This document shows positions 1 through 64,000 of a stretch of DNA of 64,000 nt, piece after piece. Numbering within the stretch: position 1 is the first letter of the stretch; every line of letters begins with the position of its first letter. The notes below the pieces were generated by a model. The model did not search any database. It was given only the letters and a program-made list of their open reading frames with translations, and had not been told where the DNA came from. The position numbers and the translations under genes are program-made. The DNA lies in the NCBI GenBank assembly GCA_019637635.1, contig JAHBVI010000004.1, positions 6,497 through 70,496 of the forward strand, in the 5' to 3' direction. The DNA is from Anaerolineae bacterium. Lineage in GTDB: Bacteria > Chloroflexota > Anaerolineae > Promineifilales > Promineifilaceae.

Positions 1-114
1 TTGTGACTGGCGCAACATAAATTGGTGCCGCCCACCAGAAAAAGGGCCTTCGAACCCTAATTTTTGCAGGCGGTGGATAAATTCGCGGCGTGAAATTGGA
101 GAAAGCTTGGGCAC
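1..114 (-). CDS. hicA: HicA-like mRNA interferase toxin, 3' truncated by window edge
   Basis: GTG at 114-112 directly after the hicB stop. Own translation VPKLSPISRREFIHRLQKLGFEGPFSGGRHQFMLRQSQ matches the HicA N-terminal pattern (R-EF-..L.KLGF....GG.H). Confidence 0.6.
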   Translation of the reverse strand, partial: MPKLSPISRREFIHRLQKLGFEGPFSGGRHQFMLRQSQ

Positions 115-115
115 G

Positions 116-364
116 TTAAAAAGTGACTGGAGCCGGTAATTCTATCGTTGTGTCTGCCAGCGAAGGAATGGGCAACCCTTTGGCAATACTAAATAACAGC
201 CAATCTTCAACGGCTGCCGCCAGATTACGACGACACACTTCAAGCGTTGGGCCTGTGGCCCAAACGCCGGGCAAGTCGGCAATCTCACCATAAAAGGGTT
301 CTTCATCCTCAATCATTTCATATTGGGCCAGCTCTAGAGCTTTGTGAATGTATTCTAAAATCAT
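116..364 (-). CDS. hicB: HicB-family antitoxin (UPF0150-like)
   Basis: 82-aa ORF. The YEMIEDEEPFYGEIADLPGVWATGPTLEVCRRNL pattern is typical of the HicB N-terminal domain. It is immediately followed by the hicA-like ORF. Confidence 0.7.
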   Translation of the reverse strand: MILEYIHKALELAQYEMIEDEEPFYGEIADLPGVWATGPTLEVCRRNLAAAVEDWLLFSIAKGLPIPSLADTTIELPAPVTF

Positions 365-444
365 GGACTTTTCATTCCTGTCAAGATTGGCTTAAACAAC
401 TCAATCGTTAACCAGACAGATTGTACCATACAAGGAAAATTCAG

Positions 445-1314
445 ATGAAACGTGTTTTGAAATGGATTGGTATTGTGATCGGGGGTTTATTGGGCGTCAT
501 TATTTTGGCCTACGGTGTTATGTGGGCCGTCAGCGCCAGCCGGTTGAACCGGACGTATGAAGTCACGGCCAACTTCAACCTCAACATCCCCACGGACCCC
601 GAACGCATCGCCGCCGGGGAAAAGTTGTTCACCATTTACTGCGAAAGCTGCCACGACGCGAATCTGGCCGGGGAACTCTTCTCTGAAGACCCCGCCTTTG
701 GCGAAATCTACAGCGCCAACCTCACCGGAGGCGAAAATGGGATCAGCCGCCGCTACAGCGACGAGGAGATTGCCAGAGCCATCTGGTACGGCGTCAAACA
801 AGACGGCTCGCCGACGGTGGGGATGCCTTACGAATTTAATCATGGCATCCACGTGGGCGACATGGAGAACCTGATCGCCTATCTGCGCAGCGCACCGCCC
901 GTAGACACCAATTACCCCCCACCCAGCTACGGCCCCATGCTGCGCGTCTTCCACACGGCCAATCTGTTCCCCCTGGTGACGGCCGAAAATGTGGCGATGA
1001 GCCAGCCGCCGCCGGCCATCGTCTCCCCGGACGATACGCTGGCTTATGGCGCTTATCTGTCCGTGTTTTGCACCGCCTGTCACGGCCCCGATTTTACCGG
1101 GATTGCCATCGCGGAAACGCCTTCGCTGTGGACGGCCGTAACCACCTGGACAGAAGCAGAGTTTGAGCGGGCGATCACGACGGGGGTGCTGCCCGACGGC
1201 CGCCAGATGGACCCGGAAATGATGCCCTGGCCCTCCTTCAACCTCTACACCGAGGCCGAGCGCCACGCCATCTGGGCTTATTTGCAAAGTTTGGAGCCGG
1301 TGGTACAGGAGTAG
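445..1314 (+). CDS. membrane-anchored diheme c-type cytochrome
   Basis: Two CxxCH haem-binding motifs (CESCH, CTACH) and an N-terminal TM helix. ATG at 445 with upstream AAGGA is preferred over the TTG at 421. Confidence 0.75.
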   Translation: MKRVLKWIGIVIGGLLGVIILAYGVMWAVSASRLNRTYEVTANFNLNIPTDPERIAAGEKLFTIYCESCHDANLAGELFSEDPAFGEIYSANLTGGENGISRRYSDEEIARAIWYGVKQDGSPTVGMPYEFNHGIHVGDMENLIAYLRSAPPVDTNYPPPSYGPMLRVFHTANLFPLVTAENVAMSQPPPAIVSPDDTLAYGAYLSVFCTACHGPDFTGIAIAETPSLWTAVTTWTEAEFERAITTGVLPDGRQMDPEMMPWPSFNLYTEAERHAIWAYLQSLEPVVQE

Positions 1315-1319
1315 CGTAG

Positions 1320-2216
1320 GTGAAACGCTTATGTGCTGGTTTTATAGGGTTGGCGGCGATGGGAGTGGTCTACGGCCGTTACCGCCACGAAAAAGCGCAA
1401 GCCCTGCTAACTTTACGTGCTGGCAGCCAACGGCTCAACGGGGTTGAGTTTGCCATGCAGGGTGAGGGTAAACCGATCCTCATCCTGCATGGCGGTTTTG
1501 GCGCTTACGAGCAAGGGTTGGCCACGGCCGAACTGCTCGGCCTTGACGGACAAATCATCGCCCTGTCGCGGCCTGGGTATCGGCGGACTGGGTTGGGAAA
1601 CGGCCGTACCCTGTCCGAACAAGCGCAAATGGCCTGCCGGTTACTCGACCAGTTGGGCATAGATTCCGTCTACGTCCTGGCTATTTCCGGCGGGGGATTG
1701 GCCGCCCTGCAATTGGCTCTGAACCATCCCACCCGCTGCGCCGGGTTAATTATGCTCTCGGCGCACGGGCCAGCCTTGCTAGAAAAGCGGCCGGCCGCCC
1801 ACTGGTTATGGCTGATGCGCCTGTTTATGGCTAGTGATTTTCCTGTGTGGGTCGCCTTCAAAATGGGCATGTGGGCCTTAATCCGTTTGAACGGCAATCA
1901 AAGGCAAGAGGGTGATTTCGCCAATTTTTGGTCTGGTTTTTTTCCCGGCATCGATTGGCGAGTCGGAATGCTGAACGATTTGGAGCAGTTGTTGGGGCTG
2001 ACCGGGATGCCATTGGAAAATATCCGCGTACCCACTCTGTTGATTCATGGCGATCGGGATACAATTGTTTCGTATAATGTCGCTGTGGACATGCACGGCC
2101 ATATCCCCCACTCTCATATCGTCACCATCCCCGGCGGCACCCATTTAATCGTCGCCACGCACGGCCCGGAAATTGGCCGGGTAGTGGCCCAGTTCATCGA
2201 GGAAAAAGGAATATAA
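1320..2216 (+). CDS. alpha/beta-fold hydrolase
   Basis: HGGFG oxyanion region, nucleophile elbow AISGGG, C-terminal HGDRD..GGTH pattern. Confidence 0.7.
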   Translation: MKRLCAGFIGLAAMGVVYGRYRHEKAQALLTLRAGSQRLNGVEFAMQGEGKPILILHGGFGAYEQGLATAELLGLDGQIIALSRPGYRRTGLGNGRTLSEQAQMACRLLDQLGIDSVYVLAISGGGLAALQLALNHPTRCAGLIMLSAHGPALLEKRPAAHWLWLMRLFMASDFPVWVAFKMGMWALIRLNGNQRQEGDFANFWSGFFPGIDWRVGMLNDLEQLLGLTGMPLENIRVPTLLIHGDRDTIVSYNVAVDMHGHIPHSHIVTIPGGTHLIVATHGPEIGRVVAQFIEEKGI

Positions 2217-2217
2217 A

Positions 2218-2808
2218 ATGGCCGCCCCTTTTCCTTTACCGCAAACCCTGATCATCCTCTCCGGCTTGCCCGGCTGCGGCAAAACAACGCTGGCCCGGCT
2301 GTTGGTTCAGGAATTGCGCCTGCCCATCCTGACCATTGACGACGTGGTGGACGCCATCCCGACGCACATGACCGGCCACTCAGAACGGTTTTGGGAAGAT
2401 ATGGTTCACATTTTGCTGCATCTGGTAGACGCCCAACTGGCCTGGGGACACAGCGTCATCGTGGATTCCGTGTTCATGGGTGTAGACGAGAACCAGACGC
2501 AGCACCGCTGGAGCGACCGCCAACGCGCCTACGAGATCGCCCAACACCGCCAGGTCAACTTTCGCCCCATCTACCTGCACATCTCCGACGAAACGGTCTG
2601 GCAAGAGCGGCTGGCCCAACGCGCCCGGCAGTTTCCCGACGCCCCCACCGCCACTTGGACGCAAGTAGACACGCAGCGGCGCTATTTCCAGCCCTGGCAG
2701 CCGGGTCAGGCCCTTTTTCTGGATGGGTTGAACAGCGTGGAAGATAACTTTGCGGCTGCCATGTCGTTAATAACCGACCCCATTATTCGTTTGACAGGAT
2801 GGGATTGA
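2218..2808 (+). CDS. P-loop (AAA_33-like) kinase/ATPase
   Basis: Walker A GLPGCGKTT near the N-terminus. Small size is typical of zeta/gluconate-kinase-like P-loop kinases. Confidence 0.55.
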   Translation: MAAPFPLPQTLIILSGLPGCGKTTLARLLVQELRLPILTIDDVVDAIPTHMTGHSERFWEDMVHILLHLVDAQLAWGHSVIVDSVFMGVDENQTQHRWSDRQRAYEIAQHRQVNFRPIYLHISDETVWQERLAQRARQFPDAPTATWTQVDTQRRYFQPWQPGQALFLDGLNSVEDNFAAAMSLITDPIIRLTGWD

Positions 2809-4286
2809 TGATGCGAACAAAAATCTTACTGCTTGGCCTGGTTGTTTTCTTCCCGCTTATGCCTGCGACACTGGCAGCACAAAGCAACGGCAGTCTCCCC
2901 ACCGTTGATGCCTTTGTCCACGAGCGGATGGAAAGCCTGAACATTCCCGGCGCGGTCGTTGCCATTGTGCATGAGGGTGAAATTGTTCATCTGGCGGGCT
3001 ATGGCACTGCCAACGAAGCGGGCGACCCCGTGACGCCGCAGACGCCGTTTCTGCTGGCCTCATTGAGCAAATCGGTCACGGCCGTGGCCGTCATGCAACT
3101 GGTAGAAGCCGGGCAAATTGAGCTCAACGCGCCCATCCAGAAATACCTGCCCTGGCTGCTGCCCGATACGCCCATTACGGTGCGCCAGCTTTTGCACCAG
3201 ACCAGCGGTTTGGACGAGACGCAGGGCTACCGGCGCAATCTGGAGGCCGACGGCCCTAATGCGCTGACCAACAGCATCCGGCAGTTGGCTGATACGGGGT
3301 TGAACAACCCGCCGGGCGCGGCGTTTGAATACACTAACAGCAACTATGACATTTTGGGGTTGCTTATCGAAACTGTTACGGGTCAGTCATATGCCGACAC
3401 CATTCAGGCCAACGTCTTCACGCCGCTGGCGATGAACAACTCGTTTACCTCGTTGAGCGAAGCCCGCGCCGCCGGGATGAGCAGCGCGTTTTACCCTTTC
3501 TTTGGGCGGCAGATGAGCTTTGACAATCGGATGCCCTACACGCGGGCGGTGCAACCTTCGGCGGGGTTGATTGGCAGCGCCGAAGATATGGCCCATTATA
3601 TGCTGGCTCATCTGGATAACGGCCGTTACCAGACTACCCAACTCCTCTCCCCGGCCAGCGTCCAGACATTGCACACCCCGGCTGCCGATGTGCCGTATGC
3701 GATGGGCTGGGCCGTCTGGCCGTTTGACGACGCCGCCTTGCCGGGTGATGATGCGCCAACGGCCGTTTCCCACGGCGGTGAATGGCTCGGCTTCAACAAC
3801 ATGATTGTCCTCATCCCGGAGTATGATTTAGGCGTGGCCGTGCTGATCAATGGCCCCGACTCCATCCGCAGTTCCGCTTATAGCAACATCGCTTTTGACG
3901 TCGTTCTGCTGGCATTGGGGCTGGAGGCGCAGCATTACCCGCCGCAAGAAGATTGGCTGACGCAGGGGTTACGGCCGTTATCCGTGATCATCATTTTGTT
4001 CTTGTTTGCCAGTGGGGTAGTGGCTATCCGGCGGCTGCGGCGGCTGCGCCGTTCTGCGTTTAGCCGCCGTGATAGCTGGACTTTTATCGCGTTGGCGCTG
4101 ATTGACCTGGCACTGGCGGGCTACCTGCTCTTTATCCGCCTGCCCGACGCCAAATCCAGCGTGTCCCTGACCCTGCGCTTTCAACCCGACCTGGGGCTCC
4201 TGCTGCTGGTCATCCTGCTGCTGACATTGGGTTGGGGATTAATCCGTTCGCTGTGGGCCGTCTGGCGCTGGCGAGCCAGCCATTAA
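2799..4286 (+). CDS. serine hydrolase of the beta-lactamase/PBP (class C-like) family with C-terminal TM helices
   Basis: Signal peptide, SxxK motif (SLSK), YxN-like YTNSNY, C-terminal hydrophobic segments. Confidence 0.75.
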   Translation: MGLMMRTKILLLGLVVFFPLMPATLAAQSNGSLPTVDAFVHERMESLNIPGAVVAIVHEGEIVHLAGYGTANEAGDPVTPQTPFLLASLSKSVTAVAVMQLVEAGQIELNAPIQKYLPWLLPDTPITVRQLLHQTSGLDETQGYRRNLEADGPNALTNSIRQLADTGLNNPPGAAFEYTNSNYDILGLLIETVTGQSYADTIQANVFTPLAMNNSFTSLSEARAAGMSSAFYPFFGRQMSFDNRMPYTRAVQPSAGLIGSAEDMAHYMLAHLDNGRYQTTQLLSPASVQTLHTPAADVPYAMGWAVWPFDDAALPGDDAPTAVSHGGEWLGFNNMIVLIPEYDLGVAVLINGPDSIRSSAYSNIAFDVVLLALGLEAQHYPPQEDWLTQGLRPLSVIIILFLFASGVVAIRRLRRLRRSAFSRRDSWTFIALALIDLALAGYLLFIRLPDAKSSVSLTLRFQPDLGLLLLVILLLTLGWGLIRSLWAVWRWRASH

Positions 4287-4377
4287 CCAACCAACGGCGC
4301 TGGCGCTTCACGGAGAGATATATGCTACACTTGACGCCTGTGGAAGAAAACGTCATCAACAATTAAGGAAAAACATC

Positions 4378-5235
4378 ATGCACACAAACCCCACTGAGCA
4401 ACCCGCAGGTTTTGTAGATGGCTGGCAAGAAGGGCATCTACAGGCCAACGGAATTGGTATTCACTATTACCGCACCGGCGGAAACAAGCCGCCGCTCATT
4501 TTGGCGCATGGCGTCAGCGACAACGGTCTTTGCTGGCGGCGTGTGGCCCTGGCCTTGCAGGCTGACTTTGACCTGATCATGGTAGATGCCCGCGGCCACG
4601 GCCGTTCCGACAAGCCGCCTACCGGTTATACCTATGATGAGTTCGCCGCCGATTTAGCCGCCATTATTCAGGAAATGGGACTCGGCGCAACGGCCGTCAT
4701 GGGGCACTCTATGGGCGCTCTCACGGCGGTGGTGACGGCTGCCCAAAACCCCAACTTAGTTAGCAAACTCATTCTAGAAGACCCACCCCTGATGAGTGAG
4801 CAGGCCGCCGCCGAATTGGCGGAACGGTTTACCCAAGGCGCGGCCATGTTCGCGATGATGCAAGAGCAGCCTGTAGAAGCAATTGTGCAGTTCGCCCAAC
4901 AAATGAACAGCGATTGGCACGAGATGGAGTTTCCGGCGTGGGCGGAATCCAAGAAGCAATTTGCGCCACAGGTATTTACGGAGCTGGGTGTGGCGGCGGT
5001 ACAGGTTGATTGGCGCGCCTTAATGCGGCAGTTGACCATGCCCACCTTGCTGATTACGGCCAACAACACCCCCCGTCCCTCAGGGCCAGCCATTGTCACC
5101 CCCGAAATCGCGGGCGAAGCGGCGGCCCTCAATCCCCACATCCAACTGGCTTATCTACCTGACGCGGGCCACAACATTCGCCGCGAGCAGTTCGATTTGT
5201 TTGTGCAGACAATACGGCCGTTTCTGACCACCTGA
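4378..5235 (+). CDS. alpha/beta-fold hydrolase
   Basis: HGVSDN oxyanion region, GHSMG nucleophile elbow, C-terminal DAGH. RBS AAGGA upstream. Confidence 0.75.
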   Translation: MHTNPTEQPAGFVDGWQEGHLQANGIGIHYYRTGGNKPPLILAHGVSDNGLCWRRVALALQADFDLIMVDARGHGRSDKPPTGYTYDEFAADLAAIIQEMGLGATAVMGHSMGALTAVVTAAQNPNLVSKLILEDPPLMSEQAAAELAERFTQGAAMFAMMQEQPVEAIVQFAQQMNSDWHEMEFPAWAESKKQFAPQVFTELGVAAVQVDWRALMRQLTMPTLLITANNTPRPSGPAIVTPEIAGEAAALNPHIQLAYLPDAGHNIRREQFDLFVQTIRPFLTT

Positions 5236-5273
5236 GTTGAAAATGGGGATCAAGAGGAAAGAAGGAGACGCAC

Positions 5274-5765
5274 ATGAATATCGAACTGCGGCGACCATCC
5301 CGATCCGACCGACACTTAATTCGGTGCATGATGCAACTGTATCTCTATGACTTCTCGGAATATGAAGATGCGGACCTGGATGAGCATGGACTTTTCTCAT
5401 ACGGCGATCTCGATTACTTTTGGTTTGAACCGACACACGCCGCCTTTCTGTTCACCGTAGATAATAAATTGGCCGGTTTTGTCCTGGTTGACAACGATGT
5501 AAAACTCCCTGAAAGTGAGCGGGCGGTCAGTGAATTTTTTGTGATGCGCAAGTACCGCCGTCGTGGGGTGGGCAAACAGGTCGTGCATCAACTTTTGGAC
5601 TTGCTGCCTGCCCGCTGGGAAGCAGCGGTGATGGAGACAAATCAACCGGCGCAGCAATTCTGGCGCCAGGCGTTTGCCGCCTATAGGCAGGGAATCTTTC
5701 AGGAAACGGCGCTCAACAATGATGAGTGGCAAGGCCCTGTATTCTCTTTGGATAACCGCACATGA
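5274..5765 (+). CDS. GNAT-family N-acetyltransferase
   Basis: Acetyl-CoA binding motif A (RKYRRRGVGKQ), about 160 aa, GGAG RBS upstream. Confidence 0.65.
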   Translation: MNIELRRPSRSDRHLIRCMMQLYLYDFSEYEDADLDEHGLFSYGDLDYFWFEPTHAAFLFTVDNKLAGFVLVDNDVKLPESERAVSEFFVMRKYRRRGVGKQVVHQLLDLLPARWEAAVMETNQPAQQFWRQAFAAYRQGIFQETALNNDEWQGPVFSLDNRT

Positions 5766-6844
5766 TGAATGAAACTGTAATTACCTCTCTGGAACAAGTG
5801 ACGAATGAATGGCTCACGGCCGTACTCACCCACAGCGGCGCACTCACCCAGGGCACAGTTGCCGGGTTTGATGTGACCGGCGGGCGCGGCAACTGGTCAG
5901 AAAGCGGCTCGCTGCAACTGACCTATTCACCGGATGCGCAGGGGGAACGGCCGTTACGCCTCTTCCTCAAACTGGTGAACGCCGATACCGGCGACGGCGA
6001 GTATTTTGGTTCGTCGGAGGTGGATTATTACCTGCGCGACTATGTGGATGTGCCCGATGCGCCGCTGCTGCGCTGTTACGACGGCCGTTACGCCGCCGCC
6101 ATTCATCGCTACCACCTGCTGCTGGAAGATGTCTCCGCCACCCACACGATGGCCTGTGGCCAGCCGTCCACGCTGGAGTATGGCCTGGCCCTGGCCGAGG
6201 CGTTTGCTATTTTGCACGGCCGTTGGTGGGGTGCGGCGCGGTTGGCCGAAGCCAACGCCCCCTTGCACGATGCCGACCACATCCGCCGCTGGGTGGCGAT
6301 TGCCGAGCCAGGCGCAGAGCACATCATCAGCCAGCTTGCCACAGAACTCAAACCTCACTGGCCCGCCGCCATTCGGGACATCTTCGCCCGCCATCCCCAG
6401 GCAATGATCCGTCGCAGCCAGGACGCCAACGGCTTCACCCTCTTTCACGGCGACGCTGGTTGTTACAACATCATGGTACCGCGGGAGGGAATACGGCCGA
6501 TCTACCTGATTGACCGCCAACCCTTCGACTGGAGCCTGACCACCTGGTTGGGTGTTTACGATCTGGCCTATGCCCTCATTTTCCACCCCGGCGGCAAGAC
6601 AGACCGCCAATGGGAACTAACCGTCCTGCGCCATTACCACGAAACGCTCATCCGTCGCGGCGTGTCCGGCTACAGTTGGGCACAGTTGTGGGACGATTAC
6701 CGGCTGTGTGTGGCCATGGGCGTTTACATTGCCGTGGAGTATTGTCGCGGCGGCATCAACGAGTCCACGCAATGGGTTTGGCTGCCCATGCTGCAACGCG
6801 CCCTCACCGCCTGCGACGATCTTAACTGCTTTGAACTTTTGTAG
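5762..6844 (+). CDS. phosphotransferase-family (APH/choline-kinase-like) protein
   Basis: Catalytic HGDxxxxN motif (HGDAGCYN) followed by IDRQ (DxD-like). ATGA overlap with the upstream GNAT gene. Confidence 0.6.
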   Translation: MMNETVITSLEQVTNEWLTAVLTHSGALTQGTVAGFDVTGGRGNWSESGSLQLTYSPDAQGERPLRLFLKLVNADTGDGEYFGSSEVDYYLRDYVDVPDAPLLRCYDGRYAAAIHRYHLLLEDVSATHTMACGQPSTLEYGLALAEAFAILHGRWWGAARLAEANAPLHDADHIRRWVAIAEPGAEHIISQLATELKPHWPAAIRDIFARHPQAMIRRSQDANGFTLFHGDAGCYNIMVPREGIRPIYLIDRQPFDWSLTTWLGVYDLAYALIFHPGGKTDRQWELTVLRHYHETLIRRGVSGYSWAQLWDDYRLCVAMGVYIAVEYCRGGINESTQWVWLPMLQRALTACDDLNCFELL

Positions 6845-6852
6845 AACGATTT

Positions 6853-7233
6853 TCAAAATCGTTCCACGACAGGTTGGGTTAACAAATCACGCAGCGGCAC
6901 ACCATCCCGCTGCACTTCGCGCCACAGCGTATCCCGCTGGGCCACAATGGCATCCCAACGCCCTTTTTCGTAGAGGTGGGTGTTGAACAAAACGTCGTAC
7001 TCCAACGAACAATTAGCTGCTACGCTTCGAGCCAGCCACCGACTATTTGCATCGAGATGGCACAGGATGATGAGTAAATCTATATCGGAATCAACGTGGG
7101 AATCACCACGCGCTTTGGAACCAAATAGATAGAGATCAACCAGGTTTTCTCCCAGCGTCTCAGCCAACATCAAGCAAACTCTCAAAAGAGCTTGCTGTTC
7201 GTTGATTTTTAGGTGATCGGGCAAATTAATCAT
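6853..7233 (-). CDS. MNT-type nucleotidyltransferase (antitoxin partner of HEPN)
   Basis: GSxxRG..x..SDIDL signature (GSKARGDSHVDSDIDL). Overlaps the upstream HEPN gene by 8 nt. Confidence 0.75.
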   Translation of the reverse strand: MINLPDHLKINEQQALLRVCLMLAETLGENLVDLYLFGSKARGDSHVDSDIDLLIILCHLDANSRWLARSVAANCSLEYDVLFNTHLYEKGRWDAIVAQRDTLWREVQRDGVPLRDLLTQPVVERF

Positions 7234-7636
7234 ATCGAATTCCCGCCTCCTGCAAAGCCCGTTCCATGCGCTCTAGAAAAATGGCGGCATTTTCCAGGTG
7301 GCGGCTGGCGCTTTCATAATCAAGCGGCGTAAGGTCATAATCACCGGCATGGCGTTCATCCATTGCCGCGCCGAAAAAACGGCTAAATTCTGGTTCGATG
7401 AGGCCCGTTTTGACAAAGTGCTGGCGGAAGGCGGCGATAACGGCCGAATGTTTGCTCCGTTCCAACCCTTTGCTGGCGAGTAAGGCGTTGGCGGCATAAA
7501 AAATGGCATAATAGGCGCGGTTTACCGTTGTAATATAATCTTCATGCGCCAACACCAATCGGCCCGTAGCAACCGCCTGGCGGGCATGGGCGATGTATTT
7601 GGCGATTTTTTCTTGAATTCCTGGTTCGATGCTCAT
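7226..7636 (-). CDS. HEPN-domain protein (toxin partner of MNT)
   Basis: HEPN (PF05168-like) pattern: AIFYAANALL..KG...SKHSAVIAAF ... ERHAGDY. Start moved to ATG 7636 (MSIEPG); the 51-aa upstream extension of the listed ORF is Arg/Ser/Pro junk that runs into the divergent kinase gene. Confidence 0.7.
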   Translation of the reverse strand: MSIEPGIQEKIAKYIAHARQAVATGRLVLAHEDYITTVNRAYYAIFYAANALLASKGLERSKHSAVIAAFRQHFVKTGLIEPEFSRFFGAAMDERHAGDYDLTPLDYESASRHLENAAIFLERMERALQEAGIRYD

Positions 7637-7677
7637 AATGAGTAGATTATACCACGAACAGGAAGGTAGACAGACGA

Positions 7678-10600
7678 ATGAATCTGGTAGAAGCTGCCCG
7701 GAAGATGACCTTATCTGAACAGACGGCCGTATGGCCGCAGCGTCTGCTCCTGGTGCTGTGGACGGCCGTCGCCGCTGCGTTTCTGGCAATTTTTGTGACC
7801 GATCTATGGCTCAGTTACCCCATGCTGGCTGCCCCTTGCACGGGCGAAGGGTGTCATTACCAGGCCATCGGCCCCACCGAAGCGGCGGTTCTGGCACAGT
7901 GGGGCCTGCCGGTGACCGCCTATGCTCTGTACATCTTGGGCATTTCCGTCCTGCCGGTCATCCTCTTCACTGCACTGGCTGTCCTGATGCTCAACCGTCT
8001 CTACCCGCAAAAAGAGGGTATGTTTTATTCCCTCACCCTCATTGTGATTCCGGTGGTCGCCATCTCCAGCTTTGACGTGGTCGCCGACGCTTTTCCCCAG
8101 CTCACCATCCCTATACAACTGGTCGTCGTCGTGGGCCATTTGCTGTTGATGTCTCTATTCCTCGTTTTCCCCCGCAGCCGGTTCGAGCCACGCTGGACGG
8201 CCGTTCTACCCATTTTCTCCGTCTTTTTTGGCCTCTACCCGCTTTTTTACGCCGAAGAAATGAGGCTGCCGATCAGCCAGCCTTACTTTTTGCTGCTCCT
8301 GCTCGTGTTGGCCGTTATCTTCTATCGTTACCGCCATCTTTTTGACGAGAGCGAAAGACGGCAGACCCGATTGGCGATTCTGGGTATATTCATCTTCTTT
8401 ATCGGCGTTCCCATTTGGAGCTACACCTTTGAGATAGCCGCGCCCGCGCCCGGTCAGGCCAGATTGCTCACCACAATGATCGGCTGGACCTTGTGCATAA
8501 TCACGACCATCGCCCTGCCTGCTACCCTATTTGTCGCTATCTTGCGCGATAGGCTGTGGGATATGGCGATTATTCTGAATCGGACACTGGTGTATGGCGG
8601 GCTGACGGTAGGAGTCACGGCCGTTTACCTGCTCATGATCGGTGGATTAGGGCTGTTGGCGGCGGGGCAGCAGTGGCGGCTGATCGGTGTAGTGCTGGCA
8701 ACGGCCGTCACCGCCATCCTGCTCAAACCGGTCAAAACCAGCCTGCAAACCCACGTCAACCGCCTCATCCCGCCAACCCCCAAAGATGTCCCCACGCCGA
8801 CAGAACATGCCCACCATCCAGCTATTCCCCACCGGCGCGGGCTGGTCGCGGGACTGCTTTTGCTGGCGCTGGCAGTGCAGGCGGCTTTGGCCTGGTTAAC
8901 AGCCGTTGGCTGCTACCGCTTCTCAGATTATGGATTGGTCGGCTTGTTTGTCTCCGCGGGCAGCGGCCTGCTTTTTACCACTGTCGGCGGCCTGATTCTC
9001 TATTATCGGCCCGATAACCGGATCGGCTGGCTTTGCCTGTGGACCGGCATCGGCCTGCCCGCTCTAGCCGTTATCGAATTGTATCTGCATTGTGGTTTGG
9101 CCGGACAATTGGCCGCGCCTGGATCGGCTTATCTGGCCTGGTTCACCTACAGCTATGGCGTTGTCCTGATCATCCTGCCCATGTTCATCCTGCTGCCCAT
9201 GCTTTATCCCAACGGGCACTTTTTATCCCCGCGCTGGCGCAATCTAACCATTGGCGGCCTCCTCATCATCGCCATCGCCAGTATAGGCACAGGTTTGCTG
9301 CCGGATTTCGGACAGATCAACGCTTTTGGCGGCGGCTGGGCTATTACCAACCCATTTGGTGTAACAGGATTGCCAACGTGGTGGTATGCCACTTTTAGAG
9401 CGATGCTGCTGCTGGCCGTTTTGTTTGTCAGTGTAGCCGGTATCGCCTCTATGGGCCTGCGGCTGAAACGGTCGGTAGGGGATGAGCGGCAGCAGATGAA
9501 ATGGCTGGTTTACTTTATGGCCACGGCCGTTATCGTCCAATTGCTCGTTTTTGAGCTGCCCGGTACTTTGTTCTATCCCGAACTTTTCCAAACCATCTGG
9601 TATGAACTGACCATCCTGATCGTCTTCTGGGGCTATCCGCTGATCATCGGTATAGCCGTTTTCAAATACCGGTTGTACGCCATTGACCTGGTAATCAACC
9701 GCACCCTGGTTTACGGCAGCCTGACGCTGATTGCCATCTCCATTTACGCCCTGATGATAGGGCTGCTGAGCCTTTTGTTTCATACATCAGGCAATCTGGT
9801 CATCTCCCTGGTTGCCACCGGCTTCATCGCCGTCTTGTTTCAACCACTGCACCAACGCTTGCAACGTGGCGTCAACCGGCTGATGTATGGTGAACGCGAC
9901 GACCCCTACAAGGTGCTGTCGCAGTTGGGGCGGCAGTTGGGGGAAACGGCCGTTCCCGGCCAGACCCTACCCGCCATCACCACCACCATCTGCCACACCC
10001 TCAAACTGCCCTACGCCGCCATCCAGCTCACAACGCCCGATGGGGGGCGGCAAACTGTCGCCGTCAGCGGCCAGCCAACCACCGTCAGCGAAGAGTGGCC
10101 GCTGCTGCACCAGAGAGAATTAGTCGGCTGGCTCATCGTCGCGCCTCGTTCCACCCAGGAGCAGTTTACGAGCCAGGAATGTCAACTGCTAACCGACATT
10201 GCCGGGCAAACCGGCGCAGTTGCTTATGCCGTGCGCCTCACCACCGCCTTACAGCACTCCCGTGAAAAGCTGGTGCTGGCCCGCGAGGAAGAGCGCCGCC
10301 GCCTGCGCCGCGATTTGCATGACGAACTTGGCCCCGTCATTGCCAGTCAGGGCCTCAAACTGGCCGCCGCCCGTGAACTGCTGCACACCGACCCGAACAC
10401 GGCCGTGCGCCTGCTGGATGATGTGCTGGCGAAAAACCAGAACACCGTCGCCGAGGTGCGCCGCCTGGTCTACAACCTGCGCCCACCCACACTGGACGAG
10501 TTGGGGCTGGTGGGGGCCATCTGCGAATATGTGCAAAACAGCGCCTCAACCGACCTGAAAGTGACCATCTCTGCTCCTGATAGCTTGCCGCCGCTTTCGG

Positions 10601-10911
10601 CGGCCGTAGAAGCGGCCGCTTACCGCATTGTGGCCGAGGCGTTTACCAATGTGCTGCGCCATGCGGCGGCGCACCATTGCTGGATTGAGTTAAAGGTGGA
10701 GGAGATTGGGAAAAAGCACATCTCCAATCACCAATCTCTGTTCCTCCTTATCAAAGATGACGGCCGGGGCTTGCCAGCCAACGGCCGTGCCGGAGTCGGT
10801 CTGCTCTCCATGCGCGAACGGGCGGAAGAAGTGGGTGGTTCGTGTGAGATTGTGTCCGGTGAGAGCGGGGTGCGGGTTACGGCCGTGCTGCCCATATCAA
10901 CAGATAATTAA
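7678..10911 (+). CDS. large polytopic sensor histidine kinase (two multi-TM blocks, GAF-like linker, HisKA_3 + HATPase_c)
   Basis: More than 15 hydrophobic helices in two blocks. Phospho-His box RRDLHDELGP (HisKA_3/NarX type). N/G boxes (AFTNVLRHA, DDGRGL, GVGLLSMRERA). Confidence 0.8.
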   Translation: MNLVEAARKMTLSEQTAVWPQRLLLVLWTAVAAAFLAIFVTDLWLSYPMLAAPCTGEGCHYQAIGPTEAAVLAQWGLPVTAYALYILGISVLPVILFTALAVLMLNRLYPQKEGMFYSLTLIVIPVVAISSFDVVADAFPQLTIPIQLVVVVGHLLLMSLFLVFPRSRFEPRWTAVLPIFSVFFGLYPLFYAEEMRLPISQPYFLLLLLVLAVIFYRYRHLFDESERRQTRLAILGIFIFFIGVPIWSYTFEIAAPAPGQARLLTTMIGWTLCIITTIALPATLFVAILRDRLWDMAIILNRTLVYGGLTVGVTAVYLLMIGGLGLLAAGQQWRLIGVVLATAVTAILLKPVKTSLQTHVNRLIPPTPKDVPTPTEHAHHPAIPHRRGLVAGLLLLALAVQAALAWLTAVGCYRFSDYGLVGLFVSAGSGLLFTTVGGLILYYRPDNRIGWLCLWTGIGLPALAVIELYLHCGLAGQLAAPGSAYLAWFTYSYGVVLIILPMFILLPMLYPNGHFLSPRWRNLTIGGLLIIAIASIGTGLLPDFGQINAFGGGWAITNPFGVTGLPTWWYATFRAMLLLAVLFVSVAGIASMGLRLKRSVGDERQQMKWLVYFMATAVIVQLLVFELPGTLFYPELFQTIWYELTILIVFWGYPLIIGIAVFKYRLYAIDLVINRTLVYGSLTLIAISIYALMIGLLSLLFHTSGNLVISLVATGFIAVLFQPLHQRLQRGVNRLMYGERDDPYKVLSQLGRQLGETAVPGQTLPAITTTICHTLKLPYAAIQLTTPDGGRQTVAVSGQPTTVSEEWPLLHQRELVGWLIVAPRSTQEQFTSQECQLLTDIAGQTGAVAYAVRLTTALQHSREKLVLAREEERRRLRRDLHDELGPVIASQGLKLAAARELLHTDPNTAVRLLDDVLAKNQNTVAEVRRLVYNLRPPTLDELGLVGAICEYVQNSASTDLKVTISAPDSLPPLSAAVEAAAYRIVAEAFTNVLRHAAAHHCWIELKVEEIGKKHISNHQSLFLLIKDDGRGLPANGRAGVGLLSMRERAEEVGGSCEIVSGESGVRVTAVLPISTDN

Positions 10912-10931
10912 AAGGAGCGCCTTAAAGAGCT

Positions 10932-12200
10932 ATGCCCCATCTCACCATTCTAGCCCTCGGTTCGCGGGGGGATGTGCTGCCTTATGTGGTGTTGGGCGCT
11001 GGACTGCAAGCCAGCGGCTTTGCCGTGCGCATGGTCACTTTTGCCAGCTTTGCGCCGCTGGTCGCCAGACACAACCTGGAATTTACGGCCGTGCCCGGCG
11101 ATGCCGAACAAATCACCACCAGCAGCAGCGGTATCTCCCTGGCCGAATCCGGCTACAACGTCTGGCGTATGTGGCGGTCGCTCAAGGCCTCCTACTGGCA
11201 GTTAGCCGCCAGCATCACCCAAACCCTCTCTCAGCCAGCCATCTGGCAAACAGACGCCATCCTCAACCAGCTACCCGGCGGCCTGTTTGGCTTCGATTTG
11301 GCCGAAACGCTGGGCATTCCGCACATCAATGTGGCCGTCATGCCCCTGCTGCGCACCCGCGCCTTCCCCATGCTTGCCTTTCCCCCTGGCCCGGCCATTT
11401 TGCCCGGCTACACGCCGCTTACCTACCGGGTGGCAGAGCAGCTTGTCTGGTCTGGCTTTCGCGGGGCGGTGAACCGCTGGCGGCAATCGGTTTTGGGGCT
11501 GCCGCCGCAGTCGTTCTGGGGTCGCTTTGGCGAGGTGGGTCAGTTGCCCACACTGCTTGGTTTTAGCGAACAGATTGTGCCTCGCCCGCCTGATTGGGGA
11601 GCCAATGTGCATTACACCGGCTACTGGCGGCCGCAAGAGCCGGAGTGGACGCCGCCGGAGGGGTTGCAATGCTTTTTGGAAGCCGGGGTGCCGCCTGTTT
11701 TTATCGGTTTTGGTAGTATGCCGGTGCGCGACCCACAACGGGTGACCCAAATTGTCCTGAAGGCTATCCAGCTCAGTGGGCAGCGGGCCATTCTTCATGC
11801 AGGGTGGGCCGGTATTGGGGACACGGCCGTACCTGACGCCATTTACCAACTTGATTATGCCCCGTATGGCTGGCTCTTTCCGCAGATGGCGGCGGTGGTC
11901 CATCATGGCGGTTCGGGCACGACCGGTTTTGGCTTTTGGGCCGGTCTGCCTACTGTGCTGGTACCGTTCCTCTTTGACCAGTTTTATTGGGGGCGGCGTA
12001 TTGTGGCCCTGGGTGTGGGGCCAGAACCGGTACCTTACAAAGCGCTCACGGCGGAACGGTTGGCGGCAGCGATAGACACGGCCGTGACCTCCCCTCACAT
12101 TCGCCAACGCACCGCCGAACTGGGGCAACATATCCGGCAAGAAGATGGGGTGGGTACGGCCGTTAAAATTGTTAAACAGATCGTCGGAGTAAAGCCATGA
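10932..12200 (+). CDS. GT1-family UDP-glycosyltransferase (MGT / sterol-macrolide glycosyltransferase-like)
   Basis: N-terminal GSRGDVLP motif (Glyco_transf_28-like) and C-terminal HHGGSGTT nucleotide-sugar motif. Confidence 0.75.
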   Translation: MPHLTILALGSRGDVLPYVVLGAGLQASGFAVRMVTFASFAPLVARHNLEFTAVPGDAEQITTSSSGISLAESGYNVWRMWRSLKASYWQLAASITQTLSQPAIWQTDAILNQLPGGLFGFDLAETLGIPHINVAVMPLLRTRAFPMLAFPPGPAILPGYTPLTYRVAEQLVWSGFRGAVNRWRQSVLGLPPQSFWGRFGEVGQLPTLLGFSEQIVPRPPDWGANVHYTGYWRPQEPEWTPPEGLQCFLEAGVPPVFIGFGSMPVRDPQRVTQIVLKAIQLSGQRAILHAGWAGIGDTAVPDAIYQLDYAPYGWLFPQMAAVVHHGGSGTTGFGFWAGLPTVLVPFLFDQFYWGRRIVALGVGPEPVPYKALTAERLAAAIDTAVTSPHIRQRTAELGQHIRQEDGVGTAVKIVKQIVGVKP

Positions 12201-12868
12201 ATCCCATTCGCATTCTTGTTGTGGATGACCACCAACTGTTCATTGAGGGATTGACCGCTTTGTTGAACGCCACGTCAGAAACGGCCGTTGTTGGCGAAGC
12301 GGCCACCGGTCAGGAAGCAATTACGCAGGCGACGGCCGTAGCCCCCGACGTGATCCTCATGGACATCCACATGCCGGACATGAACGGCGTAGAAGCCACC
12401 CGGCGCATCCTGAAAACGAACCCCCATGTGGGCATCATCATGCTCACCATGTTGGAAGACGACGCTTCCGTTTTTGCGGCCATGCGCGCCGGAGCGCGGG
12501 GCTATCTGCTCAAAGGCTCAAACCACAGTGAAATGCTGCAAACCATTCGCGCCGTTGCCCAGGGGCAGGCCCTCTTTGGCCCGGCCATTGCCCGCCGCAT
12601 CATGCACTTTTTCCAAATCGGCAGCCAGCTTACCGGCCCATCGGCCCCCGCCGAACCCTTTCCCGACCTGACTGAGCGAGAGCGCGAACTGCTGGCACTC
12701 ATCGCCCAGGGCAAAAACAACAGCGAAATCGCCGACATACTGGTGATCAGCCCCAAAACCGTGCGCAACCACATCACCAGCATCTTCAGCAAGCTACAAG
12801 TGGCCGACCGCGCCGAAGCCATCGTCAAGGCGCGCGATGCGGGTCTGGAGAATTGGGAGAGGGGCTGA
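12197..12868 (+). CDS. NarL/LuxR-family response regulator
   Basis: REC domain (VVDDH, ILMDIHMPDMNG, LLKG) plus LuxR HTH (LTERERELL..GKNNSEIA..ISPKTVRNH). ATGA overlap with the GT1 gene. Confidence 0.85.
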   Translation: MNPIRILVVDDHQLFIEGLTALLNATSETAVVGEAATGQEAITQATAVAPDVILMDIHMPDMNGVEATRRILKTNPHVGIIMLTMLEDDASVFAAMRAGARGYLLKGSNHSEMLQTIRAVAQGQALFGPAIARRIMHFFQIGSQLTGPSAPAEPFPDLTERERELLALIAQGKNNSEIADILVISPKTVRNHITSIFSKLQVADRAEAIVKARDAGLENWERG

Positions 12869-15284
12869 CGGATAGAGTGAGAGGTTGATCCTGTTTTAGT
12901 AAACTGACATTGAGCGCCTCATACTGCGCCTTTTCCTGGGGGGAAATGGCGCGTTGCACCGTTTGTCGCCACATTTGTGACTGCTTGAGGAGATTGGCTG
13001 CTTCTGCTGGCACACCCATTTTTCCGGCCAATTCCGCCTGCACCAACAGGGCCGTCGCCATCATGATGGCATCCTCCCGCGCCGCATAGTGGGCATACGC
13101 CAGCGCCGCCAAAGAAACGGCCGTTTCATACTCCCCCCGGTTCATAGCAATTTGCGCCAGCGTCAGTTGCGCGTCGGGTAGAAAGTGGCTGTCTTCCAAC
13201 TCGCTGAAAATGCGCAAACTCTCCTGCGCCAACTGCTCTGCCGCCGCCCACTCGTCCAATTCGCGCAGCACATCGGCCAAATAGTTACCCACAAAAGCCT
13301 TTGACCAACCATCACCCGCCTGCTTCGCCTGGTCGTAGGCTTGCTGCAAATAGCGCCGGGCAGACGGTAAATCCAGCGTTTCCTGGGCAATCAACCCCAG
13401 GTGAGCCAGTTCGGAGGCGTGATCGCCCTCCGGGTAGACGGCCATACTTTCCGTCAGCCGCGCCGTCGCCAACGAATAATCGCCCATGGTGTAAGCGGTC
13501 AGGCCCATGTTATGCAGCACAGTAGCCATGCCTTCCCTGTCGCCAAGCTGGCGGCGCAGGGCCAGCCCTTCTTCGTGGCAGGCCAGGTTGGCAGCATAAT
13601 CGCCTAATTCCAGGCAAAAGGAGGCCAGCCCATTGAGGGTGCGAGCGCGCTGCGACAGATCGGTGGAAGGAAGCTGCAACGCGGCCGTGAGCAGTTCCCG
13701 CCCCAGGGCAAACAGGCTGCGCCGATACCAGAACCACCACAGATTCCCGGCAATGGTGACGGCCGTTTCCCCATCCCCCGCTGCCAACGCCCAACGCAGC
13801 GCCGCCAAAAAGTTGTCCTGGTCGGCCAGCGCCCGCGGCATCCAGACCCCCTGCTCCTCCCCCAACAGCCCGGCGAACACCTCCTGGGTGAATTGGGCGT
13901 AGTAATGGGCATGCGTCTGCTGCGTGGCAGCTAATAGGTCGGCGGCCGTTAACTGTTCCAGGGCAAAGGCGCGCAGGGTTTCCAGCAGGTAGAAACGGCC
14001 GCCATCACGCACCCCCACCAGATTCGCCCGCGCCAACTGCGCCAGCAAAGCAGCGTCCGCCTGGGCAATAGCTTCTACGGCCGTCGCCGCCCCCCCGCCT
14101 ACAAAAACACCCAACCGATAAAAAGCGTGTTGAGCAGCGGCAGGCAGCAGGTGGACGCTCCAGGCGATGGCCGCGTGCAACGTGCGGTGCCGCTCGGCCA
14201 CATTGCGCCGCGTCTGCTGCAACCAGGTGGACGAAAGCTGATTGTGGCCGCGCAGCGTGAGTAACTGCTGCGTCAGGCTGGCCGGATCGTGGTCGCGCAG
14301 GCGGGCGGCGGCCAGTTCCAACGCCAGCGGCAGCCCATCCAGCGCCGCGCACAACGTCGCCAGCGACAGCAAATTATCGTCGCTCAGGGTGAAAGTGGGG
14401 TCTATGGCCTGCGCCCGCGCCAGCAAAAGCTGCATCGCTGCCGTGTGCGCCCAATCGGGCGACGGCCGTTGCGCCAGATCGGGCACAGGTAATGGGGCCA
14501 ACGGCCACTCCTGTTCACCGTACAAATCCAGCGGCGTGCGGCTGGTGCAGAGCAGCTTCAGGCATGGCGCCTGGGTGAGCCAATCGCTGAAAAGAGTGAC
14601 GCCTTCCAGCAAATGTTCGCAGTTGTCCAGCACCAGCAGCAGGTGACGGGGGGCGAGGTAGGATTGAATGGCGGCAACGGCCGTTTGCTGCGGCGTGGGG
14701 CTTATATCCAACTGGCGCAGCACGGCATAGGGGATGTCGTCCGGCGTGGTTGCTTCCGCCAGCGATACAAACGCCGCGCCGTCGGCGAACTGTGCCAGGG
14801 CGGCGTGAGCTACCGCCAACGCCAGGCGCGTCTTGCCAATGCCCGGCGCTCCTACCAGAGTGATCAGCCGCGCCGTTTGCAGCCGGTTCACCAACTCTGT
14901 CACCTCCGCCTGCCGCCCCAGCAGGGGCAGCAGCGGCGCGGGTGGTATGTGGCCGGGCGCGGTGGTGGTCACTGTTTCTTGCACCAGTTGGATGCGCGTC
15001 TGTTTGGTGTGGGTGATGGTGAGCTGCCGCTCGCGCCGGGTTTGCCCGGCCAGCGCCAGGAACTGCTCCACCAGGGCGCGGTCGCGTTCCAGCAGCAGGG
15101 CGGGCACAAACAGGGCGGCAATGACGGCCAGATCGGGCAGGCGGGAGCCGTTTTCCAGGCGGGCGATTTGCTCGCGGCTGTAGCCGACGGCGCGGCCCAG
15201 TTCGTCCTGGGTGAGGCGGGCACGTTTACGCAGGAAGCGCAGCGCCGGGCCGAAAGTGTCGGGTAAGGCGGGTGAAGGGAGCAT
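12825..15284 (-). CDS. STAND-type regulator: XRE-family HTH + NB-ARC-like P-loop NTPase + TPR repeats
   Basis: N-terminal HTH (LTQDELGRAVGYSREQIARLENG). Walker A GAPGIGKTRLA, Walker B LLVLDNCEH. C-terminal third shows TPR-like periodicity. The 3' end overlaps the convergent response regulator by 44 nt. Confidence 0.7.
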   Translation of the reverse strand: MLPSPALPDTFGPALRFLRKRARLTQDELGRAVGYSREQIARLENGSRLPDLAVIAALFVPALLLERDRALVEQFLALAGQTRRERQLTITHTKQTRIQLVQETVTTTAPGHIPPAPLLPLLGRQAEVTELVNRLQTARLITLVGAPGIGKTRLALAVAHAALAQFADGAAFVSLAEATTPDDIPYAVLRQLDISPTPQQTAVAAIQSYLAPRHLLLVLDNCEHLLEGVTLFSDWLTQAPCLKLLCTSRTPLDLYGEQEWPLAPLPVPDLAQRPSPDWAHTAAMQLLLARAQAIDPTFTLSDDNLLSLATLCAALDGLPLALELAAARLRDHDPASLTQQLLTLRGHNQLSSTWLQQTRRNVAERHRTLHAAIAWSVHLLPAAAQHAFYRLGVFVGGGAATAVEAIAQADAALLAQLARANLVGVRDGGRFYLLETLRAFALEQLTAADLLAATQQTHAHYYAQFTQEVFAGLLGEEQGVWMPRALADQDNFLAALRWALAAGDGETAVTIAGNLWWFWYRRSLFALGRELLTAALQLPSTDLSQRARTLNGLASFCLELGDYAANLACHEEGLALRRQLGDREGMATVLHNMGLTAYTMGDYSLATARLTESMAVYPEGDHASELAHLGLIAQETLDLPSARRYLQQAYDQAKQAGDGWSKAFVGNYLADVLRELDEWAAAEQLAQESLRIFSELEDSHFLPDAQLTLAQIAMNRGEYETAVSLAALAYAHYAAREDAIMMATALLVQAELAGKMGVPAEAANLLKQSQMWRQTVQRAISPQEKAQYEALNVSLLKQDQPLTLSVSPSPNSPDPHRAP

Positions 15285-15295
15285 AGAGTTCGGAT

Positions 15296-16411
15296 TTACA
15301 GCAGGGTGTAGGCTTCGCGGGCCATGAGCACTTCAAAGCAATCAGGGGGGCGGGGCGGGGGAACGTCTGTCGGCGCGTCGTTTTGCCGGAGCGACTCACT
15401 GAGCAGGTAAAGCTCAAACAGGCCGATACGCAGCGCGGCCGAGGCGGCGAAGGCAAAACGCACCTGCGGTGGATCAATCGGGCAGCCCGCATCTTGCAAC
15501 CCGGCCAGGTAGTGGGTAAAGAGGAGGTCGGTTGATTCTTGCGGCTGAACGGCCGTTACATTCAAATGGGCGCCGAGAACAAGCTGACCCAGGTCGTGCC
15601 CCAGCGGTTCGACGCCCATGAGCGCCCAATCCAGGGCGACGGTCTGCTCTTGTCCATCGGGCGTATGGCGCGACATGAAATTGGTGGGGTAGGTGTCGCC
15701 GTGGCACAGGGTATGGGGAATCTGGTCTAGCGCCGCCAGGAAGCGTTCGTGTTCCAGCAGCAGGCGGCGAAAGGGGTTGTCGTCGGGCGCGGGGTAACGC
15801 TGCAAGACGCGGGGATGCTGCCAGGGGATAGCCTGCCATTGGGGCAGCATCGTAATCCACTGGCGGGTGATTTGGTGACCAAACCAGGGGTAAGACGGCC
15901 GTTCGGCCACGTACCGCCCATTCAACCGCCCCAGATGGCGCGCCGCCAGCGCATAACGGGCCAGCGGCCATTCCCCAGCATAAGCGTCTTGCACATCTTC
16001 CAGCCAGAGCAGGGCAACGTCACCGGGCAGTTCAGCCGTGCCATAACAGCGCGGCGCGGTCAGGCCATCCGGCAGCCTGTCTAGCAGGCCAGATTGGTAG
16101 ATGAGCAACTCGCGCCGCCAGTAGTTCCAGTGGCTCTGATCGTCTCCTTCGCCCATATTGCTCCAACCAACGTTGGCCGGGGATTGCAGAATTTTCAGCA
16201 CCACCGACCAGTTGACCGGCTCAGCGCCATCTTGCCCAATGCCAGCGAAGCGGTACAGCCCCATGCTGACCGGGTTGCCCATGCCGCCGCCCAACTGGCT
16301 GACCTGCCAATCCTGAATTTTCAGAGCGGGGCGTTGGGTGGATTGACGGGCAACGGCCGTTAGCTGTCCCGGTTCAATGGATTGAATGATTGAAGTCGCA
16401 TCGTGTGTCAT
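15296..16411 (-). CDS. phosphotransferase-family (APH-like) protein
   Basis: HGDxxxxN motif (HGDTYPTN) and downstream LDWALMG (DxD-like). 11-nt gap to the downstream STAND gene. Confidence 0.6.
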   Translation of the reverse strand: MTHDATSIIQSIEPGQLTAVARQSTQRPALKIQDWQVSQLGGGMGNPVSMGLYRFAGIGQDGAEPVNWSVVLKILQSPANVGWSNMGEGDDQSHWNYWRRELLIYQSGLLDRLPDGLTAPRCYGTAELPGDVALLWLEDVQDAYAGEWPLARYALAARHLGRLNGRYVAERPSYPWFGHQITRQWITMLPQWQAIPWQHPRVLQRYPAPDDNPFRRLLLEHERFLAALDQIPHTLCHGDTYPTNFMSRHTPDGQEQTVALDWALMGVEPLGHDLGQLVLGAHLNVTAVQPQESTDLLFTHYLAGLQDAGCPIDPPQVRFAFAASAALRIGLFELYLLSESLRQNDAPTDVPPPRPPDCFEVLMAREAYTLL

Positions 16412-16515
16412 GGCTGCCTATGTATAAGCGTGATTGCGTCAGTGGATTGGAAACGAACCCACCAGCTTTTGCAAAGCGGTTTAATAATCATGGATTTTAT
16501 CCATTCCTGACCGGT

Positions 16516-16540
16516 TGTCACAAAATGTCACCTTTGTCAC
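16516..16540. promoter_or_regulatory. three direct TGTCAC repeats (spacing 10 and 9 nt) in a divergent promoter region
   Basis: tTGTCACaaaaTGTCACcttTGTCAC read directly. Lies between the APH/STAND operon (-) and the lipoprotein/beta-helix genes (+). Confidence 0.25.
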
Positions 16541-16646
16541 GGCCGTTACCCCTATCTTACGGCGATGAAAACAAAACGGGTGATTTTGACGATTGAAACA
16601 ATCGAAACCACAACGATCACCCTGAACGCACAAGGAGATATGCCTG

Positions 16647-17285
16647 ATGAAACAACTTCTCGTTTTGTATTTATTGCTGTGCGGCGCGATGTTTGGCGTA
16701 GCTTGTGGCGGCTCGGAAGCGGTGAGCGGATCGAAGACCGGCAGCAGCCAGGAGACGACCAACAACCAGACGGCCGTTAATCCACCAACGGCCGTGCCCG
16801 CAACCCCAGAATCTACTACTAACACCAGCTGCGAAGATTACTTTCGCTTTTGCACCCACGTGCAGATCAGCGGCAGCGTGACGGCCGATTTCACCAGCGG
16901 CATCGGCGGTAATGTGCCCGACTGCGCGGAATGGGTCGCCGGCGGGGCGTCGCGGCACCTGGATTTGCCGATGGTGCAGGCGTTTGAGCAAACGCCGCCG
17001 GTTGTGGTGGCGCTGACGGCGCTGGGAGAATACACCGGGCCGGGGCGCTATGAGATGCAGCACACCAAAACGGGCGCGCTGCCAGATTGGTTCCCATCGC
17101 TGACTGTGGGCGAGCGGGCATTTGAGCGGGGGGAGGGGGCAACGGCCGTTGCCGAAGTCGCCGCCGATGGTTCCGGCACATTCACAGCCACCGGGCTGGT
17201 GGAAGTGGCCTCCCTGCAAAACAGCAGCCCCGACGCGGACGCGCAGGTGGATTTAACCGTGACCTGGACGTGTCAGGAACCGTAA
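16647..17285 (+). CDS. putative secreted lipoprotein, unknown function
   Basis: Lipobox-like signal (LLLCGAMFGVACGG) followed by a low-complexity S/T/N linker. No recognisable family. Confidence 0.5.
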   Translation: MKQLLVLYLLLCGAMFGVACGGSEAVSGSKTGSSQETTNNQTAVNPPTAVPATPESTTNTSCEDYFRFCTHVQISGSVTADFTSGIGGNVPDCAEWVAGGASRHLDLPMVQAFEQTPPVVVALTALGEYTGPGRYEMQHTKTGALPDWFPSLTVGERAFERGEGATAVAEVAADGSGTFTATGLVEVASLQNSSPDADAQVDLTVTWTCQEP

Positions 17286-17408
17286 ACAGGCAATTGCCAA
17301 TGACTAATTGGCAATGGTCAATGGTCATCCGTTTATTTCTGAATCCGATGTAGTCATTTGTTAAGGCGAATACCAAATGGTTGAACAATACTCCAAAAAG
17401 GAAAAATT

Positions 17409-19064
17409 ATGAAAAAGCACTTCATTTTGTTTGTTGTCGGAATGTGTATGGTGGCGTTGGTGTGGGGCGCGGGGCGGGCACGGGCGGCCGATGCGGTGGT
17501 AGGCGATGGCTCTCCGGCGAGCTGCACGGAGGCGGCGTTTGATGCGGCGTTGGCCACGGCCGTGTCCGGCGGCGGCGCCATCACCTTCAATTGCGGCGCA
17601 GCCGAGGCAACCATCCCGTTTAGCCTAAGCAAAATTGTGAACCTGGGCAATGTGACCATAGACGGCGCAGACCGCATCACCCTGAACGCAAACAACAACG
17701 ACCGCCACTTTTTTGTCGGCGGCGGCGTCACCTTCCGCCTGCAAAACATCACCCTGCGTGATGGCAATTCGCTGGTGAGCGGCGGGGCGATTGAAGCTTC
17801 TGGGGCAACGATCATCCTGGAAAATGTGCGCCTGCTCAACAACTACTCCAGCGTGGCGGGCGGGGCCATCTATTGTTATGACAGCACGCTGACGATAAGC
17901 AACAGCCTGCTGGAAAACAACGCCTCGAACACGGCCGGAGCCATTTATAACGATGGCTGCGCCCTGACCATCAGCGGCTCCACGCTGCGGGGTAATGGGG
18001 CGCTGGGTACGTTTGGCCGGGGCGGGGCGATTGAAAATCAGCCCCCCGGAGCGTTGACGCTGACCGGTACGCGGCTGGAGAACAATACGGCGCCTGATGG
18101 CGGCGGCCTGTACAATGCCAGCGGCGCAACTGCCTGGTTAACGGCCGTTACGCTGGTCGAAAACACGGCCGGTTATGGCGGCGGTGTGGAAAACAGCGGC
18201 GCACTGACCGTGACGCACAGCCTGTTTGACGGCAACAACACAACGGGCAGCGGCGGCGGATTGTGGAATTTGGGGGGAACGGCCGTTATCGAAACGACAA
18301 CCTTCACCGACAACTTTGCCTACGAAGGGGGCGGCGTGAACAGCTATGGCGCGGTATTGGAGATGCGCGACGTGAATCTGGTGAGCAATTACGCCAATGG
18401 CTTGAGCGGTACGCCGCACGGCGGTGGGTTCTACCACGCGGGGGGCGCGGCAACCATCACCAACGCCACCATCCAGGGCAACTACGCGGCCAGCAACGGC
18501 GGCGGCGTCTACCAGGCGTCCGACGACAATCTGGTGCTGACCAATGTGACCATCGCCGGGAATGTGGCGACGGGGCTGGGGGGCGGCTTGTACCATTACG
18601 GCCGTTATGCGGTGCTGACCAATGCCACGATAGCCAATAACCAGGCGGGCATCGCCGGGCACGCCATTTATGAAGATTCGCCGCAGACCCCATCCGAACC
18701 TGGGGTGGTGCAGCTTGTCAACACGGTCATCTTCGGCGCGGCGGTCAATTGTGATGGCGGCTTGTTCCAATCGCTGGGGCATAACTTGAGCCAGGGCAGT
18801 TGCGCCTCGCTCACCGACCCGACCGATCAAGATGGCTTCACGGGCGACCTGCTGCTCGGCCCGCTGGCTTTTAACGGCGGCGCTTTTGCCATGCAAACGC
18901 TGCTGCCCCAAACCAGCAGCCCGCTGATTGACGCGGGCGACCCCACCGCCTGTTCGGCCACCGACCAGCGCGGCGACAGCCGGGTGGGTGTATGCGATCT
19001 GGGCGCGGTGGAGTACGGGGCAAGTGTGATGCGGGTGTATTTGCCGCTGGTGACACGGCCGTGA
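17409..19064 (+). CDS. secreted right-handed beta-helix protein with PMP-type (GGAI/FxxN) repeats
   Basis: Signal peptide. More than 10 iterations of GG[AG][IL][YEW]N...N..A (GGAIEA, GGAIYC, GGGLYN, GGGVEN, GGGLWN). The C-terminal CDLGAVE region resembles the choice-of-anchor Q domain. Confidence 0.65.
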   Translation: MKKHFILFVVGMCMVALVWGAGRARAADAVVGDGSPASCTEAAFDAALATAVSGGGAITFNCGAAEATIPFSLSKIVNLGNVTIDGADRITLNANNNDRHFFVGGGVTFRLQNITLRDGNSLVSGGAIEASGATIILENVRLLNNYSSVAGGAIYCYDSTLTISNSLLENNASNTAGAIYNDGCALTISGSTLRGNGALGTFGRGGAIENQPPGALTLTGTRLENNTAPDGGGLYNASGATAWLTAVTLVENTAGYGGGVENSGALTVTHSLFDGNNTTGSGGGLWNLGGTAVIETTTFTDNFAYEGGGVNSYGAVLEMRDVNLVSNYANGLSGTPHGGGFYHAGGAATITNATIQGNYAASNGGGVYQASDDNLVLTNVTIAGNVATGLGGGLYHYGRYAVLTNATIANNQAGIAGHAIYEDSPQTPSEPGVVQLVNTVIFGAAVNCDGGLFQSLGHNLSQGSCASLTDPTDQDGFTGDLLLGPLAFNGGAFAMQTLLPQTSSPLIDAGDPTACSATDQRGDSRVGVCDLGAVEYGASVMRVYLPLVTRP

Positions 19065-19070
19065 CGCGCT

Positions 19071-19661
19071 TCAGGACGTTTCAGGCGACGGCCAAAGCTG
19101 ATGGAGGGGCAGGTTAAAGCCGGGCAGGATGTCAGTCAGGGTGAGGGTATCGTTTAAGGTGAATTCTTGAATATCGGTAGGGGAACGGTGGAGGGCGAGG
19201 GTTTGCTCCTCCGGTTCGACGATGAGCACGGCCGTGACCCCTACCTCAAAATACTCTTTAATATTCTTGCGCACCTCGCTCCACCGATCAGAGGGGGACA
19301 TCACTTCCACAATGAGTTCCGGGGCCACATCCATAAATCCACCCGGCGTCACCTGCGCCAGCCGTTCATGGGAGATGAACAACACATCCGCCCCGCGTAC
19401 CGTATCCGGGTTCCGCCGGGTGTATACGCCCACTTCGCCCACCATAACCACACCTAAATTATGTTCCTCCACAAAATTTCCCAAAAACCTTGCCATTTCA
19501 AATTCATAACGGCCATGTAGCATCTTTGCCGGACTCAACTTCACAACCCTCCCTTCCACCAGTTCACACCGGCCCAGGTCGCCCATCGCCGCCAACTCCT
19601 CGCCGGTAATGAGCGCCTCTTCGTTCAATTTGGACTGGACTAAATCTTGTTGTGCAATCAT
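19071..19661 (-). CDS. Uma2-family (DUF820) putative endonuclease
   Basis: Typical Uma2 layout (ELVEGRVV..SPA...H, ..GAD.. , PELIVEV.SPSD). Start moved to ATG 19661 (MIAQQD); the upstream extension runs into a heptamer array. Confidence 0.7.
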   Translation of the reverse strand: MIAQQDLVQSKLNEEALITGEELAAMGDLGRCELVEGRVVKLSPAKMLHGRYEFEMARFLGNFVEEHNLGVVMVGEVGVYTRRNPDTVRGADVLFISHERLAQVTPGGFMDVAPELIVEVMSPSDRWSEVRKNIKEYFEVGVTAVLIVEPEEQTLALHRSPTDIQEFTLNDTLTLTDILPGFNLPLHQLWPSPETS

Positions 19662-19744
19662 GCTTCTCACCCTGCCAGACAGTTTCATCCTACCCGGCTG
19701 CCCGGCAGTATACACCATAAGAGACAAAGGCCGAAACCCCACCA

Positions 19745-19779
19745 CCGATAACCGATTACCGATTACGGATTACCGATTT
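19745..19779. repeat. heptamer tandem array (CCGATTA x5, variants)
   Basis: ccgataa ccgatta ccgatta cggatta ccgattt. Contains the stop codon of the BCCP gene (..EIGNP*). Confidence 0.9.
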
Positions 19780-20266
19780 CCACCAACACCTCATCCCGCG
19801 CTACCGTCTGCCCTGGCGTCACATGCACGGCCGTGACCACCCCACGCAACGGCGCTCGAATTTCGTTCTCCATCTTCATCGCTTCCAGCACCAGGATGGA
19901 ACTGCCCGCTTCCACGGCGTCGCCCACCTGCACCCGCATGTGCGTGATCAGGCCGGGAATGGGCGCTTTGACACGGCCGTCGCCGCTGCGGGGTCGGCTC
20001 ACCACTGCATCCAGGTCTCTAATCTCCAGCCGGTGCAGCCCGCTAAACGCCTTGATCCAGGTGAGATGGGGATCCATGACAAACTCATACGGCCGTTCAT
20101 CCACCACCAACCACTCCAACTCCCCATGCAACAGCGCCGCCTCCGGCAGCAGCACCTTCACCCGCTGCCCATCCACCTCCACCTCATAGCCCGACCCATT
20201 CGGCGACGGCAAATTCAACATTACATCATACGTGTGCCCGTCTATGGTGACTTGTAAGTTACTCAT
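19763..20266 (-). CDS. biotin carboxyl carrier protein of acyl-CoA carboxylase
   Basis: C-terminal biotinyl domain with EAMKMENEI (biotinyl-Lys in the AMKM motif). Confidence 0.8.
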   Translation of the reverse strand: MSNLQVTIDGHTYDVMLNLPSPNGSGYEVEVDGQRVKVLLPEAALLHGELEWLVVDERPYEFVMDPHLTWIKAFSGLHRLEIRDLDAVVSRPRSGDGRVKAPIPGLITHMRVQVGDAVEAGSSILVLEAMKMENEIRAPLRGVVTAVHVTPGQTVARDEVLVEIGNP

Positions 20267-20279
20267 AACGCCCTTGTTT

Positions 20280-20349
20280 CGTAACCCGTAATCCGTAAAC
20301 CGTAAACCGATTACGGATTACGCATCACGGATTACGGATTACCGATTCT
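20280..20349. repeat. inverted heptamer arrays (CGTAATC-type x4 then GGATTAC-type x6), hairpin-forming
   Basis: Ten consecutive 7-nt units read directly. The second half is the reverse complement of the first. Spans the BC/BCCP junction and supplies the BC stop codon (..RRIGNP*). Confidence 0.9.
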
Positions 20350-21813
20350 CCTGCTTTCCCGATGCCAACCCGTCGCCAACCGTTCCGGGGCCGCCGGGTC
20401 AAACTGCTGGTGCCGCCGGATATAGGTGATGGCGGCAATCACCGCCAGGTCGCGCAAATGGGGCGCGGCTGCGCCGTTTTCCAGGGCAGGTTCTTTGAGC
20501 GAGCCGGTGTGGTAACGGCCGTTCACAAACCCCTCCGCCTGTACAATCTGCTGCAATAACGGGATGTTCGTCGGAATGCCCGCCGCCGCAAAATCGGCCA
20601 ACCCCTGGCGCAGCCGGGCCATGCTGGCCACCCGATCCGGCCCCCAGGTTGTGAGTTTGGCAAAAAGCGGCGCATACGCCGCCGGTACCGGGCAACCACT
20701 ATAAGCATAGGTGTCTACGCGAATATCTGGCCCCGTTGGCAGCCGCAGCCGCGTTAACTTTCCCGGACTGGGCAAAAAGTGGCGCTGGGGGTCCTCGGCA
20801 TAAATACGGGCCAACATGGCCCAACCGCGCAACTGAACGTCCGCCTGCCGAAATGAGAGGGGTTCTCCCGCCGCGACGCGCAGTTGCTCTTGCACCAGGT
20901 CTACCCCGGCGCGCATCTCCGTCAGTGAATGTTCCACCTGGATGCGGGCTTTGATTTCGCTAAAGTAGAAACAGCCCTCATCCGTGACCAGGAATTCCAC
21001 CGAGCCGACATTTTGGTAGTGGAAAAGATGGGCAATGGCAACGGCCGTGTCACACAACTTCTGTCGTTGCGCTGGCGCCAGGCAAGGGGCGGGCGACTCT
21101 TCCACCACCTTCTGGTTGTGGTACATAATCGAGCCTTCTCGCTCGCCCAGGCAAACCAGGTTGCCGTACCGGTCGCCCAAAACCTGCACGCTAATCTGGT
21201 GAGCGGGCATGATCGCTTTTTCCAGATACACACGCAAATCGCTGTAGTCGGCCTGCGATTCCTGTCCCTGGCGAATGGCAGCCGCCAGCCACGTGGACGA
21301 CGGGACAAGACGAGAGCCACGCCCACGCCCGCCCTGGTATGACTTGATGACCAGCGGGTAGCCCATCATGTCGGCCGCTTGCTGCAATTCAATGGCATCC
21401 TCACGGCCGTAAGCCTCCGGCGAACTCTCTACCGTCAAAAAACCGGCCTCCCGCACCCGCGCCAGCGCCGCCAGCTTGTCCCGCGTCTGCTGCAAAATTT
21501 CCGGCGACGGCCCAATAAAGGTCAGCCCCGCATCCAGACACGCCTGGGCAAAATCCGCCTCCTCCGCTAAAAAACCATAGCCGGGATAAATACCGTCCAC
21601 CCCCCGCACCTGCGCCAATTGCACAATCGCCGGGACATCCATAAAAAAGTCCGGCGACTCCACACGCACACATTCATCCGCCAGCCGCACATGCAGCGAA
21701 TTAATATCGGAGGGATCGTAGACGGCCACGGCCGTGACCCCCATCTCCCGGCACGCCCGCACCGCCCGCACCGCAATTTCCCCCCGGTTGGCAATTAGAA
21801 TCTTGTTGAACAT
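20332..21813 (-). CDS. accC: biotin carboxylase subunit of acetyl/acyl-CoA carboxylase
   Basis: MFNKILIANRGEIAVRAVRACREMG N-terminus and ATP-grasp motifs. Start moved to ATG 21813; the listed extension lies in a repeat array. Confidence 0.85.
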   Translation of the reverse strand: MFNKILIANRGEIAVRAVRACREMGVTAVAVYDPSDINSLHVRLADECVRVESPDFFMDVPAIVQLAQVRGVDGIYPGYGFLAEEADFAQACLDAGLTFIGPSPEILQQTRDKLAALARVREAGFLTVESSPEAYGREDAIELQQAADMMGYPLVIKSYQGGRGRGSRLVPSSTWLAAAIRQGQESQADYSDLRVYLEKAIMPAHQISVQVLGDRYGNLVCLGEREGSIMYHNQKVVEESPAPCLAPAQRQKLCDTAVAIAHLFHYQNVGSVEFLVTDEGCFYFSEIKARIQVEHSLTEMRAGVDLVQEQLRVAAGEPLSFRQADVQLRGWAMLARIYAEDPQRHFLPSPGKLTRLRLPTGPDIRVDTYAYSGCPVPAAYAPLFAKLTTWGPDRVASMARLRQGLADFAAAGIPTNIPLLQQIVQAEGFVNGRYHTGSLKEPALENGAAAPHLRDLAVIAAITYIRRHQQFDPAAPERLATGWHRESRRIGNP

Positions 21814-21833
21814 CTCCACCTTCCTGAATAGGG

Positions 21834-21900
21834 TGGCAGGTTGCAGGTTGCAAGTTGCAGGTAAAAGCACTCACCTGCCACTTGCTACTTGCCACTTGCC
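21834..21900. repeat. inverted heptamer arrays (TTGCAGG x4 / ACTTGCC x4)
   Basis: tggcagg ttgcagg ttgcaag ttgcagg - 11-nt spacer - acctgcc acttgct acttgcc acttgcc. Lies at the CT/BC junction. Confidence 0.85.
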
Positions 21901-21907
21901 ACCCTCT

Positions 21908-23467
21908 CTACATCGGCGAAATCCCATGTTTGCGGGCCACGTGCCGCTCCCGTTTGGAGAGTGTCAGTTCCAGCGCCCGGATCAGGGTGCGGCGCGTATC
22001 GCGGGGCTGGATCACATCATCAATCAGCCCCCGCGCCGCGGCCACATAGGGATTGTTAAAGCGCGTCTCGTAATCTTCTACCAACTCCTGCCGTCTGGCA
22101 TCCGGGTCGGCCGCTTCCTGCACCTCTTTGCGGAAGAGAATGTTGACCGCCCCTTCCGCGCCCATCACCGCAATTTCGGCATTGGGCCAGGCGTAGAGCA
22201 GGTCGCCGCGTAACCCTTTGCTGCTCATCACACAGTACGCGCCGCCATAACTCTTGCGCAAAATGACCATCAGCTTGGGCACGGTAGCCTCACTGTAGGC
22301 GTAAATCAGCCGCGCTCCGTTGCGAATGATGCCGCCATACTCCTGGTCTTTGCCCGGCAAGAAGCCGGGAACATCTTGCAGGGTGATGATGGGCACGTTG
22401 TAGGCGTCGCAAATGCGGATGAAGTGGGTGGCTTTGATACTCGCCTTGATGTCAATGCAGCCCGCCAGCACCATCGGCTGGTTGGCGACGATGCCCACCA
22501 CATACCCATTGAGCCGGGCGAAACCCACCACCATGTTTTGCGCCCACAGTTGATGCACTTCAAAGAAACGGCCGTCATCCACCAAACTGGCAATCACCCG
22601 GCGCACCTCATACGGCTTGTGTGGGTCGGTAGGTACGATTTCTTCCAATTCCGGGCAGGGGCGGTGGGGGTCGTCGAGCGGCCGCATATACGGCGGATCA
22701 TCCTGGTTATTGCCGGGCAGGTAACTGAGCAGTTCCCGCACCCGCGCCAGGCACTCTTTATCGTCGCCGGTCAGAAAATGGCAGACGCCGCTCTCCTGGC
22801 TGTGCATCAGGCCGCCGCCCAACTCCTCAAACGTCACGTCTTCCTGCATCACCGCCTTCACCACCTGCGGCCCGGTGATGAACATGTAGCTCTTCTCCGT
22901 CATAAACACAAAATCCGTCAGCGCCGGAGAATAAACCGCCCCACCCGCGCACGGCCCCATGATGACGGAAATCTGGGGGATGACGCCGGACGCCTCACAG
23001 TTAGCGTCGAAAATTTTGGCGTATCCGCCCAGGCTGTCTACCCCTTCCTGGATGCGCGCCCCGCCGGAGTCGTTGATGGCGATAAACGGGCAGCCATACT
23101 GCAAGGCCATACGCATCGCTTTGGCAATTTTGTTGGCGTGCATCTCCCCCAACGAGCCGCCCATCACGCTGGCATCCTGAGACGCAGCCATGACGTGACG
23201 GCCGTTGACCAGCCCAAAACCGACCACCACCCCATCGCCATAACGTGACCCCTTACCACCCACATAGTTCTCATACCGGGGCAGCGCCAGGGAATCAATC
23301 TCCTCAAACGTGCCCGTATCAAACAGCAAATCCAGCCGCTCACGGGCCGTCAGCCGCCCTTTGGCGTGTTGGCTGGTGGTGTCCTTCTCCGTCCCCCGCG
23401 CCTGGCACTTCCGCTTATCCAATTCTTCCTTGTAGACCTGCATCTCTTTAATCATCTTCAACCTCAC
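21908..23467 (-). CDS. acyl-CoA carboxylase carboxyltransferase subunit (PccB/AccD5-like, fused beta-alpha CT)
   Basis: About 520 aa. Motifs include GRLTARERLDLL, GGARIQEG, GPCAGGAVYSPALTDF and GGAYCVM, typical of the propionyl/acetyl-CoA carboxylase beta chain. Confidence 0.85.
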   Translation of the reverse strand: MRLKMIKEMQVYKEELDKRKCQARGTEKDTTSQHAKGRLTARERLDLLFDTGTFEEIDSLALPRYENYVGGKGSRYGDGVVVGFGLVNGRHVMAASQDASVMGGSLGEMHANKIAKAMRMALQYGCPFIAINDSGGARIQEGVDSLGGYAKIFDANCEASGVIPQISVIMGPCAGGAVYSPALTDFVFMTEKSYMFITGPQVVKAVMQEDVTFEELGGGLMHSQESGVCHFLTGDDKECLARVRELLSYLPGNNQDDPPYMRPLDDPHRPCPELEEIVPTDPHKPYEVRRVIASLVDDGRFFEVHQLWAQNMVVGFARLNGYVVGIVANQPMVLAGCIDIKASIKATHFIRICDAYNVPIITLQDVPGFLPGKDQEYGGIIRNGARLIYAYSEATVPKLMVILRKSYGGAYCVMSSKGLRGDLLYAWPNAEIAVMGAEGAVNILFRKEVQEAADPDARRQELVEDYETRFNNPYVAAARGLIDDVIQPRDTRRTLIRALELTLSKRERHVARKHGISPM

Positions 23468-23471
23468 GACT

Positions 23472-23528
23472 ACAACGGATGGGGAAATGAGCGGATGAAG
23501 AAAATCCGTTCATTTCGCCGTCCGTTGT
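23472..23528. repeat. 57-nt imperfect nested palindrome at the PPTase/CT junction
   Basis: acaacggatgg..aaatgagcggat-gaagaaa-atccgttcattt..ccgtccgttgt. Outer and inner arms are complementary, with 1 mismatch each. Confidence 0.75.
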
Positions 23529-23530
23529 TG

Positions 23531-24205
23531 TCACCCCACCGCAATCGTCAACACAAACCCATCCTCCACCCGCCACCAGCCGGTTAAGGGGGGGGCAGGG
23601 CGGGGCAAACGGCCGTTATCACAGCGAATGGCAAAGGGCGTCCAGATTCCCGGCGGCTGGGCCACCGGCTCAATCAGGCAGCTTACGGCGCGGGTGTTCA
23701 CCGACAGCCCCAGGTGCAACGCTTTCAACACCGCTTCTTTGGCGCTCCACACGGCCGTTTCCCAAACCACCCGCTCCTGCCCCACCAGCCCATACCCCAG
23801 AGCAATCTCCGCCAGCGTAAAATACTCTTCGGCAAAGCCCACCGGGCGTGACTGGATCAATTCTATATCGGCCCCGATGGGAGCGTGTGCTCTTTCGGTG
23901 GCGGCCACAAAGGCACGGCCGTGTGCATGACTGATGGAAATGGAAAAGCGGTGATCGGTAATCGGTAATCGGTAATCGGGGACGCCATCCGCGTTGTTGG
24001 TGATCGTGATCATGTCCAGGGGCAGCGTCACGCCGTTCGTTTCCCAGATGACGGTTTGCAGCAGCCGCTTGGCCGTCCAGCGCCCCAGCAGCCAATCCGC
24101 GCGCCGTTTGTCCGTCTTCAACTCCTGAAACCGCGCCAATTCCGTCTCGGTCAAATAATCACATGCCGGAATCTCGTGGTGCGTTTGTGTCAACCAATGA
24201 ATCAT
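23531..24205 (-). CDS. Sfp-type 4'-phosphopantetheinyl transferase
   Basis: PPTase motifs IGADIE and WSAKEAVLKA. Size about 220 aa. Confidence 0.75.
   Translation of the reverse strand: MIHWLTQTHHEIPACDYLTETELARFQELKTDKRRADWLLGRWTAKRLLQTVIWETNGVTLPLDMITITNNADGVPDYRLPITDHRFSISISHAHGRAFVAATERAHAPIGADIELIQSRPVGFAEEYFTLAEIALGYGLVGQERVVWETAVWSAKEAVLKALHLGLSVNTRAVSCLIEPVAQPPGIWTPFAIRCDNGRLPRPAPPLTGWWRVEDGFVLTIAVG
23949..23979. repeat. heptamer array (CGGTAAT x4) inside the PPTase coding sequence
   Basis: cggtgat cggtaat cggtaat cggtaat. On the sense (-) strand it reads ATTACCG and encodes ..DYRLPITDHRF.. Confidence 0.9.
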
Positions 24206-24226
24206 GGTAATCAGTAATCGGTAATC
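24206..24226. repeat. heptamer array (GGTAATC x3) abutting the PPTase start codon
   Basis: ggtaatc agtaatc ggtaatc directly 5' of ATG 24205. Confidence 0.8.
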
Positions 24227-24276
24227 GTCTGTCGAGCAATAACCGGCATCATCGTTTTGAGAAACCCCTTCCCCCT

Positions 24277-24362
24277 GTCATTCCGAACGAAGTCTTCGGA
24301 GTGAGGAATCTCTCACCTGTACAAATGGGAGGGATTCCTCCTCGAAGACTCGTCGGAATGAC
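24277..24362. repeat. 86-nt imperfect inverted repeat (about 30-nt arms), REP/MITE-like hairpin
   Basis: gtcattccgaacgaagtcttcggagtgaggaatc ... gattcctcctcgaagactcgtcggaatgac. Intergenic between the KR-DH and PPTase genes. Confidence 0.7.
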
Positions 24363-24391
24363 ACGAGAAAGTTCACATTATTTTGTTAACG

Positions 24392-26959
24392 CTACAAAGT
24401 GACCTGGCCTGGCAATGAAACTGTTTTGTAGCCCGTCAGGGTCAGGTAAACAGCGCCTTCCGTGTCCACAACCTGAGCGTTGAACTCTTCGCCGCCGTTG
24501 ACAGCTTCCACAATGGCATACAGGCGACGGCCGTCCACCACCTCCCGCTCCTGCCGATAAACCGATACCGCGCCAATCGCCAGCGGCAGGGCCATCGTCT
24601 GCCGCTGCCGGATTTGCCACACACCGGCCGTCTGGAAGCACAGTTCAATCAGGCGCGGGGCCAACAGTTCCAGCGCATCCGCCGGATTCATGTTAGGCGG
24701 CAAATTCTCCGCCAGCAGCCCAATCGCCCGGCTGCCTTCCACCTGCACCGCTTCTAGCACCTGATACGCCGGGCCGTGGAAGTAGATGTCATAAATCGCC
24801 TCTTTGCCGATGTCCAGTGTAGCCGGTGGGGTGAAATCAACCGACGCCACCTCTGCTGGTTTACGACTCATGCACACTGTAGCTGTAAAGTGCAGTTTCT
24901 CCTGCAAACCTCCTTTCAATTCACGGCGAGAATGGAGGGCCGCATACACCAGCAGATCGTCGCCATCGGGCACGGCCGTACCGCGCAAATACAACGTCTG
25001 CGGTTCCATCCGGTAAAACTTAAAGGGAGCGTGGAACTGTTCGTTGAATACGGCCGTGACGTGATAATCCGGCGCGATGGTCTGGGCCAATTCCGCAAAC
25101 GCCTCCGTCCCCATCACCCCCGGCAGCAGCGGCGTCCCCTCCATGGCATGGTCATAGAGAAACGGTTGCTCCTTTGGGTCCAACACCGTTTCCACTTCCC
25201 ACCCGCCATACACCTTCGCCGCCGCCAAGCCACCAACCAACAAAAACTCCTCTGCGCCCCCGCGTCTCCGCGTTAAAATCCCGCCGCTTTCATCCCACTC
25301 ATCCACCAGCAAACCCAGTTTGCCGCCCACCAGCACCTCGCCGCCGCCTACCAGCAACTCCCGGCGTACAGTGGGAATCCCGGCAGCCGGTGGCAGCATC
25401 TCAATGCCCGCATACTCCATAATCTTGGGAATCGAGCCGCGTGTGGCCATGCCTATGCCGCCCCAGGCCGTCCAGTCAATGGCAATCGCCTTTGTCTCTG
25501 GCCGTGTCCGTTGCCGGCTGCTGGTGAGTTTGCACAGCAGGTCATTGGCCGCGCTGTAATCCGTCTGCCCGGCGTTGCCAAAACGGCCGGCTACCGAACT
25601 AAAGACCACCGTCGCCGCAACAGGCAAATCCTGGGCGGCGTGCAGCAGGCTGTAAAAGCCGTCCGCCTTGATGTCATACACCAGGTCAAACTGGGCGGCG
25701 TCTTTCTGGTTCAGCGCCTTGCTGATTTCAATGCCGCCGGCATGAACCAGCACGTCAATCCGGCCAAACTGCTGGCGGATTTCGGCCACGATCCCGGTCA
25801 GGGCCTCATGGTCGAGCAAATTGACGCTGCGATACACGGCCGTGCCGCCAACCTTTTCCACCGCCTCAATCGCGCTCAACGCCGCTTCCAACCGCTCCAC
25901 CGCTGCCAGCTTCTTCTCAATCATCACCGGCGTCGGCTTTTCACCCGCCACCTTTGTTTCTTCAATAAGCTGCTGCTTCAAGGCATCCTTGTCGGCGCGG
26001 AAAAGGGCAATTTGGGGATCGGCGCGGTCGGGTTCCGGCGTCAAGTCCAGCAGGTAGAACGTGCCGCCGCTGGCTGCGGCCAGGTCGGCCACAATGGCGC
26101 TGGTAATGCCACCCGCCGCCCCCGTCACCAGGAAAACCTGTTTGTCTGGCTGTGGCCGGTGTCCCCACCGAGCCACGTCGGGTGGCACGGTCTGAAGACC
26201 GGCCACAGCATCATAAGTTGCGGGTTGTTCCATCAAGGTGATGGTGTAACGGCCGTCCCGCCAATACCCCACCTCCACACAACCCGGATCCGCCAGCGTT
26301 TCGGCAATCAGAAGGTCGGCAAAAGCGGCCGTTTTGCGGCTGGCCTCAAAATCTACGGCCTTCACCAGGACGGACGGCCGTTCCCGTTTATACGCTTTGG
26401 TAAAGCCGGTGACGCCGCCGCCCAACGGAGCGATTGCCGGTTCCGGCCCATAGCCATGCAGCCCGCCCATTCGTGTGGCGGATACCAGGAACGCGCCCGG
26501 TTCGCACACCGCGTCATACAGCGCCCGCATGGTCACAGCCAGGTTTTTCACCCGCACCCGGTTCGCCTCCCGCCAGTCAGCCAGGGACATCGTCGCCAGA
26601 TCAGGCTCCACGTCCAGCGCGGGCAGCCAGTAGACACCCTGCACCGGCCCTTCGGCCAGCCAGGTTTGCGCCTGCGCTGCTACCGCTTCGGCAGCCAGGG
26701 CCACGTCCAGCAGCAGCACGGCCACGCCCAGCTTTTCCAGCTTTTTAACCAGCGCCTTACCCACGCCGCCCTCGTCCAGGGCCACCACCACGCGGCTGGC
26801 TTCGTTTAAGAGGACGCCGGTTGGTTTGCATTGGGTGAGCGACGGCCGTAAGGCGGGCATCGGTACGCGGCGGGGCATCGTGTCCGCATCGGCCAGGGTA
26901 TATTCCGGTTCAATTTGGGGAATCAGGGGTGGCGCAGTGGTCGTCTCCGGGGCGACCAC
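24392..26959 (-). CDS. polyketide/PUFA-synthase-type ketoreductase + PS-type dehydratase protein (pseudo-KR / KR / DH)
   Basis: Rossmann motif FLVTGAAGGITSAIV and KR catalytic YSAAND. DH motif LYDHAMEGTPLLPGVMGTEAF (HxxxGxxxxP). GTG start 12 nt after the megasynthase stop. Confidence 0.8.
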   Translation of the reverse strand: MVAPETTTAPPLIPQIEPEYTLADADTMPRRVPMPALRPSLTQCKPTGVLLNEASRVVVALDEGGVGKALVKKLEKLGVAVLLLDVALAAEAVAAQAQTWLAEGPVQGVYWLPALDVEPDLATMSLADWREANRVRVKNLAVTMRALYDAVCEPGAFLVSATRMGGLHGYGPEPAIAPLGGGVTGFTKAYKRERPSVLVKAVDFEASRKTAAFADLLIAETLADPGCVEVGYWRDGRYTITLMEQPATYDAVAGLQTVPPDVARWGHRPQPDKQVFLVTGAAGGITSAIVADLAAASGGTFYLLDLTPEPDRADPQIALFRADKDALKQQLIEETKVAGEKPTPVMIEKKLAAVERLEAALSAIEAVEKVGGTAVYRSVNLLDHEALTGIVAEIRQQFGRIDVLVHAGGIEISKALNQKDAAQFDLVYDIKADGFYSLLHAAQDLPVAATVVFSSVAGRFGNAGQTDYSAANDLLCKLTSSRQRTRPETKAIAIDWTAWGGIGMATRGSIPKIMEYAGIEMLPPAAGIPTVRRELLVGGGEVLVGGKLGLLVDEWDESGGILTRRRGGAEEFLLVGGLAAAKVYGGWEVETVLDPKEQPFLYDHAMEGTPLLPGVMGTEAFAELAQTIAPDYHVTAVFNEQFHAPFKFYRMEPQTLYLRGTAVPDGDDLLVYAALHSRRELKGGLQEKLHFTATVCMSRKPAEVASVDFTPPATLDIGKEAIYDIYFHGPAYQVLEAVQVEGSRAIGLLAENLPPNMNPADALELLAPRLIELCFQTAGVWQIRQRQTMALPLAIGAVSVYRQEREVVDGRRLYAIVEAVNGGEEFNAQVVDTEGAVYLTLTGYKTVSLPGQVTL

Positions 26960-26970
26960 CAGGCCACCCT

Positions 26971-29900
26971 CTAGGCTTTTAAATCCGACGGCTGCTCCAC
27001 AACAACTACCAGATCAGGCCGCATCTCCCGCACAAACCCCACCACCTTTGCCAGTGTGTTGTAGTCGCGCAGGCTCAGGTCGTCGCGGCGAGGGATGTCA
27101 AACTCTTGCCGGATCGCCAGGAACGTTTCTGCCTGTTTCACCGTGTCTACCCCTAAATCCGCTTCCAAATCCAAGTCCATTTCTAGCATGTCCGTCGGGT
27201 AGCCGGTTTGTTCGGCCACGATGGCCAGCACTTTGTCGGCGATGGGATCGGAGATTGGAGATTGGAGATTGGGAGATTGAGAGATTGGGGGGGCGACCTG
27301 CTCACTGCTCACTGCCTGCGGACGCTGCGTCTGCCGCTCACTTTTCACCAGATCGGGCCGCATCTCGCGCACAAACTCCACCACCTTCGCCAGCGTGTTG
27401 TAATCGCGCAGGCTCAGGTCATCGCGGCGGGGAATGTTGAACTCGGTACGAATCGCCAGGAACGTCTCCGCCTGTTTCACGGTGTCTACGCCCAAATCCG
27501 CTTCCAGGTCTAAATCCATTTCCAACATATCCGTCGGGTAGCCGGTCTGTTCGGCCACAATCGCCAGGATTTTGTCGGCAACGGGATCGGAGATTGGAGA
27601 TTGGAGAGTAGAGATTGGGAGATTGGGAGATTGAGAGATTAGCGGAGCGACTTGCTCACTGCTCACTGCCTGCGGACGCTGCGTCCGCCGCTCACTGTCC
27701 ACTTTCTGTGCGCCACCATTTGCCGGCACCGCTTCCACTTTCACGGGGGCGGGCTGTGGCGTCACGGCCGTCGGCTGATTATTCACCGGCCTCGGCTGCA
27801 CCTGAACTGACGCGGGCATAGGCGATGGTACGGCATACGGCTCACGGGCTACGGTAAACGGATCACGGATTACGGCATACGGATTACCGCCCCTCGTCCG
27901 CATTACCGGTTCCGTGCCATACTGCCAGGTGGAGGGACACGGCCGTTTACCCGGCGCACCCCTGGCTACAATGCGTAAATTCCGCTTTTCCACTTCCAGT
28001 TCCGCATAATCGTAGCCGCTGATGGCGTCCAGCCATTGCTGGTAACGCGGTTTGCTGTCCACCCGATCCAGCGCGCCGGGAATGCGCCGCGTCAGCGTGA
28101 GGGAAATTTGCGAACCAAAACCGGCGGCCAGATGCAGCGCGTACTGCACCGGATAACGCCCACCCCGGCTCAGGTTCAACTCGCCCAAATCGGGGTCAAC
28201 TTCTTTGTAATTGGGCACTGGCGGCACAATGCCGTGTTCCAGGATTTTGAGGGCGATCACATCTTCCACGCCCACGCCCATGGGATGGCCGGTGAACCCT
28301 TTGGTATTGGCCACCACAATCTCTTTGGCTGCTTCGCCAAAGGTTTGGCGCAGCGCCACTACTTCCGCCGAGGCCGAGCCGCCCCGCGCCGGGGTATACG
28401 TTTCGTGGGACATAAAGACCAACTGTGGCGCGATGGTGTAGCGATTCAGGCCAAAGCGGTATTCGGCAACAGTCATCAGGTCGTTCATCACCTGGGCAAT
28501 GTGATCCACGTCCAACCGCGAGCCATGAAAGGCGCTGTTGCGGGTTTCGCTGCTCAGTAGCTCCACAATGCCGCGCATCCCCCGCTCTTGCACCGCGTCT
28601 TCACTTTCCACCACCAGCGCACAGGCGCCCATGCCCAAGATGGTGCCATGCCGCCGTTTGTCAAAAGGCAGCGCGGCTTCTTCCACCCGGTCATCGGTAG
28701 CGGCTGCCCCCAGCGCCAGGAAACCGGCGCCAATCCATTCCAGCAGGTGGTCGCCGGTCACATCATCGGCAGCAATGACCAACACGCGGCGGCAACGGCC
28801 GTTCCTGATCCAATCCTCCGCTATGCCAATTGCCTGGGTGGTGCTGGCGCAGGCCGCATTCACCTGCGTATTGGGGCCGCGTGCGCCAATGTACTCGGCA
28901 AACTGGCTGTGCCCCATGGAGAGAATGCGGAAGATGAAGCGCCGGTCAAAGACATACGCCTCTCGCGCCAGCGTCTCACGCAGGTCATTGATGCGCCGCG
29001 TGATTTCCAGCAAGGTCTGGTTATCGGTGCAGGTTCGGCGCAGTTGATCCAGCATCTCCAACTGCTCGACGCGATTCTGGTAAACGTAGAAGCGTTCAAA
29101 ATCTTCCACAAACCGGTCACCGCCGGGGAAGGCGCTGGCAAAAATCACGCCCGTCTCGTCGCGCAATGACTCCGGCAGCATCCAACGCTGCGGCAGGTAA
29201 GAGCCATTGCTGGTATTTTTGTAGGTCATCACCAGGGGGATGCCCGCTTCGCGCAGGGCGTCCAGCCCGGCGGCAAAGGCCAGTTGCGTGGTCACATCCA
29301 GCGAATCCACCAGCTTTTGTGGCACGCCGTATTCGGCCGCCAGGTCAAAGGTTCCGGGACGGCCGGCCAGTTTGATCACGTCATCGCTGTTGTCAATGGG
29401 GGCAAAACTGCCACCGCCATTTTCGTCTTTGATCAGCCGGGTGATCCGCTTGCCCACCATCTTGCGCCGGAAACGTTCAGGGATCAGGTCTACAAACTGT
29501 TCACCCTGCAAAATGCGCCAGGCGTTGTCCGGGGCCATCACCGCCTTCTCCGCCCCCGGCAGCCCCAGCCCCGTGCCGCTAATGACGACGGAGCCGAGAG
29601 GGGGGTGGGCGCGGTTGTACGGCTGCGCCGAGATTGGAGATTGGAGATTGGAGATTGGGAGATTGGGAGATTGGAAGGCGTTCATTGGCTGCCCGGTTGT
29701 TTCCGGGGCTACGGCCGTAGCCATCCCGTTTGTTACTTTCATCACAGGTTCCTCCATTTGGTTAACTGAAGTAAGAGTTAGAGTCCCGGTTTTAATCTCT
29801 AATCTCCGATCTCCAATCTCTGTAACATAACCCGCCGCATACAATGCGCACAATGCCTGATTAAAAGCGGGCAGTTCGCCGGGTTTGGGATGGTTGGTCA

Positions 29901-32607
29901 TCAGGGCCAGCACATCGTTTTTGTCTTTAAATACATCGTTGGCAAAACCGCGCAGGGCGCGTTTGGGGCCAACTTCCACAAAGGTGCGCACACCAAAGTC
30001 ATAGAGCGTGTGCAGCCCTTTCACCCATTGCACGGTGGCGGCCACCTGTTGTTGCAGGTTGTCTTTGATGGCATTTACCGTTGTCGGGTAAAAATCACCC
30101 GTCACATTGGTCACAATGGGTAAGGTGGGCGGGGCGATGTGCAGCCGATCCAGCACCCGGCGCAGCGGCGCGCTGGCAGGGGCAATGATGCTGGTGTGGA
30201 AGGCGTGGCTGACGGGGATGATCATCGCCTGAAAGCCCGCTTCCTGGAAAAGGGTCACGGCCGTTTCCACCGCCGCACTCGCTCCGCCAATCACACATTG
30301 GCTGCTGCTGTTGATATTGGCCGGAATGACGTAACCGTCCACCTGCTTCAAGGTGGCCTCGATTACGTCATACGGGGCCAGGACGGCGGCCATCTTGCCG
30401 TTGTCGTCCAGCTTCAAATGAGCCATCTCGCCGCCCCGTGCCGCCGCCGCTTCCAGCGCATCGGCAAAGGGCATAATGCCGGCCACAATCAGCGCCGCAT
30501 ACTCACCCAATGAATGACCCATCACCACATCCGGGCTGAAACCAAACGATTCCAACAGCCGGTACATGGCAATGTCCATTGTCAGCATCGCCGGTTGGGT
30601 GATTTCCGTTTGCATCAGGTCAAAGGTGGCTTTGTTCACGGCGGCGTTATCGTTCGGGTCAACAAAAATGTAATCGGTCAGCGGTTGGCCCAAAATCGGC
30701 TTCATCACCGCATCCGCTTCGTCAAAAACGGCCTGCACTTCTGGATAGAGCGCGGCCAGTTCGCGGCCCATGTTCACATACTGGCTGCCCTGGCCGGGGA
30801 ACATGAAGGCAATCTTGCCTTCCGGTTTGCCTGCACCACGATAAATGCCCTGCGCCTCCATCGCTTTCCACGCCGGCGGCGAGTCAGAGACCATCACCTT
30901 CTGCGCCTTTTGCAGCCGATCCAGCAGTTCCACCTGATCGCCAAAATCAATAAACAGCCGCTCATTAGCGGCAATAACCATCGGTTCGGGCAGTTCTCGC
31001 GGCGGCGTCCAACCCGTCTCCACCCGACTGAGATATTGGTCTAGTTTCTCCTTCAATTCCTGCGGCGTCGCCGCACCAATGGCGGCAATGCCGCGTGGGG
31101 GAGATTGGAGATTGGAGATGGGAGATGGGGTTGAATCTCCAATCTCTACTCTCTGATCTCTCTTCTCCACCGCAAACACCTTCTTCGGCTGCGTCAGTTC
31201 ACCAGGGCGGTGTTCTTCCAACACCAGATGGAAATTGGTACCACCAAAGCCATAGGCGCTGACGCCGGCGCGGCGGGGTGTGCCGTTGGGTGGTTCCCAG
31301 GCACGGCCGTCGTGCAGCAAATAAAACGGCGTCTGGCTGAAATCCACATAGGAATTAGGCGGGTTAGCATTCAGCGTCGGCGGCAGGATTTTGTGGTGCA
31401 AGGCCATCACGGTTTTGAACATGCCGGCTGCGCCCGCGCCGGCCTTCAGGTGGCCGATGTTGCTCTTGACCGACCCCAGGCCGATGCTGTTTGGCCTGGC
31501 ATAACCAAATACGGCTGCCAGACTCTCCACTTCGGCCACGTCCCCCACCGGGGTGCTGGTGCCGTGCGCTTCCACCAGGGTGGCTGTGGCCGGGTCCAGT
31601 CCCGCCGCTTCCCAGGCGCGCTGCATGGCTAACTGCTGCCCGATGGGGTTGGGCGCGGTGATGCCCTTACCTTTGCCGTCACTGGCCCCGCCCACACCAC
31701 GAATGACGGCGTAAATTTTGTCGCCGTCCCGTTCTGCGTCTTCCAGCCGTTTCAGCAGGAAGAGGGCCGCCCCTTCACCCATGACAAAACCATCGGCGCC
31801 ATCACCAAACGGCCGTGTGCCCGTCGCACTCAACGCCCCAATTTTGCAGAACTTCACAAACGGCCCAATGCCCATATTGCGGTCTACGCCGCCGGTGATC
31901 ACCGCGTCTACCTTGTGTTCAAAAAGCAGTTCCAGCGCCGCTTCCACGGCGGCAAAGCTGGAGGCACAGGCGGCGTCGGTGATGAAGTTGGGGCCGCGCA
32001 AATTGAGCATGTTGGCGATACGGCCGCTGACGATGTTGGGCAGTTCGCCGGGCATGGAGTCTTCGGAAATGGGTGGGTACTGCTCGTCAATGTGGTCATG
32101 CCAGCCGGCCAGGATGGCCTGGCGGGTGGGCGTGGGCAGGGCGGCAAATTCGGACACGGCCGTCAGCGCCCGCGCATAGTTGGGGAAGACGATCCGTTCG
32201 TTGGTGGTGTAGTGCAGTTCCCCGCCCATAGCCGTGCCGATGATAGTGGCGGTGCGTTCGGTGTCTAACGGCCGTACCGGATGCCCATAATCGGCCAGCA
32301 CGTCGGCGGCAATGGTCAGCGCCCACTGCTGCCCCTCGTCCATGGCCGCCGCCACTTTGGGCGGCATCCGAAAACGCTTCCAATCAAACTGAAAGCCCCG
32401 CACCCAGCCGCCAATTTTGGTGTATGTCTTGTCTGGCGCTTTAGGGTCGGGGTCGTAATAATCGGCAATAGACCACCGCTCCGGCGGCGTTTCCGTGATG
32501 CTGTATCGTTTGTTGAGGATGTTTTGCCAGAATGTGGCTGCGTTCAGCGCCTCCGGCATAATGGCCCCCACCCCCACAATGGCAATGGCTCGTTCACTTG
32601 AGTCCAT
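26971..32607 (-). CDS. type I FAS/PKS megasynthase: KS - AT(malonyl) - KS(2, with insertion) - ACP-like - ACP-like
   Basis: KS1: DAACASS / EAHGTST / [11 protein letters not shown]: FPGQGSQ, GHSLGEY, HAFH. KS2: NAACASTT / SHETYT / TGHPMG. Two carrier domains with [11 protein letters not shown]. Start set to ATG 32607 (MDSSER) with GGAGG 6 nt upstream. Confidence 0.85.
27251..27287. repeat. GAGATTG heptamer array in the inter-ACP linker (coding)
   Basis: gagattg x3 then ggagattg agagattg. The sense strand encodes ..[11 protein letters not shown].. Confidence 0.9.
27589..27641. repeat. GAGATTG heptamer array in the pre-ACP1 linker (coding)
   Basis: ggagattggagattggagagtagagattgggagattgggagattgagagatta. 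Encodes ..[18 protein letters not shown].. Confidence 0.9.
27827..27889. repeat. nine-unit NNNACGG heptamer array inside the megasynthase coding sequence
   Basis: ggtacgg catacgg ctcacgg gctacgg taaacgg atcacgg attacgg catacgg attaccg. Encodes [21 protein letters not shown]. Confidence 0.85.
29630..29674. repeat. GAGATTG heptamer array in the AT-KS2 linker (coding)
   Basis: gagattg x4 plus ggagattg x2. Encodes ..[18 protein letters not shown].. Confidence 0.9.
29793..29820. repeat. opposite-orientation (CAATCTC-type) array 120 nt from the 29630 array, also coding
   Basis: taatctc taatctc cgatctc caatctc. Encodes ..[10 protein letters not shown].. Could pair with 29630-29674 in the mRNA. Confidence 0.85.
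31101..31168. repeat. inverted heptamer arrays (hairpin) in the KS1-AT linker (coding)
   Basis: gagattg gagattg gagatgg gagatgg ggttg aatctcc aatctct actctct gatctct cttctcc. Encodes ..[24 protein letters not shown].. Confidence 0.9.
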
Positions 32608-32625
32608 GAGATACCTCCGCAAAAA

Positions 32626-32698
32626 GGAGATCGGAGATTAGAGATTGGAGATTGGCGTTCGCTGGACGACCAATCTCTAATCTTCAATCTCTAATCTC
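32626..32698. repeat. inverted heptamer arrays at the ACAD/megasynthase junction
   Basis: ggagatc ggagatt agagatt ggagatt gg - 14-nt loop - ccaatct ctaatct tcaatct ctaatctc. Overlaps the ACAD stop codon. Confidence 0.9.
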
Positions 32699-34349
32699 AA
32701 CGAAATGCTTTATTCAACTGCTCTGCCGCAAAATCCATATCCCCCACCAGCCCCTCCTGCACGGCATAAATGCCGGGCAGGTCGAGGGATTGGGCTAATG
32801 CCGGATCAGTCTGCCCCGCGCCGATGGCCCAGCGCAATCCTTCGGTGGCAACTTTGAGGGCGGCGTCACGGCCGTGAATCCGGCTGAGCGCCTGCCGGGT
32901 GGGTACGTCCAGGTGGATGGCTTCGGTGGGTTTGTCGGCTACCCGTTCGGCGAAGATGGCGGCCGTTTCCGCGTAGGCGATGAGTTCACCCAGGCGGAAC
33001 AGCACATGCTGGCTGCGCGTCAGCCGATCCAGGCGACAGCGTTCCAAAATAACGGCCAACGCCCGCATGGCCAGGGCCGCATAATTGGCCCCATTCTCCG
33101 GCTGCTCCTGGTGGATGAGCGAGAGGCGGTTGGCCCACTCCTTGTAATAATCGCCGCGTGATTTCAGATGCAACTGCCAGCGGTCGCGGGCAATCGTCCA
33201 CTCCATAATCTCCGACGTGCCTTCGTAAATGGTGGTGATGCGCACATCGCGCTTGATTTTTTCCACCAGATACTCTTTGGTGTAACCGTATCCGCCGTGG
33301 GCCTGGATAGCATCTTCGGCCGCTTTGTTGCCTGCTTCGGTAGCCATGTATTTGGCCACCGCCCCTTCCGTTTGCAGCCCTTCTTCGCCGCTGTCCAGCC
33401 GTTCGGCCACCCATTCAATGTAGCTGCGGGCCGCTTCCAGCCGGGCGGCGTTGGGCACAATCAGCTTGTGGGTGTAGCCTTGTTTCTGGCTGAGGGGTGC
33501 GCCGCCCTGGATGCGCTCTTGTGAATAGCGAATGGCGCGTTTGAGGGCCTCCCAGCCCGCGCCCAGCCCAAACGCGCCCACCATGAGACGGGTGTAGCCA
33601 AAAACGGCCTGCGCCTGGGCCAATCCCTGCCCTTCTTGCAGACCCACCAGCCGGTCGGCGGGCACGTAGACGTTATCGAGGAAGAGAGCGGCCGTGTTGC
33701 TGGCGCGGATGCCATGTTTGTCTTCCGGTTTGCCGCGTGTGAACCCTTCGCTGTCCCGGTCTACGATGAACCAGCTTGGCCCACCGGGGGCCAGCGCCAG
33801 GATGGTGTACAGATCGGCCACACCGCCGTTGCTGATCCACTGTTTCTGCCCGGAGATGCGGTAGCCGGTGACGACGCCATTTTCAATAACAGGTTCGGCT
33901 TTGGTGGTCATGGCGGCTAAATCGGAACCGGCCTGCGGTTCGGTAGCGCCATAGGCCATGAGCAGTGCTTCTTCAGCGATACGGCCGTACCAAACCTTCT
34001 TCTGCTCTTCTGTCGCCCCCACACTGATAGGGTCGGAGCCGAGAAAGGTAGCCAGGACGCCGGTAGCCACACCCAGGTCAATGGCGGCCATCAATTCGGC
34101 CACGCGGTAAATGTCATACGCGCCGCCGCCCAGCCCATCATATGCTTCGGGGATGAAGAGCAGGTGCAGCCCCAGAGACATGGGGTCATACAGTTCTTGC
34201 AAAACTTCGTGGGGGAATTCGTCGTTGTGGTCTAGTTTGAGTAGATAATCGGGGGTGAGTTTTTTGTCAGCATACTTTTTCAGGGTGTCCAGGATCATGT
34301 CGCGGGTTTCTTTGTCCAGGCCGACGGCCGTTTCTTCCATCTTTAACAT
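32697..34349 (-). CDS. acyl-CoA/acyl-ACP dehydrogenase-family flavoprotein with an approximately 150-aa C-terminal extension
   Basis: ACAD motifs ([34 protein letters not shown]). 550 aa versus about 380-400 for canonical ACADs. Confidence 0.8.
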
Positions 34350-34371
34350 CGCTCTCTCCTCTTTATCAGGG

Positions 34372-34440
34372 AGCAGTCAGTAGTCAACAGTAAACAGTAA
34401 GCCGTGCGATCACTGCTTACTGTTCACTGCCCACTGCTCA
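34372..34440. repeat. inverted heptamer arrays (NNACAGT x4 / ACTGNNN x4) just upstream of the ACAD start
   Basis: gagcagt cagtagt caacagt aaacagt - spacer - actgctt actgttc actgccc actgctc. Confidence 0.85.
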
Positions 34441-34472
34441 CTTTTCAAACATGCGGATCAGGGTGCTTTGAT

Positions 34473-34488
34473 TGTGGAATAATTCACA
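34473..34488. promoter_or_regulatory. CRP/FNR-type palindrome TGTGG-N6-TCACA
   Basis: tgtggaataattcaca read directly, one mismatch to TGTGA-N6-TCACA. About 125 nt upstream of the ACAD start, in the low-GC 34446-34757 divergent intergenic region. Confidence 0.3.
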
Positions 34489-34757
34489 ATATCCGATGGT
34501 ATTGTAGGCCAAATGGGGGGGAGACCAGAGTGACAAGTGTCATATGATACATAGGCGAAAAGCATAATGCAGTGTGTCATTAGCACAACACCCCAACAAA
34601 CAGGGGATATTTACAAGCTGTTAGAAAGTTTGTAACCTATAGCCAGTATTATGCAGCTGTATCTGATTCAACACAGTAAATCAATTGCATAGCTCACTCA
34701 GATTTCTGTATTGGCACTAATTCGTAAAGTTATTCAACAAGTGGAGGAAGTATTGAA

Positions 34758-35825
34758 ATGGCTAAAATGACAACTGCTTTAGTTTCCCGTTTTGTGTCCC
34801 CCCAGGTCAGGCAAAAACCCCTCGTCAGTTTGATTGTGCCTACGCTCAATGAAGAGCGCAATCTCCCCCAACTTTTTGCTTCAATCCCTGACATGGTGGA
34901 TGAGGTGGTGTTGGTTGACGGCCGTTCCACCGACCGCACCGTGGCATTGGCCAAAGAATTACGCCCAGACATCGTCGTTGTCCACCAGAAAGGCAAAGGC
35001 AAGGGCAACGCGCTGCGCCAGGGTTTTGAAGCCGCCAGCGGCGAGATCATCGTGATGATAGACGCCGATGGCTCTACCAACCCCGCCGAAATCCCCAACT
35101 TTGTGGGCGCTTTGTTAGCCGGCGCCGATTTTGCCAAAGGCTCTCGTTTCATGCAGGGTGGTGGCACATCCGACATGGAACCGCATCGGTATCTGGGCAA
35201 TCAGTTTTTTGTCTGGACGGTGCGCCTCCTGTTTGGTGGCAAATATACCGACCTTTGCTATGGCTACAACGCTTTCTGGACCTGGACACTGCCGCTGTTA
35301 AACCTCAATGGCGATGGTTTTGAAATCGAGACGATGATGAACGTGCGGGCGCTGCAAGCCGGCCTGCGTGTGGCCGAAGTGCCCAGCTTTGAAAACCGGC
35401 GTTTTATGGGCCTTTCTAACTTGAATGCTTTTCGGGATGGATTCCGCGTTTTGGGCACCATTTTTAAGGAATGGCTCAATAATCCCGGTCTGCGCGCCGT
35501 GAAAAAACATGAAAATTCGGTCGCCCAGGAAACCTTTGAAGAAGCCTTCCACGCCCTGCTGGAAGATACAAACGAATTTGTGAAAATGAGCCACCAGTTG
35601 CCCAATGACCGGTTAAAGCATTTGGCTGCCAAACTGCTCGTTCGCTTCGACGCCCTCATGTCCACCGAGATGAACTGCGCCGTCTGCCACGAACTGCAAA
35701 CGCGCTATGCCGAACATTACCGGGACATTTACGCCAACTACTTGCTCTCGTATATCCAGAAGGACAAGGGTGGGGCGGCGCCACTCCCTCAGCCCGTTTT
35801 CCAAACGGCGCCTTTGTCCCGCTAA
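34758..35825 (+). CDS. GT2-family glycosyltransferase (dolichol/polyprenol-phosphate hexosyltransferase-like) with C-terminal extension
   Basis: VSLIVPTLNEE..., DGRSTDRT, and DADG (DxD) motifs typical of DPM1/GtrB-like GT2. Confidence 0.75.
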   Translation: MAKMTTALVSRFVSPQVRQKPLVSLIVPTLNEERNLPQLFASIPDMVDEVVLVDGRSTDRTVALAKELRPDIVVVHQKGKGKGNALRQGFEAASGEIIVMIDADGSTNPAEIPNFVGALLAGADFAKGSRFMQGGGTSDMEPHRYLGNQFFVWTVRLLFGGKYTDLCYGYNAFWTWTLPLLNLNGDGFEIETMMNVRALQAGLRVAEVPSFENRRFMGLSNLNAFRDGFRVLGTIFKEWLNNPGLRAVKKHENSVAQETFEEAFHALLEDTNEFVKMSHQLPNDRLKHLAAKLLVRFDALMSTEMNCAVCHELQTRYAEHYRDIYANYLLSYIQKDKGGAAPLPQPVFQTAPLSR

Positions 35826-35869
35826 CCAATACTTCTGCCTCAGAATCAGGAATTGAATAATTTGTATAC

Positions 35870-35917
35870 GATGGGAGATTAGAGATTGGCAATTCGCCCA
35901 GGCTCTAATCTCCCATC
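35870..35917. terminator. hairpin built from GAGATT-type units after the GT2 gene
   Basis: gatgggagattagag - 18-nt loop - ctctaatctcccatc. Perfect 15-bp stem, 45 nt after the stop codon. Confidence 0.5.
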
Positions 35918-35956
35918 CTGGCTACAACCATTATTTGATTCATCTCTTCACTTCCA

Positions 35957-37519
35957 TTGATGATGAATAATAGAAACCTTCCGGCAAATGCCTATCAAAT
36001 TTTGCTTATTGAAGACGACGTAAGCGCCTCCCGATTAATTTCGGCGATGTTGGAACGAGGGGGGTACACCGCCCTTATCGCCAATTCGGGCAATGAGGGC
36101 ATCACCTTAGCTCACCAAAAGCGGCCTGATTTAATTTTGTGCGACGTGATGATGCCCGACATCACCGGGCTGGACGTCTTGCGCGCCCTGCAGAAACAAT
36201 CTGACACGGCCACAATTCCCTTTATTTTCCTGACGGCCCTGGCCAGACAGGAAGATATGCGGGTGGGCATGGAATTGGGGGCAGACGATTACCTGACCAA
36301 ACCGATACATACAGACGTACTGCTCAATGCGGTTGGCAGCCGCCTTAAACGGCACCAGCAATTGCAGACGGACCGGTTAGCCCATTTTACACAGCGGCTG
36401 GTGCTGTCACAGGAACACCAGCAGCAGCAGATGGCTTCTATGCTGGATGACAAGCTCAACCAATCGCTGCGCAGCCTGCAATTTGTCTTGAACATGTTGG
36501 CAGCGCCCGCACACGAAGACGCTTCTTTGTACAACGGGGCAAAGGAGATGTTGGGGGAATTAATTCTACAAGTGGAGGGGATGGCCCAGGAAATGCATCC
36601 GACGATTCTGGCGCGCCTGGGGTTAGCGCCAACGCTCCGTTGGCTCTCCGAACAATACGAGTTGGCCATTGAACTGGATATGCCGTCAGTGGCTTACCAG
36701 TTTGAGCCGAGGGTGAAGGTGTGTGTATTTCGCCTGGTGCAAGAAGCACTAAACAATATCCAACGTCACGCCCAAACGGATCATGCTAAAATTTCGCTGA
36801 ATTACGTAGCGCCGTACCTGGAGGTACGCATTGAAGATAAAGGGACGGGGTTTGACCTGGAGCGCACCTTACAATCAAGCCAGAGCATGGGTTTGCAATA
36901 TATGCATGGATTGGTGGCCTGGGTGAATGGCGAACTGCATGTCACATCCGGGCCAGATGAGGGCACGGCCGTTTATGCGCTGCTGCCTCAAGCCAATGCC
37001 GTGCCCATCAACACCTCGCCCGTTTCACCGGATTTGCTGCGCCTGGCCGGCCGTACCCGACCAATAGAACCAACGGAAGACACGGCCGTAACCGTCAAGA
37101 TATTACTGGCTATTGAACAACCCTTACAGTTACAGGGGATGTACAAGTTATTGGCGCGCAATCCCCACTTTGAGGTAGTCGGCGAAATTCAGGATTTGAC
37201 CCAGGTTGCGGACGCCATAGACACATACCAACCACAGTTGCTTATCATCAATCCGCTCACCGAGGGCAAAAGCCAGGCAGAGGTATTACAATCCATCATC
37301 GCCGTGCGTCCGGGCACGGCCGTGTTGGTCATCAGCACCGCCACCCATGAAGAATATGTACGCGCCGCTTTTGAGAGTGGTGTGCTTGGCTATATCCCCA
37401 ACACGGCCACCATTACCGATTTGCACACCGCCATCATGCGCGTCGCCCGCAATCAATACTACGTCAGCCCTGGCCTGTCATTTGATCTGGCGCAGTGGCA
37501 AGAAGCACAGGCAGTCTGA
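35957..37519 (+). CDS. hybrid REC - HisKA_3/HATPase_c histidine kinase - C-terminal pseudo-receiver
   Basis: N-terminal REC (LLIEDD, LILCDVMMPD, FLTA, DDYLTKP). His box QEMHPTILARLGL, N box EALNNIQRHA, G box DKGTGF. C-terminal NarL-like REC fold with Asn at the phospho-acceptor position (LLIINP). Confidence 0.7.
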   Translation: MMMNNRNLPANAYQILLIEDDVSASRLISAMLERGGYTALIANSGNEGITLAHQKRPDLILCDVMMPDITGLDVLRALQKQSDTATIPFIFLTALARQEDMRVGMELGADDYLTKPIHTDVLLNAVGSRLKRHQQLQTDRLAHFTQRLVLSQEHQQQQMASMLDDKLNQSLRSLQFVLNMLAAPAHEDASLYNGAKEMLGELILQVEGMAQEMHPTILARLGLAPTLRWLSEQYELAIELDMPSVAYQFEPRVKVCVFRLVQEALNNIQRHAQTDHAKISLNYVAPYLEVRIEDKGTGFDLERTLQSSQSMGLQYMHGLVAWVNGELHVTSGPDEGTAVYALLPQANAVPINTSPVSPDLLRLAGRTRPIEPTEDTAVTVKILLAIEQPLQLQGMYKLLARNPHFEVVGEIQDLTQVADAIDTYQPQLLIINPLTEGKSQAEVLQSIIAVRPGTAVLVISTATHEEYVRAAFESGVLGYIPNTATITDLHTAIMRVARNQYYVSPGLSFDLAQWQEAQAV

Positions 37520-37536
37520 CGCCAACCCGAGGTTCC

Positions 37537-38469
37537 ATGAATTTTTCTGTGATTATTTGCGCCCATACGGAGGAGCGCTGGCAAGATTTAATCGAAGCGG
37601 TGGCTTCGGTAGCCAACCAGACCATACCCCCCCACCAAATTGTCGTTGCTATTGACCATAACCCGGCCATGTTGGCCCGCGCCCGCGCCCAATTTCCAGA
37701 AGCAACGGTGGTAGAAAATGTGCAAGAACGCGGCCTGAATGGCACGCGCAACAGCGGCGTGGCTGCCACCACCGGCGAGATTGTGGCTTTTCTGGATGAT
37801 GATGCCATTGCCGCCCCCGATTGGTTGGAACAGCTACAGGCGGCGTATACGGCCGTACACATCGTCGGTGCGGGTGGCAAAATCAATCCCCTGTGGCTCA
37901 ACGGCCGTCCCCGCTGGTTCCCCGAAGAATTCAATTGGGTCGTGGGCTGCACCTATCGTGGCCTGCCGGAACAAACCGCCCCGGTACGCAACCTGATCGG
38001 CTGCAACATGTCCTATCGCCGCGCCGTGATCGAGCAAATGGGCGGCTTTCGCAACGGCATTGGGCACGTAGGCGGCCGGCCACAGGGTGACGACGAGACC
38101 GAATTTTGCATCCGGCTGCGCCAGGCCATGCCCCAGGCCACCCTGCTCTACCAACCCCAGGCGCAGGTATCTCACAAAGTACCCGCCGGTCGCGCCAATT
38201 TTGGTTATTACCGCTGGCGTTGTTACCTGGAAGGGCGCTCCAAAGCACTGCTCTCCCGCCTGGTGGGGGCCAATGACGGCCTGTCTACCGAGCGCACCTA
38301 TACGCTCAAAGTATTGCCCAGCGGCATGTGGCACGGCCTGACAGACAGCGCCCGCCACCGTAACCTGGCCGGTATTGGCCGGGCCGCGGCCATTGCCGCC
38401 GGTCTATTTATCACCACCTTCGGCTATGGGTTGGGGCGTCTGACCCTCGTTGGCAAACGGGTTGAGTAG
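37537..38469 (+). CDS. GT2-family glycosyltransferase
   Basis: MNFSVIICAHTEERW.., FLDDDA (DxD). Start moved to ATG 37537; the listed upstream extension overlaps the kinase gene. Confidence 0.75.
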   Translation: MNFSVIICAHTEERWQDLIEAVASVANQTIPPHQIVVAIDHNPAMLARARAQFPEATVVENVQERGLNGTRNSGVAATTGEIVAFLDDDAIAAPDWLEQLQAAYTAVHIVGAGGKINPLWLNGRPRWFPEEFNWVVGCTYRGLPEQTAPVRNLIGCNMSYRRAVIEQMGGFRNGIGHVGGRPQGDDETEFCIRLRQAMPQATLLYQPQAQVSHKVPAGRANFGYYRWRCYLEGRSKALLSRLVGANDGLSTERTYTLKVLPSGMWHGLTDSARHRNLAGIGRAAAIAAGLFITTFGYGLGRLTLVGKRVE

Positions 38470-38499
38470 CCAGGAGGCCTGGCTTACGGTATAAACAAC

Positions 38500-38533
38500 A
38501 GACCCTAAGGGTTTTCTGAAACCCTTAGGGTCT
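38500..38533. terminator. perfect 15-bp stem / 4-nt loop hairpin
   Basis: agaccctaagggttt tctg aaacccttagggtct, 31 nt after the GT2 stop. No clear T-tract. Confidence 0.5.
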
Positions 38534-38556
38534 ATGGGTATTTTAGGATTGATTTC

Positions 38557-39819
38557 ATGCGAATTGTCATGTTAACGCAATTTTACCCGCCTGTTTTAGG
38601 TGGGCTGGAGCGGCACGTCAAAGATTTGAGCGAGGCGCTGGCCGCGCGGGGACACGATGTGGCCGTCATCACCCTGCGGCAGGGTGGCTGGGGCCAGGAC
38701 ATGCCCGCCTACGAAGAGGTGCAGGGAGTGCGCCTGTATCGCATTCGCGGCACAGTGTCGCGGGCAGAAAAGCTATTGTTTGTGGATGAACGGCGCAGTT
38801 ATGCCCCTCCTTTTCCTGACCCGGAACTGGCGCTGGCTATCCGCCGCATTCTGGCCCAGGAAAAGCCGCACGTTGTCCACGCCCATAACTGGCTCTCCTT
38901 TTCCTATCTGCCACTCAAACGGTGGAGCAAGGCCAAACTGGTCATTACGCTGCACGAATTTGGTTTGAGTTGTGGCAAGTGGACGTTCATTCATCAAGAT
39001 GCTTTTTGCAGTGGCCCGGCGTGGGGAAAATGCTGGAGCTGCCTGAATGACCATTATGGCCTGGCCAAAGGCACGATGACCCACCTGGGGCAGCGCACCA
39101 TGCGCCGGGCACAAGATCGGCGCGTGGACATGTACGTGCCCGTCAGCCAGGCCGTAGCCGAAGGCAGCCAACTGGTGGGCAGCGGCCTGCCCTATGAGGT
39201 AGTGCCCAACTTCATCCCCGACCAGATCGCCGCGCCGCCACCTGATTGGGAAGCACAGTTGACACAGTTGCCAACCGATCCGTTTATGCTGTTTGTTGGT
39301 TCTTTTGGCAAGCAAAAGGGGATGGATGTGCTGCTGGAAGCCTACCGGGGATTAGAAGTGGCTGATTCCACAGAGCGCCCTGTGCCCCTCGTCCTTATTG
39401 GTTATGAACTCAGCGACTTCCCTCTATCGCAACTGGATATTCCGCCCCAGGTACATATCTTCAAGAACTGGCCAAACACGGCCGTGATGGAGGCATGGCG
39501 GCGCAGTCATATCGGCATTGTGCCCTCCAACTGGCCGGAACCCAGCCCCACCGTTGTCATGGAAGCGATGGTCGCCAGCGTGCCCGTCATTGCCAGCCGC
39601 GTCGGCGGCATTCCCGACATTGTGGCCGATGGCGAAACCGGTCTGCTGGTGCCGCCCGGCGACCCGGTTGCTTTACGCCAGGCCATGTCTCGGCTGCTGC
39701 AAGACCCGACCTTGCGCCAGCAAATGAGCGCCGCAGCCCGCCAGCGCGTCACCAACTTCCAGGCACACACCGTCGTTACCCGCATCGAAGGCATCTACCA
39801 ACAGCTTTGCCAATCATGA
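38557..39819 (+). CDS. GT4-family (GT-B, Glycos_transf_1) glycosyltransferase
   Basis: N-terminal MRIVMLTQFYPPVLGGLERHV and C-terminal EPSPTVVMEAMVASVPVIASRVGGIPDIV..GETGLLVPPGD (E-x7-E region). Confidence 0.8.
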   Translation: MRIVMLTQFYPPVLGGLERHVKDLSEALAARGHDVAVITLRQGGWGQDMPAYEEVQGVRLYRIRGTVSRAEKLLFVDERRSYAPPFPDPELALAIRRILAQEKPHVVHAHNWLSFSYLPLKRWSKAKLVITLHEFGLSCGKWTFIHQDAFCSGPAWGKCWSCLNDHYGLAKGTMTHLGQRTMRRAQDRRVDMYVPVSQAVAEGSQLVGSGLPYEVVPNFIPDQIAAPPPDWEAQLTQLPTDPFMLFVGSFGKQKGMDVLLEAYRGLEVADSTERPVPLVLIGYELSDFPLSQLDIPPQVHIFKNWPNTAVMEAWRRSHIGIVPSNWPEPSPTVVMEAMVASVPVIASRVGGIPDIVADGETGLLVPPGDPVALRQAMSRLLQDPTLRQQMSAAARQRVTNFQAHTVVTRIEGIYQQLCQS

Positions 39820-41732
39820 AAGACATCCTGGCGCATCCACGTCTGCACTGGCTGGAACTATGGGTATTTCCGCCACCGCTGGCAGCCCCCGCGCACGGCG
39901 ATTTGCCCTACGACGAAAGCGAAAACCAGAAGTGGGGTTGGGCGCCGGCCATCAGCTTTGCCGGGGCCGTTTGTTTGTTGGTGGTGGCCTGGGGTTTTAA
40001 TGGGGCGCGCCGCGACGATCCCTATTACGAACTGGTTTTCTGGCTGGGCATCTTGACCTTTTATGCCCTGATTGTCTGGCGGCTGATCTCGCCGCTGGCC
40101 TCGCGCCGTGAGCGGGTGGCGTTGGTGCTGCTGGCGGGCATCGGCCTGTACATGGTCAAGGTAATGCACAGCCCGCTTTACTTCACCTTCTACGACGAGC
40201 TACTGCATTACCGCACAGCCGCCAATCTCCTGGAAACGGGTTTTCACTTCCGGGAACACCCGCTGCTGCCTGTCAGCCCCCTGTACCCTGGCCTGGAAAA
40301 CATTGCCATCGCCCTGGTAAACCTGAGCGGCTTGAACATTTATTACGCGGGCATTATCACCATTTTGGTAGCGCGGGCGGTGTTTGTGCTGGTGCTGTTT
40401 CTCTTTTTTGAGAAAACGAGTGAATCGCCGCGTCTGGCGGGAATGGCTACGGTCATTTATGCCGCGAACCCACACTTTATCTTTTTTGACGCCCAATTTT
40501 CGTATGAATCGCTGGCGCTAGTTTTTGTGGTGATGGTGTTTTTGGGTATTCAATACCGGATGAGCCATCACAAGGACAAACCGCTGGGGTCTTCGCTGCT
40601 GATTATTTTTGGCATTTGCGCTACGCTGGTGACGCACCACGTCACCAGCTATTTTTTGCTGATCTGCCTGACGTTGTGGGCGGTGGTAGCCTACTTTTTT
40701 CCGTATGAGGGGCAAAGCCGGACGATGTTGTTTGGCACGGCCGTACTCGCTCTGGTGGCTATCCTGTCGTGGATGATGTACGTGGCCATCATCACCATTG
40801 ATTACCTGGTGCCGGTGTTGTCCGGCGCGGTGTTTGATTTGTTCAAGGTGTTGGTGCGCGACGAAACGGGGCGGCAGCTATTTTCGGCGCAGGGAGAAAA
40901 CGCGCTGCGGTTGTGGGAACGGGTTATTGTTTACAGCACAGCCCTGTCTATTTTGTTGGGGCTGATGCTGGGGGCCATTGTCATCTGGCGGGAGTATCGC
41001 AACCGGCCGACCTATCTCTTCCTGTGCATCATTGGCCTGCTGTATCCGGTCACGCAACTGCTCCGTTTTACGGAAAAAGGGCCGGAGATCGCTTCCCGCA
41101 TAGGCCCGTTTATGTTTTTTGGCATTGCCTTTGTGCTGGCGGTGAGCGCCGCCAAACTGTACCCTGCGGCGAACGTTTCCTGGGCGCGATGGCGGCATGT
41201 GGCGCTGACGGCCGTTATCGTCCTCATGTTTTGGGGCAACTTCCTGGTCAGCTTTCCCCGCTGGGCGTTAATGCCCGGCCCGTATCGGGCGGCAGCAGAT
41301 ACCCGCTCGGTGGAAGTGCAGGGGCTGGCGGCGACGGAATGGATACGCGACTATTTGGGGCCGGAACACCGGCTGGCGGCCGACCGCATCAATGGTTTGT
41401 TGCAGGTGGCTTACGGCCGTCAGTATCAGGTAACCGGCTCCTGGAATAACATCAACGTGCCCGGCGTCTTTCTGGACGTCCCATTCACCGAAGTGGAGTA
41501 CCGTACCCTCTGCGAAGGGCAGGCGGAGTATCTGATTGTAGATTATCGTTTTAATTCCCATCTGCCGTTGTTAGGCTTTTACTATGAAGACGCCGAAAGT
41601 GAATGGCCCTACACGGAACCGCTGGAAACGGCCGTGCTGGAAAAGTTCAGAGGGCGTGACGAATTCAGCCTGATTTACGATGGGGGCGATCTGGTCATTT
41701 ACCAGGTGGATTTGAGTAACTGTGACCGCTAA
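39816..41732 (+). CDS. large polytopic membrane protein (possible glycan polymerase / GT-C-like), function unknown
   Basis: ATGA overlap with the GT4 stop. About 12 hydrophobic helices followed by a soluble C-terminal domain. The listed ORF start (39495) is an out-of-frame overlap with the GT4 gene and was rejected. Confidence 0.55.
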   Translation: MKDILAHPRLHWLELWVFPPPLAAPAHGDLPYDESENQKWGWAPAISFAGAVCLLVVAWGFNGARRDDPYYELVFWLGILTFYALIVWRLISPLASRRERVALVLLAGIGLYMVKVMHSPLYFTFYDELLHYRTAANLLETGFHFREHPLLPVSPLYPGLENIAIALVNLSGLNIYYAGIITILVARAVFVLVLFLFFEKTSESPRLAGMATVIYAANPHFIFFDAQFSYESLALVFVVMVFLGIQYRMSHHKDKPLGSSLLIIFGICATLVTHHVTSYFLLICLTLWAVVAYFFPYEGQSRTMLFGTAVLALVAILSWMMYVAIITIDYLVPVLSGAVFDLFKVLVRDETGRQLFSAQGENALRLWERVIVYSTALSILLGLMLGAIVIWREYRNRPTYLFLCIIGLLYPVTQLLRFTEKGPEIASRIGPFMFFGIAFVLAVSAAKLYPAANVSWARWRHVALTAVIVLMFWGNFLVSFPRWALMPGPYRAAADTRSVEVQGLAATEWIRDYLGPEHRLAADRINGLLQVAYGRQYQVTGSWNNINVPGVFLDVPFTEVEYRTLCEGQAEYLIVDYRFNSHLPLLGFYYEDAESEWPYTEPLETAVLEKFRGRDEFSLIYDGGDLVIYQVDLSNCDR

Positions 41733-42492
41733 AGTAACCAACCGGCTGATCATGATATTGGTAACGGCCGTGCTGATGCTGCTGACCCTGCTGGAATGGG
41801 AACTCAGCGCCGTGCGGGTCTTATTTGCCGTCGCCCTGGTGGGCATCCTGCCCGGCTACGCCCTGACCACCGCCATATTCGTCAAATACCCGCTTGGTTT
41901 TGCCGAAAAGCTGGCCTTTAGCTGCGGCCTCAGTCTGGGGCTGGCGGCCGTTGGTGGGCTGCTGCTGCATTTCACACCCTGGGGTTTGCAGCCGGCCTCC
42001 TGGGTCATCTATCTGGGCGGCATCACCGTCGTCGCCAATGCCCTGGCGCTGGGGCGGATGCAGCAAACCACGCAGGTAGACCTGAGCGTCATTCACGTGC
42101 CGCTGCGCCTGCACCAACTGCTGCTCATGTTTCTGGCCGGCGTCGTGATCATGGGCGCATTTCTAACGGCCCGCGCCGGCGCCGAGAACCGGCCCGCGCC
42201 CCAGTTCACACAGTTATGGCTGCTGTGGGCCGATGATACCCAAAGTGAAGTCCAGCTAGGCATTCAAAACCAGGAAAATGGCGTCCGCCAATACCGGCTG
42301 GAATTAAGCACCCGCCAGGGACAAACGCAAGAATGGCCGGTGATTACGCTGGCTCCTGGCGAAACCTGGCAAATCACGTTCCCACCGCCGCCGGCCGTTG
42401 GCGAAACTGATTTTATTAAGGCCACCCTTTACCGGCTGGACGCGCCGCAAGAAATTTACCGTGAAGTCTATCTGCGGCGTATCGCCCGGTAG
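41722..42492 (+). CDS. membrane protein (DUF1616-like: N-terminal TM bundle + C-terminal beta domain)
   Basis: Four to five TM helices, then a soluble domain (QLWLLWADDTQSEVQLGIQNQE..YRLEL). Family assignment is from memory and tentative. Confidence 0.4.
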   Translation: MTAKVTNRLIMILVTAVLMLLTLLEWELSAVRVLFAVALVGILPGYALTTAIFVKYPLGFAEKLAFSCGLSLGLAAVGGLLLHFTPWGLQPASWVIYLGGITVVANALALGRMQQTTQVDLSVIHVPLRLHQLLLMFLAGVVIMGAFLTARAGAENRPAPQFTQLWLLWADDTQSEVQLGIQNQENGVRQYRLELSTRQGQTQEWPVITLAPGETWQITFPPPPAVGETDFIKATLYRLDAPQEIYREVYLRRIAR

Positions 42493-42506
42493 GAGAGAGT
42501 AATAAG

Positions 42507-43838
42507 ATGCCCACACGACTACACATGATGCTAACAAAGAATTGGTGGGTTGATATGTTGACCAGCAACCGGGTCATTTTGGTGAATGCCCTGTCGTTGG
42601 TAGGCACCCTGATGGTCACCTCCGGCCTGGGTTTTGCCTATTGGTGGGTAGTGGCGCGGCAGTTCACGGCCGCCGAAGCGGGGTTGGCAGCCGCGGCCGT
42701 TTCCGCCATGTTATTGCTCGGCACCATCGGTATGATGGGCATGGGCACTTTACTCATTGGCGAACTGCGCCGCCGTTCACAAATTGTGGTCTCGCTCATT
42801 ACGACGGCCCTGGTTATAGCCGGCGTAGCTTCTCTGCTGTTGGGGGCCGGTTTTGCCATTGTTTCCGCTTATTTTTCGGCCGACTTTGCCTTGCTCACAG
42901 CGTCCTGGAAAAATTTCCTGTTGTTTACGGCCGGGGTGGCCATCACGGGCATGGTCCTGGTGCTGGATCAGGCTATGTTGGGGCTGCTGCACGGAAGCTG
43001 GCAGTTGTGGCGTAATGCTGTTTTTGCCATCAGTAAACTCATCCTGCTCTTCCCCATTGCTACCTATTTCCGGCAAGCCGGGGCCATGGCGATTTATGCC
43101 GCCTGGTTTTCAGGCAATCTCGTGTCGCTGGTTTTTCTGGTATGGCTGGTGGGACGAAGGCGACTGCTGACGGCCAGCTACCGGCTGCGCTGGGATGTTT
43201 TCCGCGAACTGCGGGGCATGGCGCTGGCGCATCATATCCTTAATCTGTCCTTGCAAACGGTGCAGTTTGCCATGCCGGTCATTGTCACCATCATGTTATC
43301 GCCGGAGATAAACGCCAGTTTTTACGTGGCCTGGCTGGTAGCCAGCAGCCTGTTCATTGTGCCCACCTCCCTGACACAGGCGCTTTATGCCATCAGTTCG
43401 GCTGACGTCTCGATGCTGGCGCAAAAAATTCGCTTTACGCTGCGCGCTTCGGTAATGGGGGTAGTGGCTGCGGGGCTGGTTATTATGGTGGGCGCGGAGT
43501 TTATGCTGAACTTTTTTGACCCGGCTTATGGGGAAACGGCCGCGCTAAGCCTGCGGATTTTGCTGCTGGCGGCTTTACCCATCATTATTCGGGTACATTA
43601 TGTGGCCATTCGCCAGATCAGGCGCGAACTGAAACAGGCTGCGACGTTGTTTCTGGCGGCGGCTGTTTTGGAGTTGTCGCTGGCAATTACCGGGGCGGCT
43701 GTGGGTGGCCTGACGGGGCTGAGCGCCGGTTGGGTGCTGGCTATCTATCTGGAAGGGGTCTGGATGGCCCCGGCCGTGTACCGGGTGGCCGTGCAGGCGA
43801 AAACGCTCCCGCCGACTTCCGGGGAACCTGTTCACTGA
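42507..43838 (+). CDS. MOP/Wzx-type polysaccharide flippase
   Basis: About 12-14 TM helices, around 440 aa. Context of glycosyltransferases. Confidence 0.6.
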   Translation: MPTRLHMMLTKNWWVDMLTSNRVILVNALSLVGTLMVTSGLGFAYWWVVARQFTAAEAGLAAAAVSAMLLLGTIGMMGMGTLLIGELRRRSQIVVSLITTALVIAGVASLLLGAGFAIVSAYFSADFALLTASWKNFLLFTAGVAITGMVLVLDQAMLGLLHGSWQLWRNAVFAISKLILLFPIATYFRQAGAMAIYAAWFSGNLVSLVFLVWLVGRRRLLTASYRLRWDVFRELRGMALAHHILNLSLQTVQFAMPVIVTIMLSPEINASFYVAWLVASSLFIVPTSLTQALYAISSADVSMLAQKIRFTLRASVMGVVAAGLVIMVGAEFMLNFFDPAYGETAALSLRILLLAALPIIIRVHYVAIRQIRRELKQAATLFLAAAVLELSLAITGAAVGGLTGLSAGWVLAIYLEGVWMAPAVYRVAVQAKTLPPTSGEPVH

Positions 43839-43844
43839 GGCAGC

Positions 43845-44660
43845 ATGGCATTAGACCGCGTTGAAAGTTGGGTTGTGGCCGCGGCCGCCGGTTTGGTGGC
43901 TTTGTTGGCTGAGGTGCTGCTGATACAGTCGTTTGTCTTGTCGGGCATAACACTGTACAGCGTGCTGCTCATTTTGCTGCTGCTGTATGGCACTTTTCGC
44001 TGGCCGCATCCGCAGCACGAACTGCTGGTGCTGACCATCCCGGCTGTACTGCGACTGATGGCTTATACCTTACCCCTGGGCAACCTATCACCTCTGTTTG
44101 CACAATTGGTGGTGAGTGTCCCGGTAGGATTAACCGTCGTTACCTACAGATGGCTGTTGGAACAACAATGGCCTAAATGGCCCAGTTTTCGGATTGCCTG
44201 GCAGCAGTTTCCTCTCTATCTACTGCTGGTAGCGGCCGGCGCCGCGGGCGGCTGGTTGCTATACCAGTTCCAGCAGCCAGCGCTGCCGGGACCGGGCAGC
44301 CCCCTGCTCTGGCTCTTTTACGCTTTTGTGCTGGTGGCGGCGATGGCGTTTCTGGAAGAATGGTTGTTCCGGGGCATCATGCAAAACGCGCTGACCCGAC
44401 TATGGCACAATCGGTTTGTGGCCGGATTGGTAGTTGCCCTCATCTACACCACCCTCAGCCTGGGACAAGGCCCCTGGCCCTACATCCTGCTCATCTTTGT
44501 GATGGCGCTGGCGTTAAGCTGGTTGCGGCAGACCACCAACAATCTGGTGGGCGTCACCGTGGCCCATGCCGCTGCCAATCTGATGTTTTTTTTGATCTTA
44601 CCAGGCATGAGTAGCGCCAGCCTCCTGGCTCACTTGCTGGCCTTGGGGGTATTTGCATGA
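43845..44660 (+). CDS. CPBP-family (CAAX-protease-like) intramembrane glutamic endopeptidase
   Basis: Motif 1 EEWLFRG (EExxxR), motif 3 HAAAN (HxxxN), polytopic. Confidence 0.7.
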   Translation: MALDRVESWVVAAAAGLVALLAEVLLIQSFVLSGITLYSVLLILLLLYGTFRWPHPQHELLVLTIPAVLRLMAYTLPLGNLSPLFAQLVVSVPVGLTVVTYRWLLEQQWPKWPSFRIAWQQFPLYLLLVAAGAAGGWLLYQFQQPALPGPGSPLLWLFYAFVLVAAMAFLEEWLFRGIMQNALTRLWHNRFVAGLVVALIYTTLSLGQGPWPYILLIFVMALALSWLRQTTNNLVGVTVAHAAANLMFFLILPGMSSASLLAHLLALGVFA

Positions 44661-44890
44661 ACGTGTTGTTACCGCCGGCGGCGCTCACGGCCGTGCGTCA
44701 GGAAGAGCTGTACCTGTACTTGCAATTGATTGCGGTGTTTACACTGCTACTGCTGCTGATCGGCCGGGAACTAACCATCGGCCTGAAATTCCCCTATGCC
44801 CGCTGGCGGCGCGTGTCGCTGGTGGGCATTGTGCCCCTGCTCTTCGCCTTTCTACTTATTTTGATGTGGCATATCGTCCGCTCCATGTAG
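44657..44890 (+). CDS. small two-TM membrane protein, hypothetical
   Basis: ATGA overlap with the CPBP gene and two hydrophobic helices. Overlaps the convergent GT2 gene by 39 nt. Weak support. Confidence 0.3.
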   Translation: MNVLLPPAALTAVRQEELYLYLQLIAVFTLLLLLIGRELTIGLKFPYARWRRVSLVGIVPLLFAFLLILMWHIVRSM

Positions 44891-46201
44891 GTCTAGCTCG
44901 CGCTGGTGCAGCAGGCGGCGGGTCTGGCGGCGGCTTTTCAGGTAAGCGTACCCGCCGTAAAGCATCCCACGCAGTTCCAACCCATTCAAGTCGGCGGGAT
45001 ATTCGGCCTGCTTTTTGACATTCTTAAAGGATTGCGGACTGAGCAGCAGATAGAGACCATACGGAATGCGCAGCACAAAACCAGGGATGCGGCCGGGGTT
45101 ATCCCACATGGTTTTGGTGAGAAACGCGGCAAAGCCGACGCCATAGTTGTAAATTTGCTTTTGCAGGGCAGCGTATTCACGGCGGTGAATGTGCTGCAAA
45201 AAGGCAGTTGGTTCATAAACCAGTTGGTAGCCGGCAAACAATAGCTGCACATACATGGCCAGGTCGTCACCACAGGTGGTAATGGTGCCCGCACCCAGAG
45301 CCGGGTCAAAGTAGCCCACCTTTTCCAGGGCGCTTTTTTTGATGGACAGGTTGGCGCCGGTACCAAATAGTCCGGCAGAGAGGGGGTAAAACGGCCGTGC
45401 CGGTTTATACACCCCCATATCATAAATCTGCCGCTCGTACCCCTTGTTGAACCCACCCGACTGCTCAAACCAGAGCTGCTCCACCGTATCCAGTTCCGCC
45501 GGGATGGTCAGCCCATTCACGCCGCCCACATTGTCGCCCGCGGCAAAGCCACGCAGCACGCCAATCAGCCAATGCGGATCCACAATCACGTCATCATCGG
45601 TATTGGCGATGATCTCCCCCCGCGCCGCCATCGCCCCTGTATTCCGCGCCCAACACTGCCCCTGGTTTGGCTCCACCACATAGCGTATATGGGGCAGATG
45701 CCCATACTTTTCCTGCACCACGCGCCGGGTGGCATCGGTGCGCGGCGCATTATCCACCACCACCACCTCGTAATTTGGATAATCCAATGCCAACACCGAA
45801 TTCAGGCACACATCCAGCATAGACGGCCGTTCATGGGTGCAAATGACCACACTGATCAACGGTGGATTCTCCAACAAACGGGCCTGCTCTTGCTGGCACA
45901 ACGGTGGCTGCGAGTGAGAAATGCCCGTCAGGGGCAGTTCGCTCAGGCGCGGCCAGCCATCCTGCTCTAAATGCGTATTGATCGCCTGGCCCAGCGCCGC
46001 CCATATGGCCGGGGCATAATCCGTCGGCAGCAGCATTTCCGCCGTCATGGGCAGTTCCAGCAGCCCCAGGGGATGATTGTGCAGGCGCACCAATAGTTGC
46101 ACCGCGCCATAACGCAGCCCTTTGCCGGGGTCTACGGCCGTGATGGGGGGTAAGACAGAGCTTAACTCAATTTTCGTAACATAAATAGGTTGGAATGTCA
46201 T
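44852..46201 (-). CDS. GT2-family glycosyltransferase with an approximately 110-aa N-terminal extension
   Basis: ISVVICTHERP.., NTDDDV (DxD), QSGGFN... pattern. Confidence 0.75.
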   Translation of the reverse strand: MTFQPIYVTKIELSSVLPPITAVDPGKGLRYGAVQLLVRLHNHPLGLLELPMTAEMLLPTDYAPAIWAALGQAINTHLEQDGWPRLSELPLTGISHSQPPLCQQEQARLLENPPLISVVICTHERPSMLDVCLNSVLALDYPNYEVVVVDNAPRTDATRRVVQEKYGHLPHIRYVVEPNQGQCWARNTGAMAARGEIIANTDDDVIVDPHWLIGVLRGFAAGDNVGGVNGLTIPAELDTVEQLWFEQSGGFNKGYERQIYDMGVYKPARPFYPLSAGLFGTGANLSIKKSALEKVGYFDPALGAGTITTCGDDLAMYVQLLFAGYQLVYEPTAFLQHIHRREYAALQKQIYNYGVGFAAFLTKTMWDNPGRIPGFVLRIPYGLYLLLSPQSFKNVKKQAEYPADLNGLELRGMLYGGYAYLKSRRQTRRLLHQRELDLHGADDMPHQNK

Positions 46202-46324
46202 ATGCGGCTTATTTTCAGGTTAGCGTATAATGATGTTTCACCGAACGAATACTGGATAATACCCGAAATAAAGAGTATCGTCAGGAAATCTACCAGACTC
46301 CGTAGAGTTACAAGAGAGAAGAAT

Positions 46325-48589
46325 ATGCTAACTAAACTCCATTTTATTTCCATTTTTTGCCTGGCTTGTTTCTTTTTAAGTGGGAGCATTACCCCGGCTG
46401 TGGCCCAAGAACAAGGAATACCAGAGCAAGAAGTACCGGAAACAACCAGCCGGACATTTGCCGATTTAGGTTATGAGGACTTACGCTTAAAAGGTCTATA
46501 TGGCATTAGTTCGCTGTGGATTCCTTTCCAATCCGATTGGCCTATCGCCGATGACGTGCAATTTGAACTGACTTATACCGGCTCCCCGCTGCTAAACAGT
46601 AATGCCGCCATTATGACCATTCTGGCGAACAACCAGGAAGTAACCAGCTTTCGGCCGGTGGGCGACGGCCGTCCGCACACCATCACCTTCTCCGTGCCAC
46701 CCGGGCAACAACTGCCCGGCGGCATCAACCTCACCTTTGCCGGACATTTGCGGCTCACCGACGACCCCTGTGAAGACAGTTTTAACGTGGGCCAATGGCT
46801 CACCGTTCACAACAACAGCCGGGTCAACGCCAATCTGCTGCCCACCGCACCCACGCCGGAAATCACCGATTTACCCCAGGCAATTGTGGTACAGGGCAGC
46901 CAAAACCCACCACCCATCATCTTTGTGCTGCCGGAAAATGCGGACGATCAGACATTATCAACCGCCGCCCAGGTGGCCACTCGGTTAGGTGGCGGCCTCA
47001 CGGCCGATCACCTGCCCATCCGTGTGGCCACTGCCAACAGCCTGACCGACGCCAACAAAAGAAACGCCAACCTGGTGCTGATTGGTCTACCGGGCAACCA
47101 GCCCCTCATCCAGGAGTTGAGCAGCCTGATGCCGGTTCCCCCAACCGAGGCTGGTTTTGTGTCTCAAGATGGCGTACTTATCCCGTCTGGCGATGGCGTT
47201 ATCCAGATATTTCCCTCTCCCTGGCAGCCCCGCCATCATATCCTGCTCGTCAGCGGCAATGACGCCGCCGGACTGGCCAAAGCCGGGCAGGCTTTTGCCC
47301 ATCAACCCACGTTTGAATCCTTAACCGGCTCCTTCCATTTTGTGCGCGATCTGGTCAATCGGCCGGAGCCGCCCGTGCCCCCACCCTGGACAACGGCCCA
47401 AACGACCTTTACCCAATTGGGTGAAGTGGATCGTGAGGTGGTGGGGTTGGGGCTGACTGACAGTTCCTATTTTTTCCAATATCCACCGGGGACTATGCTG
47501 GCCGATAATGCCAAACTGGTGCTGCATCTGGCGTTTAGCCCGGCCTTACGCGCCCAGGGTTCTTATGCCGAGGTATACGTCAACGACATTTACGTGGGGG
47601 CGGTGGAAGCGGCCCGCGCGGGCGGCGGGGCCTGGGTCTCGTTAGATTTACCGGCACAGGCATTAAACGAGTTGATTCGCAACGGCCGTGCCCGCGAACT
47701 AAACGTCAAGCTCGCCATTGCCAATCTGCTGCCCGCCAATAACTGTGAACAGGTGAATGCGGAAAGCAGTTGGACCAAAATCTACGCCGATTCCTACTTC
47801 CAATTCGATTTTCTGCCGGTGGAGTTGCCCGACCTTTACCACTTCCCCTACCCGTTTGTAACGCCGGAGAACCATACGCCGGTACGCCTGGTTTTGCCCC
47901 AAACGCCCACCGTTGAAGAGCTGCAAACGGCGCTTTCCGTATCGGCACTGATGGGCAGCCAGGGCATAGCCGATTTGACGGTAGACGTGGTGCGGGGGAC
48001 GGCCGTTGATCTCGAAGCCCTTGCCGGCCATCACCTGGTTCTCATTGGCACCCCCTTTGACAACCCGGTGCTGCAAGAGACGATGGCCGGGCAGCAAACC
48101 AGTATGCCGGTGGAGGTATACCAGGTTTTAGGCACGCCAAACGCCGGGTTTTTCCATATGTTCACCTCGCCCTGGGATGAAACAATGAGTGCATTGGGCA
48201 TCTATGGGGAAATGGAACCCGGCTTTCAGGCAGCGGCCAATACGTTGTATGAACAGGGCCGGTTGGCGAGTGAATCTGGCTCCATTGCCCTGGCCCGCAC
48301 CGGGGAAGCGCCGGTCATCATTTACCGGGAAGCCGGATTGTCCGGCCCGCAGTTTGTTCAACCGGACATCATTCTGTCGGAATCCGGCCAACAGCCAGAC
48401 GCTGCCGCCGATCCCACGGCCACGGCCGTGACCGCCAGCGAATCCACATCCCCCACCAGCGAAACAGAAACGGATTCCGGTAACAGACTCACCAATACCG
48501 AACAACTCATTTTGATCATCACCGCCTTCCTCATCATTCTGGTAACGGTGGCAGCGCTGCTTCGTATCGCCTGGCGCATTCGGGCATAG
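46325..48589 (+). CDS. BcsB-like (cellulose-synthase regulatory subunit-like) periplasmic protein with a C-terminal TM anchor
   Basis: Signal peptide from ATG 46325. Two repeats of the pattern L.L.Y..SP.L....S...v..N......(C..D/E....W..i...S). Single C-terminal TM helix. Family call is from pattern memory only. Confidence 0.4.
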   Translation: MLTKLHFISIFCLACFFLSGSITPAVAQEQGIPEQEVPETTSRTFADLGYEDLRLKGLYGISSLWIPFQSDWPIADDVQFELTYTGSPLLNSNAAIMTILANNQEVTSFRPVGDGRPHTITFSVPPGQQLPGGINLTFAGHLRLTDDPCEDSFNVGQWLTVHNNSRVNANLLPTAPTPEITDLPQAIVVQGSQNPPPIIFVLPENADDQTLSTAAQVATRLGGGLTADHLPIRVATANSLTDANKRNANLVLIGLPGNQPLIQELSSLMPVPPTEAGFVSQDGVLIPSGDGVIQIFPSPWQPRHHILLVSGNDAAGLAKAGQAFAHQPTFESLTGSFHFVRDLVNRPEPPVPPPWTTAQTTFTQLGEVDREVVGLGLTDSSYFFQYPPGTMLADNAKLVLHLAFSPALRAQGSYAEVYVNDIYVGAVEAARAGGGAWVSLDLPAQALNELIRNGRARELNVKLAIANLLPANNCEQVNAESSWTKIYADSYFQFDFLPVELPDLYHFPYPFVTPENHTPVRLVLPQTPTVEELQTALSVSALMGSQGIADLTVDVVRGTAVDLEALAGHHLVLIGTPFDNPVLQETMAGQQTSMPVEVYQVLGTPNAGFFHMFTSPWDETMSALGIYGEMEPGFQAAANTLYEQGRLASESGSIALARTGEAPVIIYREAGLSGPQFVQPDIILSESGQQPDAAADPTATAVTASESTSPTSETETDSGNRLTNTEQLILIITAFLIILVTVAALLRIAWRIRA

Positions 48590-48607
48590 GTGGCCATTGG
48601 GTAAGTT

Positions 48608-49372
48608 ATGATGCGCATTGATATTCTCACCCTCTTACCGGAAGCATTTACTTACCTGAATTACAGCATTTTGCAACGGGCGCAAACGGCCGGGCTGGTG
48701 GACATCCACCTGCACTACCTGCGTGACTTTGCCACCGGCAGACACCGCATCACCGACGAACCCCCTTTTGGCGGCGGCGGTGGCATGGTGCTGAAACCGG
48801 ACCCAATTTTCACGGCCGTAGAGAACATCCTGCAAGACCACCAGGTAAATGATCACCCCCTCACCCCCTCACCCCCTCACCCTATCATCCTAATGACGCC
48901 ACAGGGACGGCCGTTTACCCAATCTATCGCCCAGGAATTAGCCCAACATAAACGGCTGCTGCTCATTTGCGGCCGGTACGAGGGGGTGGACGAGCGGGTG
49001 CGCCAACGCCTGGTGACGGACGAAATTTCTATTGGCGACTATGTGCTGACCGGCGGAGAACTGGCGGCGATGGTGGTGGTAGATGCCGTGGTGCGGCTGC
49101 TGCCGGGCGCGCTGGGGGCTGAAGGCGCGGCGGAAACAGACAGCCACGCCACGGGCCTGCTGGAAGGCCCCCACTACACCAAACCGGCCAACTTTCGTGG
49201 TTGGGAAGTGCCTGAAGTTCTGCGCTCCGGCCATGCCGGGCAGATTGCCCGCTGGCGGCGGCAGGAGGCGCTGCGCCGCACCTGGGATCGCCGACCCGAC
49301 CTGCTGCTCACGGCCGTACTCAGCGAAGAAGACAAATGGTTCCTCGGCCAACTGGCGGCCGGCGAAGCATGA
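48608..49372 (+). CDS. trmD: tRNA (guanine37-N1)-methyltransferase
   Basis: [11 protein letters not shown].., [48 protein letters not shown]. Confidence 0.9.
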
Positions 49373-49406
49373 GCAGGTGATATTCGTGTGGGCAAAGAGA
49401 ACGCAA

Positions 49407-49979
49407 ATGGACACAGGCGAATCTGACCTGGTTCTACCGCGCGAAAAAGGAAGTTACGCGCTTCTTTTACGGCTAGACCAGAGTGCGTGGCTGCAAATTG
49501 GGCGATTGGGGCGGTGGCCGTTTGCCGCCGGGTATTACCTCTACCTGGGCAGCGGGTTGGGACCAGGGGGATTGGCGGCGCGGCTGCGGCGTCATTTGTC
49601 GCCGGTGGAACGGCCGTTTTGGCACATAGATTATTTGCGGCGTCAGGCAGTGGTCACGGCCGTGTGGGTTCAGGAAGGCCCGGCGCGTCTGGAATGTACC
49701 TGGGCGGCGTTGGCGGCACGGCCGTTATACATCCACTTTGATACCGACATCATCAATCCGCTGGACGCACCGGCGATGAGCTACCTGGCCACAGGTGGGC
49801 CACGGGCTGCCGCGTTGACGCCGATATTTCGCCATCTGGCGCAGCGTGGTCAAGTGACGGCCGTGTCCCTCTCCACCTGGAACCCAAAGCTCGATACAAA
49901 CGGGCGAACCAGGGAAATCTGCATGGGGCTGCTCGGGGAGTTGCTAGATGCCGCCACGCAAACAGCCACAGACTTTTGA
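49407..49979 (+). pseudogene. chimeric ORF: DUF123 (GIY-YIG/Uri-like) N-terminal part fused to an arginase/ureohydrolase-family C-terminal fragment
   Basis: N-terminal GYYLYLGSG..ARLRRH..RPFWHIDYL is the DUF123 signature. From about aa 110, IHFDTDIINPLDAP...GGP...VTAVSLSTWNPKLD resembles the last third of arginase-fold enzymes, and the upstream two thirds are absent. Confidence 0.4.
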
Positions 49980-50091
49980 TTCTGTAGTCTCAGCGGTGCA
50001 TGATAATTGGCGAATGGTGGGGTAGTTGTCCATATTTGTTGTTACACTTGCTCCGGCAACCTACTACTGATTACCGATTACGGAGAACAAC

Positions 50092-51159
50092 ATGCGTGGA
50101 TGTTTACAGGCAACAGCAGGATTTGTGGCGGCGTTATTTGTGCTCACGGCCGTGACCGCCCTCATTGGTTACAACTTAATCGTCGTAGCTACTGACCGGG
50201 AAACGGTCAAGGGGCTGTTTACGGGGCTGGATGAGGTGGTGCGCCAGACCGCGCCCGCCCTCATCATCGAAGCAGCGCGACAAGAAGCGTTGGCGCGGGG
50301 CATTACCGATCTGCCCATTGATGAAAGCCAGTTGCAAACGGCCGTCGCCACCGTGATCCCCCCTGGCTGGATGGACGCCCAGGCGGAAGCGGCCGTAGAC
50401 GGGCTGTATGATTACCTGGAAACGGGCGACCCGGCGAATGCAGAAGTGACGTTGGACACACGGCCGTTGCTCGATTCGTTGCGGGGAGCGGCAGGGCAGC
50501 AGATGGTCACGGCCGTTGTCGCCAATCTGCCCCCCTGCACCACTGCCGCGCCCAATTTCACTACCGTTGGCAATGTGGACATTCCCGACTGCCTGCCACC
50601 GGGAACAAACGTGCAGCAGATCAGCGGCATGGTACATACGGCCGTTGTCAACGCCATTGATCAAAACCCAGAAATCCTGGCCAATGCTGGCGTGGTACGT
50701 ATTCCCCTCATTGGCAATGACGGCCCCACCGGATTGAGCAGCGCACAGCAGGCGCAGTGGGCGCGTGTTCAGCGCAATTTTGCCCTGGCCCGCACCTGGG
50801 GCTGGACGTTGTGGCTGGCGCCGCTGGCCTGCCTGTTTTTGCTGGTCTTGCTGGTGGTACGTTCGCTGCCTACCTGGGGGCATTGGTGGGGCTGGCCGAT
50901 GGTGATTGCCGCCGTCACCGTCCTCTTCTTCGCCATCATCACCCCGGCGCTGCTATTATTTTTGGCCCGCACGGCCGTGCCGCCGCCCACCGACCCATTG
51001 ACCCTACCGCTGCACCAGTTAGGGTTGAATCTGGTTACGGCCGTGGCCGACCGCTGGCTGGTACGCATCTATTTTCAGGCGGGCATCATGCTGGCGCTTG
51101 GTGTGGGGTTGATATTGATGGCGTTTGGGGTGACGGCCGTGCGGGAACGAGGATATTGA
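50092..51159 (+). CDS. membrane protein, unknown function (N-terminal TM, extracytoplasmic domain, C-terminal TM bundle)
   Basis: Hydrophobicity pattern only. Confidence 0.45.
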   Translation: MRGCLQATAGFVAALFVLTAVTALIGYNLIVVATDRETVKGLFTGLDEVVRQTAPALIIEAARQEALARGITDLPIDESQLQTAVATVIPPGWMDAQAEAAVDGLYDYLETGDPANAEVTLDTRPLLDSLRGAAGQQMVTAVVANLPPCTTAAPNFTTVGNVDIPDCLPPGTNVQQISGMVHTAVVNAIDQNPEILANAGVVRIPLIGNDGPTGLSSAQQAQWARVQRNFALARTWGWTLWLAPLACLFLLVLLVVRSLPTWGHWWGWPMVIAAVTVLFFAIITPALLLFLARTAVPPPTDPLTLPLHQLGLNLVTAVADRWLVRIYFQAGIMLALGVGLILMAFGVTAVRERGY

Positions 51160-51261
51160 GATATTGGTCGAGCGGCAATACCCCCATACCCCAATTTCAG
51201 TTATAATCATCCCCAATACCTTCCCTTGAACAACCGATTTCAACCACAAGGCAGGCAACCC

Positions 51262-52206
51262 ATGTATGGCAAAGAAACTGACCCTGATTACCCCACAAAA
51301 TTAGCCGAATTTGAAGCCCGCATTGCGCGCGGCGAAAAAATTGAGCCGGGCGACTGGATGCCGGAGCGGTATCGCAAACAGTTGATCCGCATGATCTCCC
51401 AACACGCCCACAGCGAAGTGGTGGGCATGTTGCCCGAAGGGGCCTGGATCACCCGCGCCCCTAACCTGCGCCGCAAACAAGTGCTGCTGGCCAAAGTGCA
51501 AGACGAAGCCGGGCACGGCCAATATCTCTACCACGCCGCCGAAACCCTGGGCGCCACCCGCGAAGAAATGCTGCAAGCCCTGCTCACCGGGCAGGCCAAA
51601 TACTCCAGCATCTTCAACTACCCTACCGTCACCTGGAGCGACATGGGGGCCATCGGCTGGCTGGTGGATGGCGCGGCCATTATGAACCAGACCATGCTGG
51701 CGCAATGTTCCTACGGCCCCTATTCGCGGGCCATGGTGCGCATCTGCGCCGAAGAAGGTTTTCACAAAAAACAGGGGCAGGAGATGATTATCCAATACGC
51801 CCAGGGCACACCAGAGCAAAAAGCCATGGCCCAGGACAGCATCAACCGCTTCTGGTGGCCCACCCTGATGATGTTTGGCCCGCACGACTCCGCCTCCACC
51901 AATTCCGATGAACTGATCCGTTGGGGCATCAAAACGAAAACAAATGACCAGCTTCGCCAGGAATTTGTTAACGAACTCGTCCCCCTGCTGCACGCTCTGG
52001 GGCTGGAAGTGCCAGACCCCAACCTGCGCTACGATAAAGAAACCGGCAACTGGGTTTCCGGCGAAATCAACTGGGACGAATTTTGGCAGGTGGTCAAAGG
52101 CCACGGCCCCATGAACGCCGCCCGCCTGCAAGCCAGACAAGAAGCCCACGAGAACGGCCGTTGGGTGCGTGAAGCCCTGGCGGCGTATGCGGAACGTGCT
52201 GTGTGA
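51262..52206 (+). CDS. paaA: 1,2-phenylacetyl-CoA epoxidase subunit A-like di-iron oxygenase
   Basis: Ferritin-like di-iron motifs ([26 protein letters not shown]) and strong PaaA-like N-terminus ([27 protein letters not shown]). Confidence 0.8.
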
Positions 52207-52235
52207 GATTTTCACACAGCACGCATCACAAAAAC

Positions 52236-52778
52236 ATGGACACTCAATGGCCTCGCTACGAGGTATTCAAACAAGATCGCCCCGGCGAACCGCACGAGAG
52301 TATTGGCACGGTTCATGCGGTGGATGCGGAGATGGCGCTGCAAAACGGCCGTGACCTCTTCGCCCGCCGCCCCAAATGCCACAGCCTGTGGGTGGCCCGC
52401 GCCGACGCCATCACCAGCAAAACGGCCGAGCAACTCGCCGCCGATAATTCCTGGCAAGGAGAGATTGATCTGCAAGCAGCCACCGAAACCTATCTGGTTT
52501 TCCAAAAACAAACCGAACGGCGCGGTATGACTTTCACCACCCATGTGGGTGAAGTGCAAGCCAGTTCCCCGGCCCATGCTTTGCAACAAGCCATCGCCAC
52601 CTTCCCGGCGGAACAGGTCTTTGTGTGGTGGGTGTGCCCGGCAACGGCCGTGACCCGCAGCGAAGAAGCCGACGCCCAACCCCTATTTGCTCCTGCCAAA
52701 GACAAACTGTTCCGTATGCCCAATCAGTATCGCACAGTGTTTACCATGCAGAAGATTAAAAGAGAGATTGGAGATTAG
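52236..52778 (+). CDS. paaB: tandem (duplicated) PaaB-like protein
   Basis: aa 1-80: WPRYEVFKQ..HESIGTVHAVDAEMALQNGRDLFARR.. is the PaaB signature. A second PaaB-like module (TYLVFQKQ..THVGEVQASSPAHALQQA) is followed by the PaaB C-terminal tail (F.PAKDKLFRMPNQY). The stop TAG lies in a heptamer array. Confidence 0.7.
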   Translation: MDTQWPRYEVFKQDRPGEPHESIGTVHAVDAEMALQNGRDLFARRPKCHSLWVARADAITSKTAEQLAADNSWQGEIDLQAATETYLVFQKQTERRGMTFTTHVGEVQASSPAHALQQAIATFPAEQVFVWWVCPATAVTRSEEADAQPLFAPAKDKLFRMPNQYRTVFTMQKIKREIGD

Positions 52779-52821
52779 AGATTGGAGATGAGTGAATCTC
52801 CAATCTCTAATCTCCAATCTC
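52762..52821. repeat. inverted GAGATTG/CAATCTC arrays at the paaB/paaC junction
   Basis: gagagattggagattagagattggagat - gagtg - aatctccaatctctaatctccaatctc. Confidence 0.9.
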
Positions 52822-52830
52822 ATTCATAAC

Positions 52831-53586
52831 ATGACCCCACAAGTGCAATCCGCCCTCGCCCAAAAACTACTTTTCCTGGCCGACGATGAGTTGATCCTGG
52901 CGCACCGCAATTCGGAATGGACGGGGCATGGCCCCATTTTGGAAGAGGATATTGCTTTTACCAACATTGCCCTGGACGAGATGGGGCACGCTGCCACCTG
53001 GCACCGGCTGCGGCAGGAGTTGACGGGGGAAGATGTGGACACGGCCGTGTTCTTCCGTGACCCCGCCGCTTACCGCAATGGGCAACTGGTGGAACTGCCC
53101 ATTGGCGATTGGGCCTTCAGTATGCTGCGCCAATACCTGTTTGACGTGTACGAAATGGTACATCTGGCGCAGTTAGCCGCCAGCAGCTACCGTCCATTGG
53201 CCGAAGCCGCCGCCAAAATCCGCATCGAGGAGATTTACCACCTGCGTCATACCGCCGCCTGGGTGACACGATTAGGGTTGGGCACGGCCGAAAGCCACCG
53301 GCGGATGCAGACGGCGCTGGATACCCTCTGGCCTTATGCCCACCAACTATTTGTGAACATGCCGGAGGATGAAGAGTTGGCGGAATCGGGTACGGCCGTC
53401 CGCCCTTCGTCCCTCCTTGAAGAATGGCAGCACAACACCACCAGCCACCTGACCCAGGCCAACCTGACCATTCCCACCGACCACACCCCACCCACCACCG
53501 ACCGCGCCCACCATACCCACCACCTGACCGGCCTGCTAATGGAAATGCAATCCGTCGCCCGCCAATACCCGACGGCCGTGTGGTAA
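52831..53586 (+). CDS. paaC: 1,2-phenylacetyl-CoA epoxidase subunit C-like
   Basis: LADDELILAHRNSEWTGHGPILEEDIAFTNIALDEMGHA matches the PaaC pattern. Start set at ATG 52831; the listed 13-aa extension (MNLQSLISNLIHN) is repeat-encoded. Confidence 0.7.
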   Translation: MTPQVQSALAQKLLFLADDELILAHRNSEWTGHGPILEEDIAFTNIALDEMGHAATWHRLRQELTGEDVDTAVFFRDPAAYRNGQLVELPIGDWAFSMLRQYLFDVYEMVHLAQLAASSYRPLAEAAAKIRIEEIYHLRHTAAWVTRLGLGTAESHRRMQTALDTLWPYAHQLFVNMPEDEELAESGTAVRPSSLLEEWQHNTTSHLTQANLTIPTDHTPPTTDRAHHTHHLTGLLMEMQSVARQYPTAVW

Positions 53587-53645
53587 TTGTTTGTAGTAGG
53601 CGATTTATCGCCTTTTGAAGGCGATAAATCGCCTACTACAAACAA
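53587..53645. repeat. perfect 26-bp inverted repeat with a 7-nt loop between paaC and paaD
   Basis: ttgtttgtagtaggcgatttatcgcc ttttgaa ggcgataaatcgcctactacaaacaa. Arms are exact reverse complements. Confidence 0.95.
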
Positions 53646-53649
53646 AAAT

Positions 53650-54129
53650 ATGATGATTGAAGACATCTGGCAAGCCCTGGAAGAAGTTAAAGACCCGGAA
53701 CTTCCCCACGTCTCCGTCGTGGAAATGGGCATTGTGCGTGACGTGCAGGTTGAGGCCGGCCGCGTCCACGTGAAAATGACGCCCACCTTCTCCGGCTGCC
53801 CGGCGCTGGACGTGATGCGGCAGGACATTGCCGCGAAGGTGCGCGAACTGGGTTTTGCCCAAGTCACAGTGGAAACGGTGCTGCACCCGCCCTGGACATC
53901 TGACTGGATCGCGGATTCGGCGCGGGCCAAACTGCAACAGTTGGGCATTGCGCCTCCCATCCGGCACGGCGGCGACCTGATCCCCATTGCCTTTCTGGAT
54001 GTCGCCACCTGCCCCCGCTGCGGCTCCACCAATACCATCCTCAAAAACGCCTTTGGCCCCACCCTGTGCAAAAGCGTCTGGTACTGCCAGGACTGCCAGG
54101 ATGGGTTTGAGCAGTTTAAGGCGCTGTAA
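53650..54129 (+). CDS. paaD: PaaD-like (DUF59/SufT-like + C-terminal Zn-ribbon) epoxidase accessory subunit
   Basis: VKDPELPHVSVVEMGIV, TPTFSGCPA, and C-terminal CPRCGS...CQDC. Start moved to ATG 53650, past the palindrome. Confidence 0.75.
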   Translation: MMIEDIWQALEEVKDPELPHVSVVEMGIVRDVQVEAGRVHVKMTPTFSGCPALDVMRQDIAAKVRELGFAQVTVETVLHPPWTSDWIADSARAKLQQLGIAPPIRHGGDLIPIAFLDVATCPRCGSTNTILKNAFGPTLCKSVWYCQDCQDGFEQFKAL

Positions 54130-54133
54130 CAAC

Positions 54134-54182
54134 GAGATTGAGAGATTGGGAGAGTAAGAGATTGGTCAATGTTCCAATCTCC
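54134..54182. repeat. GAGATTG array with a partial inverted copy after paaD
   Basis: gagattg agagattg ggagagta agagattg gtcaatgtt ccaatctcc. Confidence 0.8.
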
Positions 54183-54343
54183 GAAACTCCCCATCTGCCC
54201 CGGTGTTTTCTCAATCGGCATAAGCGCCGACTTACACTGCTTGACAATTTGGTGGTTGCTTCTAAAATTGCCCCGCCATTGCAGATGGAATTCAAAATTT
54301 GAAAAAGTCCAACAGTGATGTGGCACACCTCGATGGATGAAAA

Positions 54344-54371
54344 TTCATAATTCATCCTTCATAATTCATAA
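54344..54371. repeat. AT-rich heptamer array (TTCATAA x4) upstream of acpP
   Basis: ttcataa ttcatcc ttcataa ttcataa. Confidence 0.8.
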
Positions 54372-54392
54372 TTTTCAGAGGAGATCAGGTAA

Positions 54393-54632
54393 ATGAGTGA
54401 TACACAGACTCGTATAACCGCTATTATCGTGGATTTATTAGGCGTAGACGAAGAACAGGTAGTGCCTGAAGCGCGTTTCCGCGAAGACCTGGAAGCTGAT
54501 TCGCTGGATTTGGTCGAACTCATTATGGCTTTTGAAGAAGAGTTTGGCGGCGAAATTTCCGATGATGAAGCCCAAAAAATCACGACTGTGGGCGAAGCGG
54601 TTTATTACATTGACCATCGTATGGCGGTTTAG
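54393..54632 (+). CDS. acpP: acyl carrier protein (canonical, discrete)
   Basis: [20 protein letters not shown] with the canonical DSL phosphopantetheine site. 79 aa. Confidence 0.9.
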
Positions 54633-54638
54633 CGCCTA

Positions 54639-55343
54639 TTATTGTGTCGTGCGCCAGGCCGATTGGGCCGGCGCACGACGCTTTTGTCTCACCATTTGCA
54701 GCAGTTGCCAGCCACCGACCCCGGCAATGAGCAAATGCCCCACCCCGTTTAAGATCAATCCCCACCCATAACCAACTGATATACCCAGCAATTGCACCAC
54801 ATTGGGCTGGATTTGCAGGTATATTCCTGTTGGTTGTATAGCCCCAATCAATCCCAATATGACCAGCAGCAGCCAGCAGAGCCATTGCCGGGTCTCCAAC
54901 TTCACCAGCCAGCAAAGAATGGCGGCGACCACAATCGCCAGCAGCACCAGGCCAATCCACTGCACACGGGGGATGTATTCGTGGCGCACGGGGCCGGTGA
55001 TGTCTTCAATGGCGGGGAATGCCTGCCAGCTAATAAGCAGCGCCAGACCGCGTATAGCCCAACTCTGCCAACGGCCGTTGCCCCACAACAACGTCAGCGT
55101 CACCAACATCAGCGCCAGGGTAATCGGCGGTAAATAAAAGAGGTTGCGTTCCAGCCCCACCCCCATGAACTTGACCCACTCGCCCAACTCAATGCCCAAA
55201 AAGCTAAGACCGGCCCCCGGCCCCGGCAGCCAGACCATGAGATAACCGACGAATACGGCCGTTAGCCCAACCTGCAATATCGTCCGCGTCTGTTTCTCAA
55301 TCACTGGGCAATCAGGTAATTGAGTAATTGGGTAATTACGCAA
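54639..55343 (-). CDS. polytopic membrane protein, unknown function (start uncertain)
   Basis: Six to seven hydrophobic helices. The listed TTG start and the first ~10 codons (MRNYPITQLPD) lie inside a repeat array, so the real start is probably further downstream. Confidence 0.45.
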   Translation of the reverse strand: MRNYPITQLPDCPVIEKQTRTILQVGLTAVFVGYLMVWLPGPGAGLSFLGIELGEWVKFMGVGLERNLFYLPPITLALMLVTLTLLWGNGRWQSWAIRGLALLISWQAFPAIEDITGPVRHEYIPRVQWIGLVLLAIVVAAILCWLVKLETRQWLCWLLLVILGLIGAIQPTGIYLQIQPNVVQLLGISVGYGWGLILNGVGHLLIAGVGGWQLLQMVRQKRRAPAQSAWRTTQ

Positions 55344-55363
55344 TTACCCAATTACGCGATTAC
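55316..55363. repeat. six-unit 8-nt-period array forming a loopless palindrome
   Basis: gtaattga gtaattgg gtaattac gcaattac ccaattac gcgattac. Supplies the TAA stop of the ChlI-like gene. Confidence 0.85.
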
Positions 55364-56508
55364 TTTCGCTCCCACACGGCCGTCAGCCGGGCGTCTTCCT
55401 CGGATTGGTCGGCGAAAAATTTGTCCAGGGCGTGGCTCTGGCGTTGGCGCAGGGCCAGCAGGGCGACGGCGCGGATGTCTTCTGGGGTCACGGCCGTGCG
55501 TTCATCTGCCGCCGCATGGGCCCGCGCCGCTTCAAACAGGGTAATCTCCGCCCGACCGGACTCAATTTGCAGGGCCGCCACCAGCGCCAACCCTAACTGG
55601 CGGGCTTCATCTGTCAGTGTCACCTGCGGCAGGCGGTCACGCGCCTGCTGAATTTCGTCAGCCAGGGCAATGGTTGCTTCAGCATAACCGGCGGCAAAGA
55701 GGTCCGGCTGCCGCCGGTAAACGGTGGCTCGTTCATATGCCTGGTAGCGCAGGTCGGCGTCCGCCAGGCCGCGCACAATAGCCCGCAGCCCAAAACGATC
55801 CATTAGCTGCGGGCGCAGCCAGCCCTCCTCCGGGTTCATGGAGCCAATGAGCATGATGCGCGCCTTGTAGGTCAGCTTGAGCGGGCCGCGGCGCACGGTG
55901 TAATGCCCCTGCGCCGCCGCGTCTAACATGGCGTCGGTAATACCATCATCCAGCAAATTCACTTCGTCAATATAAACAATGTGCCCATCGGCATGGCCGA
56001 GCAGACCCCGTTCCAGCCGCACCTTCTGCTGTTCCAGCGCCAGCCGCTCGTTAATGCCGCCGACCACGTCTTCCAGACGAGAATTCAGGGGCAGCTCAAA
56101 AATACGCACTTTGTCGGTGACGGTCAGCGGGTCGCCATGACCAAATTTGGTGGCGCAATCCTTACACACGCCATCCATGCCGTATAGTTCCACATCTTCT
56201 TCGGTGCAGCCATAGGCGCACAGGCTGCGCCGGGTGGTAGGCAGCAGGTCGGTGAGGGCGCGCACGGCCGTTGTTTTGGCCGTGCCGCGTGGGCCAATGA
56301 GCAAAACGCCGCCAACGAGTGGGTTGATCAGGGAGAGGGTCAGCGCCAGCTTCATCTCATACTGGCCGACAATGGCTAAAAAGGGGAATGGCTCGACTTC
56401 GGCGACGCCGATGTCCGGCGCGGGCAAACGGCTGACCTGCCCGGCGGGGGAGGCCAGCAATATCTCCAGCAGCTTGGAGCGTGGTTGGCTGGCTGTTTCG
56501 TCACTCAT
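55360..56508 (-). CDS. ChlI/BchI-family AAA+ ATPase (Mg-chelatase subunit I-like)
   Basis: FPFLAIVGQYEMKLALTL, Walker A GPRGTAKTT, Walker B VYIDEVNLLDD, and sensor regions (GSMNPEEG.LRPQLMDRFG). Start set at ATG 56508, overlapping the thioesterase stop by 8 nt. Confidence 0.7.
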   Translation of the reverse strand: MSDETASQPRSKLLEILLASPAGQVSRLPAPDIGVAEVEPFPFLAIVGQYEMKLALTLSLINPLVGGVLLIGPRGTAKTTAVRALTDLLPTTRRSLCAYGCTEEDVELYGMDGVCKDCATKFGHGDPLTVTDKVRIFELPLNSRLEDVVGGINERLALEQQKVRLERGLLGHADGHIVYIDEVNLLDDGITDAMLDAAAQGHYTVRRGPLKLTYKARIMLIGSMNPEEGWLRPQLMDRFGLRAIVRGLADADLRYQAYERATVYRRQPDLFAAGYAEATIALADEIQQARDRLPQVTLTDEARQLGLALVAALQIESGRAEITLFEAARAHAAADERTAVTPEDIRAVALLALRQRQSHALDKFFADQSEEDARLTAVWERK

Positions 56509-56980
56509 GGCTGTCTTGTTTGTGCTGCTGCAAGCGGTAAGCCTGGCGTTGGGCGGCACGCTCAAAACGGGACCGTTCCTCGTCGGTGGTGCATAAGAGC
56601 GGGGGGACGGGAGTGGGACGGCCGTGTTCGTCCAATGCCACGTAAACAAAGTAAGCGGTATTGGTGTGGGTGGTCTGCCCGGTCAGCACATCTTCGGCAG
56701 TTACCACCACCCGCGTTTCCATGGAGGTGCGCCCCACCCAACTGACCTCGGCCGTGACCGTCATCAGGTTGCCGATGTGTACGGGTGAGTGAAAACGCAT
56801 AGAGTCTACAGCGACGGTGACCGCCGGATGGCGGGCATGTCGGATGGCCGCCATGCCGCCGGCTTCGTCACAAATTTTCATAATGTAGCCGCCATGCACA
56901 TTGCCCATGACGTTGGCGTGGGACGGCCCCATGACCTGGGTGAGGATGACGCGGGATTCGGCGGGGCTTTTGGGGGGCAT
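56501..56980 (-). CDS. hotdog-fold acyl-CoA thioesterase (YciA/BFIT-like)
   Basis: ANVMGNVHGGYIMKICDEAGGMAA and the downstream pattern VTVAVDSMRFHSPVHIGN. Confidence 0.75.
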   Translation of the reverse strand: MPPKSPAESRVILTQVMGPSHANVMGNVHGGYIMKICDEAGGMAAIRHARHPAVTVAVDSMRFHSPVHIGNLMTVTAEVSWVGRTSMETRVVVTAEDVLTGQTTHTNTAYFVYVALDEHGRPTPVPPLLCTTDEERSRFERAAQRQAYRLQQHKQDSHE

Positions 56981-56992
56981 AGGGGAGCAGGG

Positions 56993-57083
56993 ATCGTAAT
57001 CCGTAATCCGTTATCCGTAAGCCGTAAGCCGTAAGCCGAAACCAGATGTCGGATTACGGCGCACGAGTTACGGATTACGCATC
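56993..57083. repeat. inverted heptamer arrays (TCCGTAA/GCCGTAA x6 then CGGATTA-type x5)
   Basis: atcgtaa tccgtaa tccgtta tccgtaa gccgtaa gccgtaa ... cggatta cggcgca cgagtta cggatta cgcatca. Abuts the stop of the 57082 ORF. Confidence 0.9.
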
Positions 57084-57462
57084 AGTCCATATCCGGCCTG
57101 GTTTCCGAAACGTAGCTTAACTTTTCGGGGAACTCCTCAAACATGTCAATAATCTGGTGCGGCAGCGCGGGAAACATGGGAGGGAGGGGCACGGCCGTGG
57201 GTAGTTTCAGGCGTTGTGGTTGTGGCGGCGGTTTCATCATGGGCCGGTCAATCGGGCGGGACCGTTTACGCAGCAAGCGTTGATCATCACTCAGAAAGCC
57301 GAGATACGAGCCGCCGGTATCAAAAACTTCACGTCCCACGACAAAACCAATCCATTCCCCATCCACGTTAAAGACGTTACCTTTTTCATACACAGCCACC
57401 CACTCGCCATCTGATCGGTAAATTGGAATCATTTCTCCTCTTATTGTGACTACAGGTCGCAA
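57082..57462 (-). CDS. small hypothetical protein (repeated GEW[IV] beta-strand motifs)
   Basis: ORF with repeated DGEWVAV / DGEWIGFV / GGSYLGFL strands, then a Pro-rich tail. No confident family. Confidence 0.4.
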   Translation of the reverse strand: MRPVVTIRGEMIPIYRSDGEWVAVYEKGNVFNVDGEWIGFVVGREVFDTGGSYLGFLSDDQRLLRKRSRPIDRPMMKPPPQPQRLKLPTAVPLPPMFPALPHQIIDMFEEFPEKLSYVSETRPDMD

Positions 57463-57588
57463 CAGCCAACGTGAAGGGCACGATGCGACAATACGCTGAC
57501 TTTGGTTCCATATTATGCCAGCAGCATTATAGTGAAGGGGGCACGGGTGGGCAACTTATGTGATGAGGCGAACGACCGGCTAATTTGG

Positions 57589-58701
57589 TTATATGCTGAA
57601 GAAGGCGGAGAGTACGGCCGTATCCCTTCCTACCTCGGCCGTTTCTGGCAGCGGCACGGCCGTGTGCTGCCGTATCCAGGTGGTGAAAATGTGCCCATTC
57701 ACCATTACCTGGCGTCCCCGGTCTACCACCAGGCCAAACTGTCGCAGCCGTCGTTCGGCTTCGGCCAGGGTAAAGGGACTAAATGGCGCAGGGGACGCCA
57801 CCGGGGCCCCTACTAATTCGGCCAAAATCTGGCGCTGGCAGGGGTCGAAATTTGCCCACCACTGGCTAAACCAGGGGGACAATTCCGCCACGAGCTGTGT
57901 CTGCACGGCGCCGGCATTGGGCACACCGTCCAGCCGTTTGTGGTACAGCCAGCGCGCGGCCGTTAGTTGCAGCAAGAAGGGCAATGTGCCCGCCAACCGC
58001 TGTATTTGCTGCACGTCGGTGGCGCTGAAAGGGGCGCCGACCTGGAGGGCGGGATGGGTGATCAGCGGCGGGATGACGGCCGTTTCCAGTTCGGCCAGAT
58101 AAAGAGGCGTGGGCGAAAAAATGTTGAAAAAGGGAGAGGTGGCCGGCAATCCCAGGCGGCTGCCCATATGGTACAGGTCGGCCAGCGCGGTGGTGACACA
58201 GACCAGGTCGTAATCATTGACGCTGGTCATAGCCCGTAGTTCCGTCAGGAAATGGCGGTCAAACGTCTCGGTATGCAGCGCGTCAAAATCATCCAGCAGC
58301 AGCACCATACGATGCAAGGGGAAGTGGCACAGGAACGCCTCCACATCGTAAATGCTGGTCTGCTCCGGCGGCGACTCTTTCCACAAGAAACCGGTATGCA
58401 CCTGGCCCAGACTCATCTTCAACTGCGTCAATATGCGGTAATAAAACTGGCCCGGCGTTTTGCAAGAAGTCATGTCCACATAGACCATCACCATGCGTTC
58501 TGGGTGGCGCACGTGGCGCACCAGTACCGTGGGGTGGGCAATGTGGCGCAGAAAGGAGGTTTTGCCGGAACGGGGCAGGCCGATGATGTTCGCCGATTGG
58601 GGATGAGCGCCGCCGATAATTTCAAAGAGTTGGGTGATCTGGCGTTGACGGCCGTAAAAATCAGCAGGGCTTTGCACAGGATGACCAACAGTGTAAGGCA
58701 T
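57589..58701 (-). CDS. P-loop ATPase (archaeal-ATPase/ORC-like or STAND-like), unknown function
   Basis: Walker A GLPRSGKTS, Walker B VLLLDDFD, C-terminal helical (winged-helix-like) region. Confidence 0.55.
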   Translation of the reverse strand: MPYTVGHPVQSPADFYGRQRQITQLFEIIGGAHPQSANIIGLPRSGKTSFLRHIAHPTVLVRHVRHPERMVMVYVDMTSCKTPGQFYYRILTQLKMSLGQVHTGFLWKESPPEQTSIYDVEAFLCHFPLHRMVLLLDDFDALHTETFDRHFLTELRAMTSVNDYDLVCVTTALADLYHMGSRLGLPATSPFFNIFSPTPLYLAELETAVIPPLITHPALQVGAPFSATDVQQIQRLAGTLPFLLQLTAARWLYHKRLDGVPNAGAVQTQLVAELSPWFSQWWANFDPCQRQILAELVGAPVASPAPFSPFTLAEAERRLRQFGLVVDRGRQVMVNGHIFTTWIRQHTAVPLPETAEVGRDTAVLSAFFSI

Positions 58702-58870
58702 AATTGCGCTCCTGTCTGCGTAAAACCAGATGGCTCACCACACAAGGCAGGCTTCTCATGGCGGCGGCAGGTATCAAATTGAATAACTACAACGTGAAAA
58801 AGTTTCTCGACTATTATGCCCGTATTGGCCGGGAAAATGTAGCCAACCTGATAGGAGAAAAGTACCAACA

Positions 58871-58905
58871 ATTGACAGTTGTCAATTGTCAACTGTCAAT
58901 TGCTC
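58871..58905. repeat. heptamer array (ATTGTCA-type x5) containing the GT4 stop codon
   Basis: attgaca gttgtca attgtca actgtca attgctc. Confidence 0.85.
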
Positions 58906-60027
58906 GTAGAGCTGCTGCAACTGCCGGGCGGATTGCTCCCAGGTGAAGCGGCGCGCCTGGCGAAAACCGGCAGCCACCAGGCGGGTGCGCTCCGCCGGGT
59001 CGGTCAACAGATGATGCATAGTCTGTGTCCAGTCAGCCTGATCATGCGGTGAGAGTTGGATGGCGGCGTTACCCGCTACTTCCGGCAGGGAGGAGGCGTT
59101 GGAGGTAACAACCGGGACGCCGCAGCCCATTGCTTCTAACAGCGGCAGGCCAAACCCTTCATACAGGCTGGGGAAAACAAACAGGGCCGCGCCGCTGTAG
59201 AGAGCGGGCAAATCCTCATCGGCCACAAAACCGGGGAAATGGACACGGCCGTCCATCCCCTGCCGCCCCACCTCTGCCATCATCTCCTCCATCAACCACC
59301 CTTTGCCGCCGGTGATAATCAGATGGTGGGGGTGGGTTTGGGCAATCGGCTGGAAGGCGCGGATGAGCATCTGGTAATTTTTGCGCGGCTGCACGGTGCC
59401 CACCGCCAGAATGTAAGGCGTGTCTCCCAATTGATATTGGCGGCGCACGGCGGTGAGCTTCTGTTCATCTGTTACCGGCTGGAAACGGGCGTGGACGCCG
59501 CTGTACAGGACGGTCACTTTTTCCGGTGGTACCTGCCACACGGCCGTCAGGTCATCTTTGGTCGCCTGTGAATCGGCCAGAATGTGCGTGGCCCGGCCAA
59601 CTGACCAGGGCACAACCCGGTTCAAATAAGCCACCAACTGTTCGGGGAATACCTCCGGGTAATGGACGAAGGAGAGATCATGCACGGTGAGCAGGGTGGG
59701 GATACGGCCGTAAACCGGCGGCAGCACAAAATCAGGTGAATGAAATAAATCCAGCTTCCCGGTAAACCACTGCACCGGCAAGGGCAGCCGCAGCCGGTAC
59801 CACAGCCGGTAAAGCCAGCGTTCATCTACCGGCGCGGTGTGCAGGTGTACATTGTCAGTTTGGGGGATGGGGTTGGGAACAGGAGAGGCGGTGGGGTTTT
59901 TGGCGGCGAAGAAGTGATAGTCGTTGTGGGGGTCTACGGCCGTGAGTGCAAAAATCAACTCGCGGGTGTATCGGCCGATCCCGCCCCCCTGGGTAATCGC
60001 GGCGGTAACGTCAATGCCAATTTTCAT
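58882..60027 (-). CDS. GT4-family (GT-B) glycosyltransferase
   Basis: MKIGIDVTAAITQGGGIGRYTREL.. N-terminus and C-terminal FPSLYEGFGLPLLEAMGCGVPVVTSNASSLPEV. Start moved to ATG 60027; the extension is repeat-encoded (..LPNLQSPIS). Confidence 0.8.
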   Translation of the reverse strand: MKIGIDVTAAITQGGGIGRYTRELIFALTAVDPHNDYHFFAAKNPTASPVPNPIPQTDNVHLHTAPVDERWLYRLWYRLRLPLPVQWFTGKLDLFHSPDFVLPPVYGRIPTLLTVHDLSFVHYPEVFPEQLVAYLNRVVPWSVGRATHILADSQATKDDLTAVWQVPPEKVTVLYSGVHARFQPVTDEQKLTAVRRQYQLGDTPYILAVGTVQPRKNYQMLIRAFQPIAQTHPHHLIITGGKGWLMEEMMAEVGRQGMDGRVHFPGFVADEDLPALYSGAALFVFPSLYEGFGLPLLEAMGCGVPVVTSNASSLPEVAGNAAIQLSPHDQADWTQTMHHLLTDPAERTRLVAAGFRQARRFTWEQSARQLQQLYEQLTVDN

Positions 60028-60093
60028 GGAGATTGGAGATTGGAGATTAGGGAGCAGAGATTGAACAATCTCCAATCTCTGATCTCCAATCTC
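60028..60093. repeat. inverted GAGATTG/CAATCTC arrays at the GtrA/GT4 junction
   Basis: ggagatt x3 agggagc agagatt gaa caatctc caatctc tgatctc caatctc. Confidence 0.9.
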
Positions 60094-60099
60094 TAACCC

Positions 60100-60666
60100 C
60101 TATTTATCCACATCGCCATACGTCCAATAGCGGTTCACAAAGAAGTTCCAGAAGAGGATGACCAGCACCGACAGCGCCAGGGCCATATTGTCGCCAATGC
60201 GTTGGGCAATATCTGGGCCGAGACCGCCAAACAGTTCGGCTGCCAGCCGGGTAAACGGCAGATGGGTCAGAGCCATAATGGGCAAACGCAGCACAATGCC
60301 GGTGACGCTGACCAGGAAAAATTGGGCAAACTGGCGCCCAATGGGCTTGGAACGGGAATCGGGGTACGTCCAGTAACGGTTCCAGGTGAAGTTGCTGATA
60401 ATGGCACAAACAAAGGAGATGGTACCGGCTAATAAAGCGGGGATGGTTCCTTCTATCCATTCCTGGCTCAAACCAAGCGAAAGTAAAAATTCGTCAAACG
60501 GTGTGCCTGGTATAATAAGATTGCTAAATGGCCCTAACAACAAATTGTAAATGCCAAAATCCACCACAAAACCAAAAGCGCCAACAACCAGAAATTTGAT
60601 AAATCTTTCTGCTTCTTTGGTATTGACGCCCATGCGCCCGGCTGCACTTGCAAACATTGCTACCAT
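60100..60666 (-). CDS. GtrA-family membrane protein
   Basis: RFIKFLVVGAFGFVVDFGIYNLL.. and a C-terminal NFFVNRYWTY motif. Four TM helices. Confidence 0.8.
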   Translation of the reverse strand: MVAMFASAAGRMGVNTKEAERFIKFLVVGAFGFVVDFGIYNLLLGPFSNLIIPGTPFDEFLLSLGLSQEWIEGTIPALLAGTISFVCAIISNFTWNRYWTYPDSRSKPIGRQFAQFFLVSVTGIVLRLPIMALTHLPFTRLAAELFGGLGPDIAQRIGDNMALALSVLVILFWNFFVNRYWTYGDVDK

Positions 60667-60791
60667 AAAAATAACATTCTCCCGATTCTTGAAATTTTAT
60701 CTGCTGTGGCCGGTCTCTGACCGCGCCACCCCTCGCTGTGGCCGGTCTCTGACCGTGCCACTTTTGGTTCCTCATACCAAACCGCCGCATT

Positions 60792-62369
60792 TTAGCGGAT
60801 AACGGCCGTCTGGTTCAATCCCTCTTTAGTGCTGTTTGCCCGGCGCTCATATTCCAGCAGTTGCAGCAAGCCAAACATCACCCCCAGGTGAATATAGATA
60901 TTGTTGACGTATAGTTTATCCACGAGATGATGAACCGTCACGGCCGTCCACGCCCCCAACAAGCCTAAAGCAATACCGCGCACCGGCCAATCAAGCCGGC
61001 GCAATTGGCGGATGGTCTGGAAAAAGACGGCCGTCCACAACACTACATACGCCGCCAACCCCCAAACGCCCGTTTCCGCCAGGATATTCAAATAATAGTT
61101 GTGGGCGTGACCCAACGGGTAGGGCCAGTTGAGAAGCGCATAGGTATCATAAACCGGTTCATAGTTGCCAAAACCCACACCCAACCAGACATTCTCGCGG
61201 GCCATATCCAGCGCCGCCTGCCAGTGCGCCAACCGCTCTAAGACGGCATAGTTGGCGTCGTTAATGCCCACGCCACGCACGTCACCAAAACGTAAATCTT
61301 CGCTAAAACTGGTGATACGCTCCGTTACCGAAGCAGGCACCAGGCCAAGCCGCACCCCGCCCCAAAAGAGTAAGCCCGCCAACAGCAATAAAGTGACACC
61401 CTGCCACAATTTTTTCGGCCAAAACAACACAATCATCGCCCCACCCACCGCCAGACTCAGCCACGCCCCCCGGCTCCAGGAGAAAAGAACGGCCAGGATA
61501 CTGAGTACGGCCGTAACCCCGGTGAAGAGCGCCAGGGTGAGGAGGGGAAGGGGGGCGTAATGCGTGATGCGTGCCACTCGCCACCTGCCACCTGCCACCT
61601 GCCGCCAAATAGCCGCTAACATTCCCAAAAACGCTCCCACAGCCAGCAGCGCCGTCAGGTTCATGTAACCGGCGTAGGGGTTGGGCTGCTCAAAAGTGCC
61701 ATAGGCGCGGTAGAAACGGCCGAGTACCAGAAAATGCTCTGGCCCATCCCCCCGCAGGCCAAACTGCCAGATGCCGATGAGCGCCTGGCTTAGACCGGCG
61801 AGGAGGAGGATGGTGAGGACGTAAAACGTAAAACGTAATCGGTAATCGGTAATCGGTGATCTGTAATCGGTAATTCGTAATCGGTTTACGGAATACGGAT
61901 CACGGGTTACGGCCAGATCAACGACCAGGAGCATCACGGCCGTGACCTGCAACCACTTAATCAATTCCTTGAAACCAAATGACAGGGAGGTGGCATGAGG
62001 CAGGGAAAGCGCCGCGACAAACATGAACAGCGCCAGCGGCAGATTCAAAAACGTTTGGGGGATAAAAATGCGCCGGTAAGCCAGCCCGCGCCCCAGCCAG
62101 ACGGCCAACGTGAACAGCAGCAGCAGTTGACCACTGTCCAGCAGCGATGGCCCCCGCGCGATGTTCTCCAGCGCGCCCCAGGGCGCCGCCAACAGCGCCG
62201 CAAATAAACCAACCAACGGATTGATGAAAGTGAGCAGGAGAACGGCCGTGCCCCCCACCAACCCCACCGCCCACGCCAACGGCAATTGGGCCAGCAGCAA
62301 ACCGGTCAGCACGGCCGTGAATATGCCGGCCAAAGGCCAATTGGCGCGGGGGCGAGAGAGACGAATCAT
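60792..62369 (-). CDS. O-antigen ligase/polymerase-family (Wzy_C) membrane protein
   Basis: Polytopic, with a Wzy_C-like loop region (SWSRGAWLSLAVGG....). Two heptamer arrays are embedded in-frame. Confidence 0.7.
   Translation of the reverse strand: MIRLSRPRANWPLAGIFTAVLTGLLLAQLPLAWAVGLVGGTAVLLLTFINPLVGLFAALLAAPWGALENIARGPSLLDSGQLLLLFTLAVWLGRGLAYRRIFIPQTFLNLPLALFMFVAALSLPHATSLSFGFKELIKWLQVTAVMLLVVDLAVTRDPYSVNRLRITDYRSPITDYRLRFTFYVLTILLLAGLSQALIGIWQFGLRGDGPEHFLVLGRFYRAYGTFEQPNPYAGYMNLTALLAVGAFLGMLAAIWRQVAGGRWRVARITHYAPLPLLTLALFTGVTAVLSILAVLFSWSRGAWLSLAVGGAMIVLFWPKKLWQGVTLLLLAGLLFWGGVRLGLVPASVTERITSFSEDLRFGDVRGVGINDANYAVLERLAHWQAALDMARENVWLGVGFGNYEPVYDTYALLNWPYPLGHAHNYYLNILAETGVWGLAAYVVLWTAVFFQTIRQLRRLDWPVRGIALGLLGAWTAVTVHHLVDKLYVNNIYIHLGVMFGLLQLLEYERRANSTKEGLNQTAVIR
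61555..61603. repeat. heptamer array (GCGTNAT x2, then ACCTGCC-type x5) inside the O-antigen ligase gene
   Basis: gcgtaat gcgtgat gcgtgcc actcgcc acctgcc acctgcc acctgcc. Encodes ..QVAGGRWRVARITHYAP.. Confidence 0.85.
61820..61910. repeat. 13-unit heptamer array (CGTAAAA/GGTAATC/GGATCAC variants) inside the O-antigen ligase gene
   Basis: Thirteen consecutive 7-nt units read directly. Encodes ..TRDPYSVNRLRITDYRSPITDYRLRFTFYV.. Confidence 0.9.
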
Positions 62370-62372
62370 GGG

Positions 62373-62456
62373 GAGATTGGAGATTGGAGATTGGAGATTG
62401 GGAGATTGGGAGATTGTAATCTCTTAATCTCCTAATCTCTCAATCTCTTAATCTCC
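62373..62456. repeat. inverted GAGATTG x6 / TAATCTC x6 arrays at the UXS/ligase junction
   Basis: gagattg x4, ggagattg x2, then taatctc ttaatctc ctaatctc tcaatctc ttaatctcc. Fills the whole intergenic gap. Confidence 0.9.
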
Positions 62457-62460
62457 TCCC

Positions 62461-63402
62461 TTACACCCTCCCCCGAAAGTAAGCAATCGTTTCCGTTAAC
62501 CCTTCCGCCAGGTTTATCTTTGGCTCCCAGCCCAACACCTGCCGTGCTTTGTTGATGTCCGGGCGGCGCACTTTGGGGTCGTCGGTTATACGGTCATCTT
62601 TGGGGTGAATAAAAACAATCTCCGATTCACTACGTGATATTTCTTTGACAGCCTCGGCGAATTCCAAGATCGTCATCTCTACCGGATTGCCGATATTGAC
62701 CGGCAGCTTTTCATCGGAGTGCAGCAGCCGGTAAATACCTTCAATCAGATCGCTGTAATACTGGAAGGAACGGGTGCGGCTGCCATCGCCATACACGGTG
62801 ATGGGCTGGTTGGTGAGCGCCTGGTAGATAAAGTTGGGCACGACACGGCCGTCGTGCAGCCGCATCCGTGGCCCATAGGTGTTGAAAATGCGCACAATGC
62901 GCGTTTCCAGACCATGATACCGCTGGTAAGCCAGCGTCATGGCTTCGGCAAACCGCTTGGCCTCGTCATACACCCCGCGCGGGCCAATGGGGTTCACATG
63001 CCCCCAATACGTCTCCGGCTGCGGGTTGATCTGCGGGTCGCCATATACCTCCGACGTGGAAGCCAGCAAATACCGCGCTCCTTTGGCCTTGGCCAGTCCC
63101 AACGTATTGTGGGTGCCCAACGACCCCACCTTCAAGGTGGGAATGGGATGTTCCAGATAATCGTTCGGGCTGGCAGGCGAGGCAAAATGCAGCACGGCAT
63201 CCAGCGGCCCGGCCACATAGATATAATTGCTCACGTCTTGCTCAAAGAAACTAAACCGTTCATGCCCCATCAAGTGGGCAATGTTGTCCATATTACCGGT
63301 GATCAGGTTGTCCATGCCGATGACCTCGTGGCCTTCGGCAATAAACCGGTCAGACAGGTGAGAACCCAGAAAACCAGCAGCTCCTGTAATTAATACACGC
63401 AT
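62461..63402 (-). CDS. UDP-glucuronate decarboxylase (UDP-xylose synthase), SDR family
   Basis: [23 protein letters not shown], and YDEAKR catalytic motifs, with high similarity to UXS. Start at ATG 63402 with GGAGGC 5 nt upstream. Confidence 0.85.
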
Positions 63403-63767
63403 AGTAGCCTCCAATTCAAATACATCTCGATATTGTAACGTGGGTAAAGGTGGGTGACGAATGGTTACGGCCGTTTGGCCGGAAATCGTATATCATGCGC
63501 AGCTTACACGTTGGCTATCTACCGCTACAACGTCGGTGAACATTCAGGGCAATAGTCCACTACCAAAGCCAGCACCCCCCGCCACGTCACCCAACAGTGA
63601 TAAATGTCCTACAAATTTTGTGACGTTCCCCCCATCCCCCACAGCGAAAAATCGCGCATTATTATCCCAGCAAACCTTACAAACCATACCCCACCCCCAC
63701 CGGCATCCTCATTTCACGGCAAGACCATATCTGATAAACCCATTATCAGTAGATCAAGGCAGTGTTC

Positions 63768-63805
63768 GCATCCTCAGATGCGAACCGGTGGGCATCTGAG
63801 GATGC
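63768..63805. promoter_or_regulatory. perfect 14-bp stem / 10-nt loop hairpin in the pckA upstream region
   Basis: gcatcctcagatgc gaaccggtgg gcatctgaggatgc, 50 nt upstream of the pckA ATG. Confidence 0.4.
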
Positions 63806-63855
63806 CCACTCCTCTCATTTCGCTCTACTGATTATAAAAAAAAGGAGCATGTCAA

Positions 63856-64000
63856 ATGTCTGATTTTAGTCCAATCTCCCGCAGCCCCATTGGGCTGGAA
63901 ACACACGGCCTGAACAATCTGAAAACCGTTTACTGGAACCTGCCCACCCCATCCCTTTACGAAGAGTCACTTAAGCGGCACGAAAGCATCATGGCCCATC
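63856..64000 (+). CDS. pckA: phosphoenolpyruvate carboxykinase (ATP), N-terminal fragment (runs off the window)
   Basis: GLETHGLNNLKTVYWNLPTPSLYEESLKRHESIMAH matches the conserved PckA N-terminus. AAAGGAG RBS upstream. Confidence 0.7.
   Translation, partial: MSDFSPISRSPIGLETHGLNNLKTVYWNLPTPSLYEESLKRHESIMAH

Follow-up and report, generated by a model that had tools for sequence, protein, structure and literature searches.

The window, that is, the whole 64 kb stretch of DNA analysed, holds 48 genes, among which are those of a PfaA-like megasynthase (PKS) and its Sfp-type PPTase, a carboxyltransferase (CT), BC and BCCP, an ACAD, paaB and paaC, a ChlI/MoxR-like ATPase, a GtrA-like protein, a GT4, an epimerase and a Wzy_C protein (Wzy, O-antigen ligase). 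The gene identities proposed in the initial annotation are borne out by Pfam, and the named relatives of the PKS and of the locus are Chloroflexota, every one, which led to the rejection of a cyanobacterium with STRRs as the host. A tRNA scan of the window found none, and Rfam covariance models run over its whole length gave no match at gathering score. Dispersed among the genes are some 40-41 tandem arrays of period 7 or 8, identified by TRF and a period scan. The strict scan retains 20 arrays of period 7 in the window against none in shuffled sequences, and none of periods 4-6 or 10-12; the 4-12 range is otherwise flat except for related 8-mers. Period 7 is also dominant over the 463 kb formed by the window and its relatives (186 TRF rows). 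Counts made over the window plus 23 related loci are uncorrected for kinship among these loci. Array density in the window is 4.2/kb in non-coding versus 0.31/kb in coding DNA. Comprising at least three head-to-tail 7-nt units, far above chance, the arrays qualify as heptanucleotide simple sequence repeats of the LSSR/STRR type, with which they also share dispersal over many loci, a mainly intergenic position and a unit number that differs among relatives at one site. Such arrays are abundant and clade-wide in the filamentous activated-sludge Chloroflexota (Ardenticatenaceae/Promineifilaceae group).

Most arrays lie between genes, in the short spacers of an operon, where neighbouring arrays form inverted pairs and fold into strong hairpins. 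In the window, the pairs at gene boundaries are the following:

20280-20347, unstranded: inverted pair of four CGTAAAC and five GATTACG units in the BC/BCCP spacer, holding the BC stop (..RRIGNP-stop); dG -39.7, z -7.0
21832-21902, unstranded: inverted pair GGTTGCA / CACTTGC in the spacer that separates the carboxyltransferase stop from the probable BC start (MFNKILIANRGE); dG -48.4, z -8.7
32626-32698, unstranded: inverted GAGATTR pair in the spacer that separates the ACAD stop from the PKS start, the ACAD TGA lying at its edge; dG -34.9, z -6.8
52763-52821, unstranded: near-perfect inverted GAGATTG pair in the paaB/paaC spacer; dG -46.5, z -14
55315-55363, unstranded: inverted 8-mer pair GTAATTGR / AATTACSC, within which the ChlI/MoxR-like ATPase gene has its TAA
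60027-60094, unstranded: inverted GAGATTG pair in the GtrA-like/GT4 spacer, with its 3' arm next to the probable GT4 start (MKIGID)
62372-62455, unstranded: inverted GGAGATT / TAATCTCT pair in the spacer that separates the epimerase stop from the Wzy start, whose ATG adjoins the 3' arm; dG -46, z -11.6

These hairpin-forming pairs had been overlooked in the initial annotation, even though they make up most of the arrays. Predicted dG values of the 37 inverted pairs range from -21 to -55, and the intergenic pairs of the window reach fold z-scores of -6.6 to -14. The pairs are chiral: whichever strand is considered, the purine-rich (G-rich) arm is the 5' one in 33 of 37. The stop-richer arm also comes first, in 23 pairs versus 4 in the reverse order. 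The two criteria disagree in 7 pairs only, split 3:4, and are thus indistinguishable. DNA alignments of orthologous spacers reveal that the hairpin is kept although the heptamer family is swapped. The ACAD/PKS spacer of relatives, for example, harbors AGCAGTR or GTAATCAG hairpins instead, while the BC/BCCP spacer of relative L001 is 28 nt longer than that of the window with its family unchanged. Constant chirality and hairpins kept through family swaps suggest a function or a directed mechanism rather than pure neutrality.

The relationship between arrays and stop codons is close. In the window, the stop lies within an array or at most 8 nt from one in 9 of the 48 genes, versus 1.5 expected (p = 2e-5). 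Among the arrays located at gene 3' ends, 17 of 21 adopt the stop-bearing sense, as in TAACTGA-type repeats. Two further arrays of the window hold stops:

19744-19778, minus strand: CGGTAAT-sense array holding the BCCP stop (..LVEIGNP-stop) and adjoining the downstream Uma2-family gene at its start
58869-58902, minus strand: CAATTGW array holding the GT4 stop (..QLTVDN-stop)

All the array-supplied stops announced by the initial annotation are found: BCCP (EIGNP-stop), BC (RIGNP-stop), paaB (REIGD-stop), GT4 (QLTVDN-stop) and the TAA of the ChlI-like gene, located in an 8-mer array. Those of BC, BCCP and GT4 lie within arrays read in the stop-bearing sense. The paaB TAG is indeed inside its array, but it comes from a variant unit, GAGATTA-G, and not from the consensus. 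According to orthologue alignments, arrays contribute 1-3 residues plus the stop to the BC and BCCP C-termini.

These observations raise the possibility that the inverted pairs are selected modules, in which multi-frame stops on the 5' arm precede an RNA hairpin. Such a module would provide a clean end of translation within an operon and shield the upstream mRNA from 3' exonucleases; a start codon adjoining the stem would tie the next gene's translation to the preceding termination. The persistence of hairpins through family changes, their strong z-scores, the order of the arms, the nine genes with a stop in or at the 5' arm, and the Wzy and GT4 starts abutting the 3' arm are in keeping with this proposal. 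So is an excess of stop-bearing units outside ORF interiors, where 27 of 93 arrays are open in both senses against 48% expected. However, a T-run follows only one of the seven window hairpins (ACAD/PKS, TTTT(T)), so that they do not conform to intrinsic terminators. A terminator/promoter consensus scan of the window gives no excess and leaves the arrays undetected; it is uninformative in their case, as its loop-size limit leaves out array hairpins. Moreover, relative L017 is devoid of any array at the CT/BC spacer, making the element dispensable there, and identical chirality is displayed by pairs without stops, namely the GAGATTG pairs and the GGGAATC pairs of Xanthomonas (PMC4692102). Selection of the pairs as modules is therefore to be considered tentatively, as a rather unlikely explanation.

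Within ORFs, arrays are confined to inter-domain linkers, inter-helix loops and termini. The translated arrays of the window are listed here:

23949-23979, minus strand: CCGATTA array of 4.4 units in the Sfp-type PPTase, where it encodes PDYRLPITDHR within a variable loop
27246-27315, minus strand: CAATCTC-sense array after a TGAGCAG-sense array (AVSSEQ), in the PKS linker before ACP2
27585-27669, minus strand: CAATCTC-sense array after an AVSSEQ array, in the PKS linker before ACP1, a duplicate of the ACP2 linker
27829-27887, minus strand: CGTAATC-family array of the PKS in its TAA-bearing sense, variant units with a 21-nt superperiod removing the in-frame stops
29630-29675, minus strand: CAATCTC-sense array, four 7-mers then two 8-mers, in the PKS post-AT linker
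29793-29821, minus strand: GAGATTG-sense array in the PKS post-AT linker, the sole in-ORF copy of this sense
31099-31160, minus strand: complete inverted pair in the PKS KS-AT linker; dG -25.4, z -6.9
61555-61603, minus strand: two Wzy_C arrays (RQVAGGRWRVARITHYA), in a hypervariable loop distinct from that of 61819-61912
61819-61912, minus strand: inverted pair (AVTRDPYSVNRLRITDYRSPITDYRLRFTFYV) within the Wzy_C ORF, where a hypervariable loop joins transmembrane helices; the first arm is in the TAA-bearing sense

The in-frame peptides that had been read in the PPTase (PDYRLPITDHR, 23949-23979) and in Wzy (RLRITDYRSPITDYRL, 61835-61885) are confirmed. The four GAGATTG-family peptides reported in the PKS are present (aa 498-508, 934-944, 983-998 and 1661-1680), but the actual count is five, to which three arrays of other families are added. 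All belong to a single, intact ORF, in which every array is flanked by Pfam domains on both sides. RNA reads of one study (1-8x depth) reveal minus-strand transcription, the PPTase array region included. To note, KS-AT-ACP and KR-DH are fused as one protein in many relatives and separate in the window; an array as the cause of this split was considered and rejected, since the junction is a plain TAG, 11 nt, then a GTG.

The proposal that the repeats remodel linkers, loops and termini holds in orthologue alignments (57-92% identity). The array peptides of the PfaA-like synthase, PPTase, Wzy, BC and BCCP fall in hypervariable linkers, loops or termini, where the repeat-encoded segments differ in length and sequence and are lineage-specific. 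At the protein level, the linkers and loops of the orthologues are hypervariable and heptad-periodic; at the DNA level, relatives hold other heptamer families at matching sites, such as CAGTKAG or CGGTWAT arrays at the PKS site 29793-29821. Length differences within ORFs are, without exception, 21 nt or multiples of 3: the PKS array at 27829-27887, for example, is exactly 21 nt shorter in L002 and L017.

The initial annotation had further proposed stop-freeness as the criterion for the sense that ORFs tolerate. Its codon arithmetic is correct: GAGATTG/CAATCTC and ATTACCG are stop-free and CGGTAAT carries TAA. Six-frame stop-freeness is by no means a distinctive property of a heptamer, as 62% of random heptamers of this composition possess it, and any array, in either sense, reads as a 7-residue repeat. 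Contrary to the initial annotation, coding copies do not always adopt the ATTACCG sense: the arrays at 27829-27887 (PKS) and 61882-61912 (Wzy, AVTRDPYSVNR) both read the TAA-bearing CGTAATC. Of the 90 in-ORF arrays counted over the window plus 23 related loci, 27 have a stop in their coding-sense consensus, and hence the rule of TAACTGA-type repeats, by which ORF-interior arrays adopt the stop-free sense only, does not apply here. The stop triplets of these arrays are out of frame in 31 instances versus none in frame: stop-bearing senses survive because every third unit is mutated, yielding the 21-nt superperiod. That long pure stop-sense arrays are excluded from ORFs is a logical necessity and not a finding. 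The orientation bias in ORFs tracks instead the encoded peptide. It amounts to 18:1 in favor of QSPISNL in the GAGATTG family, open in both senses, and equally to 18:1 in favor of AVSSEQL, which is encoded by the TGA-bearing sense of the CAGTGAG family. The favored sense encodes a small, polar, Pro/Ser/Gln-rich peptide.

Since three does not divide seven, adding or removing one unit would shift the frame and switch the gene off and on, and in-ORF arrays might thus be contingency loci for phase variation. Heptamer repeats drive this process in Haemophilus (PMC8262952), and one of the carriers here, Wzy, is a surface-polysaccharide gene. Conversely, among the carriers are also a lipid megasynthase and the PPTase that goes with it, the in-ORF arrays are short (mean of 4.4 units) and interrupted, and the orthologue length differences all preserve the frame. 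In addition, metagenome contigs X1 (115x) and X2 cross 29630-29821 and 31099-31129 without gaps and with lengths equal to that of the window, and no frame-shifted variant of +/-7 nt is listed in the X1-X4 contigs, which lose rare variants and break at arrays. Phase variation is accordingly very unlikely. The same contigs, which are independent assemblies, settle whether the in-ORF arrays are sequencing or assembly errors, or the ORFs broken. Short-read assemblers do break at arrays, and Logan contigs end there, but gap-free crossing in X1 and X2 already refutes an artefact; the PKS ORF is intact, and six related MAGs possess arrays at matching sites. This last explanation can be set aside with near certainty.

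Taken as a whole, the arrays are probably heptanucleotide repeats of the STRR/LSSR type, generated by slippage and homogenisation and filtered by purifying selection on the protein. They would arise and turn over through slipped-strand mispairing and concerted homogenisation, which would account for the differences in unit number and for the swaps of whole families at orthologous sites. The arrays that survive would owe their site and sense to purifying selection on the protein, and protein remodelling would be mostly a tolerated by-product and not an adaptation. Slippage of 7-nt units has been proposed for the excess of heptamers in bacteria (Mrazek 2007, as relayed in PMC4679880 and PMC4692102). 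The selection of hairpin modules considered above is compatible with this origin, and the two are not exclusive.

Some features are less readily explained by slippage. Three heptamer families are common to 7-10 genomes, down to ~65% protein identity, and several dispersed arrays, such as 29630-29675 and 62372-62416, have one 7-mer/8-mer substructure in common. For both facts, copying or selection is a better fit than independent slippage. The pairs could be small mobile palindromic elements (REP/MITE-like) that insert whole, linker-coding DNA included. The complete pair of the window KS-AT linker, which is missing from the 91%-identical relative L015, would agree with such insertion, as would an identical array of ~44 nt present at two loci and a limited repertoire of families, in many copies, common to several genomes. 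Yet upon inspection the flanks of the window GAGATTG hairpins have neither conserved termini nor target duplications in common, unit numbers and loops vary from copy to copy, families grade into one another via single-base steps, and no transposase is found among the window Pfam matches; mobility of the pairs thus appears improbable. The REP/BIME of enterobacteria are many-copy palindromes, intergenic within operons, that stabilise the upstream mRNA. A REP consists of one imperfect palindrome (~35 nt) whose sequence is conserved and which comes with a RAYT transposase; in contrast to the arrays described here, REPs are neither tandem heptamers nor translated. It is also improbable that the array hairpins are an actively maintained and selected feature of the clade, a shared heptamer repertoire being copied or regenerated as purine-first palindromes that serve as bidirectional stop and hairpin modules. 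Were this the case, the modules would set translational coupling and mRNA stability in operons, the copies in megasynthase linkers would be mRNA pause sites at domain boundaries, protein remodelling would be partly adaptive, and the chirality common with Xanthomonas would stem from one shared array-generating mechanism.

These arrays are close to several known systems. The cyanobacterial STRR (Calothrix heptanucleotides in PMC4692102), which Mazel et al. reportedly described in 1990, are said to comprise several heptamer families per genome, dispersed and mostly intergenic. They resemble the present arrays in these dispersed families and in their filamentous multicellular hosts, and differ in phylum and units. 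The TAACTGA direct repeats of marine Beggiatoaceae, some Cyanobacteria and Bacteroidetes (MacGregor 2015, PMC4679880) are likewise tandem 7-nt units, mostly intergenic, and vary between strains in 7-nt steps. Their forward sense carries stops in three frames and hence overlaps ORF ends only (13 cases), while the reverse sense is translated within ORFs as a 7-residue repeat, at the protein periphery or between modules (PMC4679880). The logic of stop-bearing and open senses is therefore already published. The TAACTGA system differs, however, by its hosts, which belong to another phylum, by a single dominant heptamer in direct repeats (with one inverted case), as opposed to several families mostly in inverted hairpin pairs, and by the position of its arrays, just upstream of start codons instead of at stop codons. 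Furthermore, it has no stop-sense arrays inside ORFs, whereas these are tolerated here through 21-nt patching. Heptameric SSRs of Xanthomonas (GGGAATC) and Nostoc (GGGGA(T/C)T) occur genome-wide, mainly between genes and on average 28 nt behind the upstream ORF (Rehm 2015, PMC4692102). Their unit resembles GGAGATT, their sites are conserved among relatives with varying length and sequence, and the G-rich array leads in the 70-75 "convergent" pairs that they form, so that convergent heptamer pairs and the chirality seen here are also on record (PMC4692102). In contrast, their units contain G-runs and form G-quadruplexes but carry no stops, whereas most families here have no GGG and several bear stops; translation in linkers, noted here, was not analysed in that study (PMC4692102).

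A literature search found no earlier account of heptanucleotide repeats in Chloroflexi, and the present arrays extend heptamer SSR biology to the Chloroflexota, where the "G-rich arm first" order of paired arrays is met for the second time. They illustrate how a simple mutational process writes low-complexity peptide into PUFA-synthase-like linkers and several C-termini, as well as into loops of Wzy and one loop of the PPTase. Since relatives bear different repeats at matching sites, they constitute a natural experiment on linker sequence tolerance. The stop-freeness rule is corrected: orientation in ORFs tracks the peptide, and 21-nt patching rescues the stop-bearing senses. From a practical point of view, the arrays fragment short-read assemblies, can mislead linker alignments and lengthen 5' ORF calls. 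Sequencing depth jumps 20-50-fold at GAGATTG arrays in runs X1-X4, and the starts of BC, paaC and GT4 are probably over-called at the 5' end owing to arrays.

The heptamer arrays are real and well above chance. Tandem Repeats Finder returns ~40 arrays with a period of 7 or 8 nt in the window; at a strict score, 20 arrays of period 7 and 6 of period 8 are retained, with none of periods 4-6 and 10-12 in the window and none of any kind in shuffled sequence. Period 7 is by far the commonest period, also in the 463 kb comprising the window and its related loci. All peptides and stop codons cited in the initial annotation were found in place, and its codon arithmetic and the stop content of its named heptamers proved correct on recomputation. 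The arrays are not assembly artefacts: the in-ORF arrays of both 29630-29821 and 31099-31129 are spanned gap-free by contigs of two independent metagenome assemblies (one 115x), and six related MAGs harbor arrays at the same sites. The 20-50-fold rise in depth at GAGATTG arrays indicates many copies of this family. Nearly all period-7 arrays of the window lie within 17-35 kb and 52-63 kb; the stretches 1-17000 and 35000-52000, devoid of them, contain plus-strand operons of overlapping or abutting genes.

The source organism is a member of the Chloroflexota (Ardenticatenaceae/Promineifilaceae group) from activated sludge: all named relatives of the large synthase and 23 out of 23 syntenic loci are from Chloroflexota MAGs, and the runs holding this organism are sludge metagenomes. 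The GC content of the window is ~58%. The region of interest is a minus-strand secondary-lipid synthase operon, listed here in operon order:

32697-34349, minus strand, acyl-CoA dehydrogenase (ACAD)
26971-32622, minus strand, PfaA-like KS-AT-KS-like-ACP-ACP protein, 1883 aa
24392-26959, minus strand, KR-DH protein
23531-24205, minus strand, Sfp-type PPTase
19763-23467, minus strand, carboxyltransferase (CT), biotin carboxylase (BC) and biotin carboxyl carrier protein (BCCP)

The other gene names (paaABC, ChlI/MoxR-like ATPase, GT4 glycosyltransferase, Wzy_C protein, epimerase) had been assigned correctly. The PfaA-like synthase is in two pieces at 26959-26973, KS-AT-ACP (1883 aa) and KR-DH (855 aa), a split common to the closest relatives; many others possess one fused protein of ~2900 aa. 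The junction is a plain TAG followed by 11 nt and a GTG start, which rules out an array as the cause of the split. A Uma2-family gene (PF05685, putative endonuclease, 19071-19745) starts within the array at the BCCP stop, and follows BCCP only in the closest relatives (loci L003, L004, L015, and L017). Cyanobacteria, likewise a phylum rich in heptamers, also show an expansion of the Uma2 family. Two STAND-type NTPase genes are found at 12825-15284 and 57589-58701, one HTH-AAA-TPR (nSTAND1) and one nSTAND1/2.

The synthase arrays fall between the Pfam domains of a single intact ORF, in four regions: the KS-AT linker, the post-AT linker, the stretch from the second KS-like domain to ACP1, and the ACP1-ACP2 linker. 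When the window protein is aligned with eleven orthologues (75-92% identity), the domains are nearly invariant, and almost every protein has its own length and sequence in the four array stretches; the array peptides are indeed lineage-specific, as had been proposed. Relatives display other 7-residue repeats at the same places, e.g. SPITDNR x4, SSEQLAV x3-4, SGQYSVI x3, and VIGNQSS x2. At the DNA level, the post-AT linker harbors GAGATTG in the window, CAGTKAG in five relatives, and CGGTWAT in L001. Eight inverted pairs, formed by two adjacent arrays of opposite orientation, were identified within ORFs. A complete pair occupies the KS-AT linker of the window and is absent from a 91%-identical relative. 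Complete pairs of other families (GGAGCAG/CTGCTCC; AAGGTGAC/GTCACCTT) are located at linkers inside the synthase ORF of L004 (3498-3575), L015 (9281-9356), and L006 (5510-5586), making in-ORF hairpins a feature of the whole clade.

Translated arrays are not restricted to the synthase. In the window and in five relatives, the PPTase loop holds CCGATTA x4; in L004 it holds CCAATTG x4 of identical length, so that all units changed together. More distant orthologues possess non-repetitive loops of other lengths. The two Wzy array segments lie in loops hypervariable among 50 orthologues, and one of the eight in-ORF inverted pairs sits in the Wzy loop of the window. BC and BCCP end in ..RRLPE* and ..EI[SAQK]*, respectively, in distant orthologues, and in ..RRIGNP*, ..RRVGG*, ..EIGNP*, ..EIRDS*, or ..EIGNT* in the clade of the window; the array therefore adds one to three residues and provides the stop. 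An 8-nt array at 48853-48892 (TCACCCCC, ~4-5 units) is translated within trmD (tRNA m1G37 methyltransferase), so that translated short-unit arrays extend to an essential housekeeping enzyme. At the GT4 stop (58869-58902), the array is built on CAATTG, which is palindromic, so that it can self-pair without a separate inverted partner.

That a long pure array in an all-frame-stop sense is barred from an ORF is a logical necessity and no finding. Contrary to the initial annotation, the stop-bearing sense is not avoided by coding copies. Across the window and its related loci, the coding-sense consensus contains a stop for 27 of 90 period-7 arrays located in ORFs; where only one strand of a family carries a stop, the in-ORF copies divide into 22 in the open (stop-free) sense versus 20 in the stop sense. 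The TAA-bearing CGTAATC sense is translated at 27829-27887 and 61882-61912 (AVTRDPYSVNR). Such arrays survive through mutation of the stop triplet, in the unit where it would fall in frame, to TTA, TTG, TAT, or TTT. Among six example arrays, 31 stop triplets were counted, all of them out of frame; the outcome is a 21-nt superperiod. The sense bias within ORFs is strong, but does not track stops. The GAGATTG family, stop-free on both strands, is read as CAATCTC (QSPISNL) 18 to 1; the CAGTGAG family is read in its TGA-bearing sense (AVSSEQL), also 18 to 1, its lone exception being probably intergenic; for CGGTAAT, the open sense exceeds the stop sense 9 to 5. The favored senses encode small, polar, Pro/Ser/Gln-rich peptides, and the avoided ones EIGDWRL and LTAHCSL. 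The favored sense is seen again at several distinct linkers and extends to genomes of ~65% identity, the counts being uncorrected for shared ancestry. Six-frame stop-freeness is not unusual for a heptamer: 62% of random heptamers at the window composition are stop-free on both strands.

The majority of the arrays, overlooked initially, are outside ORFs (4.2 per kb in non-coding versus 0.31 per kb in coding sequence). Their usual form is the inverted pair (37 pairs), placed between consecutive operon genes, with fold z-scores of -6.6 to -14 for the intergenic pairs of the window. A stop codon lies inside an array or ≤8 nt from one in 9 of 48 window genes, versus 1.5 expected, and the 3' arm adjoins the start codons of Wzy and GT4. 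The chirality is fixed: on either strand, 33 of 37 pairs have the purine-rich arm at the 5' side, and 23 pairs versus 4 have the stop-richer arm there. A terminator consensus scan and inspection of the window hairpins revealed no resemblance to intrinsic terminators. The longest-ORF starts of BC (21813-21870), paaC (52792-52830), and GT4 (60027-60075) pass through stop-free arrays, which can thus inflate 5' ORF calls; the sequence and alignment with orthologues suggest true starts downstream, at MFNKILIANRGE for BC, the M of ..IHNMTP.. for paaC, and MKIGID for GT4. A 330-aa ORF without Pfam match (53334-54326, minus strand) overlaps the 3' end of paaC in antisense, holds an array-derived stretch, and is probably not a gene.

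The hairpin is kept at orthologous spacers while the heptamer family differs. The ACAD|PKS spacer, preceding the synthase gene, harbors GAGATTR (two genomes), AGCAGTR (four), or GTAATCAG (one); the CT|BC spacer harbors GGCAAGT, GAGATTG, or no array. Three dominant families are each common to 7-10 genomes, and single-base steps link most families. A substructure of ~44 nt, (GGAGATT)x4 then (GGGAGATT)x2, is common to the in-ORF 29630-29675 and intergenic 62372-62416 arrays, a hint that arrays may have been copied from one another and not generated by independent slippage. The arrays at 27246 and 27585 display a similar order, 7-mers then 8-mers.

The anatomy, placement, variability, in-frame patching, and sense bias of the arrays are established. 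Slipped-strand mispairing and concerted homogenisation would account for their origin and turnover, selection on the protein then setting where and how they persist. Slippage is the cause proposed for the general excess of heptamers in bacterial genomes (Mrazek 2007, as cited in PMC4679880 and PMC4692102). Given the conserved hairpins, chirality, and shared repertoire, a copying mechanism is conceivable, as is a functional role, which may be clean termination of translation, mRNA stabilisation, or translational coupling; RNA coverage over the window is 1-8x. Mobile-element and phase-variation readings find no support among the features examined.

Cyanobacterial STRRs are an older precedent for heptamer arrays. 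The kind of element is already known, the novelty being the phylum and some detail; the initial description was mostly accurate, its stop-sense rule partly wrong. Its central idea had been described for TAACTGA repeats (MacGregor 2015, PMC4679880): the forward sense, with stops in all three frames, overlaps ORF ends only, and the reverse sense encodes LSVISYQ and is translated within ORFs, at the protein periphery or between modules. The heptameric SSRs of Xanthomonas and Nostoc sit just behind ORFs, with 70-75 convergent pairs, G-rich array first (Rehm et al. 2015, PMC4692102). A literature search found no paper linking heptanucleotide repeats to Chloroflexi. Four features set the present arrays apart from the known systems: there are several families, the hairpin pairs lie at stop codons instead of preceding starts, translation extends to megasynthase linkers throughout the clade, and stop-sense copies are rescued by the 21-nt pattern.

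Follow-up and report, generated by a model that had tools for sequence, protein, structure and literature searches.

The closest described system is the Type R secondary lipid synthase of Shulse and Allen (2011, PMC3098273), in which a pfaA homologue has the domain order KS-MAT-CLF-ACP(3-6)-KR with a phosphopantetheinyl transferase (PPTase) encoded downstream, and which is found in Roseiflexus, Koribacter, Solibacter and Elusimicrobium. According to these authors an acetyl-CoA carboxylase gene lies within one Type R cluster, and the word threonine is absent from their paper (PMC3098273). The operon described here, which lies in a 64,000-nucleotide stretch of DNA from an Anaerolineae bacterium that was analysed as a whole (the window), matches this uncharacterised synthase. 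Both tandem carrier domains of its fatty-acid/polyketide-type megasynthase have Thr where carrier proteins have the Ser to which phosphopantetheine is attached. To our knowledge, that Ser is held to be defining and universal for carrier proteins, and it is assumed by domain detectors, PROSITE patterns, PTM vocabularies and proteomics searches.

Organization of the synthase locus

The features of the locus are listed by window coordinates, with their source in brackets.

19763..23467, minus strand, acyl-CoA carboxylase genes downstream of the synthase (Pfam), comprising the next three features
19763-20266, minus strand, BCCP (Pfam)
20332-21870, minus strand, biotin carboxylase, BC (Pfam)
21908-23467, minus strand, carboxyltransferase, CT (Pfam)
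23531..24205, minus strand, Sfp-type 4'-phosphopantetheinyl transferase, 224 aa (Pfam ACPS and 4PPT_N)
24392..26959, minus strand, KR-DH gene, 855 aa (Pfam KR, PS-DH and PKS_DH_N)
26971..32622, minus strand, megasynthase KS1-AT-KS2-ACP-ACP, 1883 aa as listed, with a listed TTG start at 32622 (Pfam)
27010..27249, minus strand, ACP-like domain 2, 80 aa, 94% protein and 85.4% DNA identity to domain 1 (Pfam PP-binding)
27142..27144, minus strand, Thr codon ACG at the equivalent position of ACP-like domain 2, residue 1827 (sequence and translation)
27349..27588, minus strand, ACP-like domain 1, 80 aa, four-helix carrier fold (Pfam PP-binding, AlphaFold2, Foldseek)
27481..27483, minus strand, Thr codon ACC at the attachment position of ACP-like domain 1, residue 1714 of the listed ORF (sequence and translation)
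about 28075-29595, minus strand, KS2 of the megasynthase, Cys-His-His retained (domain search)
about 29965-30813, minus strand, AT of the megasynthase, with GHSLGE and HAFH (domain search)
about 31210-32589, minus strand, KS1 of the megasynthase (domain search)
32697..34349, minus strand, acyl-CoA dehydrogenase-like gene, 550 aa, directly upstream of the megasynthase (Pfam Acyl-CoA_dh N, M and C)
54393..54632, plus strand, discrete canonical AcpP with a DSL motif, outside the cluster and serving as an internal control (sequence)

The database protein of the megasynthase has 1878 aa, which agrees with an ATG start at 32607. Here KR-DH has an ORF of its own that lies 11 nt past the megasynthase stop, while in most homologues it is fused to give a protein of ~2900 aa. 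The acyl-CoA dehydrogenase-like gene occupies the same position in 66 of 80 related loci, and its product may serve the megasynthase system as an enoyl reductase or a dehydrogenase. The carboxylase genes, which presumably supply malonyl-CoA, are syntenic in a smaller share of the same 80 loci (CT in 23, BC in 44 and BCCP in 36). No fab genes were present among the ORFs scanned in the window. The best NCBIfam match of the megasynthase is PfaA (TIGR02813), with a score of 751.9 that lies below the cut-off of 1010.1. Additionally, pfaB, pfaC (KS-CLF-DH-DH) and pfaD (FMN enoyl reductase) are missing from the cluster neighbours and the other scanned window ORFs. With a sub-cut-off score and no partner genes, identity of the megasynthase with PfaA was rejected.

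Threonine at the canonical attachment position

Read on the minus strand, both sites give VDTVKQ, encoded by GTA GAC ACC GTG AAA CAG in domain 1 and by GTA GAC ACG GTG AAA CAG in domain 2. The first-pass annotation had called Thr at both attachment positions from these codons and had assigned both domains to the PP-binding fold; the sequence and ORF translation bear out the former and the domain analyses the latter. Pfam PP-binding (PF00550) matches two stretches of the megasynthase, with 40.9 bits against a gathering cut-off of 20.8. The AlphaFold2 model of domain 1 (pLDDT 94.1) has helices at residues 2-15, 36-50, 60-63 and 66-76 and places Thr36 at the N-terminus of helix II, so that the predicted structure is a four-helix bundle with the attachment residue where helix II begins. 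Foldseek aligns this model with holo-ACPs at TM 0.83-0.85, for example with holo PfACP (3gzm) at TM 0.83 and rmsd 1.4, and in a phmmer comparison with PDB chains the phosphopantetheine Ser of PigH, P. falciparum ACP, Aquifex ACP and S. aureus ACP falls on the window Thr. The fold of the ACP-like domain is the carrier fold and the Thr position is the canonical attachment position. Thr stands at both window sites in place of the Ser of the (D/E)xGxDS(L/I) ACP motif, and PROSITE pattern PS00012 demands Ser at this position.

The two domain copies differ by 25 synonymous and 5 non-synonymous codon changes, and both are under purifying selection. Independent sludge-metagenome contigs and metatranscriptome reads carry a G>C change at 27481 that turns ACC into ACG with Thr retained, and in this related sludge strain the change is flanked by further third-position changes. 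Transcription of the megasynthase ACP region is likewise seen in a metatranscriptome. Across 81 loci all 290 of 290 copies have Thr, encoded by all four ACN codons (ACG 141, ACC 125, ACA 14 and ACT 10). Thr at the canonical Ser position is real and far beyond chance, and the earlier argument that it reflects selection and not an error or a recent copy now has these counts, contigs and reads behind it.

Conservation of threonine among homologues

An alignment of homologues had been proposed as a way to see whether Thr is family-wide, and in the 120 closest homologues of the megasynthase it is present in 471 of 471 ACP motifs. An exhaustive search found 109 all-Thr proteins, with 404 domain copies, among the best 150 cluster representatives. 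In the same search the attachment residue of the relatives' domain copies was Thr in 877 and Ser in 190, with A, D, G and C found once each; nearly all of the 190 Ser copies sit in proteins that are Ser throughout. The next relatives after the Thr-type domains were PfaA ACPs. Relatives with Thr-type domains number in the hundreds and come from at least 7 phyla, homologues have from 1 to 7 ACP copies, as PUFA synthases do, and identity of the Thr-type domains to the window domain is only 41-84%. Ten residues are invariant in the Thr-type domain (G16, Y17, E29, L32, G33, D35, T36, K38, Q39 and T65), including the PPTase-recognition context of L32, G33 and D35 before Thr and K38 after it. The family alignment contains no conserved Ser in the Thr-type domain. 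Judged from these alignments, Thr is invariant and under selection family-wide.

The residues that follow the attachment site differ between the two types. Residue +1 is Val in 378 of 387 unique Thr domains and Ile in 141 of 152 Ser domains, while residue +3 is Gln in 386 of 387 Thr domains and Arg or Lys in Ser domains. These two positions covary with Thr or Ser at the attachment site, and position +1 is known to influence PPTase compatibility (PMC11744666). Three proteins mix Ser and Thr copies within one tandem array, and a domain tree built with the attachment site masked needs ~5 T/S switches, a number that is approximate, since only 80 columns underlie this rough NJ tree. Such mixing and switching are expected if both residues do one job. 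Where a Thr array includes Ser copies, these are for the most part its most divergent members.

The co-encoded PPTase

The first-pass annotation had placed a PPTase at 23531-24205, and the Pfam matches agree. Judged from its sequence, the product is a two-lobed Sfp-type PPTase with the GxDxE and (W/F)xxKE(S/A)xxK motifs. Motifs GxDxE and WSxKExxLK are invariant in the family, the conserved residues being G111, D113, E115 and W153-S154-x-K156-E157-x-x-L160-K161. A profile of the PPTase family aligns with Sfp (1qr0/4mrt) over residues 21-174 with E=6e-11, and the catalytic-motif residues thereby aligned are those that we take to be D107/E109 and E151/K155 in Sfp. Synteny of the gene with the synthase holds in 64 of 80 loci, across Chloroflexota, Acidobacteriota, Myxococcota, Gemmatimonadota, Actinomycetota and Calditrichota. 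A [DN]TR sequence follows the catalytic motif in 50 of 52 PPTases beside Thr-type ACPs as compared with 0 of 22 beside Ser-type relatives, an association that may represent shared ancestry of a PPTase clade rather than specificity.

Proposed modification of threonine and its alternatives

We consider it likely that the cognate, co-encoded PPTase attaches phosphopantetheine to the Thr of the ACP-like domains. Favouring Thr as acceptor are the lack of a conserved Ser, the lack of a nearby Ser-type ACP in 80 clusters and the presence of an intact PPTase that is syntenic across phyla. In the proposed mechanism, the two ACP-like domains would be working acyl carriers of an iterative, PUFA-synthase-like lipid megasynthase encoded in a conserved operon order of acyl-CoA-dehydrogenase-like protein, KS-AT-KS-ACPn-KR-DH, PPTase and acyl-CoA carboxylase. 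The Sfp-type PPTase would transfer 4'-phosphopantetheine from CoA to the hydroxyl of the helix II N-terminal Thr, not of a Ser. The AT would then load malonyl on the pantetheine thiol, and the tethered chain would be processed by the KS, KR and DH domains together with the ACAD-like protein. With somewhat less assurance, we also lean towards a broader proposition: that O-(4'-phosphopantetheinyl)-threonine is natural and widespread, that an Sfp-type PPTase clade marked by [DN]TR evolved for a Thr acceptor, and that the ACP/PPTase pair is insulated from the housekeeping AcpS/AcpP and serves a self-contained type I lipid synthase of Chloroflexota, Acidobacteriota, Myxococcota, Gemmatimonadota, Acidimicrobiia and others. 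We know of no Thr-linked phosphopantetheine, and full-text literature searches returned neither a report of one nor any mention of DTVKQ as an ACP motif, their matches on "threonine" being irrelevant to the ACP attachment site. The evidence points to a Thr-linked phosphopantetheine with a dedicated transferase that is undescribed so far.

A rather unlikely alternative is that the ACP-like domains are unmodified and have a structural or scaffolding role, with Thr as an N-cap that blocks phosphopantetheinylation and with a Ser-ACP, such as the AcpP at 54393, carrying the intermediates in trans and being served by the nearby PPTase. Thr is a favourable helix N-cap residue, so its conservation could be partly structural. 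The window does contain a canonical AcpP, whose DSL motif had been correctly read by the first-pass annotation and which could in principle act in trans. Additionally, the S36T variant of ACP in E. coli, the best-studied system, is not phosphopantetheinylated, as that annotation had stated, and has no function (PMC3340395), which counts against modification of Thr. However, pure N-capping predicts a mixture of Ser, Asp, Asn and Thr and not the strong excess of Thr counted above, and it is the PPTase-recognition residues and helix II that are invariant, in proteins whose ACP copy number varies as in PUFA synthases. The PPTase is syntenic with the synthase and not with acpP, and the window AcpP adjoins the paaABCD genes 27 kb from the cluster. 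A Ser-type ACP hidden in the cluster was also considered and rejected, as none of 80 related loci has such an ORF within 10 kb on its flanks; the clusters encode no further carriers.

Other readings keep a modification but change its nature or its place. Thr-linked phosphodiester cofactors do exist, such as FMN on Thr in NqrC and RnfG, and Thr might bear another prosthetic group or modification, for example a different CoA- or nucleotide-derived phosphodiester. This is highly improbable: the operon has just one conserved candidate for the transferase, the Sfp-type PPTase with its CoA/Mg catalytic motifs, and the AT, KS, KR and DH are all of types whose substrates are pantetheine thioesters. 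That Ser is absent from the canonical site would fit an attachment residue elsewhere in the domain with Thr being incidental, to which we give hardly any credence: the domain has no conserved Ser, and the conservation of the other hydroxyl residues, T15 in the TGY motif and T65, extends to PfaA-like ACPs of the Ser type, which marks these residues as structural. A shifted alignment with a nearby Ser was rejected, as the sole Ser of the window domain (DLSLRDY) is not conserved. An artefact of sequencing or assembly, or a decaying pseudogene, is refuted by independent assemblies and RNA reads that agree and that vary synonymously at the site, by a Thr common to hundreds of independent genomes and by the purifying selection on both copies; the independent contigs, RNA reads and codon statistics likewise reject a sequencing error or recent duplication. 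The first-pass annotation had left three options side by side, and the evidence favours modification of Thr by the co-encoded PPTase while weakening both structural domains with a trans ACP and a different attachment residue.

If Thr is indeed phosphopantetheinylated, this large and phylogenetically broad family, in which Thr is invariant, would extend phosphopantetheinylation chemistry to a new residue, and a PPTase with a new acceptor specificity could serve in an orthogonal protein-labelling pair. Automated pipelines may now score Thr-type domains as inactive. A further point of interest is the operon itself, which encodes an uncharacterised lipid synthase that is self-contained, and which is abundant in bacteria from wastewater and soil.

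Comparison with known systems

The Type R synthase and the window synthase have in common the domain order KS-MAT-(second KS/CLF)-tandem ACP-KR and a downstream PPTase. They differ in that Type R has 3-6 ACPs and the window synthase only 2, that KR is part of the Type R synthase whereas KR-DH is a separate gene in the window, and that the second KS of the window synthase keeps Cys-His-His whereas Type R is listed with a CLF. Unlike Type R, the window family has an ACAD-like gene and a full ACC set in its conserved neighbourhood. Roseiflexus homologues are among the matches, with 66-67% identity to the megasynthase; P0085, P0101 and P0102 score 2853-2916 bits at about 67% identity with Thr in all ACP motifs, and P0085 and P0101 are named Roseiflexus sp. 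by their sources.

The ACPs of the PUFA synthase PfaA (LGIDSIKRVEIL type) resemble those of the window family in being tandem repeats of 70-80 aa after KS-MAT and in sharing the framework KTGYP...DLGID.[IV]K, but they have Ser-Ile-Lys-Arg where the window family has Thr-Val-Lys-Gln. The closest solved structure by sequence is the tandem ACP doublet of PigH from prodigiosin synthesis (PDB 5y08, E=1.2e-19 with the family profile), which is likewise a tandem pair, but with Ser as the attachment residue of both domains and a role in another pathway. FMN-phosphoryl-threonine, which ApbE installs in NqrB, NqrC and RnfG, is a precedent for a phosphodiester-linked cofactor on a Thr hydroxyl, although protein fold, transferase and cofactor are all unrelated to those considered here. 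E. coli AcpP S36T has the identical Ser-to-Thr change as an engineered substitution (PMC3340395), whereas in the window family Thr is the selected natural state and has its own PPTase.

Tandem carrier domains with threonine at the attachment site

The megasynthase ends in two ACP-like domains that both carry Thr at the phosphopantetheine-attachment position, as the first-pass annotation had read from the translated sequence, and every detail of that reading was reproduced by sequence, Pfam, alignment to solved structures and modeling.

Features of the operon and of the carrier domains (gene functions outside the megasynthase from Pfam)
32697-34349, minus strand, acyl-CoA-dehydrogenase-like (ACAD) gene, first in operon order
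26971-32622, minus strand, megasynthase ORF, 1883 aa as listed, with two ACP-like repeats as C-terminal end
28840-28860, 28393-28413 and 28276-28296 (approximate), Cys, His and His of the KS2 triad; KS2 is the CLF of the Type R description
27483-27481, minus strand, ACC, attachment-site Thr codon of domain 1
27144-27142, minus strand, ACG, attachment-site Thr codon of domain 2
24392-26959, minus strand, KR-DH gene, after the megasynthase
23531-24205, minus strand, Sfp-type PPTase gene, after KR-DH
19763-23467, minus strand, carboxyltransferase (CT), biotin carboxylase (BC) and BCCP genes, after the PPTase
54393-54632, discrete AcpP with canonical motif

By Pfam, this protein has two KS domains with an AT between them and then two PP-binding stretches, which score 40.9 bits (cut-off 20.8). 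In a phmmer search of all PDB chains the domain 1 Thr aligns with the phosphopantetheine Ser of the PigH, Plasmodium, Aquifex and S. aureus ACPs. An AlphaFold2 model built from an alignment of 28 diverse family members (pLDDT 94.1) folds as an ACP-type four-helix bundle whose helix II starts exactly at the attachment-site Thr, and superposes on holo-ACPs with TM 0.83-0.85 and rmsd 1.4-1.7. Thus the remainder of each domain does fit the PP-binding fold, as had been proposed. The AT has GHSLGE and HAFH motifs, and KS2 (28075-29595) retains the Cys-His-His triad when aligned with KS1. KS2 is therefore not a classical Cys-less chain-length factor and, judging from these residues, may be a second active KS. 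An 1878-aa database protein matches a start at ATG 32607. The megasynthase stop lies 11 nt ahead of the GTG at which the KR-DH ORF starts (26959-26973) and shows no difference in a related strain from sludge contigs; separate ORFs are common to the closest relatives (~1820-2100 aa), and most homologues are one fused ~2900-aa protein.

The inter-domain linkers are made of a 7-nt tandem repeat, CAATCTC, translated as SPISNLQ peptide repeats. A 15-mer of this repeat has 34 matches versus 0.13 expected, with copies outside the ORF falling between genes or at gene ends. In sludge metagenome contigs these stretches are 30-70x deeper than their flanks, and the repeat is therefore dispersed genome-wide.

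CAATCTC repeat stretches
27250-27271, 27589-27617, 29629-29657, 29793-29821, 31100-31147, inside the megasynthase ORF
32626-32699, 35874-35888, 52763-52822, 60028-60087, 62372-62400, mostly between genes

Threonine is conserved across the family

Threonine at the attachment site is neither an error nor a local feature. The two domains share 85.4% DNA identity, their codons differing by 25 synonymous and 5 non-synonymous changes. A related strain, 95-99% identical to the window, is present in contigs of two sludge metagenomes and has C for G at 27481, changing ACC to ACG with Thr kept; neighboring differences (27484, 27487, 27463-27475) likewise fall on third codon positions. The variants of the sludge contigs recur in metatranscriptome reads, with ~10-25x coverage here. 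The earlier argument that the synonymous codons speak against a sequencing error or recent copy is thus supported by the codon differences, independent contigs and RNA reads.

An alignment of homologues, which the first-pass annotation had called for, establishes that Thr is family-wide. Among the 120 closest homologues, which are mostly from Chloroflexota (59-100% identity, 1-7 copies per protein), 471/471 ACP motifs have the form DLG[IV]DTVKQAETF. When 1.84 billion cluster representatives were searched exhaustively with domain 1 by phmmer, 5848 proteins matched at E<=0.001 (694 at E<=1e-30). The best 150 of these comprise 109 with Thr throughout (404 copies), 34 with Ser throughout (motif DSIKRVEIL, as in PfaA, or DSIKKAQLF), three mixing both and four in which a single copy deviates; identity of the Thr-type domains to that of the window is only 41-84%. 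Additionally, a scan for LG[IV]DTVKQ[AV] over one genome per GTDB species gave at least 600 matches, the best 80 loci of which come from Chloroflexota, Acidobacteriota, Myxococcota, Gemmatimonadota, Actinomycetota (Acidimicrobiia), Calditrichota and one Leptospiraceae MAG. Together with the window, these 80 loci have Thr in 290/290 motif copies, encoded by ACG (141), ACC (125), ACA (14) and ACT (10). Cluster look-ups added Desulfobacter and a Thermoplasmatota MAG as hosts. Thr-type tandem ACPs occur in ~3900-aa Desulfobacter polyketide synthases (P0191, WP_319493995.1) and in a 3514-aa protein assigned to the archaeal MAG (P0164, MGA1872031.1), a case that could reflect horizontal transfer or a binning error.

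Operon and neighborhood

Synteny was counted by tblastn of the window operon proteins against the best 80 loci of the motif scan, many of which end at a contig edge. Gene order is the same as in the window, with ACAD in 66/80, the KS-AT-KS region in 73/80, KR-DH in 75/80, PPTase in 64/80, BC in 44/80, BCCP in 36/80 and CT in 23/80. The ACAD-like gene, whose product has ~160 additional C-terminal residues without a Pfam match, lies directly upstream of the synthase in those 66 loci across phyla and may encode the missing enoyl reductase or a dehydrogenase that desaturates the chain on its carrier. At the operon end, the BCCP gene is directly followed by a gene for a putative endonuclease of the Uma2 family (19071-19745). 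Intervals 34758-48589 and 57589-63414 resemble an exopolysaccharide region bordering the lipid operon: they hold numerous glycosyltransferases (GT2, GT4), a BcsB-like cellulose synthase subunit, a Wzy_C O-antigen ligase-like protein, GtrA, two STAND NTPases and an NAD-dependent epimerase/dehydratase-family protein (best Pfam match GDP-mannose 4,6-dehydratase).

The attachment site and the co-encoded PPTase

PPTases adjoining Thr-type ACPs keep G111, D113, E115 and W153-S154-x-K156-E157-x-x-L160-K161. Their family profile matches Sfp (1qr0, 4mrt) at E=6e-11 over residues 21-174, with GIDIE on GcDlE and WSMKESFIK on WSaKEsvLK, which means that the Mg ligands and the catalytic Glu/Lys residues are retained. 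PPTases from operons of this kind have an extra GL..DTR after WSxKExxLK, with NTR in the window enzyme (residues 166-172). [DN]TR occurs 13-15 residues past the catalytic motif in 50/52 PPTases beside Thr-type ACPs and in 0/22 from 81 loci of Ser-type relatives, an association that may partly be common descent. The carrier domains covary with the site: Val follows Thr in 378/387 unique domains and Ile follows Ser in 141/152, while +3 is Gln in 386/387 Thr domains versus Arg or Lys in Ser domains. The +1 position decides PPTase compatibility in other ACPs (PMC11744666). Three tandem arrays hold both Thr and Ser copies; a rough domain tree with the attachment site masked needs ~5 Thr/Ser switches and nests one Ser domain (DSIKQAEAF, domain 1 of homologue P0229) among Thr domains. 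Covariation, mixed arrays and [DN]TR tie the attachment site to a tight partner interface.

Three options had been raised for these domains. That a different residue is the attachment point is unlikely, as 28 aligned diverse Thr-type domains share no conserved Ser; their invariant residues are G16, Y17, E29, L32, G33, D35, T36, K38, Q39 and T65, and T15 and T65, which Ser-type relatives conserve as well, are therefore structural. That the domains are structural, with the acyl chain on a trans ACP, is possible but not parsimonious. An AcpP-like ORF or Ser-type PP-binding domain occurs within 10 kb of the Thr-type ACPs in 0/80 related loci, and the window AcpP, confirmed as canonical, is 27 kb distant beside paaABCD genes. 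A helix N-cap role alone predicts a Ser/Asp/Asn/Thr mixture, but this is not seen; helix II is invariant, as is the sequence around the site that PPTases recognize (LGxD ahead of it, K at +2), and copy number varies as in PUFA synthases. The sole canonical acpP of the window directly follows paaA, paaB, paaC and paaD homologues (51226-54632) rather than lying in a fab cluster, and no fab genes were found among ORFs scanned in the 64 kb window.

Modification of Thr by the co-encoded PPTase is the most likely option, with reasonable confidence: motifs, synteny (64/80) and covariation fit. The domains are thus probably working tandem carriers in a self-contained iterative lipid synthase, on whose Thr a clade-specific Sfp-type PPTase would place 4'-phosphopantetheine. 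The synthase would comprise AT, two KS, KR and DH, ACC would supply malonyl-CoA, and the ACAD-like protein would probably serve as enoyl reductase or dehydrogenase.

Comparison with known systems

To our knowledge, PTM vocabularies list the serine form only. For a cofactor joined to Thr by a phosphodiester there is a precedent, the FMN of NqrC/RnfG, installed by ApbE. Full-text literature searches turned up no account of phosphopantetheine linked to Thr, and the strings DTVKQ and LGIDTV did not appear there in connection with carrier proteins. The first-pass statement that a Ser-to-Thr change prevents modification of E. coli ACP proved correct: S36T is reported as non-functional and not modifiable by 4'-PP (PMC3340395), and the canonical AcpS system therefore does not accept Thr. 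Among solved structures, none has Thr at this position; the nearest relative among them, the PigH ACP doublet, has Ser there, unlike the window domains. The window operon is the Type R secondary lipid synthase, KS-MAT-CLF-ACP(3-6)-KR with a downstream PPTase, described from Roseiflexus, Koribacter, Solibacter and Elusimicrobium with no product assigned and no mention of threonine (Shulse and Allen 2011, PMC3098273). The gene family is known but uncharacterized, and its family-wide Thr appears to be undescribed. The best curated model for the megasynthase is PfaA (TIGR02813), at 751.9 under a cut-off of 1010.1, and ACP copy number varies in PUFA synthases as it does in the Thr-type proteins.
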